Shown piece by piece: positions 1 to 36,615 of a stretch of DNA of 36,615 bases; the stretch's first letter is position 1; every line of letters begins with the position of its first letter. Source of the DNA: a virus (lineage: Duplodnaviria; Caudoviricetes); the IMG/VR virus record IMGVR_UViG_3300037808_000674, positions 1 to 36,615 of that record. One strand, 5' to 3'. A model generated the notes under the pieces. It saw nothing but the letters and a program-made list of their open reading frames with translations, did no database searches and had not been told where the DNA came from. The position numbers and the translations under genes are program-made.

Positions 1-206
1 GGGACAGGCCAAGAGGCCAGTCACTGGTCGCGAGTTGGGCCAGCACCTGGGCGTGGAGGCGTGGCGGCGGTTGCCGGAATTGGAGCGGCGGGGGTTCGTG
101 GAGCGCGACACCAACACGCGGAAGTGCAGCGTGACCGGGAAGAGGGCGACGGCCTGGCGTCTGAGCGTCCGCTGACGGGGCTTTATCCTGCCGGGTGGAC
201 TGGGGG
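1..206. repeat. Terminal direct repeat, left copy (circular overlap or terminal redundancy)
   Basis: 1..206 matches 36410..36615 except at positions 49, 53 and 79. Confidence 0.95.
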
Positions 207-346
207 GAGGGGTGGGAGATCGCCCCGCAGAGGGACGCTCAGGGACGGGACAGGAAATGACACTTTCTGTCCTCGACAAACCTGGGCTAACGTGTGTGCG
301 GGGCACTCGTTCGCGACGAGGGTCGCGTGCACCACGCGGCCAGCCC
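161..346. other. Three consecutive hairpins in the convergent intergenic region (terminator-like or structured RNA)
   Basis: CTGAGCGTCC (161-170) pairs with GGACGCTCAG (233-242), with further inner pairing. GGACAGGAA/TTTCTGTCC forms a stem at ~247-271. Nested GGGCT/AGCCC, CGTG/CACG and CTCGT/ACGAG stems span ~283-346. No U-tract. Confidence 0.5.
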
Positions 347-349
347 CGC

Positions 350-724
350 TTAGAAATCCTGACTCTCGACCTCGCCGCCCTCGTAAACGAAGCGAACCAG
401 AACTTCGTGGGCCACGTTGCGGAAAGCTGCATCGTGGCCCTCGTGCTTTCGGCCCTCGGCGAAACCGTTGCGGTAGCAGTCCACGATATGGGCAAATTCG
501 TGGAGGTATGTCTCGGCGCTCTGGGAGCGGTTGGTCTTGAGAACGCGGATCAGCGGAGGCAACCCTTCTGGGAACTCGTCGGGGAACTCCACGCAGCCCA
601 GGCAACCCTTGTATTCCTTGGGCAGGCGAGTCTCGACGCGGAGCCGCGCCGGGGTATCCCAAGTGTGGCAGGCCCAGCGGTGGATCTGGTGCAGGCGTTC
701 GCGGGTGGGCAGTCGCTTAGCCAT
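350..724 (-). CDS. SprT-like zinc metalloprotease (zincin)
   Basis: HEFAH (HExxH) followed by HEGHDAAF, matching the SprT-type third His ligand (HxxxF). Start re-assigned to ATG at 724 (MAKRLP), which overlaps the upstream stop. Confidence 0.7.
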   Translation of the reverse strand: MAKRLPTRERLHQIHRWACHTWDTPARLRVETRLPKEYKGCLGCVEFPDEFPEGLPPLIRVLKTNRSQSAETYLHEFAHIVDCYRNGFAEGRKHEGHDAAFRNVAHEVLVRFVYEGGEVESQDF

Positions 725-1592
725 ATCGTGATTTAATCCTGTCCAGACCCCACCACTCGAGATCGAACTCCCCGCCCTGGGCATTCCGCAGGATCGCCAC
801 CCCCCGGTTGTAGAGGGCATTCGCTGGGCCAGCCCAGTCCATGTTGTGCTCGAAGTAGCACCCCACCACCAGCCCGTGCAGGTGACGCCCAGCAGCATCC
901 GAGCGCACCGCCATGTCCAGGGTGTGGGTGTGGCCCATGACGCAACTGCTCAACTGCTTCGCGATAATGTTCGCCGCTTGGTGCACGCCGCCCACCGGGC
1001 GCGACATGACGCCCGAAATGAAGTAGTGGGCGAACCATGTCCCCGCGACCTCAATGGGCTCGAGGAAAGGCACCTGCTGCCAGCCCAACTCCTCGGCCCG
1101 TAGATCGTCCAGGCCGATAATGTCCTCAAACCTGGGCTCCTCCTCGAGGAAGCGGGTGATCCTTGACTCGTGGTTTCCCAGGCACGCGATCAGCCGGGGC
1201 TCGTGGCCCGCGAGTTCACGCCTGAATCTCAGCCTCGCGTCCAGGCCAATGTCCACGTCCTCCCAGTACCGGCGACCCTCAAAGCTGCGGCTGCCCGGCT
1301 TGTCGTAAGCGTTCAGGCTGTTCACGTCGAACCAGTCGCCAATGTCCACCACCACGTCCACGCCCTGGTCATTGGCGAGCCTACCCAGCCACTCGTAGCG
1401 GTGGTTGGGGATTCCGGGGGTGGCATGGGAGTCCGGCACCACCAGGATGTCGATGCCCAGGGTGGGGCGCTCGATCGGCGGGTACGGGTCAGGGGCCTCG
1501 AGCTTTTGCACTCGCTCGCGTGCAGCGGCCCTGGCCTCGGGATCGACTGCGGCCGCCCGCAGAATGTCAGCCGGTTTCTGAGGCTCGCTCAT
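717..1592 (-). CDS. Calcineurin-like metallophosphoesterase
   Basis: Ordered motifs DSH, GDWFD, GNHE, H and GHTH. Confidence 0.9.
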   Translation of the reverse strand: MSEPQKPADILRAAAVDPEARAAARERVQKLEAPDPYPPIERPTLGIDILVVPDSHATPGIPNHRYEWLGRLANDQGVDVVVDIGDWFDVNSLNAYDKPGSRSFEGRRYWEDVDIGLDARLRFRRELAGHEPRLIACLGNHESRITRFLEEEPRFEDIIGLDDLRAEELGWQQVPFLEPIEVAGTWFAHYFISGVMSRPVGGVHQAANIIAKQLSSCVMGHTHTLDMAVRSDAAGRHLHGLVVGCYFEHNMDWAGPANALYNRGVAILRNAQGGEFDLEWWGLDRIKSRYG

Positions 1593-1848
1593 TTCTCGAC
1601 ATCCAAGTGCTCAGACTCTCGCCCGAAATGTCTGGAAACCCCGCGCCCGCCGCGCCCAGAATTTCGTCCGCGTGCAACGCCGCCAGGAGCAGAGGCAACT
1701 TGTAGGAGGCATTGGCTTCGTAGGCCGCGAGAAATTCGCGAAACCGGGCACGCTCTTCGTCGCTGATCTGCGCCAACCACTGGCCCACCACTGTGCGGTC
1801 GCGGTTCCGCTCAGCATGGACACGCGCCAAGAGTTCGCTGGGTTCCAC
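1567..1848 (-). CDS. Hypothetical protein (93 aa, helical)
   Basis: Strong SD (GAGGAGGAGG) before GTG; overlaps the start of the phosphoesterase gene. Confidence 0.7.
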   Translation of the reverse strand: MEPSELLARVHAERNRDRTVVGQWLAQISDEERARFREFLAAYEANASYKLPLLLAALHADEILGAAGAGFPDISGESLSTWMSRNERASETG

Positions 1849-1962
1849 AATCCTCCTCCTCGTCCTCGGGGCACGTTGGCTCTGCTGAAATCGCAGACGG
1901 GCGTGCTCAAAATTTGTACGAATGTCGAAAATCCTTCGCGTCGGTCGAAAACCGGATAGCCA

Positions 1963-2229
1963 TCACCTCTCTTCCATGACCAGAAGGGCCGAACACAGGA
2001 GTTCGACTCGCCCAATATAGTCAGCCGTTGCGGGGGGGATCTCGTGCGCCAGCAGTTCGTGAATCATTGCGTCGGTCGGCTCAGGGCACCGGGGGATCGG
2101 CCCCGTCGTCGGTGTCGCGGTGCAGCATCCTAGCCCGAAGCCGAGCAACAAGGGTGCGACCACGAGGAACTGCACGCGACAACTCCACGAGGACACGCCG
2201 CGCCCCATCCAGTTGAGAACGTCCCGCAT
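1963..2229 (-). CDS. Putative o-spanin (Rz1-like lipoprotein)
   Basis: Hydrophobic stretch ending in a lipobox-like LGFGLGC, then Pro-rich TPTTGPIPRCPEP. Partly overlaps the i-spanin in another frame. Start uncertain (ATG 2229 or 2208). Confidence 0.65.
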   Translation of the reverse strand: MRDVLNWMGRGVSSWSCRVQFLVVAPLLLGFGLGCCTATPTTGPIPRCPEPTDAMIHELLAHEIPPATADYIGRVELLCSALLVMEER

Positions 2230-2338
2230 TGGCCTCCTCCTCAAGTCTCCCCTCTCGCTTGGATGCGCGGAGCCAGCCACCGACTGCCAGCAGCAGCCCC
2301 GCGCAACCCGCGAGCAGCAGTGCAATCCAGCCGCTCAC
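2081..2338 (-). CDS. Putative i-spanin (Rz-like)
   Basis: N-terminal TM helix followed by a helical periplasmic segment; GTGA overlap with the holin stop; last position in the lysis block. Confidence 0.65.
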   Translation of the reverse strand: MSGWIALLLAGCAGLLLAVGGWLRASKREGRLEEEANAGRSQLDGARRVLVELSRAVPRGRTLVARLRARMLHRDTDDGADPPVP

Positions 2339-2523
2339 TTGTTAACGGCATTCTTCACATTCGCACCCAGCACATTGACCACGCGCAGAAGAAAATCGCT
2401 GATTACGTTGTCCGAAGTGTTGGGTGTCAAACTCGCGATCACGGCAAAAGCACCGACTACGGAAATCGCAGCCTGCACAATGCCAGCCCAGTCGAGCCCT
2501 TGCAGTGTTGTCAAAAAGTCCAT
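2335..2523 (-). CDS. Putative holin (62 aa)
   Basis: MDFLTTLQGLDWAGIVQAAISVVGAFAVIASLTPNTSDN: TM helix plus TPxxxD motif seen in small phage holins; SD AGAGGAG; directly follows the endolysin. Confidence 0.7.
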   Translation of the reverse strand: MDFLTTLQGLDWAGIVQAAISVVGAFAVIASLTPNTSDNVISDFLLRVVNVLGANVKNAVNK

Positions 2524-2524
2524 G

Positions 2525-2857
2525 TCATTCTCCTCTGTTGAATTTTGCAGACCACCACCGTGGCGGATTGCCCGGTGCCAGCCCTTGAACGTGCAAGTGG
2601 CTGCCGCTGCCCGCGTCATGCACAACGGCCCACAGCCCCAACTCCTCGGCGGTTGTCTCCGCAGCCTGGAGCCCGTGTCCTTCGTCCGCAGCAAAGTCCC
2701 GCGCCATTCCCAGCAGGTGCTTGCTGACCTCGGAGCCGTTGGCTGCCGCATTCCTCGCCACCGATCTGCGCCCCGAAGTCTCCGACAAATACGGCTCGAG
2801 CCTCACCAGTTCCCGGCACGCCGCATCGAACTCGCTGGGAGTCATGGGTTGCCTCAC
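2525..2857 (-). CDS. Endolysin, peptidase M15-type (Zn peptidoglycan peptidase)
   Basis: TSGRR...N...SKHLLGMARDF (SxHxxGxAxD) and SHLHV (HxH). Confidence 0.85.
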   Translation of the reverse strand: MRQPMTPSEFDAACRELVRLEPYLSETSGRRSVARNAAANGSEVSKHLLGMARDFAADEGHGLQAAETTAEELGLWAVVHDAGSGSHLHVQGLAPGNPPRWWSAKFNRGE

Positions 2858-3177
2858 AGTTTTATCAGCCTCCCGATTTTGTCCAGCGCACCCTCGACTC
2901 TTGCCTGCGACTCTGCGGTTTCTTTCATGGTTACCGCAAATGCCTCACTGCTGTTTCGCAGGTCAGTCTCCAGAACTGTCATCCGCACTTCCAGCCGGAT
3001 AACCGTCGCGTGAGTGGCCGCTTGAGTCTGCGCTTTTTCCTCGATCACTCCCTGCCTGACCTCCAGGGTTTTCACCCGGTCCCTGACCTTCAAATGACTC
3101 GCCGCTGCCACGCCCAGGGTGCTCGCCCCGGCCACGAGGTACTGCCACCATTGGCCCAGAGAATCATGCGAGCTCAC
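2854..3177 (-). CDS. Membrane-anchored coiled-coil protein (holin/antiholin-like)
   Basis: N-terminal hydrophobic helix then a long coiled-coil; GTG at 3177 with SD AGGAGG; GTGA overlap with the endolysin start. Confidence 0.6.
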   Translation of the reverse strand: MSSHDSLGQWWQYLVAGASTLGVAAASHLKVRDRVKTLEVRQGVIEEKAQTQAATHATVIRLEVRMTVLETDLRNSSEAFAVTMKETAESQARVEGALDKIGRLIKL

Positions 3178-3313
3178 CGGGGGCCTCCTGGTTCTGATCC
3201 CGCACCTGCTGCTGCACCGCAAGAAATGCGCTCACCGTTTCACGCAGAGGGCGCTCTGCCAATGCGTTGAGGATTACCTCGACGTGCTCGCTTGAGAGTT
3301 CCAAAGTCAGCAT
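3164..3313 (-). CDS. Small hypothetical protein (49 aa; below the ORF-track cutoff)
   Basis: MLTLELSSEHVEVILNALAERPLRETVSAFLAVQQQVRDQNQEAPGELA. ATG overlaps the upstream TGA (TGATG) and the ORF fills the gap. Confidence 0.7.
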   Translation of the reverse strand: MLTLELSSEHVEVILNALAERPLRETVSAFLAVQQQVRDQNQEAPGELA

Positions 3314-3516
3314 CATGGCCGGTCCCTAATGTCTGTGAGTTCTGCAATTGTTGCGTCCAACTCCTCGTCCAGCGTCGGCTCGCCCACCTCGGCCAGCAGG
3401 CCCGCGATCGTGTCCAGTTTCGCCTGCTGCGCGGGGGTCATTGCCGAAGCCACCTCGGGCCGTGCGGCCACGAGTGCCGCCACTTGACGAATGTGCAGAA
3501 TCTCCGAAAGCGTCAT
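3313..3516 (-). CDS. Hypothetical protein (67 aa), possible tail-fibre chaperone
   Basis: ATGA overlap with the upstream fibre gene; chaperone role inferred from position only. Confidence 0.65.
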   Translation of the reverse strand: MTLSEILHIRQVAALVAARPEVASAMTPAQQAKLDTIAGLLAEVGEPTLDEELDATIAELTDIRDRP

Positions 3517-4421
3517 GGGTTAATGTCCACCGGGGTGATCGTCACGATTATTCCGTCGTCGTGCGTGAACCAACTGCCGACGTTGAATGTGGTGATTCCA
3601 GACATATTCTGGCAGTAGAGGCCCCAGTCGAGGCCAATCGTGTCACCGCTCGCGACGGAAACAATGCACGAGCCTGCAATCTCGGGACGCTCCAAGTGGA
3701 CGCCGAAAATGCTCAGATAGCCGTACCACGAGGAACTGACCACAGAACCCGGAACCACAACATGGCCGCTGCCCGTGTCCTTCGTCACTCGCACCTTGGT
3801 GTTCCAATGATTGTGAGTCGAATACCCCTGCGCGCTCAGTGCCCAGGACACCAGGAATTTCCGCGTGCCACCCGCCGGGAAATCCCCGCCATAGGTAAAC
3901 TCGCCGCTCGAGTGCGTCCAGTTGTTGGAGTCGCGCACCGTCCAGGTGGCGGGCGTGTACCAGTGGTCGGTATTGACCGCGAGCGTGTTGTAGGCCACCG
4001 AGCCCTGGGTGTAGTTGGCGTGAAGCCACGCACGGTCCAGGGGTGCGGCACCCACTGCCGTATCGACATACGATTTGTTGGCAGCGTCAGTGCCGGCCAC
4101 AGGCGTGGCAACGGTCAACGCGGTCCCGAACGTCCACGCCCCGGCCACTGTCTCCACCGCTGACTTGTCCAGCAGGTTCTGGTTCTGGATTCCGGCCAGG
4201 GTGCCGGTTACTGCGCTGAAATCGAGGTTGCCCACACTCGTCACGTCGAAGCCGTTGCAGTCCAGATCGCCCGAAAGCTCCGGCGTAATGTCGGTTATGA
4301 GCCGGTCGATCCCACTGCGCCATGCAATTCCGTGCGGGCTTGCCGTGTCCAGCACAAGCGCCTGCCCGTCCCGTCCGGCCGGGAACTGTTGGCGCGAGAC
4401 TTTGCCTCGGAGGGTGGGCAT
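3513..4421 (-). CDS. Tail fibre / receptor-binding protein 3
   Basis: DITPELSGDLD and TPVAGTDAANKSYVD fibre motifs; beta-rich C-terminal head. Start ATG 4421 overlaps the TAA of tailspike 1 (TAATG). Confidence 0.75.
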   Translation of the reverse strand: MPTLRGKVSRQQFPAGRDGQALVLDTASPHGIAWRSGIDRLITDITPELSGDLDCNGFDVTSVGNLDFSAVTGTLAGIQNQNLLDKSAVETVAGAWTFGTALTVATPVAGTDAANKSYVDTAVGAAPLDRAWLHANYTQGSVAYNTLAVNTDHWYTPATWTVRDSNNWTHSSGEFTYGGDFPAGGTRKFLVSWALSAQGYSTHNHWNTKVRVTKDTGSGHVVVPGSVVSSSWYGYLSIFGVHLERPEIAGSCIVSVASGDTIGLDWGLYCQNMSGITTFNVGSWFTHDDGIIVTITPVDINP

Positions 4422-4423
4422 TA
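4405..4423. repeat. Direct repeat flanking tailspike 1 (copy A)
   Basis: CCTCGGAGGGTGGGCATTA; 18/19 identical to 7439..7457. Confidence 0.85.
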
Positions 4424-7400
4424 TGCGATGTCGCTCCGGCTGATCTCGCTCCACTTGCCTGTCTCGATCATGGTCAGCGTAATCGTGTCCCCGGTGGTCA
4501 TCGCGAAGTTGCCAGCCAGTTCCAGGTCGCCACCGTCTGTTATCTGAAGGGAGTGCTTAGCCTTGACTGTGATCGTTTGGCCCACTTCGCCGTCATCGAA
4601 GTCGGTAATGGTGGTGGTCCCGCCCGTGGTGAATGCCGACCCCCCTGCCACCGTTGGCGTGCCCGTGTTATCCAGGGCGACCACCCCACCGTGGTCCGTG
4701 GTAATCGCCAAGGTCAGCGGCTTGTTATTGAAATCTATGTTGTTCCGCCTCCACGCCTCCGTGACGTTCGCCGTGTAAATCCCGTAAAACTGCTCGTGTG
4801 TCTGGGCTACGGCTGTGGTGGTCGATCCGCTATCTGCACCCGTGATTGTGTCCGGGGTGGCTGTGTCAAACGTGCCGCTTGCAGTCTCGAAAATGTTCAG
4901 GACTGTCGAAGTGATAACGCCCGTAACCTTGGCCGTTACTCCGCTCGCGCTGCCTGTAATCGTTTCGCCCAGAGTGAAACCCGCATTGCTGGCGACACTC
5001 AACCGCTGCGCGTCAGTCCCCACTTGGTTGTCAAAATAGTAGAGCCGCTTCACGTCATGGAACAGGGCACCTGCGTTGGTCAATGAGCTACTAGTAGACT
5101 GGACGTGGTTGTGCGTGAGGAGGTTGTCGGAACACTGAACGTCTTCGCACTGACCCCCAGCGGAGCCGCCCATCCACGCACCAGACAGGGCACACCTCTC
5201 TGCGGTATTCCCAGTGAAATGGATTTGGTCGCTCACCCCGTTAATGAAGAAACCGGCATACCCAGACCAGGCCACAGAGTTGTTTTTGCACTCCACGGAC
5301 TTCACCACATTGGTCCCGGTTTCGTTTATGTAGAGGCCACCCGCCCCTGTAGTCACGTTGTTGTTGTAAACCACCCGGTCCCAAATGTCCCCGGACAACC
5401 ACCGCACCGAAGCCATGCCGTGCTGGCCCGAGGTTTTCCCGTAGTCACCGTGCCGCAGTGTGGTGGTGAGTGTGTTCCCAGTGATTACCGCCGAGATCCC
5501 CTCGGTGCCGACATAGCCGCGCTGGTAGATAGAAAGCCAGGCGTGGGTGGAAACCCCAGCCGGAGCGTACCATTGGAAATTATTACCAGACACCACAATG
5601 GTGCCACCGCTCACTGTGTTGGCAGAGATCACATTGCCATTGCCGCCAATATCGACAAACGCGCCTCGGCTAGAAATCGTATCCGAGTGCTGTACCACGT
5701 TGTTCTGGATGCTCATGTGGCACCCCCTGAACTCAGCGCCGTAGATCGCTGGGATTGTTGTGCCTCCCGGCGACACGTCACCACGGATCAAGCAGTTGCG
5801 GATTGCAATGTGGTCGCCTCCGAAGTCTATTCCTCCGTCTATCGTGCAACCGTCGTATGTGATCCACTCAGAATTGCCGTGAATGTCCGCCGCCTGCACA
5901 CCGCCCGCGCCATTCGTGGAAACGTGCGCCCCCATGATCTTGTGGTATCGGTTGGGCACAGAGAACACTGTCGCGTTGCCAATGGTGATCCCGTGCCGCG
6001 CTGCGCTGAAGTAGCCGCCCACCACCGCGACATTGGTGCAACCCCCGATAGCTAGCCCGTAGTCACCAGAGTGGTCAGAACTAAAATCCTCTTCACAGAC
6101 GCAGCCGATTACTGAGGCGTTGAAACACCCGTCCAGGTAAATCTGTAGGTAGCTGGAGTTGTATGCGCGGACGTTCTCCACCATGCAGTCCACGCCAGCC
6201 GAGAGGGCTATCCCCTTTACGGTATGACCGGCAGCCGCGTCGGCCAGACCCTTGAAGGAAAAGTTGGATAGCCTCACCGTGTTGGGGTTGGCTAGCTTGT
6301 AGACCGCAACGTCGGCAATCAAATACGCCTGTGCGGTTGTGCCTTGTAACGTCACAACGCTGCCCGCAACGCTGGCGACACGCACAGACTCCCCGGCACG
6401 GTAGTACGTTCGGAAGCCAGACCATGACGAATCCGTGGGGTTGTAAATTTGGATAACGTCACCGGCAACCACGGAGGGAGCACTGGCGAACGTCAGTGTG
6501 CGGTCATTCCGCGAGACATTGGCCGCCAACGCAGGCAGAGCGGTGTACGAAGGGGCGGGGTACACGAGCATTCCCGTTGACCCAAACCCAGCCGTGTACG
6601 TTGCTGCGCTGCCGTCGATCAGCGTGGTCCCTATCCCACTCCCTCGGATACTGACGTTGGCACCCGGAGTCAGTTGCCCGGTGATCCTGTAAGTGCCAGC
6701 GGGCAGGACAACCTCGCCACCACCGAGTGCCGTCACCGCAGAGAAGGCGGCATTCAGCGCAGCCGTGTCATCGGCCACCCCGTCCCCGGTGGCTCCGTAA
6801 TCCTTCACGTTCTTGATCTCGCCCCAGCGGTCGGCCAGACTTCTCGACGTGATCCCACCCGAAGCAATCAGCCCGGTGGGTATCGTAAGGCCCGCGTTGT
6901 TAATCTCGGCATCCACATAGGTTTTTGTCGCTGCGTCCGTGGTTGCCGTCGGAGTGCCCAGGTTGCTGATCCTGTTGCCGTTGGCGTCATACTGCCCTGA
7001 GCCATCCGTGGATACTTCAGTCAACGGCAGCGCACGCTCTGCAATCTCGCGGGTCCGTGTGCCTTGCAGGGTGACGCGATCCAGCGCCTCCTCGTGGGAC
7101 TCTGCGGGAAACGTGCCTCCGCTGATATAATCCACCAGTTGCGTCATGGCGGGGTTGCCGTAAATAATCAGAGTCTCGCCGGTCTGCGGCTCACCATCCT
7201 CAATCAGAAACGTCACCGTGCCACCCGTGGCTGCACCCTCACCCGCCACCGAGTAGTCCGAGTCCAGGGTCTTGGTGGTGCTTACGCCCGTGGCATCCAC
7301 GCGGACCAGCACCACGAGGTCGGTGGGCGCGAGGAACCTGAACGGCACCGAGAAGGCAGTGACACCCGGTACGCCCAGTTCTCCGTCGCCATCGTAACTC

Positions 7401-7429
7401 ACCCGGTTCTGTGTGCTGGTTATTGTCAT
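4421..7429 (-). CDS. Tailspike 1 (T7 gp17-type N-terminal anchor + beta-helix depolymerase-like domain)
   Basis: MTITSTQNRVSYDGDG...FPAESHEEALDRVT anchor; NVKDYGATGDGVADDTAALNAA...LPAGTY pectate-lyase-3-like start; N/G/T-rich beta-helix repeats. Confidence 0.9.
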   Translation of the reverse strand: MTITSTQNRVSYDGDGELGVPGVTAFSVPFRFLAPTDLVVLVRVDATGVSTTKTLDSDYSVAGEGAATGGTVTFLIEDGEPQTGETLIIYGNPAMTQLVDYISGGTFPAESHEEALDRVTLQGTRTREIAERALPLTEVSTDGSGQYDANGNRISNLGTPTATTDAATKTYVDAEINNAGLTIPTGLIASGGITSRSLADRWGEIKNVKDYGATGDGVADDTAALNAAFSAVTALGGGEVVLPAGTYRITGQLTPGANVSIRGSGIGTTLIDGSAATYTAGFGSTGMLVYPAPSYTALPALAANVSRNDRTLTFASAPSVVAGDVIQIYNPTDSSWSGFRTYYRAGESVRVASVAGSVVTLQGTTAQAYLIADVAVYKLANPNTVRLSNFSFKGLADAAAGHTVKGIALSAGVDCMVENVRAYNSSYLQIYLDGCFNASVIGCVCEEDFSSDHSGDYGLAIGGCTNVAVVGGYFSAARHGITIGNATVFSVPNRYHKIMGAHVSTNGAGGVQAADIHGNSEWITYDGCTIDGGIDFGGDHIAIRNCLIRGDVSPGGTTIPAIYGAEFRGCHMSIQNNVVQHSDTISSRGAFVDIGGNGNVISANTVSGGTIVVSGNNFQWYAPAGVSTHAWLSIYQRGYVGTEGISAVITGNTLTTTLRHGDYGKTSGQHGMASVRWLSGDIWDRVVYNNNVTTGAGGLYINETGTNVVKSVECKNNSVAWSGYAGFFINGVSDQIHFTGNTAERCALSGAWMGGSAGGQCEDVQCSDNLLTHNHVQSTSSSLTNAGALFHDVKRLYYFDNQVGTDAQRLSVASNAGFTLGETITGSASGVTAKVTGVITSTVLNIFETASGTFDTATPDTITGADSGSTTTAVAQTHEQFYGIYTANVTEAWRRNNIDFNNKPLTLAITTDHGGVVALDNTGTPTVAGGSAFTTGGTTTITDFDDGEVGQTITVKAKHSLQITDGGDLELAGNFAMTTGDTITLTMIETGKWSEISRSDIA

Positions 7430-7438
7430 CGTGTTGCT

Positions 7439-7457
7439 CCTCTGAGGGTGGGCATTA
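7439..7457. repeat. Direct repeat flanking tailspike 1 (copy B)
   Basis: CCTCTGAGGGTGGGCATTA in the short spacer between the two tailspike genes. Confidence 0.85.
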
Positions 7458-7468
7458 GGTTTTCCCGC

Positions 7469-10453
7469 TCATAGCCGCGTCACAGTGAAACTCAACCGCC
7501 CGCCTTGCATCGTTGTGGACGTGCGCCTAACGATCAGAAGATTGGATGCGACATAAATGCGGATGTTGGCCGCAAAACTGGAATGGCTAAACCCGCTGCC
7601 CGAGATAGATATGTCCGTCTGGAGATCCTCGTGGTGCGCTTGCTCAATACTCCCACGGTCTGTAAACGTCAGCGTGGCGTTGGTCGCTGTCGCTGTCGCA
7701 GCCACGGAAAGGTTGAAAGTTCCCACGCCAATCGTTGCCACCGTGGCAGAGTCAGGGATGCCCGCCCCAGAAACTGCCATGCCCACGCGGAGGGCGGCAG
7801 TCGAGTCCATTGTCACGGTCACGGACGTGTTGGTGGTGTCACAAGTGGCGTCGGTGAACGAGTTCCCTGAGAAGTTCCCAGAAACCCTCACCCCTTGACT
7901 GAACGCGGCAGGCAGTTGTATGTAAAGGGCCGCATTGTCTGCTAGTTCATAGTCGTATTCCAGCACAGTCCAGTGGTCAGTACAGCGGACCATCGCGCCT
8001 GTATCATTGAGGTGCCTAAAGCCGATCCTGTAACTGCCATAGATCGGTGCGAAACTGGAGTAGATGCTAAAGTCGAAAACCTGCGCGGACAGTCCCGCAT
8101 TGTCCAGAACGAGCCATGCGTTTGAGATGGATCTGATCCCCCGGTATTCAAATTCGGAGTCCACCACCCGCACATTCGTTGACCCCGTAGAGTCAAACGG
8201 TCGCTCCGAAAACGGGGCACGCACCCGCTCAAGCGTCACGTCATCCATCTTGCCTATGTCGAGTGCGTAGTTATTGATCTCGTGCGACTGAGCGTGACCA
8301 CCCGACACATAGGCCCCATACCCGGCCCCATTGATCGGTGCAGGAGTGCCCGCCCGGTCGTAGAGTTCAAAGGTGTCTGCGGTCTTGTTCGTCACTGTGA
8401 AAAGCCCGGAATTAATCTCGGTCATGCCCACCACGCCAGTCACAAGCACAATGTGACCGTTATCGTGCCCGTGTCCTACTGCGGTGACCACCACGGGACT
8501 GGCCCGTGTCGCCGCTGTAATATCGGGACCAGAGGACAACGAGGACACTACGTTCCTCAGAGTCAGGCCAGTCACCGCTGGGTATGTGAAGGCACCGGGT
8601 CCAGCATAAAATATCAAAACAGAGGCCGATGTCGCGCTACCACCGAAGACGTTCACCAGGGACACGTTCTCGATCAGCACATCCCGGTGTGCCCCGAAAG
8701 TCTGGCTACTGATCTGGAAGCCTACAGAGGCTTCGCGTATGACCCCGTTCCTCATAATCACCGAATCATTGTGCCTTGATAGATCTACTGCGATATACCC
8801 GGAATCTATGCCCGTTCCCGTGTATAGAAATCCGTCCAGAACGTAGTCGCTCTGCCCATAGATCGAGTTACCGCTAAACCCAAGTCCAACCCCACCCCTC
8901 ATTTCGATATTGGAAAGCCTGCCGCCTGTCTTGGTTTCGCTAGTACCGACGGAGAACTTGAGTGTCGCGCCCGTTGAGCTTGGATAGTTATCGAAAACCC
9001 CAGACACACGGGTTTCGTTGTCCTGAAGGTAGAGCGACCTCTCGATAACGTAGTCGGTTCTTACATCCCGAATATCCAAACCAGATACGTGCTCTATGCT
9101 GGACAGAACTACGTCCTTGCCGTTATTGGCACTGCCGGTGTCCTTGTTTATCCAGTAAGCCTGCTGCGCCGCTGTGTTTGTGATTCTCAGCCGCTCCATG
9201 GTGCCGTGTGAAAACGAAGCCGCCGCCCCAGTACCGTCCAGCCAGAGCAGTGTCTCGACGTTGTAGCCCGTTATATTCGACTCGTAATGTCGGGAAATTC
9301 CTGCCGTCTTCGGGTAGATCACAATACCCAGACCCACACCCCACAATGTGACGTTCTCGATGTGGCAGTCATCAGTCTCTACCCGAAAACACCCCTTACT
9401 CCGCGCCTCGTTGGCATCGTCTGACCATGACGTGCTGTCTCCCTCGGTTGTCAGGGCTGTGTACGTCACGTTCTTTATGTAAACGCTGTCATGTATGCGG
9501 CTTCCCGCATCCGTGTACAGGGTCTTGCCAATAGTGCCCGCTGCGTTGGACTTGTTCCCCACCGTTACGAACTTCACGTCTTCCAGTCGAAACCGTGCAG
9601 CGCCAGCCTTGTCTAGCTGCGTGCCGTTTGGCAGCAGGACCGTCGCGCCATTCCCCAGGATGTTATTGAAGAACAGGGTAGCCCCGGCAGTTGTGAGTTT
9701 GTAAGTCTTCCCAGCCTCCAGGGCGACTGCGGTAGATGGATTGGCTGCCAGGAATGTTGCGAGGTTGTTGAACGTGGTGGTGTCATCCGTTGACCCATCA
9801 CCCACCGCAGCACCGAAGTCCTTGATGCTCGCAACATCCCCCCAGCGGTCGGCCAGAGTTCTGGACGTGACGCCGCCAGTAGCAATCAGCCCTGTGGGTG
9901 TGGTCAGTCCAGCGTTGTTAATCTCCGCATCCACATACGTCTTCGTTGTAGCGTCAGTGGTTGCAGTCGGAGCAGTAAGCCCGGTCACCTTGGTTGCAGT
10001 CAGGACACCCACAGAATCAATATCGTTGTTGTTGGCGTCGTAAGCACCCGAGCCATCCGTGTCGCTGTTACCGAGGCTGGGGGTGCGGGTGGCAATCTCG
10101 CGGGTTCTCTTCTGCTGGATCGTCAGGCGGTCCAGGGCCTCCTCGTGTGTCTCAGCCGGGAAGGTGCCGCCGCTTATGTAGTCCACCAACTGAGTCAGCG
10201 GCGGATCGTTATAAATCACCACCTTCTGCGTGGCGGGCGGGGCTGTGACGAACGTAACCGTGCCGCTGGCAAGCCCAGCACCCAGCACCGTGTAGTGCGT
10301 GTAGATCGTCTGCACAGCCTCCACGCCGGTCGCAATGGTCCGCAAGACCACCACGAGGTCGGTCTTGTCGAGGAACTTGTAGGGGACGGCAAACGGTAAA
10401 GTGGCCCCGTCGCCTGTGTACTCCACCCGCGTGGATTCTGTGGAGATTGTCAT
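7469..10453 (-). CDS. Tailspike 2 (T7 gp17-type anchor + beta-helix domain)
   Basis: N-terminal ~210 aa paralogous to tailspike 1; SIKDFGAAVGDGSTDDT beta-helix start; unrelated C-terminal part. Confidence 0.9.
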   Translation of the reverse strand: MTISTESTRVEYTGDGATLPFAVPYKFLDKTDLVVVLRTIATGVEAVQTIYTHYTVLGAGLASGTVTFVTAPPATQKVVIYNDPPLTQLVDYISGGTFPAETHEEALDRLTIQQKRTREIATRTPSLGNSDTDGSGAYDANNNDIDSVGVLTATKVTGLTAPTATTDATTKTYVDAEINNAGLTTPTGLIATGGVTSRTLADRWGDVASIKDFGAAVGDGSTDDTTTFNNLATFLAANPSTAVALEAGKTYKLTTAGATLFFNNILGNGATVLLPNGTQLDKAGAARFRLEDVKFVTVGNKSNAAGTIGKTLYTDAGSRIHDSVYIKNVTYTALTTEGDSTSWSDDANEARSKGCFRVETDDCHIENVTLWGVGLGIVIYPKTAGISRHYESNITGYNVETLLWLDGTGAAASFSHGTMERLRITNTAAQQAYWINKDTGSANNGKDVVLSSIEHVSGLDIRDVRTDYVIERSLYLQDNETRVSGVFDNYPSSTGATLKFSVGTSETKTGGRLSNIEMRGGVGLGFSGNSIYGQSDYVLDGFLYTGTGIDSGYIAVDLSRHNDSVIMRNGVIREASVGFQISSQTFGAHRDVLIENVSLVNVFGGSATSASVLIFYAGPGAFTYPAVTGLTLRNVVSSLSSGPDITAATRASPVVVTAVGHGHDNGHIVLVTGVVGMTEINSGLFTVTNKTADTFELYDRAGTPAPINGAGYGAYVSGGHAQSHEINNYALDIGKMDDVTLERVRAPFSERPFDSTGSTNVRVVDSEFEYRGIRSISNAWLVLDNAGLSAQVFDFSIYSSFAPIYGSYRIGFRHLNDTGAMVRCTDHWTVLEYDYELADNAALYIQLPAAFSQGVRVSGNFSGNSFTDATCDTTNTSVTVTMDSTAALRVGMAVSGAGIPDSATVATIGVGTFNLSVAATATATNATLTFTDRGSIEQAHHEDLQTDISISGSGFSHSSFAANIRIYVASNLLIVRRTSTTMQGGRLSFTVTRL

Positions 10454-13400
10454 GGGTTAACCCTCGCTTCAGTGGGTGCCTCTAGTTCTCTGGGGCCGGG
10501 CATGGCAGACATGGCTTCAAACTGATCCAGCCCTGCCCGGTAGAACATCAGCTTAAGGTTCTTAATCATTATATCCGCGTCCAGTCTCTCCTCTGGGGTC
10601 ATTCCAGGGATTGGCAGGTCATACACGGAACGCATCTGGGTCAGCATTTGGAGTGAACCGACTATCCCCGGCAACGCAATAGGAGCCCCGCTCACAGTGT
10701 ATGCGCTGCCTGCGTGCTTCTGCATGAGCTTCTGAGCCTCCAGCGGTCTGGCCTGCTTCATCAACATATTCACCGTGCGGTGAACCTGATCGTTTTCCTT
10801 TACCCGGTCCCAGAACTTGCGGGACAGTTCGCCTCCGCCAATCCGCACAGCAAAGGCACCGAGTCCAATCACATCGGACGGGGTATCGGCCATGCGGCCA
10901 GGGGGCTCTGGGATTATATCCATGTCTTCAAGCAGTCGAGAGGACTCGCGCAGTATTCTACTGCCTAGGCCACCCGTCAGAGCCCTAACTGTGTGGTCGA
11001 TAATCATCGGGGAAGCCACCGGGCTCCTCTCCAACGTGCCGATAATCGGCAGATCGACTTGGGAGGCACCCAGGGGCAGATCGGACAGGAACCCGCCAAT
11101 CAGTCGGCTGATGGAGTTAGTGCGCGGGGTCGCTTGGTACTCAGGCAGCACGCCCTCAAGGTGCGCTGGGATCACCGGGGCACCCGTGAACAAGCTGCGG
11201 TTAGCCCAAGTCTCCAACGCAGGAAGGGCGAACTGTCCAACGAATGGAACCGCAACAGACGCAAGGAGTGCCGTCATGTAATCATCAAATGCGTTCGGGT
11301 CTTCGTTGGCTATCCTATCCCACATACGTTGAGGCAACGCCTTGAAGATCATCCCATACCCGTAGCCCGCTGGTAATCTGTGCCAGATAGGCAGTGGGCG
11401 ACCGCTGCCATCCGGGGCTAGCAGGATATTCCCATCGTCATCCTCGGCGTAGGTGGGCCAGATGAAATACAAATCCCGCTGCCACTGAGGAATATGCTCA
11501 GAGGGCTTATATCGCCCCTCCTCCTCGTCCCAGTCGCTCCACCCATACTCCCCTTGGTTGGTTGCTTGGAGGGTGAGAGCCGGGACGGTCAGCAGTGCCG
11601 TCCCCCGCAGCATCGTCCGTGCGGGGTGGTCTTTCATCGTGCGGAGCATCTGTACGGTGCCTTCAAGTGAGGCATTCAAAAACGCAATCAGTTTATTGAC
11701 CGCCTGGGCACGGGAACCCATACGTCCGAAGTCCAGGGACACGTCCCTAGACCGCAGACCGGACTTCATAATGTCACCTTTGGATGCCTCGCGTGGCAGC
11801 ATTTCCTGGCCGAGTAGACGCGCCGCAATGTCTTCCCCTGTTTCCTTGGCGAGCCCAAGGGTTCCCTTCTCTGGATGTAGCGCCCTGCCGAACTCACCCA
11901 CCCGCGTCATCTGCTCAGACATTTGACTGAGAACGCGCAGACCTTCGATGGGGGATCGGATGACGTTCCGCATGGTTATATTCCCGCCACCCAGTACCCC
12001 CTCAACGTCGGAACCCTTGAACACCCGATCTAGCGCCACCAGTTCCGACTGTGCGCCACCACTCCGCATCCAATCCTGATACAGCCGGGTCTTACCCAGT
12101 ACAGCAGCCGCACCCCACAGCGTGTCCGCGAAAGCCTTGTACCCACTGTCGGACTGGATAAAGGACACAATCGAGTCCCTAAATGGGTTCGCCAGCATAA
12201 ACTCAGGCGAAAGAACTGCGCCCGCTCTCAGGGTTGTCGCAGGCACCGAGAGAATTTTCACCAGCATATTCATCTCTTCGTGGCTTGTTATCTGCAAGAC
12301 CTCCGCAATCTCGGGCGGCACCTCCCACACCTGACGCTCCCCGTCCTTGAAGCGCACGATCTGGTTCTGCCCTGGCAGGAGCGTGTCAGGCCGGAAGATG
12401 TCCAGCGTTTCCTGCTCAAGTGCTGCCCTCTGATCCTCGGTTAGCTTGTCCCCGTCCCTAAGTTTATTGGCGAGCTTCTTCATCTCGTCCGCACCCAGCC
12501 GCGTCTTCTTCATCCGGGGCTTCACTCGCGTGGCAAGGTCGCTTACCTCAATGCCTCCCTGCCCGGCAACCTTTTCGACGTGGTTGATGTAGGCATCCGA
12601 GATAGCATTGCGCTCTACTGCATGGAGTACCGAATGGGTGTTCTTGATGATGGACTCGATGGGGTCATGGATCTTCAACCCGCTGCCTTCCACGTTGATA
12701 CGGAAGAACGAGTTTCCAGAAGGGGCACCACCCGCAGCACCCTCTTCAAGCATCACCCGGAAGAAAGGCACATAGTTCTTATTCAGTTCTGTCATCATCT
12801 CATACGCTTCTGGCGTAATTAGTCCACCGTCCCGTGCATATTGCAGGACGTGATCCTGATACTCGTACAAATCTTTCGCAATCGGGGCGAGTTCCGGGCC
12901 AAACTCTTCCACTACGCGCCTCGCCTCGGCAATGGGTACGTCGCCCACTTCCTCAAGGATCGCAGCCATCTCCTCCTCGGAATGCTTCGCCTTGGCTCGC
13001 TCGTACAATTCCAGGCGTCTAGACGCGACCATGTACGATCTTATCCCGTCCAGGTTCTTGCGGACTGGCTTGAGGATTTGAACCAGCGGCCTCCCCACAC
13101 GCTCATAGGTGCCGAACTTGAAGGGGCTGAACTGTATAAAGTGGTCGGCTTTGCCTCGGGTTCCCTGGAACAAACGGGCTAGGGAATACTCGTTTTCAAT
13201 GGCTTCCCGCGTATCCTTGCCGCCTTCCATGTACTTGCCCAAGACGCGCAGCGGATAGTTGCCGTCCTTCCAGTGCGTATAAAACTGGGACAGACTCCAG
13301 CCACGCTTGGCAGGCTTTTCACCGACTGAGATATGACTCAGCACCACGTCCATAGCGTCCTTCCCGCCCTGTGACGGTTGACCGGACCCTGGCTCCACAG

Positions 13401-16400
13401 TCTCCCGCTGGAGTCTTTCGTCCAGGGCAGACAGTCTTCCGATCAAGTCCACACGCTTCTGCTCGCCCCGTGTCTCGGCCTCTAGTATGAGGGCACGCAC
13501 ATCGGCAATCTGCTCCGGCAGTGACTCCTCCTCAAAGGGGCGCGGGGGTTCTCGGCTAGGCACTTCCTCCACGGGTACGGTGGGCTCTGCCAGTGCTGTG
13601 GCTTCGGCGGGGGTGGGCTCTTCTCTCGCTACCTGCTCCGCTTCTTCCAGCCGCTTCTCAGCCTCTTCCAGCAGGTCACGCTTGCGCCCACCCTTTTCGG
13701 GCATGAGCCCAGCCTCGCGCAACTCTGCCACCTTCATGCGCTTGATAGCTTCGACTGCCTCGCGTGCCTGGGTGACTGCGGGGGCTTCGGCGCGGGGCTC
13801 CCAGCCAAACTCATAGAGCGAGTTTCCCTCGGTGTAGAGGTCGCCCGCTCGCACCGTCATCTCTTGAATCTCACCCTCGCCATATCTTGCAGCGTGGTCT
13901 TCGGCGTATTGACGGTCTGGAGTTACCCAGTCACCGCTACGGATTTCACCCCCTGTGCCCTCGGGCACGCCACGGTAAACGGTTACCTCTGCGTCTGGGT
14001 TGCCACGCACCTCTACCAGTAGCCGCTGAACAGCCTTATCCCTAGCAGCGTGTTCGCCTCCGCTTCCATAATATCGAGCGCCCTCGGGAGAATAAATATC
14101 ATCCGGGTACATCCGATCCATCTCGTGCATCGGCGCACCATGCTCTGCTCCTGGTGCTGTGTGCTGACCCCGGTAATCCAGTTCCGGCCCAGTGGTGGGG
14201 GCTTCGGCGCGGGGGGTGGGGGCTAGGTCGGCAGCAAAGGCGTGTCTCCCGGCATCGGTAACATCTTCCACTCGAATCGGAGTTCCGCGAACAACGCCGC
14301 CCGTTCCTGCCCCCCCTACAAGCGCACCACCAGTAGTCCCATCTGGCGATATGCGTAGGTATTCCGATGATGGGAAAACCTGCGATTTCCTGACGGTTAC
14401 GGCAAGTATCCTCGGTCCCATCCCCTCAATCGAAATCGGATCTGTGCCAACATAGATTCCACCGTCAGCCGCTTCTATGCCACGCCCCTGGCGTTGCGGC
14501 TCTGCTGTACCTCTGCCCACGATGTTCTCAGCGTTGGCTTCAGACGTTGCGTGGTATAGCGTAACCTCTGCGTCTTCTGGCAATGCGTCAAACGCCGCTG
14601 CCCGCTCTACTGGAGTGCCGTTCTTGGTAGACCAGGGAATATTCCCAGGGCTGGCTTCGGCGCGGGCGGCATCCCCGGACAGTTCTAGGTCGAGGTCTGG
14701 GGCGCGTTCAGAAGGCACCGGCTCTGTGGCGGGATTCATCTGTTCCCTGCCAAAGACAGCAAGCACGGGGCCGGTCTGGGGGTCATCGACATAGCGCAGC
14801 CCGTCATATCCCAACCGGCGCAACTGGGGAATAAGAATCTCAGACCACGCCTCCCCATAAGGGACTGGCTTGGTCATGTACCAGAAGTAGAAAGACCCCT
14901 CTTCCCTCGCGTGGTTAATAATCGCCTCTGCCCACGGGTCACCTTCTGCGTCTAATCCGGCAACTACCTGGGAATCTCGCGACATATCCAGAGGGTTCTT
15001 GACCTCGACCGTATAGGCAGCCACCGCGCCCTCGCCAGCCGTGGCGTATCCTTCTGCGACCGAGCGGTCAGTAGTCAGAGGTATCAACCCACCTCGCTGC
15101 TGTGTGTTGGTACTGTCGGCACGGAAATACGTTTCACCACCGGCCTCTGTGGCGCGTTCTAGCTCAATGGCAGGCTTCACCATCTCCTGGGCCTGTTTTT
15201 CGCTGGTTGCAAGCACACTGCGGTCACCCGCAAACAACGGAGGGCGCGGGCCAATCACACCCGCCTGCTCAAGCTCGCCCAGCAGAGCATCCGCATCCGC
15301 ACGGCCCAGGTCAGGCATTTCCTTCGTCAGCGTGGACGCCTTGGCCTCACCTCTGCCCGCCACGATCTCCGCAGCCCTTACCAGTCGCGGGTCTACACCC
15401 TCCACCTGAGCCTGGAGTGCCCTGGGAACCACGATATTGACCGAAGACAAGTCCTCGATAATCGTCGGATCTCTCCGTGCCGCCTCAACCACTTCCCTCG
15501 GGTTCAAGCCAGTGCGGACGTATATCCTGCGGAACTTCGCAGAGAGGCGAGCGTTCTCCCGCGCATTGGCCCTCTGCTGCATGACCCTGCCAGCACCTTG
15601 ACGGGTTGCCGTGACACCCTTGTGCCCAGCACGCAGGAGACCAATCGTAATGGCAGCCAGGGCGAAGTCCTTGGCCTCGGGAACCTCCCCGTGGACCGCA
15701 CCCCCAGCGCCCACCATCGCAACAACTTCCGAACCCGCTGCGGCAGCTTCCGTTATGCCCGCCGTACTCCCGCCCAACTTCCCAGGGATCGAGGCGGCCA
15801 TTCTCTCCAGTGGCTTGCCCAAACCCACGCGAGCCAGTTTCCCAGCCCCACCCGTGGCGGCACCTATCGTGGCCTCTTTGCCCGTTGCTATCACTGCATC
15901 CCACAGGCGCGGCCCGAAATCGTCCCAATTCTGCATCTGGCCCTTGCTATAGGAATCCATCAGCACCTGCCTGATACCACCGGGCAGAGCAAAAGCACCC
16001 GCCATGCCAGTGATCGGACCACCACCGGCAGTTCCACCCAAAATCATCAGCGGGAGGTCAGGCACAAGAACGCCAACCCCGTGGGCGAGTTCCAAGTGAA
16101 AGCCTGCGTCTTCGGCCAGAGCGGCATCTGGTAGGCCCTCATTCCAAAGAAGACCGGCCACACTGGAGTCCATCCCCAACCTAAGCGCATCCCATAGGGT
16201 GGGGTCTTGGAGTTCTGGCACCGACTGAATGGCTTGCTCCAGACCTGAAGCATTCACCAGACGCTCAAGGTCTGAATCATCTCGCTGCCTGTTCCCGTAG
16301 TGGATAGCTACCTCGTCCGGGGTGAACCCGGCACTGAGCAGCATCTGCATCTGGGTGCGCGTGTCCTCTTCGATTTCCGTATTGGAGAACCCAGCAGCAC

Positions 16401-16641
16401 GGAGCACCTGCACACGCTGGAAACCAGGGGCAGCAGGATCTGGCTCACCCGCAATCGCACGCACGGGTGGCGGCGCAGGGGGTAGAGTCTCTACGGGAGG
16501 CGGGGCGGGTAGAGGCTCCACGGGAGGCAGGGGTTCCTCCTCGGGAACCGGCGCAGGAGTGGGTTGCAACTCCTGGGGCTCCTCCTCCAGCACACCCTCG
16601 GCGGGCGGTTGGTAGGCCGGTGCTTCAAGCGGGGAAGCCAC
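10450..16641 (-). CDS. Giant internal virion/ejection protein (polyvalent: FtsK-gamma-like, three ART-fold modules, SAP-like, C-terminal LPD38-like)
   Basis: Position equivalent to T7 gp16; 2063 aa; C-terminal PALETWANRSLFTGAPVIP...SPMIIDHTVRALTGGLG resembles LPD38; internal ART-like motifs. Confidence 0.8.
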   Translation of the reverse strand: MASPLEAPAYQPPAEGVLEEEPQELQPTPAPVPEEEPLPPVEPLPAPPPVETLPPAPPPVRAIAGEPDPAAPGFQRVQVLRAAGFSNTEIEEDTRTQMQMLLSAGFTPDEVAIHYGNRQRDDSDLERLVNASGLEQAIQSVPELQDPTLWDALRLGMDSSVAGLLWNEGLPDAALAEDAGFHLELAHGVGVLVPDLPLMILGGTAGGGPITGMAGAFALPGGIRQVLMDSYSKGQMQNWDDFGPRLWDAVIATGKEATIGAATGGAGKLARVGLGKPLERMAASIPGKLGGSTAGITEAAAAGSEVVAMVGAGGAVHGEVPEAKDFALAAITIGLLRAGHKGVTATRQGAGRVMQQRANARENARLSAKFRRIYVRTGLNPREVVEAARRDPTIIEDLSSVNIVVPRALQAQVEGVDPRLVRAAEIVAGRGEAKASTLTKEMPDLGRADADALLGELEQAGVIGPRPPLFAGDRSVLATSEKQAQEMVKPAIELERATEAGGETYFRADSTNTQQRGGLIPLTTDRSVAEGYATAGEGAVAAYTVEVKNPLDMSRDSQVVAGLDAEGDPWAEAIINHAREEGSFYFWYMTKPVPYGEAWSEILIPQLRRLGYDGLRYVDDPQTGPVLAVFGREQMNPATEPVPSERAPDLDLELSGDAARAEASPGNIPWSTKNGTPVERAAAFDALPEDAEVTLYHATSEANAENIVGRGTAEPQRQGRGIEAADGGIYVGTDPISIEGMGPRILAVTVRKSQVFPSSEYLRISPDGTTGGALVGGAGTGGVVRGTPIRVEDVTDAGRHAFAADLAPTPRAEAPTTGPELDYRGQHTAPGAEHGAPMHEMDRMYPDDIYSPEGARYYGSGGEHAARDKAVQRLLVEVRGNPDAEVTVYRGVPEGTGGEIRSGDWVTPDRQYAEDHAARYGEGEIQEMTVRAGDLYTEGNSLYEFGWEPRAEAPAVTQAREAVEAIKRMKVAELREAGLMPEKGGRKRDLLEEAEKRLEEAEQVAREEPTPAEATALAEPTVPVEEVPSREPPRPFEEESLPEQIADVRALILEAETRGEQKRVDLIGRLSALDERLQRETVEPGSGQPSQGGKDAMDVVLSHISVGEKPAKRGWSLSQFYTHWKDGNYPLRVLGKYMEGGKDTREAIENEYSLARLFQGTRGKADHFIQFSPFKFGTYERVGRPLVQILKPVRKNLDGIRSYMVASRRLELYERAKAKHSEEEMAAILEEVGDVPIAEARRVVEEFGPELAPIAKDLYEYQDHVLQYARDGGLITPEAYEMMTELNKNYVPFFRVMLEEGAAGGAPSGNSFFRINVEGSGLKIHDPIESIIKNTHSVLHAVERNAISDAYINHVEKVAGQGGIEVSDLATRVKPRMKKTRLGADEMKKLANKLRDGDKLTEDQRAALEQETLDIFRPDTLLPGQNQIVRFKDGERQVWEVPPEIAEVLQITSHEEMNMLVKILSVPATTLRAGAVLSPEFMLANPFRDSIVSFIQSDSGYKAFADTLWGAAAVLGKTRLYQDWMRSGGAQSELVALDRVFKGSDVEGVLGGGNITMRNVIRSPIEGLRVLSQMSEQMTRVGEFGRALHPEKGTLGLAKETGEDIAARLLGQEMLPREASKGDIMKSGLRSRDVSLDFGRMGSRAQAVNKLIAFLNASLEGTVQMLRTMKDHPARTMLRGTALLTVPALTLQATNQGEYGWSDWDEEEGRYKPSEHIPQWQRDLYFIWPTYAEDDDGNILLAPDGSGRPLPIWHRLPAGYGYGMIFKALPQRMWDRIANEDPNAFDDYMTALLASVAVPFVGQFALPALETWANRSLFTGAPVIPAHLEGVLPEYQATPRTNSISRLIGGFLSDLPLGASQVDLPIIGTLERSPVASPMIIDHTVRALTGGLGSRILRESSRLLEDMDIIPEPPGRMADTPSDVIGLGAFAVRIGGGELSRKFWDRVKENDQVHRTVNMLMKQARPLEAQKLMQKHAGSAYTVSGAPIALPGIVGSLQMLTQMRSVYDLPIPGMTPEERLDADIMIKNLKLMFYRAGLDQFEAMSAMPGPRELEAPTEARVNP
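13600..14666 (-). repeat. In-frame direct repeats (CCCCGCGCCGAAGCCCCC family) delimiting internal domains
   Basis: Identical 18-mers at 13780-13797 and 14197-14214, a 14-bp core at 14653-14666, and a 10-bp partial at 13600-13609. Spacings 183, 417 and 453 bp are all multiples of 3. Confidence 0.85.
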
Positions 16642-18290
16642 TACTCTGCCTCCACCTGACTATCTTCGGGGACGGGTGGAACGAGCGCGTTGATGGCTTG
16701 GCGAGCCATGAACTCATCAATGCTTTCGCCCGGCATCCTCTGGGGTATCGGAACTTGCACCTCATTGCCGTCCGGGGTGGGGACTGAAATCACCGGGGTG
16801 CCCACTTCGTCCTGGGCAACCACCGGGGTATCAATATCCTGGGCAGTCACCGGGACCGGCAGGTTTTTACCGACGAAACTTCTCAGAGCCTCCTGAGCGG
16901 CGGCTGCGTCCTGCAGCATGGTGCCCTGAAACCTATCAAAGTCAGCGCCGCCAACGTAGGTCTTCCCCTCCTCTGCCTGCAGGTTGTCCGGGTTGACCAT
17001 CTCTTGCACTACGTTCAACCTTCCCGCGTGGGTGTCTTCCTTTAGTAGCTTCATCCGACGTTCCCGCTCCGTAACAAACCAATGCTGGAAGTTGAAATAC
17101 TTCTGCTCTCCGGCGGCATCAATCGTGAACAGCGTAGACTTGACCAATCGAGCGCGGGCCATCTCTAGAAAAGCTTTGGAGGCTTTCTCTATTTCTCTGG
17201 CTTCCGCTGAGTTCATCTTGGTAATCAATGCGTCGAGGTTGGTGAAGTTGTCCCCTATCTCGTGCAGGTAAGGGAAAAGCCCGCTCGCGTGGCGTATCTC
17301 CCGGTTCACAATCTTCTCGCGTAAATCGTTGACCGTGGACACGGTGGCCGGGAGTGTCACCCCAGCCTCTCGGGCCTCTGCTACTTCAAGCAGGTACTCC
17401 GCGTTCCTGGGATCTAGGTTCTCATTATCTGTAAATTCGTCGCGTAGTGTTTCGCGGTCTTTGTAACCTACGCCCGGACCACTCAGCACCCGGTAGTATT
17501 CACTTTGGAACAAAGCAGACTGTGAACGGGCTTCGTTGTTCTCTCGGGTGGTTACCCGCATCTCCAGCCGTGGCCGCACCTCATCCCGCAGGCCCCTGTC
17601 TTCGATACTGAATACCCGCTGCCGCATCTCTGGAACCGTCAGGTCTTGCCTCATCAAATCATCGACGATATCCATCGCCGCGTCTTTGCGAGTCTTCTCC
17701 AGAATGTAGTTGTCCACACTCTGGCGTAGGGTTTCCGCCTGTCCCCCTGTCCAGCTAGGCCCCGTCCCCTCGGCAATTACCGGATACACGTTTTCATCGA
17801 GGTAGACGCCCCTCGACTGTTCGTCCATTGATGCGGCAACCTCTTTGCCCTCATTGATGGCACGCAGACGGTTGGCCGTAATGCTCTCAACCTGAGATCG
17901 CCGCACGCCTTGGGCAATGCCCACCCGGCCACGCTCCAGCGAACCCTCAAGACGCTCGTCGAACATCCCTTGGAACTTCGGATACCGCAGACCCTCGCGT
18001 GCTTCTCTCGCGATCTTCAACGCCCCATCGGCATACATCTTGTTCCGGGCGTTGTGATCCGGGTTAGCCTGCACCTCCATGCTCAGGTCATTCAGAGCAC
18101 GGCTAGCCTCGGCCACGGAACCAGACACATTGGCACTCATCTCCTGCTCAAAGAGTTCGCCCGCCATGTCGCCAATGCCGCCCACGGCTTGGCCCAGTGC
18201 CTCCATGCCTTCGCCACCACCGAAGTCGCGAGGGACTGCACGGCGGCCTAGCCCTGCCGGGTCTGCCAGTACCTGGGGAATCTTGGGCAT
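16641..18290 (-). CDS. Internal virion protein (T7 gp15-position, helical)
   Basis: MPKIP start and helical composition; lies between the small internal protein and the giant protein; translationally coupled. Confidence 0.7.
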   Translation of the reverse strand: MPKIPQVLADPAGLGRRAVPRDFGGGEGMEALGQAVGGIGDMAGELFEQEMSANVSGSVAEASRALNDLSMEVQANPDHNARNKMYADGALKIAREAREGLRYPKFQGMFDERLEGSLERGRVGIAQGVRRSQVESITANRLRAINEGKEVAASMDEQSRGVYLDENVYPVIAEGTGPSWTGGQAETLRQSVDNYILEKTRKDAAMDIVDDLMRQDLTVPEMRQRVFSIEDRGLRDEVRPRLEMRVTTRENNEARSQSALFQSEYYRVLSGPGVGYKDRETLRDEFTDNENLDPRNAEYLLEVAEAREAGVTLPATVSTVNDLREKIVNREIRHASGLFPYLHEIGDNFTNLDALITKMNSAEAREIEKASKAFLEMARARLVKSTLFTIDAAGEQKYFNFQHWFVTERERRMKLLKEDTHAGRLNVVQEMVNPDNLQAEEGKTYVGGADFDRFQGTMLQDAAAAQEALRSFVGKNLPVPVTAQDIDTPVVAQDEVGTPVISVPTPDGNEVQVPIPQRMPGESIDEFMARQAINALVPPVPEDSQVEAE

Positions 18291-18826
18291 CAGTAGCCTC
18301 CCCCGCCGCCTATGTTCCTCATAATCATGGCGTCAGACACTTGGCTGTCCTTCGTAATGTTCCCGTAGGACGTTTTCCCGCCTGTGCCATAGAGCGACAG
18401 GGCCATGCCGCTCAGCTTGCCGGCACCCGAGAGCAATGACGCACCCGCCAACTGATTGCCCTGGCGGATCGCATTGGCTCCGTGCATTCGGTTCAGCCGC
18501 GCCGTATTGCGTCCCGCAATCGAAGCATTCAGCGCATTCGTTTCGTATTCCGCAGCATTCTGCACCAGACGCTCCAGCCAGCCCCCCTGCTCCGCAGTCA
18601 CCCCGCTCTTGCCTGCCATTTGGACGAACTGGCTCGACAAGGATCTGCGGGCGTGCCTGCGCTGCCTTCGCTCCTCGGCATTCCCTTCCATTTCCGCCAG
18701 CACAGCGTTGTACTCTGCGGCGGCTTGGGCGGCTCGTGCCTGGGCCTTGGCTGCCTTTGCGCCCATGATCGAGCTTGCAATGGTGCCAATGGCATTGACT
18801 GCCATGAGTGCGCCGCCTGCTGACAT
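18290..18826 (-). CDS. Internal virion protein (T7 gp14-like)
   Basis: Ala/Gly/Gln-rich with hydrophobic ends (AIGTIASSIMG...AAQAAAEYNA...SGV); follows tail tubular B. Confidence 0.75.
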   Translation of the reverse strand: MSAGGALMAVNAIGTIASSIMGAKAAKAQARAAQAAAEYNAVLAEMEGNAEERRQRRHARRSLSSQFVQMAGKSGVTAEQGGWLERLVQNAAEYETNALNASIAGRNTARLNRMHGANAIRQGNQLAGASLLSGAGKLSGMALSLYGTGGKTSYGNITKDSQVSDAMIMRNIGGGGGY

Positions 18827-18828
18827 AG

Positions 18829-21078
18829 CTATCGGTCCTGAGTATTCACTTGCGGCATGATTGCCGTGATCGTGCAGGGCAACGGAAGCGCGTGCTTCAA
18901 CGTCAACCGGCCCAACTGCTCATAACCCTCGGGCCACGGAAGAATCTCCGTATCCCCGTCAAACAACGGAAGCGCCGTACTCATGGGGTCGAATGAGTCG
19001 CGCAGGTGCAACTCGTCCATGTCCGCTGTCACAGCAGTCGGCCCATAGAGGAGTCCAGCACCCGTTTGATCCAAACGAATCACCACGTTCGTGAACCGCT
19101 TGGTCTTGCCCTGGGCTGTGCCGTCACTTGCCCCGGCTTCCAGGCGCATGGTCGTAAGTGTGGCTGAGTACGGCAGGCCAATGTGGATCTCGGTGGCTGC
19201 ACGGTCCAGCGTCACCGTCCCCGATGCCACTACCTTGTCCGGGTGCGTGGCCCCGTCTGCGAGGATAGAAACCGTCTGACCGTTCAAGTGCTCCAGCCCG
19301 GTCACCGAGCTCACACTCACACCTGAGTACGAAAGCCCCGAGTCAACGAAGAACGCAGACGCGACCGCATTCGTGCGCCTCCATTCGGGTTCCATGACTT
19401 CGACGAACCGCTTGGTGGCCCCGCCAATCGTGCGACTCACCACCAGCCAAAGCTGATCCTGGTCCCCGTCCGGGTGCGGAATGACCGCAATGCTCTCGAC
19501 CTTGGCGTCGGTGCCGCCCAGAGTGTGCCGGTGCCATGCCGTGACCTGCTGGCTCCGCTCGTAGGTGAAGCAAACCAAGTCACCCGTGGCAAGCGTGGCC
19601 CAGAGCAGCCGGTTGGGCTCCTGCTGGAACGCCAGCCGGGTCATGCCGCCCAGCGTAATGTGGTCGGCCAGTATGGTCATGTCCGGGGCCACATAGGAGT
19701 TCACAGCGTCATCGAAGACCAACTCCCGCAACTTCCGGCCTGCCCGCTGAACGAAGAGCAGAACCTGCTCCACGCGCACAGGGGCCACCTTGGTCTTGCT
19801 GCCATAGGTGGAGTGCCGAACAATCCTGACATTGCCGGGTGACAGTGCCTCACCATCCAAAGCCGCCGAGCAGATAAACTCCCCACCAGCGGTGCCAATG
19901 GTGAGCGCCTTCCCGGCATTGATCCACTCGATCACATTCACTTGGTCGGTGTTGATCGTGAAGATCATGGCCGACTCATCGAGGTCTATAATCTGGTGGT
20001 TCTCGTATTGTGAGGTTCTCGAGGCCCACAGGGTTTGCGGGTTGTTATCAGTCCCCGCCCACCACAGTCGGTCCTCGAAGAACGAGACTGTGCGTGGGTA
20101 TCCGTTCTTCCCCGTCCAAGCCCCATGTGCCCAGCGGTGCGTGGCATCCGCCGCCAAACCAGCCACGCTGTCGGGCAGCGTCTTCACCACGTCAGCGGTG
20201 GCCGTATACCCGTCCCCGGCAACGGCTGTGATCGTCACATACCCCTCGCCGCTGTGCAGGTACTCCCAGGAAAATTTCCCATCCAACTCAGTGCCCACGT
20301 CATGGATCGGGGCACTCGTGCCGGTCTTGGTTTCGCCGTTTTTGTTGGTGAGTTTATACACGTTGTTTTCAAAGTAGACGGTATCCCCCACGTTCAGAGC
20401 ACCCGAGTAAGCTGTGTTGTCAGAGCGGGGCTCCCATACCCCGTGATTGCTGCCGATGATCTCCGAGAGTTTGAACTGCCCGCCAATCATTAGGGTGGTG
20501 AAGAGAGCCGTAGAGGGGACCGTGGTGAGCGTAATGCCAAGCCCCGTTGTGGCACTTGCCCAGACTTCCACCCCGGTGTCCAGGTTCGTCGGCTCAAAAG
20601 GCACATAGTCGAATGCAATGATCGAAAGCGTCCAGTTGTCGTCTGCAAGCCTTACGAGTTTGCGCGGGTTCCAATCCGGGTGCGCGAGGTAAAGCACGTC
20701 CGCAGACTGTGCAAACTGAATCGAGTCCAGGGTCGCAGACGGGTATGGCGTGGCAATCTCAAAGACCGCAGGGCCAGCCCCGGCCAGCACCGTGCCGCCG
20801 TCCTTGTAGACCCGCATATACAGGTCGCCAAACTCGAGGACATACGCCTGGGTGGTCCCAAACTCAAACGGGATCAGCCGGGTGACGTTCGCGGAGGATT
20901 TCACCTCGGCCACATGGCGGGTGCCGCTGCGCTTGCGGGCTCCACCCTGCACCAACGGAATGAAGTTCTCCATAGCCGCGCAGCCGTTGGCATACTTCGA
21001 CAAGTCCACGCGACCATCAAGCGTGGGGCTGAGTTCGCCCGCGTTAAAACTCGTCTGGATCGTCGAGGCTTTTGCCAA
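18829..21078 (-). CDS. Tail tubular protein B / nozzle (T7 gp12-like)
   Basis: QTSFNAGELSP, RLIPFEF, FAQSADVLYLAHP, GYPRTVSFFEDRLW, VTAWHRH, GLEHLNGQTV. Probable TTG start at 21078 with SD GAGG. Confidence 0.9.
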   Translation of the reverse strand: MAKASTIQTSFNAGELSPTLDGRVDLSKYANGCAAMENFIPLVQGGARKRSGTRHVAEVKSSANVTRLIPFEFGTTQAYVLEFGDLYMRVYKDGGTVLAGAGPAVFEIATPYPSATLDSIQFAQSADVLYLAHPDWNPRKLVRLADDNWTLSIIAFDYVPFEPTNLDTGVEVWASATTGLGITLTTVPSTALFTTLMIGGQFKLSEIIGSNHGVWEPRSDNTAYSGALNVGDTVYFENNVYKLTNKNGETKTGTSAPIHDVGTELDGKFSWEYLHSGEGYVTITAVAGDGYTATADVVKTLPDSVAGLAADATHRWAHGAWTGKNGYPRTVSFFEDRLWWAGTDNNPQTLWASRTSQYENHQIIDLDESAMIFTINTDQVNVIEWINAGKALTIGTAGGEFICSAALDGEALSPGNVRIVRHSTYGSKTKVAPVRVEQVLLFVQRAGRKLRELVFDDAVNSYVAPDMTILADHITLGGMTRLAFQQEPNRLLWATLATGDLVCFTYERSQQVTAWHRHTLGGTDAKVESIAVIPHPDGDQDQLWLVVSRTIGGATKRFVEVMEPEWRRTNAVASAFFVDSGLSYSGVSVSSVTGLEHLNGQTVSILADGATHPDKVVASGTVTLDRAATEIHIGLPYSATLTTMRLEAGASDGTAQGKTKRFTNVVIRLDQTGAGLLYGPTAVTADMDELHLRDSFDPMSTALPLFDGDTEILPWPEGYEQLGRLTLKHALPLPCTITAIMPQVNTQDR

Positions 21079-21079
21079 G

Positions 21080-21640
21080 TCAGTACCTCGCGTTAATCCA
21101 GGCATCCTCCTCGAACGGCATGGGCGAAGACTCTTGGCCGTCTGCCTTCCGAGCCAAGCGCATAAGACCCTCGTATTCCTGGGTGGCTATCTGCCGCTTG
21201 GTGTTGCTCTGAGTCAGTTCCTCGCACAACTCCACAGCCAGACGCGCCGCCACTGCGCTCACGAGCAAAGCGTCCCACTGGTTGGGGTCTTCTTCACGCC
21301 GCACATAACGGATCGAGAGCGGTGTGCCTTCGTCCGAGAGGAGTTTCCTGCCCTCGACTACCCAGGGCAGCGTGGTGTCGTACACCTCGACCACGCGCAG
21401 ACAGTCGGCCGGAAGTTGATACTGCGCGTCGTACCCAAATGCGGGGTCATCGGCCAGCTTCGCCAACTTGGCGCGGGTAATGGCTGCATTCCAAGGGTGG
21501 GCGCGGAGTACCTCATCACGGATAAGTGTGTACGCCCCGTTGCAGGCCCGCGCCTGCTTTGAGTCGTCCGTGAGTGAAGTAATCCGCGCCTCGCCGACAC
21601 GGCTTAGCGCCCTGTTGCATATATCTACGCTGCTGGGCAT
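21080..21640 (-). CDS. Tail tubular protein A / adaptor (T7 gp11-like)
   Basis: VDICNRALSRVG...RDEVLRAHPWNAA...YQLPADCLRV...EGRKLL. Confidence 0.9.
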   Translation of the reverse strand: MPSSVDICNRALSRVGEARITSLTDDSKQARACNGAYTLIRDEVLRAHPWNAAITRAKLAKLADDPAFGYDAQYQLPADCLRVVEVYDTTLPWVVEGRKLLSDEGTPLSIRYVRREEDPNQWDALLVSAVAARLAVELCEELTQSNTKRQIATQEYEGLMRLARKADGQESSPMPFEEDAWINARY

Positions 21641-21664
21641 CCGCTATCGGCTCCCCCCTTGGAA

Positions 21665-22201
21665 TCAGTCGCCGCTGGTGTAGTAAAACTCGACCATGAG
21701 CGTCCAAGCCGTGTCCTGGTTGACCTCTGTTGGCGTCACGCAAAAGTCCCAGTCTTCCATCGGGTCGGTGGTGTACGAGGCTGCCCCGGCGGTTGCCAAC
21801 TCCCAGAGCGTCTTACCCCGGTCGAACTGATCCAGTGTCCCCGCCTCCGACCACACCGCGATCTGAGTGCGAGCGGAGGCTTTCACGTCGTAGGCACTAC
21901 TGAACAGGTCAGCATCCACCTCGGCACCGTCGTGGCTCGACCCTGTCTTGTAAAGGCCAATATCCACCAACCCCGTCGTGCCCGCGTCCGTGCAACTGAA
22001 GTAAATGTAGTTCAACCTGTCCGAGCTTTTGAACTGCTTGATACGGACCTGCTCTCCGACAGCGACCACCGCGCCCGGAGCGCATACGGCCTTTGCATAC
22101 CGTTGCCGTGCGTGCCCCACCCCCGCGCCAGCACGCAGTTGCGTGTCGAGCACTGAAGGTGTGGCTGAGCCCGCGTAGAGTTCCGAGTAGTATGTAGCCA
22201 T
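21665..22201 (-). CDS. Putative capsid decoration/minor structural protein
   Basis: Beta-rich 178 aa directly after the capsid gene; DIGLY...DADLFSSA motif; SD AAGGA. Confidence 0.6.
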   Translation of the reverse strand: MATYYSELYAGSATPSVLDTQLRAGAGVGHARQRYAKAVCAPGAVVAVGEQVRIKQFKSSDRLNYIYFSCTDAGTTGLVDIGLYKTGSSHDGAEVDADLFSSAYDVKASARTQIAVWSEAGTLDQFDRGKTLWELATAGAASYTTDPMEDWDFCVTPTEVNQDTAWTLMVEFYYTSGD

Positions 22202-22230
22202 GTTTTTGTTTCCTTGTTTCGGTGACGTTC

Positions 22231-22260
22231 AGGGACCGGCACGACTCCGCCCCGGTCCCT
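22231..22260. other. Intergenic hairpin after the major capsid gene
   Basis: Perfect 9-bp stem AGGGACCGG/CCGGTCCCT; no U-tract on the coding strand. Confidence 0.55.
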
Positions 22261-22277
22261 TCACATCATGGGTCGTT

Positions 22278-23144
22278 CTAAACGTCGGCCTGGATCTTTA
22301 CGACCTTGCCAAGCTCGAGGCGCGTGGCCCCGACAGTTGCCTTGCAGTAGACCTGAGTCGCGTAGCTCTTGTCTTCGCGCTCGCTGATCTTCGTGGTGAT
22401 GTCGTTCCAAACACAAAGGGCCATCCCGCTCTTTGCCCACATCGGGCACTCCGTGGGATCGGCCCCAGCACCGGGAATGCGCTCCGTGGTGATGAAGTTG
22501 ATTCCGAGGAATGAACGCACCCGACCGTCAACCAACACCTTGGTGGCATTGGAGTCGATGGTCTGGAGCTGGCTCATACCCAGGAGGTCTTCATGCTGCG
22601 CTGCACTGATCGCCATGTAAATCTGGTCACTGTCGAGATCGACCTCGTTCTCCATGAGAATCCGCTTGCCTTCCTGAAGCTGACCAATCTCCAGTTTGCC
22701 ACTCGATCCGGCTGACACGGTGTTACCCGAAAAGGCTTCGTCCGTGGTGCCGTTCTCGCCGGTCTTGCTCGTGGCAAAGAACGCTCCAAGGATTTCGTCA
22801 TCAATGGCGCGGCCCAGGGCATACGCCCCGTTGACGGCATACGGTGACTGCGGATCAATGAGCATCCGCACCTTGTCCTGATCGTCGATGAGGTCCGCCC
22901 ACTCGTAGTCCACCGGGAAGACCCAGCGTGCATCGTGAGGGGTGGAGATCAGCGGCGTGTCCGAGTGTCGCGTGGTCCGCTTGACTGCGTTGACTGCACC
23001 CACTTGCTCCACAGCTTTTGCTGCTTTGCCGGTGGCTGAACTGGTCATCACACTGTCGCGGAGTTTGGAACCCTTCTGCTGAAGCAGGTGGGCGACGTTC
23101 GTGTTGTATTGCTGCACAAAGGCAGTTGAGATTTGATCGCTCAT
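22278..23144 (-). CDS. Major capsid protein (BPP-1-like podovirus type)
   Basis: ISTAFVQQY...LLQQKGSKLR...ADLIDDQDKVRMLIDP...ALGRAIDD...FLGINFI...GATRLE; follows the scaffold. Confidence 0.92.
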   Translation of the reverse strand: MSDQISTAFVQQYNTNVAHLLQQKGSKLRDSVMTSSATGKAAKAVEQVGAVNAVKRTTRHSDTPLISTPHDARWVFPVDYEWADLIDDQDKVRMLIDPQSPYAVNGAYALGRAIDDEILGAFFATSKTGENGTTDEAFSGNTVSAGSSGKLEIGQLQEGKRILMENEVDLDSDQIYMAISAAQHEDLLGMSQLQTIDSNATKVLVDGRVRSFLGINFITTERIPGAGADPTECPMWAKSGMALCVWNDITTKISEREDKSYATQVYCKATVGATRLELGKVVKIQADV

Positions 23145-23153
23145 TAGGATAGT

Positions 23154-23303
23154 CCTCAGTGGCGCAGTTGCGCCTTGCGAGGCTTATCCGCCCATTAGCG
23201 GGGCCATCATTGAAAAACACGCGGCTTCCAGGGCTTGCCCGAGTGCCACCTCGGAGCCATTTCAGTCGGCTGGAAGGCTTGCCCGGTTGCCGTTGCCGGG
23301 GCC
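23154..23303 (-). promoter_or_regulatory. Structured 5' leader of the capsid gene with three repeated bulged hairpins
   Basis: Three GGC-stem-loop-stem-YAA-GCC modules at 23276-23303, 23232-23258 and 23181-23205; a proximal hairpin can pair with the SD GAGG. Confidence 0.6.
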
Positions 23304-23351
23304 GTGGTTCAATGGTCTTGCGGTAGTTCAGTCACTCCCTTGTCACAGAAA

Positions 23352-24200
23352 TCAATCGTTTGCAACCTCTGGGTGCGCTAAAGCGTGCAATCGCGTCATC
23401 CGGGCCTTCGCTTCCGGGTTTCCACCCAGGTACTGGCCCATGAAATCCTTATCAAGCCCGAGGTCTGCAATCTTGGCCTTCGCCGCTGCGGGTGTCATCC
23501 CGAACTGCGTGCCTGCTCCGTTGTCCTCTCCGGGCATTCCCTTGTGCTCCCCCAACCCCCGGCCAATCTCAGCCGAGAGTTCCAGCAATCCCCGCAAACC
23601 CAGCGCACTCTCCAGTTTGTCCATCTTCGCGTCGTCGAGGCCGAACTTCTGCCGAAACCGGGTGCCCGCGGCAATGTTCTCCTCCCACGCCGCGCCCCAT
23701 TCCTTACGCAGAGCCGCCTCGTCGGCACTGGCCTGCTCCTGGCGCTGGGTCTCAAACTCCTGGGTGGCCTGCTCGATCCGCCCGTTGTATTTCTCGTAGA
23801 TGCTCTGGGCCTGGGCTTTCGAGAGCCCCGCCTCGTGTGCCCAGCTTGCGAGATCCGGGGTCAGGTCAATCCCACCCTCGGGCACCTCGGGGCCGCTGAG
23901 TTCGTACCCCGCAGCGTCCTCGGGTCTACCTAGCTTTGAGTACACCGCGCCCCATGCCTCTGCGTCCTCGGCATCCTTGGGCAGGGTCAGCACGCTCTCG
24001 CCGGGTGCGCCCATAGCCTTCTCGAGGTTTCGGTAGCTGTCGAGCATCTGATCGGGGCCACTCCAGCCCTTGTTCTCCACATACCCCTGAGCGTCCTCGG
24101 GCAGTCCCTCCGTCCAAGAAGGCGCTTCCACGGTGACGCTGGGCGTAGCTTCGGTTTCGTTTGTGGCGACCTCGGGGGCTGCCTCGACGGCTTCACTCAT
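23352..24200 (-). CDS. Capsid scaffolding protein
   Basis: Acidic N-terminus; SYRNLEK, YSKLGRPE, HEAGLSKAQAQ, LRKEWG motifs; lies between portal and capsid genes. Confidence 0.85.
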   Translation of the reverse strand: MSEAVEAAPEVATNETEATPSVTVEAPSWTEGLPEDAQGYVENKGWSGPDQMLDSYRNLEKAMGAPGESVLTLPKDAEDAEAWGAVYSKLGRPEDAAGYELSGPEVPEGGIDLTPDLASWAHEAGLSKAQAQSIYEKYNGRIEQATQEFETQRQEQASADEAALRKEWGAAWEENIAAGTRFRQKFGLDDAKMDKLESALGLRGLLELSAEIGRGLGEHKGMPGEDNGAGTQFGMTPAAAKAKIADLGLDKDFMGQYLGGNPEAKARMTRLHALAHPEVAND

Positions 24201-24363
24201 GGCTCTCCTCCTGGCGTGTGCAACTCACGCCGCTGTCTGTCTGGTTCTCGTACCAGAGGGTTCCGCAATGCTTGCAACACAGATCGGGCTCGAAGTGGTG
24301 GGGGTGGGCGGCATTCGGGTGGCACCGGCACGGCTTGAACCTGTTCCCGTGGTCGCTCACCAT
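24193..24363 (-). CDS. Small Cys/His-rich protein (56 aa)
   Basis: MVSDHGNRFKPCRCHPNAAHPHHFEPDLCCKHCGTLWY...; fills the gap and its stop overlaps the scaffold start. Confidence 0.5.
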   Translation of the reverse strand: MVSDHGNRFKPCRCHPNAAHPHHFEPDLCCKHCGTLWYENQTDSGVSCTRQEESHE

Positions 24364-24374
24364 TGAACCGAGTT

Positions 24375-24620
24375 TTACCTCTCCGCTTCCGCTGCCGGCT
24401 CTTCGGTGCTCTGTGCCAGATCCCGATATCCCTGGATTCTCAGCCATACCTGACGCCTGCCCTCCAGTTGTGACGTGCCGTGCGAGTCCCCTTCGACGTG
24501 TGTCGTACTGTTCGCGTGGCAAAACCTTGCGAGATCATCCAGAACGGTCTTGGCCCTCTCACCGCCAAATGTCTCCTTGTATGCCTGACCACGGGCCAGC
24601 AGTTCATCCCGCAACGCCAA
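24375..24620 (-). CDS. Bbp19-like conserved podophage protein
   Basis: YKETFG...VLDDLARFC...EGRRQVWLRI, in the usual position just after the portal. Confidence 0.8.
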   Translation of the reverse strand: MALRDELLARGQAYKETFGGERAKTVLDDLARFCHANSTTHVEGDSHGTSQLEGRRQVWLRIQGYRDLAQSTEEPAAEAER

Positions 24621-26265
24621 CCCCGGCCTCCGCTGGGAGTGCCTGCTGGGCCTGGGCCATGTCCTTCATGGCAGGAGCCATCTGCTGCATACCCTCGAGC
24701 ATCTGCTGCTGCTGGGCCGCCTGCGCCTGCTGCTCTGCGATCTCTTCCATTTCCTCGGCGGTGTGCAGAATGTCGGTCGGTGCCCCATTGATCTCAGCCG
24801 CCAGTCGAATGACCTCGTGAGGTTTGAAAATGGCGAGAACGCTGGGATCGGCCTGGGCAAACGGGGCGGCTATCTCCAGCGTTCTCTGAATCCCCACGAG
24901 TTCCTCACTGCGCTGGAAGCGCATGGCAGGCGACTCGTAGGTGATTTCGTACTCGCCTTCGGCTTCCGCCAGGACACCGGGCAGTTCTGGCAGATAGCCC
25001 TGGCGGCCCAGAATGTTGAACTCGCGGTGAATCTGCGGGCCGAGCATCTCCGACTGCTGACGCCCCACCGTAGGCGCAAGCAGTTGCCCCTTTTCCTGGG
25101 CGCGGATCAATGCCTCGGTGGCCGTCATCTGCGGCTGGTCAACTAGGATCTGGAACAGGGTCACGAGGAACGCGTCGTTGATCGTCGTGCGCTCCTTCTC
25201 GAGCATCCCCTCGGTGATGTCGAGGCGTGCCCCCGTTTGAAGCGGCACCACCAGCGGTCTGCCCTGGGCATCGACCCCGCCATAGTTCAGCCCACCGGGG
25301 GTCAGTCTGACTTGTTTGGAGCCGGTGCCCAGGACTCCATCATCGTGCAGCAAAAGCGGCGGGTCCACAATCTTGTGGCCGCTGCGAATGAACGTCTTCT
25401 GCATCTCTTGGGCCATCTTGATGCTGGGAAGCACCAGCATGGCCGGGCCACGTCCGTACATTTCCGTGGGGTTCACGGTATAGCGACCGTACATATACGG
25501 GAACTCTTCGTACCCGCCTTCATCGACCATTGCCTTGTCTTCGATCGAAATGTGATACGACACCCAAGGCATACCCGCGTAGTCTTTGCGCTCTTGGTCG
25601 CGCTCCAGTTGCGGACTGACCACATGGAGAAACTCAAACTGCTTGTAGTGGTTGTCCACGGACTCGAAAGCCACAGCCACCTTGGGCGGCAACTTGTCCC
25701 GGCCCCACTCCTGAGCCGCTGCCTTCGCACTCATCGTGTATTTGCGGTACACGGTGTCCACCTTGCGTGCCGGGTCGAGTTCAATGAACACGCTGCCCAC
25801 ATGGCACTGCACATACCGCACGCCCAGACCGTCCTTGGGCTCGTCCACGAACAGGCACGCATTGCCGAATGCACCTAGCGACTTGTAGCCCTCGTGCATC
25901 TGAGCGTAGTAGCCTGCTTTGGGTGAGTTGCGGGCCTGGAACATGATCCGGCCCACCTCCTCAAACCACTTCTTGACGGCTGAGTCTTTGTTCAGGTCAT
26001 CGTTCGTGCTCCTCAGTGTGTGCCACTTTTGCGCCCTGGGCGTCAGCATGGACTCCATTGCAGCGGCGAACTTCTCGAGCGCCAGCGAAGCCGTGGCGTC
26101 GAAGATCTTCGTGCTCCGCTTCTCGCCTGGAGTGCGGGCCGTCAGGAACTCGTCGGCCGCAGGCCACACGCGCTCAGCCACCTCGGCCCAATGCGTATCC
26201 CAAGTGCTGCGCCTGCCCTCCAACTCGCGGAGTTTCCGTAGACAGTCCTCGACTGATTTCGCCAT
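24604..26265 (-). CDS. Portal protein (head-tail connector, T7 gp8/BPP-1 type)
   Basis: IFDATA, LGAFGNAC, GGYEEFPY, YGRGPAM, MTATEALIRAQEKGQLLAP. Confidence 0.95.
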   Translation of the reverse strand: MAKSVEDCLRKLRELEGRRSTWDTHWAEVAERVWPAADEFLTARTPGEKRSTKIFDATASLALEKFAAAMESMLTPRAQKWHTLRSTNDDLNKDSAVKKWFEEVGRIMFQARNSPKAGYYAQMHEGYKSLGAFGNACLFVDEPKDGLGVRYVQCHVGSVFIELDPARKVDTVYRKYTMSAKAAAQEWGRDKLPPKVAVAFESVDNHYKQFEFLHVVSPQLERDQERKDYAGMPWVSYHISIEDKAMVDEGGYEEFPYMYGRYTVNPTEMYGRGPAMLVLPSIKMAQEMQKTFIRSGHKIVDPPLLLHDDGVLGTGSKQVRLTPGGLNYGGVDAQGRPLVVPLQTGARLDITEGMLEKERTTINDAFLVTLFQILVDQPQMTATEALIRAQEKGQLLAPTVGRQQSEMLGPQIHREFNILGRQGYLPELPGVLAEAEGEYEITYESPAMRFQRSEELVGIQRTLEIAAPFAQADPSVLAIFKPHEVIRLAAEINGAPTDILHTAEEMEEIAEQQAQAAQQQQMLEGMQQMAPAMKDMAQAQQALPAEAGVGVAG

Positions 26266-26266
26266 T

Positions 26267-26542
26267 CTAGGCCCCCGTCAGATATTTCTTGGCCGAAGTG
26301 GGAGGCGCAGGTTGACCCAGCGGTGAGCCCGACATGATCGTGCTCGCCCTGCCATGTTGCCCCGCCTGTCGGCGGCGTTGCTCAGCCATGCGCCGAGCAG
26401 TCTCCTCCGCTTGCCCCGAGAGATCGGCAGGAGCCTCGGGCTGCGTGGGTACGGGCGGGCTGGGTGGTTTCTGGGCGAGTGCCACCCCTGTCTGTGCGAT
26501 GCTAGCCACCAAAGACGCCGCTATCAGTGCCTCAATACCCAT
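26267..26542 (-). CDS. Small virion-associated protein (T7 gp7.3-position)
   Basis: Hydrophobic N-terminus, Pro-rich linker, GRASTIMSG...KKYLTG; immediately upstream of the portal. Confidence 0.65.
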   Translation of the reverse strand: MGIEALIAASLVASIAQTGVALAQKPPSPPVPTQPEAPADLSGQAEETARRMAEQRRRQAGQHGRASTIMSGSPLGQPAPPTSAKKYLTGA

Positions 26543-26555
26543 CTAGTCCCCCCCC

Positions 26556-27293
26556 CTAGCCCAGCACTTGGGCCGCTGATTGTGATCCGCCACCGAGTGG
26601 CTGCCCCAGTAGATTCGCTGCGCGGAGCCGCTTGCGCGACACACTGCCGCCGGAGGCCGAGCGATTTGTCCCTAGACGCCTACGCTCAGCAGAGCCCGCC
26701 CTTGATGTTTGCCTGCTAGCACCGGGCTGGCCCCCGACTGTTCTAGATCTCGGCCCACGCTCCTGGCGCAGCAGTTCAGCCGCACGGGCGGCTTCAGGGA
26801 ACGGCTTGCCGAGCAACCTCCTGGCTGCCTGCTGTTCTTCGTAAGCGTCCTGGGTGCCTGCACTAAACCCTCCCGCTGCTGGTGCGCTTGCGATGCCCTG
26901 TAGCTCACGCTCGCGCAGCAGGAACTTGCGCTCTGTGGCCTCTGCCCAGCGCAGGTCATCCGCGGTTATGTCCGACTGGTATAGCCCCTCATAGGTTCTC
27001 GGGCCTAGTCCTTGCGAGTAGTATGGATTGTCAAGCGGAATCCCCCCACGGCTTTCTGAGAGTTGGTAGTCAGGCCCGTCCAGGGTAAATGCCTGCCGAG
27101 TCCTGGCAGCCGCCACGGACCTGCTCGCCCGGAGTCTCATAGATTGAACTGATGCCAGGTTGTCCCAATCGTAGTCCCCGGCGCGGATATGCGCGTATGG
27201 GTTGGCTAATGGGTGCCCAGCGGGGTAGCTGCCTCGGTCCCGCCCATACCACTCAGTTATAGGAGTAAACGCCCCTTCTCGGTAGTTAGCCAT
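26556..27293 (-). CDS. Hypothetical protein (245 aa), possibly virion-associated
   Basis: ATG 27293 overlaps the upstream TGA (TGATG); basic low-complexity C-terminus. Confidence 0.65.
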   Translation of the reverse strand: MANYREGAFTPITEWYGRDRGSYPAGHPLANPYAHIRAGDYDWDNLASVQSMRLRASRSVAAARTRQAFTLDGPDYQLSESRGGIPLDNPYYSQGLGPRTYEGLYQSDITADDLRWAEATERKFLLRERELQGIASAPAAGGFSAGTQDAYEEQQAARRLLGKPFPEAARAAELLRQERGPRSRTVGGQPGASRQTSRAGSAERRRLGTNRSASGGSVSRKRLRAANLLGQPLGGGSQSAAQVLG

Positions 27294-27697
27294 CAGTGCG
27301 CCCCCAAGTCGCGAAATGTGCCGAGCCCTGCATTCGTCCAACCACGCGCAGAGAGAAACCGCCGCATGAGCACGCGAGGAATGCGCGGGTGCTCACCCGG
27401 CAACCCAGTCACACTCCACAGCCGCGTGGCACCGAGCAGTTCACCGATGACCTCGATGCCTGTCATCTGCCGCTCTGTGCCCAGGTGACCCCTCGCCTCG
27501 GGTGCCGCGCAGGCGTGCAACGCCAGACTGTCCACCTCTGGGCCTTGCAGAAACCACACGAGGACGCTCTCGCCATACCGCACCCAGGTCGCAGCCTCGG
27601 CCTCGGCGTCACTCACGGGCCTTGGGTATCCCCACGAGTTCACGTCACTCTGGGCCTGCTCCCAGTCGAGTTCCTCTCGGAAAAAGTCAACGCCCAT
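27293..27697 (-). CDS. Hypothetical protein, possible GNAT-fold
   Basis: LHACAAPEARG and RRFLSARGW resemble GNAT motifs; coupled to the TerL stop. Confidence 0.5.
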   Translation of the reverse strand: MGVDFFREELDWEQAQSDVNSWGYPRPVSDAEAEAATWVRYGESVLVWFLQGPEVDSLALHACAAPEARGHLGTERQMTGIEVIGELLGATRLWSVTGLPGEHPRIPRVLMRRFLSARGWTNAGLGTFRDLGAH

Positions 27698-29151
27698 CAG
27701 AGGATCGCCTGCGTCTGGGTGCGCTCACCCCGGTGTCGGTTCGCGGGGATCAATGCCTCGCGACCCTCGCCGCCACCCATCAGGCCATACTCCAGAGCCT
27801 CGACCGGGTGCGAATACTGATTTTTGTCGGGCATATCTGTGTACCGTTCGCTGCCCGCAATCTTCATGCGGCGGTAGCAGAAGCCGCCCATGAGCCCCTT
27901 GCGGACCATCTTGGCCTTCGGCGACACCTGGAGCGCGGGCTTGCCGTCCATGCAGATCCGCCTCGCGGGGTTGGCTATCGAGGCACGCCGCAGGTCTGGC
28001 GAGTTGCTCGAGCACGGCTGTGCCGGGATGCCCGCAGCACGCAGTATGCGGATGGGCGTGTCCTCGGTGGCTTGGCCCTGGGCACTGCCAGCCGGGTCGC
28101 ACCACACCTCCACGGGCATACCCTGGTAGTTCGTGTCGAGCCAGCGTTTGAGTTCGGGCCCGAAGATGCTCGCACTCATATCCGTGGCGCATAGCTCGTC
28201 CAGAACCACGCGGCGGCCCATGTCCGAAATGTGCTGGGTCAGGACCGCAGCCGGGGTGCGTCCAAAGTCAATGCCGATAATCAGTGGATAACGGTGGTCG
28301 GGCTCGATCGGCTCCTCGGTGCAGTGGACTGAATCCACATACTCCGGGTGCACGGGCTTGCCGTCCACCAGAAACCCGTACTCATTACTGAGCATCACCG
28401 AGATCCAATCGGCGTCTTTGCCCTCCAGCCCACTGGAGTAGTACCCGTCCGGCAGGTTGGACAGGTTCTCAGCGTCAGGGTTGGGAATCCACTCCCCTTC
28501 GGCTTCGCCAGGGAACACACCACCCGGCTGGCGGAAGAACTCCCAGCCCTCGGGTCTTACCTCTTCGGCGAGGTGGTAGTACCAGTGGTCTTCATCCGGG
28601 GCGTTCGTGTCTCCGAGCATCCCGTGCCATGTGGGCTTCACGCCACCCGAAGCCAGCGAGGGGTAACGTCCATGCCGCAGGTCGGCCATGTCCACCACGC
28701 TCTTGACGCACTCCTTCATTTCGTTCAGCCAAATACCAGTTACCTGAAAACCCCGGAGGCGGCGGACAGAGTCGTCCCTGTCCAGTGCGAGAAAAATGCA
28801 CTCGCTCACCACCCTCGTGCCGTCCGGCAGGTGGAAGTCCACGCGGAACGTAGGAGGTGCTAGCCCGCCGTAGGTCATCTTGCCCAGACCCTCAAAGACC
28901 GAGATAAAATCCTTCACCGTTGTTGAGAGGAGATCTCCGTAGGTATTGCGGATTGCGAGCCACCGGCTGGGACGCTCACCCTTCGAGTTGCTCTCCTGCT
29001 GGCACATTTGCTTCAAGATGCGCTGACACGCCGCGAACGTCTTTCCTGAGCCTAGTGGCCCCATGATCGCAGAAACCCGCTCACGGCAGCGCATGAAGCC
29101 GTCAAGCACCGGGTAGTGGGGCACGCCCACTCGCATCTCAATCCGTGACAT
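27697..29151 (-). CDS. terL: Terminase large subunit
   Basis: Walker A GPLGSGKT, Walker B GIWLNE, coupling motif DTNAP, nuclease GIDFGRTPA, DPAG and SHPVEALEY. Exact start uncertain (29160, 29151 or 29136). Confidence 0.93.
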   Translation of the reverse strand: MSRIEMRVGVPHYPVLDGFMRCRERVSAIMGPLGSGKTFAACQRILKQMCQQESNSKGERPSRWLAIRNTYGDLLSTTVKDFISVFEGLGKMTYGGLAPPTFRVDFHLPDGTRVVSECIFLALDRDDSVRRLRGFQVTGIWLNEMKECVKSVVDMADLRHGRYPSLASGGVKPTWHGMLGDTNAPDEDHWYYHLAEEVRPEGWEFFRQPGGVFPGEAEGEWIPNPDAENLSNLPDGYYSSGLEGKDADWISVMLSNEYGFLVDGKPVHPEYVDSVHCTEEPIEPDHRYPLIIGIDFGRTPAAVLTQHISDMGRRVVLDELCATDMSASIFGPELKRWLDTNYQGMPVEVWCDPAGSAQGQATEDTPIRILRAAGIPAQPCSSNSPDLRRASIANPARRICMDGKPALQVSPKAKMVRKGLMGGFCYRRMKIAGSERYTDMPDKNQYSHPVEALEYGLMGGGEGREALIPANRHRGERTQTQAIL

Positions 29152-29437
29152 TGCCGCCACCCGTGTAGTCTTTGAGAATGAGCACCGGCCCGCCGTCGTC
29201 GCCCGTCAGTTGCGTCTGGTTGGGAATCAGCTTGCCCACCAGGGAGGCGAACGTCTTCGGATCGCTGTCGCGCAGTCCCGCGAAGAACTCCTCACCACCG
29301 TCCTGTTCCGTGGCTTCTAGGGCACGCACAAGGGCGTCCCGCACCGATCGAGTGTGCTTATTCTGTGTTCCCGCTCGCCTGCCTGCGTTGGGGTGCCTGG
29401 GCTCGCCCTTCTTGAACTGCGTATCCCTGGAAGCCAT
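29138..29437 (-). CDS. terS: Terminase small subunit
   Basis: FKKGEPRHPNAGRRAGTQNKHT...DPKTFASLVGKLIP...LTGDDGGP; directly upstream of TerL. Confidence 0.75.
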   Translation of the reverse strand: MASRDTQFKKGEPRHPNAGRRAGTQNKHTRSVRDALVRALEATEQDGGEEFFAGLRDSDPKTFASLVGKLIPNQTQLTGDDGGPVLILKDYTGGGNVTD

Positions 29438-29466
29438 TAACCCCCCATTTTTTTCATGGCTAGAGC

Positions 29467-29526
29467 GACTGCGACGAGGACACAGCCCCAAGCCGGAACT
29501 CTGCCCCGCCGTTCCTCGCCGCAGTC
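29467..29526 (-). other. Long hairpin in the terS leader
   Basis: On the minus strand GACTGCGGCGAGGA pairs with TCCTCGTCGCAGTC (14 bp, one G-U), plus an inner stem. Confidence 0.55.
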
Positions 29527-29591
29527 AACGCGGGGGGTATCCCACGCACCCTTGGGAGGTTCGACCCCAGTATCCCGAGGTCTTGAAAACC

Positions 29592-29620
29592 CCCTTGTGA
29601 CAGATCTGGTCACAAGTCAA
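29592..29620 (-). promoter_or_regulatory. Candidate late promoter/operator
   Basis: TTGACT overlapping the palindrome CTTGTGAC-N7-GTCACAAG; shares TTG-N13-TCTGTSACAAGGG with 23337..23365. Confidence 0.4.
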
Positions 29621-29621
29621 G

Positions 29622-29852
29622 CTAGTCGCGGAATTTTCTTGTGGGTCTTTCGCTCTGGCGTCGTCGCGACTGGTCAACGATCGCCTCCACCTCCCCGGCA
29701 ACGGTGGCAGGGTCTGCTCGATCGGCTTGGATGCGCTCGAGCACCCAGCGAGCTCCCGCCGCCCAGGAGTCGGAGAGCCGGGTGTCGAAACCTGCGGAAA
29801 TGCCCTTCGACTCCGGCAACAATTCCCACCGGGCAAACCCTTTTTTGCTCAC
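29622..29852 (-). CDS. Hypothetical protein (76 aa)
   Basis: GTGA overlap with the DUF3310 stop. Confidence 0.5.
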   Translation of the reverse strand: MSKKGFARWELLPESKGISAGFDTRLSDSWAAGARWVLERIQADRADPATVAGEVEAIVDQSRRRQSERPTRKFRD

Positions 29853-30115
29853 GAACAGTCCAAGCTATGGGGGGGTGGGTTGTCTCGGGCCCGATCGAGC
29901 ATTTTCACATACCGCTCGAGATAGACAATGGCCTTGCGGAGATCCTGTTGAGCATTCCCGGCAGTTTGGCAGCGCGCGATATACTTGAGCGCACAGCCGA
30001 GGTGGTGGGGCATGGGCTGGCCGTCGTGGCCCCAATCCTCGATCACGTCGAGGGGTTCGATGGACCTTCCAACAACGTAGTGGGCGGGAGCACTCACCGC
30101 ATCATGTTTCGGCAC
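29849..30115 (-). CDS. DUF3310-like protein
   Basis: DAVSAPAHY...IEPLDVI...LGCALKYIAR...QDLRKAIVYLER. Confidence 0.85.
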   Translation of the reverse strand: MPKHDAVSAPAHYVVGRSIEPLDVIEDWGHDGQPMPHHLGCALKYIARCQTAGNAQQDLRKAIVYLERYVKMLDRARDNPPPHSLDCS

Positions 30116-30470
30116 TGAGCACCTCCAGCGTGATCCGCCCCTGTTTTGGCGCGGCTTTCTCCCATCGGTAGGCGGGCTGGCCGATCACCTGCTGATTGTC
30201 GTCTGCGATCACCTGGGCGCTCACCAACCCGTCGAGCAGGGGCTTGAACGAGTGCGCCAGATTCTCGAAATCCGGCTCCCGCGCCGAGTGCCGGGTGCAG
30301 GTCACCTTCGCCTTCCACAGGGGTTCCGAGGGCAATCCCTGGGCCTTGGCGGCCAGGATCGTGTCATGCCGCCACTTGCGGTTATGCCTCGCCCTCACGC
30401 GCCAGTGGTTGTTACTGGCGGTGTTGCACGGCGGCAGCCCCGGCAATTCAATCGTAAGCGAGTAGGTCAC
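30102..30470 (-). CDS. RusA-like Holliday junction resolvase
   Basis: PDFENLAHSFKPLLDGLVSAQVIADDN (DxxN...K..D...DD). Confidence 0.75.
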   Translation of the reverse strand: MTYSLTIELPGLPPCNTASNNHWRVRARHNRKWRHDTILAAKAQGLPSEPLWKAKVTCTRHSAREPDFENLAHSFKPLLDGLVSAQVIADDNQQVIGQPAYRWEKAAPKQGRITLEVLSAET

Positions 30471-31006
30471 GGGATCACGACCCGCTGGGCGCGACCCAGC
30501 AACCCGAGAAAATACTCGCGCTCGACGGTCAGCGAAAGCGTGTCATAACCCTCGTTGCGGGCGTGTTTTACGTTCGAGATGTTCTCGTCTCCACCCCCCT
30601 CGGCGGTGGCTATCCACTTTTCTCGAAAGTGGGACCAAACGCGACGAATGTCCGTCCAGTGGAGTAGGTACACTGTCCGCGAGTCCATGAACGCATAGGC
30701 CAGAACGTCGATCTGCAGGTCTTTTTCCACCCACCCCTTAGCTCCGGTCTTATCGTTCGAGACGTATTCGAGAAGGAAATCTGGGGGGTCGTAGGTGGTG
30801 CGCCGCTTCTTTTCGTCAACATTCCGCGCAAGCCCGCTGCGGAAAAATAACACCCGGTCGATCCCAAGCCTCTGGGCTTGGCTGTCGGCATTTGTCGCCA
30901 TGTGGCACAACAGGTCGGGGTAGGCTGCGCGGTACACCGCGTCCCAAAACCCCTCTGCGGATACCTCCTGGCTGTAGGCCAGTTGCTCGTGAAAGTCGTG
31001 AGTCAC
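30467..31006 (-). CDS. PD-(D/E)xK-like nuclease-fold protein
   Basis: QRLGIDRV...NVDEKKRR...FLLEYVS...GW; GTG 31006 overlaps the MTase TGA. Confidence 0.55.
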   Translation of the reverse strand: MTHDFHEQLAYSQEVSAEGFWDAVYRAAYPDLLCHMATNADSQAQRLGIDRVLFFRSGLARNVDEKKRRTTYDPPDFLLEYVSNDKTGAKGWVEKDLQIDVLAYAFMDSRTVYLLHWTDIRRVWSHFREKWIATAEGGGDENISNVKHARNEGYDTLSLTVEREYFLGLLGRAQRVVIP

Positions 31007-32079
31007 AGTTGATTTCCCCACCCCTCCCACCCCTCTGCGGGTTCTCGCGCAAACAGTTCGACGCGCTTGTGCTCCGGGTACATGGCCTCGATCAATTCGC
31101 GGAACGCGGCAGGCTTCGCGGAGTGGGCCGCACGCGGGGCCTCAAGCACAGACGGGGGCCGGTTCTCGGCCTTCGGCACCGGCAGACTGCCACGCGCGCC
31201 GATCAGCAGAATCTCATGCTGGCCCCGAGCGTAGTACCCCATCCCGATCTGCGTTTTCACCCAGACCATGCTCGTGCGGTACTCGAAGCCCCAAGCCGTC
31301 AGCACCTCCAGCGCCTCGGGCAGTTTCGCAGTTGTCGCCCATAGGAAAAGCACCGCGTCCTCGCCCGCCAAGTCGCTCACGCCCAAGTCGCAGATCTCCT
31401 CCAGCGTCATGGTGGGGTATTGGTTTTCGATCTCGCGGCTTGAGGACTGGGCGAAGTCGTACCGCCAAGGCGGATCGGCATAGACCACGGGGTAGGAGCC
31501 TGTGGGCAAATCTCGCCCCTTGAAGACGATTTCCTCGGTTCGCTCTGCGCGCCGGATTTCACGCATAACCTGCGGAATCGTCAAATCCCCCGAGCGTATC
31601 TGCTCCGCGAGGTCAGGCCGCGCCGCCGCGATTACCTTTGCGTCACTCACATAGTGGTTGTTTGTGCTGAACAGTCGCGCCGCATGGTCGCGAGCTTGTC
31701 CCTCGTTAAGGTCAGGAATTAGTTCCTTACCTTTAACCCCCGGCCCCCGGGAGAGTCGCTGCCGCTCTTTCGCTTCGGCCTCCAGCATGGGCAGCGTGTC
31801 CTGGGCGGCCATTGCCCGCTGGCTCGAGTTCAGGTGGCGGCGTTGCACGTTGCAGGAAACAACGAATGCCACCGGGTCGGTGCCGCCAAACTCCGTAAAC
31901 TCAGGCTCGACGCTCGCCAGTTCGCACGCCCGCAGCCGGTTCCTCCCGTCGAGCACAAGGCCCTCATGGAGAACAATGGGCTGCCGCAGGCCGTGCTCTG
32001 CAATATCCCCCGCCAGACTTTCGAGCTTGTCCTCTCCGAGCAAGGCGAAAATCTCCGCCGCCGGGTGTGCGTCAATCAT
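31003..32079 (-). CDS. ParB-like N-terminal domain fused to MT-A70 family N6-adenine methyltransferase
   Basis: HPAAEIF...GLRQPI...LDGRNRLRAC...NVQRRHL (ParB-like); VYADPPW, LFLWAT, WGFEY, HSAKP, ELFAR, GWEGWGNQ (MT-A70). ATG 32079 overlaps the upstream TGA. Confidence 0.9.
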   Translation of the reverse strand: MIDAHPAAEIFALLGEDKLESLAGDIAEHGLRQPIVLHEGLVLDGRNRLRACELASVEPEFTEFGGTDPVAFVVSCNVQRRHLNSSQRAMAAQDTLPMLEAEAKERQRLSRGPGVKGKELIPDLNEGQARDHAARLFSTNNHYVSDAKVIAAARPDLAEQIRSGDLTIPQVMREIRRAERTEEIVFKGRDLPTGSYPVVYADPPWRYDFAQSSSREIENQYPTMTLEEICDLGVSDLAGEDAVLFLWATTAKLPEALEVLTAWGFEYRTSMVWVKTQIGMGYYARGQHEILLIGARGSLPVPKAENRPPSVLEAPRAAHSAKPAAFRELIEAMYPEHKRVELFAREPAEGWEGWGNQL

Positions 32080-32456
32080 TCCCCCACCTCCTTTGCAATC
32101 TCCAGAACCGTCGCGCCCTCGCCCCGTGGCCCTCGGAGTTGCGGCCGTTCGTCCACCCTGCCCTGGATCTCGCGGACGGCGATCCGCCACCATCGCGGGG
32201 TCGCCCTCTCCTGGCCGGGAACGGTTTCGCCCGGTGCGATCAGCCGCGCCGCCTCCAGAATGTCCCCCGGCCCAGGCGGAAACCCCCCCTTCGTGAGCAG
32301 GCACGCGCGCTCGCACGCTGCCCGGAATATCTCGATCGGGATGCGCTTGGTCAGGTTGCCCTGAAGTCTCAGCGTTTCGTCACTGACTTCCTTGCCGAAC
32401 GCCGTCCAGTTGTCCTGCAAGCAGCCTAAGCGCAGCGCCTTTTCGTTGGTGTCCAC
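32076..32456 (-). CDS. Hypothetical protein, possible helicase-loader-like
   Basis: Follows the initiator; FPPGPGDILEAA resembles FxPxxxxI motifs of phage loader/inhibitor proteins; GTG with G-rich SD. Confidence 0.5.
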   Translation of the reverse strand: MDTNEKALRLGCLQDNWTAFGKEVSDETLRLQGNLTKRIPIEIFRAACERACLLTKGGFPPGPGDILEAARLIAPGETVPGQERATPRWWRIAVREIQGRVDERPQLRGPRGEGATVLEIAKEVGE

Positions 32457-33189
32457 GTTTCCCCCCCTCACTGGCCGCCAAAACGCGCTTGGCTACGTCA
32501 AACCTCTCTCGTGGCTGCGCTTCCGCCCGCTGGGAAGCGATAATGTCCCAGTGCTTCCGCAGCTTCGGCACGCTCTGGAGCACGCCCTGGCCGCACCCCG
32601 TCCCCCAGAAGTCGCTCTCCGTCAGAGCCCAGAGCAGAACCGACTCCACCACACTCGCCTCAATGCCGTCGAGGCGCAGTAGCCGGTCCATTTCGGTGAA
32701 CCACGCCTTGGGTGGCCGGGCCTGCTTGCGGCGCGAGATGCCATGCTCCTCCGCTGCCGAAGCCAAGGTGTCAGCGAAGAGGAGGGTCAGGCGCTCCGCG
32801 TCTGGACTCTCTTCTCTTTCTGTTTCTGTTTCTGTTTCTGTACTAGATAGAAGGACTCTCTCGAAATCGTCTCGAAATCGTCTCGAAATCGTCTCGGGTT
32901 TCTCGGAAGTGACCGTTTCCGCTGATGATTCAGTCTCCTCAGATCGTCTCGAAATCGTCTCGAAATCGTCTTGGGCGTTTTTCCACATCGCGAGCAGGCC
33001 AGTGACCCGCGCATGACCCATGCGGAACTCCTGCATATAGGTCTTGACGGGCTTGAGCCCACCCAGAAAGAAACTGTCCCCCTCAAAGCGCAGGAAGGCA
33101 TACAGAGCGTCCTTGTCACCTATGTTCGCGAGGTAGAGGGGATTCGCTACCCCGGTAAAGCCACGCTTAAAACGCTTCTCCTCGCTCAT
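32380..33189 (-). CDS. Phage replication initiator (lambda O-like organisation)
   Basis: Internal iterons and ETETETE linker; C-terminal MDRLLRLDG...LLWALTESDFW...SVPKLRKHWD; directly downstream of the Cro-like gene. Confidence 0.8.
   Translation of the reverse strand: MSEEKRFKRGFTGVANPLYLANIGDKDALYAFLRFEGDSFFLGGLKPVKTYMQEFRMGHARVTGLLAMWKNAQDDFETISRRSEETESSAETVTSEKPETISRRFRDDFERVLLSSTETETETEREESPDAERLTLLFADTLASAAEEHGISRRKQARPPKAWFTEMDRLLRLDGIEASVVESVLLWALTESDFWGTGCGQGVLQSVPKLRKHWDIIASQRAEAQPRERFDVAKRVLAASEGGKRGHQRKGAALRLLAGQLDGVRQGSQ
32817..32968. repeat. Iteron cluster / probable replication origin
   Basis: TCTCGAAATCG x3 (32859-32891) and x2 (32947-32968), next to (TTTCTG)4 at 32817-32840. 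Confidence 0.8.
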
Positions 33190-33413
33190 CGCTTGGCCCT
33201 GACGGCCTTGCGCCTTGGCGGCTCCCAATTGGCTATATCCGCCAGGGAGATCTCGCCTCCCGATGCTGTCACCACGCGCAGTGCGGACTTGAGGGATAGG
33301 CGGGAGTGGCCCATCACCACGCCGTTCAGTTGCTGCTTGGAAAGCCCCGCAATTGGGCTGAACGCGGCTTGAGTCATGCCGCGAGTTTTAAGGTACTCCA
33401 TTATCGGGTGCAT
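33186..33413 (-). CDS. Cro-like XRE helix-turn-helix regulator
   Basis: MEYLKTRGMTQAAFSPIAGLSKQQLNGVVMG...SGGEIS; first gene of the leftward arm. Confidence 0.8.
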   Translation of the reverse strand: MHPIMEYLKTRGMTQAAFSPIAGLSKQQLNGVVMGHSRLSLKSALRVVTASGGEISLADIANWEPPRRKAVRAKR

Positions 33414-33420
33414 GAATCTA

Positions 33421-33449
33421 GTATTACAGGATTCCTTTCGCTGGCGCAA
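33421..33449 (-). promoter_or_regulatory. Candidate leftward promoter (probably leaderless cro-like mRNA)
   Basis: TTGCGC-17-TAATAC, with ATG 7 nt after the -10 and no SD. Confidence 0.45.
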
Positions 33450-33459
33450 CCTTTACCCC

Positions 33460-33489
33460 TTGCAGCCCACCCCAATTCTGTGGTACGGT
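33460..33489 (+). promoter_or_regulatory. Candidate rightward early promoter
   Basis: TTGCAG-18-TACGGT with extended -10 TGTG. Confidence 0.5.
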
Positions 33490-33519
33490 GCGGCTGTACC
33501 CCAAACGAGGAGCAAACTG

Positions 33520-33714
33520 ATGACCATCACTTTCGAGACAGAAAACTACGGGCCGGTAGCGGTCACCCACGCGCCGGAAGAGGGAATCGACCCCAACGGG
33601 CGGGCGTTCTGGCGGATCTCCGGTTCCGGCTTGGTCGCTTGTTCCTTTGGCGATCTGCCGGTAGTGGTGGAGGGCCTCTGCGGCCCCATCACCGGCGAGG
33701 GGGTGATCCGATGA
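33520..33714 (+). CDS. Hypothetical early protein (64 aa)
   Basis: SD GAGGAG, ATG 33520; ATGA coupling to the next gene. Confidence 0.7.
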   Translation: MTITFETENYGPVAVTHAPEEGIDPNGRAFWRISGSGLVACSFGDLPVVVEGLCGPITGEGVIR

Positions 33715-33890
33715 GCGCAATCAAGCAGATCACCTTCAAGCCCGCCACTCCCGCCTTCCGCATCACCTGTTGCGAGTGTGGCGGCAAGGTTGGCGAAACC
33801 GACTGCGAGATCACTGCCACCTCGTTTCACCATTGCGAGCAGTGCCACAGCGAATACCTCGCGGAAGTTGCCGCACAAGGAGAAAACTGA
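33711..33890 (+). CDS. Small zinc-finger protein (59 aa)
   Basis: CECG...CEQC; coupled at both ends. Confidence 0.7.
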   Translation: MSAIKQITFKPATPAFRITCCECGGKVGETDCEITATSFHHCEQCHSEYLAEVAAQGEN

Positions 33891-34207
33891 TGCTTTCTGA
33901 AATCGCCACCGCGCCCCATGACGAAGAGCCCCTGGCTCTGGTGCAGGAACGTCTCGACGATCTCCGCGCTGAGTTCTACGTCCTGGCAATCAACTTCGAC
34001 CATGTGCGCGATCACCATCGGACGGGAGAGCAGATCTCCCCGGCGCATCCATGCATCTGTCCCAATTGCTCAAACAAAACGGACGCTCTGCTGTATTCGG
34101 AGCAAGATTGCGAGGCTGTTTTCTTCTGCGATGGATGCTTCGACTCCGCTCACGAAGATGAGATCCGCGAGAAGCTCACCGAAGAATTTGCGAGGGACTT
34201 TTCGTGA
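33890..34207 (+). CDS. Zinc-finger protein (105 aa)
   Basis: CPNC...CDGC; SD AAGGAG; TGATG coupling. Confidence 0.7.
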   Translation: MLSEIATAPHDEEPLALVQERLDDLRAEFYVLAINFDHVRDHHRTGEQISPAHPCICPNCSNKTDALLYSEQDCEAVFFCDGCFDSAHEDEIREKLTEEFARDFS

Positions 34208-34290
34208 TGCTTACAGCAACCGGCGAGTTCGCTGCCGCACTTCTAGTTTTCTGCGTGGGTCTTTTGACTTGCGCGTTTTGGCCACTCTGA
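34207..34290 (+). CDS. 27-aa hydrophobic membrane peptide (below the ORF-track cutoff)
   Basis: MLTATGEFAAALLVFCVGLLTCAFWPL; TGATG coupling; ends just before the SD of the next gene. Confidence 0.55.
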   Translation: MLTATGEFAAALLVFCVGLLTCAFWPL

Positions 34291-34301
34291 AGGAGAACTG
34301 A

Positions 34302-34652
34302 ATGTCTGAATTGACACGCATCGACGGCACGATAAACCACATCGGCGAAACTCAGGAGGTCGGCGCAAAGGGTTTCAAGAAACGGGAACTCTGGCTCTGC
34401 CTCGACGCGGAGGCTGAGCGCCCCCAGTTCATCTGCTTGGAGGCAACTTTCGAGATGGTCGACGTTCTCGATGGCTTCTCGGTCGGTGATGCAGTGGTGG
34501 CCCACTACACGCTGGGCGGCCGGATCTGGGACGGTGGTGCTGCGCCGCGTTGCTTCAACTCGCTCTCACTGAAAAAGCTCCAGACCCTCGCGGATCGCGA
34601 TGAGTTCGCTGCCGAGTCCGCGAGTGAAGACAACAACGATATGCCCTTCTAG
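34302..34652 (+). CDS. DUF3127-like single-stranded DNA-binding protein (OB-fold)
   Basis: GETQEVGAKGFKKREL...PQFI...GDAV...LGGRIW...FNSL; acidic tail ending DNNDMPF. Confidence 0.8.
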   Translation: MSELTRIDGTINHIGETQEVGAKGFKKRELWLCLDAEAERPQFICLEATFEMVDVLDGFSVGDAVVAHYTLGGRIWDGGAAPRCFNSLSLKKLQTLADRDEFAAESASEDNNDMPF

Positions 34653-34660
34653 GAGGCGAC

Positions 34661-35383
34661 ATGGCTGCCAAGAAAACAGACAAGACTCTCGATCCTCTGC
34701 GGCTCTGGTCGCAGGTGGAAACCACTGACCCGGCCCACACTCGCCACGTGAACCAGCGCGGCGGCTTCACGGCTATCGACGCGCAGTGGCAAGTCCTTCA
34801 GGCCACGCAAGCATTCGGTGGGCCGATGGGCGTGGGTTGGGGGTTCGACTGGACTCGCGAGGAGGGGCCTGCTGACCTCTTCATCATCCGGGGGAGGCTC
34901 TGGTTCACAGATCCTGCGACGGGGGTGGAGGGCGCAGTGGAGCAATACGGTGCCGCGTCATTCGGCCAGCGTGTGGATGCTGACGCGCCAAAGAAGGCGG
35001 TCACCGATGCATTCACCAAGTGCCTCAGTTTGCTGGGCTTCAGCGCGGACGTTTTCCTGGGCCGCTTCGATGACTCCAAGTATGTCGCGGAGCAAAACGA
35101 GAAGCACGGCAACGGCAAGCCGCCCCAACCTCCGGCCCCCAAGAAAGCCGCAGCCAAGCCCAACGGCAAGCTGACGAAAGAGGAACGCTCTCGGGTTTCC
35201 GCTGCCGCGATAGACCGGGCCATTGAACTCAAACTCAAGCCTTCGGAGGCGGCGACGATAGGCAGGGATTCGGTTAAAGCGATGGGCTTCGACCAGAGTT
35301 CTGAGATCCCGAGCGACAAGCTCAGTGTGCTGCTCAACGGAATCAAAAGCTGGAAGGCCGACAAGACCGAGGTGCCGTTCTAA
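34661..35383 (+). CDS. Rad52/Sak-like single-strand annealing protein
   Basis: TAIDAQWQ...FGGPMGVGWG...APKKAVTDAFTKCLSLLGFSADVFLG; lies between SSB and Gp157. Confidence 0.7.
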   Translation: MAAKKTDKTLDPLRLWSQVETTDPAHTRHVNQRGGFTAIDAQWQVLQATQAFGGPMGVGWGFDWTREEGPADLFIIRGRLWFTDPATGVEGAVEQYGAASFGQRVDADAPKKAVTDAFTKCLSLLGFSADVFLGRFDDSKYVAEQNEKHGNGKPPQPPAPKKAAAKPNGKLTKEERSRVSAAAIDRAIELKLKPSEAATIGRDSVKAMGFDQSSEIPSDKLSVLLNGIKSWKADKTEVPF

Positions 35384-35868
35384 TGAGACTATTTGAAATC
35401 GTAGATGGCGTGCAGAATCTGCTGGAGCTTTCGGTGGACCGGGAGACGGGCGAGATCAGCGAGGAGGGTCTGGCTGCACTCGACGAACTGGAACTCACCC
35501 TAGACGAAAAGCTGACCAACACGGCTCTGTACCTCAAAGGGGTCGAGGCAGAGCGGGATGCGGTTGCCAAGGCCGCAAAGGAGTTGTCGGCCAGGGCTGC
35601 CATCCACGGCAAGCAAGCCGACAGGCTACGAAAGTACCTCGCCGACAACATGGAGCGGGCAGGGCACGAGGGTCTGAGCGACCCCAGGGTGAAACTGGGC
35701 TGGCGCTCCTCAACTGCGGTGGTGGTCGATGCCGGTGCCTCGCTGCCCGTCGAGTTGCTCTGCGTCAAGACCACGCCGGACAAGAAAGCTATTGGCGAAC
35801 TGCTGAAGAGTGGCACCGAGGTCGAGGGGTGCCGCCTCGAAACCCGCAAGAACCTACAGGTGAAGTGA
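35383..35868 (+). CDS. Siphovirus Gp157-family protein
   Basis: MRLFEI...ETGEI...LDEKLTN...LRKYL...PDKKAIGELLKSGTEVEGCRLETRKNLQVK. Confidence 0.85.
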   Translation: MRLFEIVDGVQNLLELSVDRETGEISEEGLAALDELELTLDEKLTNTALYLKGVEAERDAVAKAAKELSARAAIHGKQADRLRKYLADNMERAGHEGLSDPRVKLGWRSSTAVVVDAGASLPVELLCVKTTPDKKAIGELLKSGTEVEGCRLETRKNLQVK

Positions 35869-36311
35869 TGGAGCAGAGGGACGAAATCATGGCGGCAGCG
35901 TATCGTGAGTACCTCAACGCGCTCCATTCCGGGCTCATTGTGAGGGCGAAGTTTTGCTCTGCCTGCGGCGTTCCGAGTGGCGAACTGCATGGCCACCACC
36001 GGGACTACTCGCAGCCGCTCGTTGTCGAATGGCTCTGCGCCCCGTGTCATGGACGGGCCGGTGCCGCAGTCCCCGGCGGAAACAAGAAGATAAGTCTGTA
36101 CTTGGACCAGGCCCTGGTCGAGCAGGCGCGGGGTGCCGTGGCGTGGGCGCAGATGCGGGGCGAGGAGCCCGAGTCGATTTCGGCGATGATGAACGCCGCC
36201 CTGGCCGCTGAACTGGAGCGGCTGAAGGACGTTCTGAAGCCCGATGGCGGGCGGTTCCCCAGGCTTGGGAGCGCCCGCAAAGGTCGGCCACCGAACAGGC
36301 GGGTGAAGTAA
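35868..36311 (+). CDS. HNH-like Zn domain fused to a ribbon-helix-helix DNA-binding domain
   Basis: CSAC...HHRDYSQPLVVEWLCAPCH; then KISLYLDQALVEQAR...SISAMMNAALAAELERL...FP...GRP. ATG 35868 overlaps the upstream TGA. Confidence 0.65.
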   Translation: MEQRDEIMAAAYREYLNALHSGLIVRAKFCSACGVPSGELHGHHRDYSQPLVVEWLCAPCHGRAGAAVPGGNKKISLYLDQALVEQARGAVAWAQMRGEEPESISAMMNAALAAELERLKDVLKPDGGRFPRLGSARKGRPPNRRVK

Positions 36312-36584
36312 TTGGAACAGCTTGAACTCTCCACCAGCGCCGAAGCTTTCGCGACCCTCAAGGACAGCGGGAAGTTGGGGCGACTCCACCGGGCCGTCCT
36401 CAAGGGCCTGGGACAGGCCAAGAGGCCAGTCACTGGTCGCGAGTTGGGCCAGCACCTCGGCATGGAGGCGTGGCGGCGGTTGCCGGAGTTGGAGCGGCGG
36501 GGGTTCGTGGAGCGCGACACCAACACGCGGAAGTGCAGCGTGACCGGGAAGAGGGCGACGGCCTGGCGTCTGAGCGTCCGCTGA
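36312..36584 (+). CDS. Winged-helix DNA-binding protein (3' part duplicated at 1..175)
   Basis: TGRELG...WRRLPELERRGFV...RKCSVTGKRATAW. Confidence 0.7.
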   Translation: MEQLELSTSAEAFATLKDSGKLGRLHRAVLKGLGQAKRPVTGRELGQHLGMEAWRRLPELERRGFVERDTNTRKCSVTGKRATAWRLSVR

Positions 36585-36615
36585 CGGGGCTTTATCCTGC
36601 CGGGTGGACTGGGGG
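36410..36615. repeat. Terminal direct repeat, right copy
   Basis: Matches 1..206 with 3 substitutions. Confidence 0.95.

Follow-up and report, generated by a model that had tools for sequence, protein, structure and literature searches.

How polyvalent proteins gain and lose domains without breaking a virion gene that is likely essential is the question raised by the locus described here. Iyer et al. (2017; PMC5512222) described phage proteins of giant size that combine several domains, among them LPD38, ART-PolyVal, DNA methylase and PBECR; they report repeated accretion and, drawing a parallel to polymorphic toxins, raise the possibility that kinase loci vary by recombination, and a DNA mechanism was not found there. 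In the gene analysed here an in-frame DNA site lies at the domain joints, and its silent positions are kept across otherwise unrelated phages, which makes it likely that the site is a shared recombination adaptor.

The Phage and Its Giant Gene

The stretch of DNA analysed (36,615 nucleotides, hereafter the window) is a 36.6-kb phage genome with a CheckV completeness of 97%, and it is best represented in sequencing runs of seawater or marine metagenomes. The minus strand encodes the terminase, portal, capsid, tail and internal-virion genes, the capsid belonging to the Phage_capsid_2 family. A protease-like gene is present at 23352-24200. The giant gene (Table 1) is preceded by an internal-virion-protein gene and a 549-aa gene and followed by two tail-fibre genes, and from this gene order its product is likely a large ejection protein. 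LPD38 was found at residues 1716-1901 (Pfam E 2e-25). With an LPD domain and four internal modules in a protein of this size, encoded among the virion genes of a terminase-portal phage, the gene resembles the polyvalent proteins of Iyer et al. (2017).

Repeat Copies and Modules Within the Gene

The full site is 21 nt long, is read in frame and encodes PTPRAEA. Its 14-nt part CCCGCGCCGAAGCC occurs at 14653-14666, 14200-14213 and 13783-13796, with spacings of 453 and 417 bp and in one frame; an 18-mer recurs at 14197-14214 and 13780-13797, and a 10-mer follows 183 bp on, at 13600-13609. Each repeat position claimed in the original prediction was recovered in a single frame, as was the 16/17 match with one indel for the extended repeat of module 1. 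The spacings are indeed codon multiples, but any repeats that share one frame of an open gene will be spaced in this way, so that this is no separate evidence. The smallest module had been said to end at a partial copy at 13600-13609; this position is correct, and the true extent of the copy is 13600-13617, the site minus one codon.

The 18-mer is the longest repeat within the giant gene, and a repeat of 18 nt was reached in one of 1000 synonymous-codon shuffles and in one of 1000 codon-order shuffles. Given the shared hexapeptide PRAEAP, the use of identical codons has p = 4.6e-4, and identical RAEA codons across three copies have p = 5.9e-5. Both 10-mers, taken alone, are not above chance in the giant gene, where more than 30 other 10-mer repeats occur, and their support comes entirely from outside the gene, from contigs of other runs. 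One 21-nt site, in some cases eroded, underlies the copies that start at 14653, 14200, 13780 and 13600. At the eroded-site position a fuller site is seen in loose contig ends at 13613 in runs X12 and X13, and a backbone relative (P0003) rejoins the window backbone at EATALAEPT, by the eroded site. The repeat of module 1 is a separate microhomology and not the main site. Modules 2-4 are thus bounded by copies of one site, and module 1 by an unrelated 10-mer. The peptide of the stub at 14667-14721 recurs in L190 and L172, encoded by other codons. G-runs are present on the plus strand, and a G-quadruplex role is conceivable.

Table 1. Repeat copies, modules and genes in the window, with coordinates.
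Feature	Position	Strand	Remarks
Giant polyvalent-type protein gene	10450..16641	-	2063 aa; LPD38 near C-terminus
10-bp repeat CGCCACAGAG, left copy (module 1)	15145..15154	-	Apart from main site, loosely similar at most
Module 1, ART-PolyVal-like domain	14732..15144	-	Pfam ART-PolyVal E 3e-5; missing in some relatives
10-bp repeat CGCCACAGAG, right copy	14722..14731	-	423 bp from left copy
Backbone stub PVPSERAPDLDLELSGDA (55 bp)	14667..14721	-	Separates modules 1 and 2; kept in module-1-less alleles
Partial site, last 14 nt of 21-mer	14653..14666	-	Left edge of module 2; full site adjoins directly in relatives (loose ends)
Module 2, predicted ART-like domain	14221..14652	-	Common to at least four other genes
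Full 21-nt site CCCACCCCCCGCGCCGAAGCC (PTPRAEA)	14200..14220	-	Between modules 2 and 3
Module 3, predicted ART-like domain	13798..14196	-	phrog_2579 E 3e-28
Site without CCCACC head (18-mer identical to 14197-14214)	13780..13797	-	Left edge of module 4; relatives with full head (loose ends at 13797)
Module 4, ~55-aa domain	13618..13779	-	Shared with L022 and L179, starting at the site there too
Eroded site, one codon short	13600..13617	-	Fuller site and other upstream modules in relatives
Candidate single-strand annealase (Rad52-like)	34661..35383	+	Between SSB gene and Gam/Gp157 gene

The match of module 1 to ART-PolyVal scores 25.1 bits, below the curated cut-off of 31.2. Module 2 is found in L191 (99.4% identity), L162 (94%), L204 (81%) and L208 (75%), and its look-alikes in the Atlas are PARP/Tox-ART/Arr clusters (0.89-0.91), which we take as a lead only. 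The structure model of module 3 has a pLDDT of 80, and ART-fold chains weakly top both fold searches, with no Foldseek match at E<=0.001 (best E >= 0.15) and no VIA-align Z above 4.2; its homologues at 36-55% identity in other proteins (n=18) lack the site at their flanks. Module 4 matched no family. The enclosed domains had been described as dissimilar, which is correct for their sequences (best pairwise BLASTP E 0.03) but probably less so for their structures: modules 1-3 probably all have the ADP-ribosyltransferase fold, though they are unalignable. An effector role of the modules is hinted at by these weak fold similarities. Elsewhere the site borders a C5 DNA methylase, a ParB-like module and other non-ART unnamed modules, and Pfam returned nothing for most site-bounded modules. 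At least 13 different ones are present among the carrier genes, and the site gives exact borders for this uncharacterised cargo.

Conservation at the DNA Level

TPRA peptides in 19 genes are encoded by ACC CCC CGC GCC in 34 of 34 cases, with 0.0067 expected for each; 19 of these cases are accounted for by the way in which the genes were found, and 15 are free of it (14 distinct). Of other PRA peptides, two out of eight carry the canonical codons, and the carrier genes span 48-65% GC. A scan of 62 of 64 database parts for PTPRAEA with a non-ACC threonine codon, which covered CGN arginine codons only, gave 119 stretches, none of them in a giant gene (longest ORF 741 codons; 39 of the 119 judged on short flanks only). 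Nine ORFs of at least 190 codons were among them, none with a second TPRA or with resemblance to the 19 genes. In L190 and L172 the same DLELSGDAxRAEA peptide does not form a site and its codons differ, and the last three residues of the site vary freely (AEA, AAE, AAG, AAP, AEE). The repeat is therefore a DNA-level one with identical synonymous positions between copies, as predicted (p = 4.6e-4; 34/34 TPRA codon sets), and a linker kept only as protein with scrambled codons was not encountered, neither among the 34 codon sets nor, among the 119 stretches, in any giant gene.

Occurrence in Other Phages

The site is present in 19 giant polyvalent-type genes of 641-3120 codons, a count that gives no site frequency among polyvalent genes because these were collected via the site itself. 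It had been suggested to search for the 18-mer beside other domains, and this was successful: the 18-mer from the window matched 10 viral stretches, of which five lie in large genes, in frame and accompanied by second copies, and the shifted 18-mer CCACCCCCCGCGCCGAAG was in frame in giant ORFs in 8/8 stretches of viral contigs. Chance matches were dropped by ORF length and content. A 15-mer scan of 36 of the 64 database parts returned 119 stretches that were mostly chance, the real ones being L044, L052, L075, L108, L115, L120 and L142. From a metagenome 19-mer scan 15 of 57 loci were kept, the others being matches in short ORFs or ordinary genes, and an AA-variant scan retained 6 of 14 matches. 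The matches in L058 and L086 turned out to be a methylase FFPTP motif.

Among the carriers, L022, L162 and L168 are LPD38 relatives, and others are methylase-, PBECR5- and NUDIX-bearing giants. Distant backbone relatives of the window gene (L001-L007, 25-35% identity) have no such site, and the module region is missing in L001-L004. Arrays identical to one another were recovered from records with separate assemblies (L011, L013 and L014; also L167 and L169). In each of five carrier genomes every match to the 14-nt core, at up to one mismatch, falls within the giant gene (eight hits, all inside the ORF), and a reversed-sequence control in the same genomes gave no hits. The capsids of these five genomes are of the SU10_MCP, Phage_capsid_4 and GP7 types, which together with that of the window makes four capsid families. 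One 21-base sequence marks exchange points over differing capsid families, which suggests that unrelated viruses maintain a shared 'plug standard' and take their anti-host domains from a single pool. The early genes of two carriers (G001 and G002) are 68-94% DNA-identical to those of the window, which would fit a common host, and the site provides a DNA tag by which phages with a probable host in common can be recognised.

Sixteen matches were obtained from 185,579 prokaryote genomes and one looked real, a phage contig assigned to the bin of an Acidobacteria MAG; therefore, no chromosomal cassette store was seen in these genomes. The bin label is only a hint at the host and not proof. The cultured phages contained no DNA match to the giant-gene backbone, and since their best match to a 37-nt query, Tunturi_5, is out of frame (PAPKPP) and was taken as chance, no cultured carrier is known.

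Breakpoints and Alleles

Module 2 of the window is 99.4% identical over 465 nt to that of L191, site to site: the identity starts within one site and stops within the next, and no other DNA block is common to both genes. Two further genes, L020 and L021, match almost perfectly over the 5.5 kb that follow a site downstream and are unrelated upstream of it, and like behaviour at sites was observed for L020/L172, L021/L194, L172/L190, L209/L216 and for module 4 in L022, L179 and the window. Internal ends of shared blocks lie at most 10 nt from a site in 28 of 39 cases (1.6 expected) and elsewhere in 11; these ends are partly repeats of one another. Counted by hand, 10 of the 17 distinct ends are at sites, and so is one end or more in 9 of the 10 distinct blocks.

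Alleles without module 1 were found in seawater contigs. In X13 position 14721 is joined to 15145, by which exactly 423 bp are skipped and the 10 repeat letters are shared, and X19, from another study, also skips 423 bp. The short sides of these joints measure 69 and 85 letters, and both runs have zero cover inside module 1. Precise deletion junctions had been proposed as a test, and the 423-bp junction was seen in two studies, whether by gain or by loss of module 1, while for the 417-bp junction the short sides are too small for proof. A joint 13797->14205 (X12, short side 21 letters) displays the full site with other neighbours and not a proven precise 417-bp deletion. The same reading applies to a joint 13613->14200 (X10, short side 25 letters) with regard to a 600-bp deletion, and to an X13 loose end that matches 14215-14227 over 13 letters only.

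Other modules appear in loose ends before or after each of the four main sites. Among the ends listed, 14 of 20 and 8 of 16 are at sites and 6 of 20 and 8 of 16 away from them, counts to be read in the knowledge that contigs from any phage with the site will by construction contribute such ends. Among the contig joints listed there was none of a circular or duplicated module, and no tandem duplicate of a whole module was present among 17 site-bounded modules. At some joints the CCCACC hexamer slips, the L162 copy of module 2 has a right end without the full site, and L020 and L172 diverge from L190 after only 5-8 letters of it.

Domain content therefore varies among relatives, with breakpoints concentrated on the repeat (28/39 ends) and alleles lacking module 1 exactly at its repeat. 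With shared modules edged by the site and a linker conserved as DNA, this supports the predicted repeat-based plug-in system. The wider suggestion that the site explains the modularity of polyvalent proteins in general did not stand. Five close backbone relatives (P0003, with a 92% identical backbone, P0004-P0006 and P0031) carry other inserts in the same region without TPRA, and the 18 homologues of module 3 are also without it. Since relatives vary without the site, it is one route, used by one gene pool.

Proposed Mechanism of Exchange

The window encodes a candidate annealase (Table 1) whose language-model features in the Atlas reach 0.95 to Rad52_Rad22 clusters. The product and the Sak protein of G001 have a common C-terminal tail and the same gene slot; Pfam gave no Rad52_Rad22 match for it, and PHROGs labels it as exonuclease. 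Sak annealases are encoded by G001, G002 and G004, and G003 has a weak RecT match; the fifth carrier genome (G005) is 67% complete. An integrase was detected in one of the five (G003), at ~25 kb from the array. The window, 97% complete, has no integrase (no PF00589 match), and four carrier fragments contain no recombinase. DNA folding of 50 nt around the site produced no stem within it (-3.3 and -4.8 kcal/mol) and no hairpin or palindrome. Between sites, identity breaks off at scattered points, from 10 nt in front of the site to 7 nt behind it, and a single fixed crossover point within site positions 8-17 would account for all full-site swaps. The core is almost invariant, with one GCC->GCT variant in an X13 loose end. 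Unrelated sites share up to 30 identical bases and many pairs only 13-21. For Red-beta a minimum of 23-27 bp is quoted (PMC3945230); many site pairs fall below this value, and the longest are near or above it.

On balance, we consider it probable that the 13-21-nt in-frame site is an adaptor that offers the same short homology to different phages: their annealases would use it to recombine the genomes of a co-infection, with addition, loss or replacement of whole domains in frame. Phages of one host would meet in the same cell, where an annealase of the Sak, Rad52 or RecT type would pair two sites via 16-30 identical bases. A crossover between non-equivalent sites would delete or add a module, and two crossovers would replace one. 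The reading frame would stay open, as all sites agree in frame and the Pro/Ala linker that they encode is harmless. New domains could enter via chance microhomology next to or inside the site, or via an unrelated 10-bp match like that of module 1, and would become exchangeable once flanked by the site. Uniformity of the site would follow from the exclusion of mutated copies from the common pool and from exchange, which rewrites them. The cargo would be carried in the virion and injected early. Annealase exchange is favoured by the lack of a shared recombinase gene, the Sak proteins and the weak RecT match of the carriers, the lack of a hairpin and the scattered edges, as well as by the gain or loss of module 1 at an unrelated 10-mer, which points to homology and not to a sequence that is read. 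Against it count the near-invariant core, which fits a sequence-reading enzyme equally well, the many site pairs with fewer identical bases than the Red-beta minimum, the absence of tandem duplicates of whole modules, which unequal crossing-over would be expected to produce, and the annealase of the window, a candidate without a Pfam match.

A sequence-specific enzyme, either of the host or a rare phage recombinase or nicking enzyme, could instead read the site and create an integron-like array with cassettes fused in frame. In a more elaborate form, a dedicated enzyme from a shared host or a subset of phages would operate an in-gene integron that builds fused polyproteins from a community-wide cassette pool, possibly via small circles. 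Near-invariance of the core in 34 contexts (the core being part of the site definition), the same sequence over four capsid families, the single crossover point within positions 8-17 allowed by all full-site swaps and the confinement of the site to the giant gene would all agree with such an enzyme. However, the carriers share no recombinase gene (integrase in one of five genomes, none in the window or the four fragments), the site forms no hairpin or palindrome, the presence or absence of module 1 is tied to a different 10-mer, half-sites and eroded sites mark edges too, and the prokaryote genomes scanned hold no chromosomal cassette store. As the swaps allow a crossover at 8-17, we give an enzyme of this kind a minor but real chance, and its elaborate form no better one. 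It seems rather doubtful that the site is a passenger, a stub copied along during illegitimate recombination of a flexible linker and uniform through recent spread. Stubs beyond the site are common to unrelated modules, the CCCACC hexamer slips and relatives vary without the site, all in line with it, yet the core is identical beside modules that match at no more than 75-81% in DNA (module 2 in L204 and L208) and in genes of 48-52% GC, and identity between genes ends within a few bases of the site.

PTPRAEA could also be a protease cutting or packaging signal that is selected as a peptide, with DNA identity as a by-product. The protease-like gene of the window is in line with this, as are the domain release by peptidases proposed by Iyer et al. 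(PMC5512222) and the repeated peptide that L149 has at other joints. A protease-site linker would show a conserved peptide with free codon choice; here all 34 codon sets are identical, no scrambled-codon copy lies in a giant gene (with CGN arginine codons scanned), DLELSGDAxRAEA outside a site (L190, L172) uses different codons, and the last three residues vary freely, which makes a peptide signal very improbable as the origin of the site. PTPRAEA may still have a secondary role as a cut site. Hardly credible is an array derived from an old tandem duplication of one ART domain plus linker, or from an assembly error. Modules 1-3 probably have one fold, but the domains are unalignable where the linkers are identical, the same site flanks C5 DNA methylase, ParB-like and other non-ART modules, identical arrays were assembled separately (L011, L013, L014; L167, L169), and the 423-bp joint occurs in two studies with zero cover of module 1 in those runs.

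Comparison With Known Systems

Integron arrays consist of exchangeable units from a common pool with a recurring site, and they have a tyrosine recombinase gene and a palindromic cassette site that forms a hairpin. The array described here is similar in its exchangeable units from a common pool and in the recurring site between them. It differs in that no integrase lies beside the array, the site is no imperfect palindrome and forms no hairpin, and the units are fused into one protein instead of being separate genes.

Short boundary sequences have been proposed as homologous crossover points between modules in mosaic phage genomes (summarised in PMC3029335). A short conserved sequence at mosaic junctions is also seen here (28/39 block ends). 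According to that summary such sequences lie between genes and are missing at most boundaries, whereas here the site joins domains inside a reading frame, with all eight hits in the five genomes inside the giant ORF. For polyvalent proteins, no DNA junction sequence was found in Iyer et al. (PMC5512222), whose main text contains neither 'linker' nor 'shuffl', and a description of such a site in polyvalent genes was not found in the open-access literature; subscription papers or the supplement of Iyer et al. could hold one.

Domain movement (DoMo) was described for the S genes of type I/IIG restriction-modification systems in Helicobacter pylori, with repeats of 14-53 bp (Furuta et al., 2011; PMC3077401). 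There, too, in-frame domains between short direct DNA repeats move, drop out and change locus, and recombination at the repeats was proposed. In the DoMo of that report x and y repeats bracket homologous target-recognition domains within one bacterial species, whereas here one site is on both sides, the cargo is non-homologous, the arrays are open-ended and the site is common to unrelated genes and to phages with different capsids; the x-(domain)-y layout of a restriction-modification gene is absent. Shared with DoMo are the DNA-level direct repeats that flank domains and the presence of the same domain at other loci (module 2 in L191, L162, L204 and L208; module 4 in L022 and L179). Of the loss and duplication alleles, the module-1-less allele was seen, with no whole-module duplicate among the 17 site-bounded modules. 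The site thus works like DoMo and like the phage boundary sequences and is a member of neither.

Genome Ends and Early Genes

The ends of the window are terminally redundant, with a few mismatches and a spacing of 36,409 bp, and the window is therefore a complete or almost complete genome of a phage. Its early recombination genes have 68–87% DNA identity with those of G001 and G002, two site-carrying phages of another capsid family. In this comparison, the annealase slot has kept its C-terminal tail, but the N-terminal domain differs. The DnaD-like replication gene contains tandem 11-mers (TCTCGAAATCG) and 6-mers, which are likely to be origin iterons. The N-terminal parts of the paralogous tail-fibre/tailspike genes still have 12–18-nt DNA repeats in common.

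Features of the window
Feature	Position
Terminal redundancy	1-206 and 36410-36615
Tail-fibre/tailspike gene pair, paralogous	4421-7429 and 7469-10453
DnaD-like replication gene	32380-33228
Tandem 11-mers and 6-mers	32817-32971
Early recombination genes	33505-35869

Arrays and Junction-Like Repeats Beyond the Window

Module 2 was also found on a 1897-bp contig of sequencing run X14 (record 21), where another site lies about 477 bp upstream of it; this contig is a further array. In P0004, a backbone relative, an ART-PolyVal module (residues about 495-745) is flanked on both sides by its own peptide repeat, AAEAAPPAT, which at the protein sequence level may perhaps represent a second, private junction. 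A GRKLS[VF]-type peptide recurs in the site-bearing giant gene L149 (2-7261, minus strand) at several joints other than its two sites, possibly as a protein-level junction tag that coexists with the DNA site.
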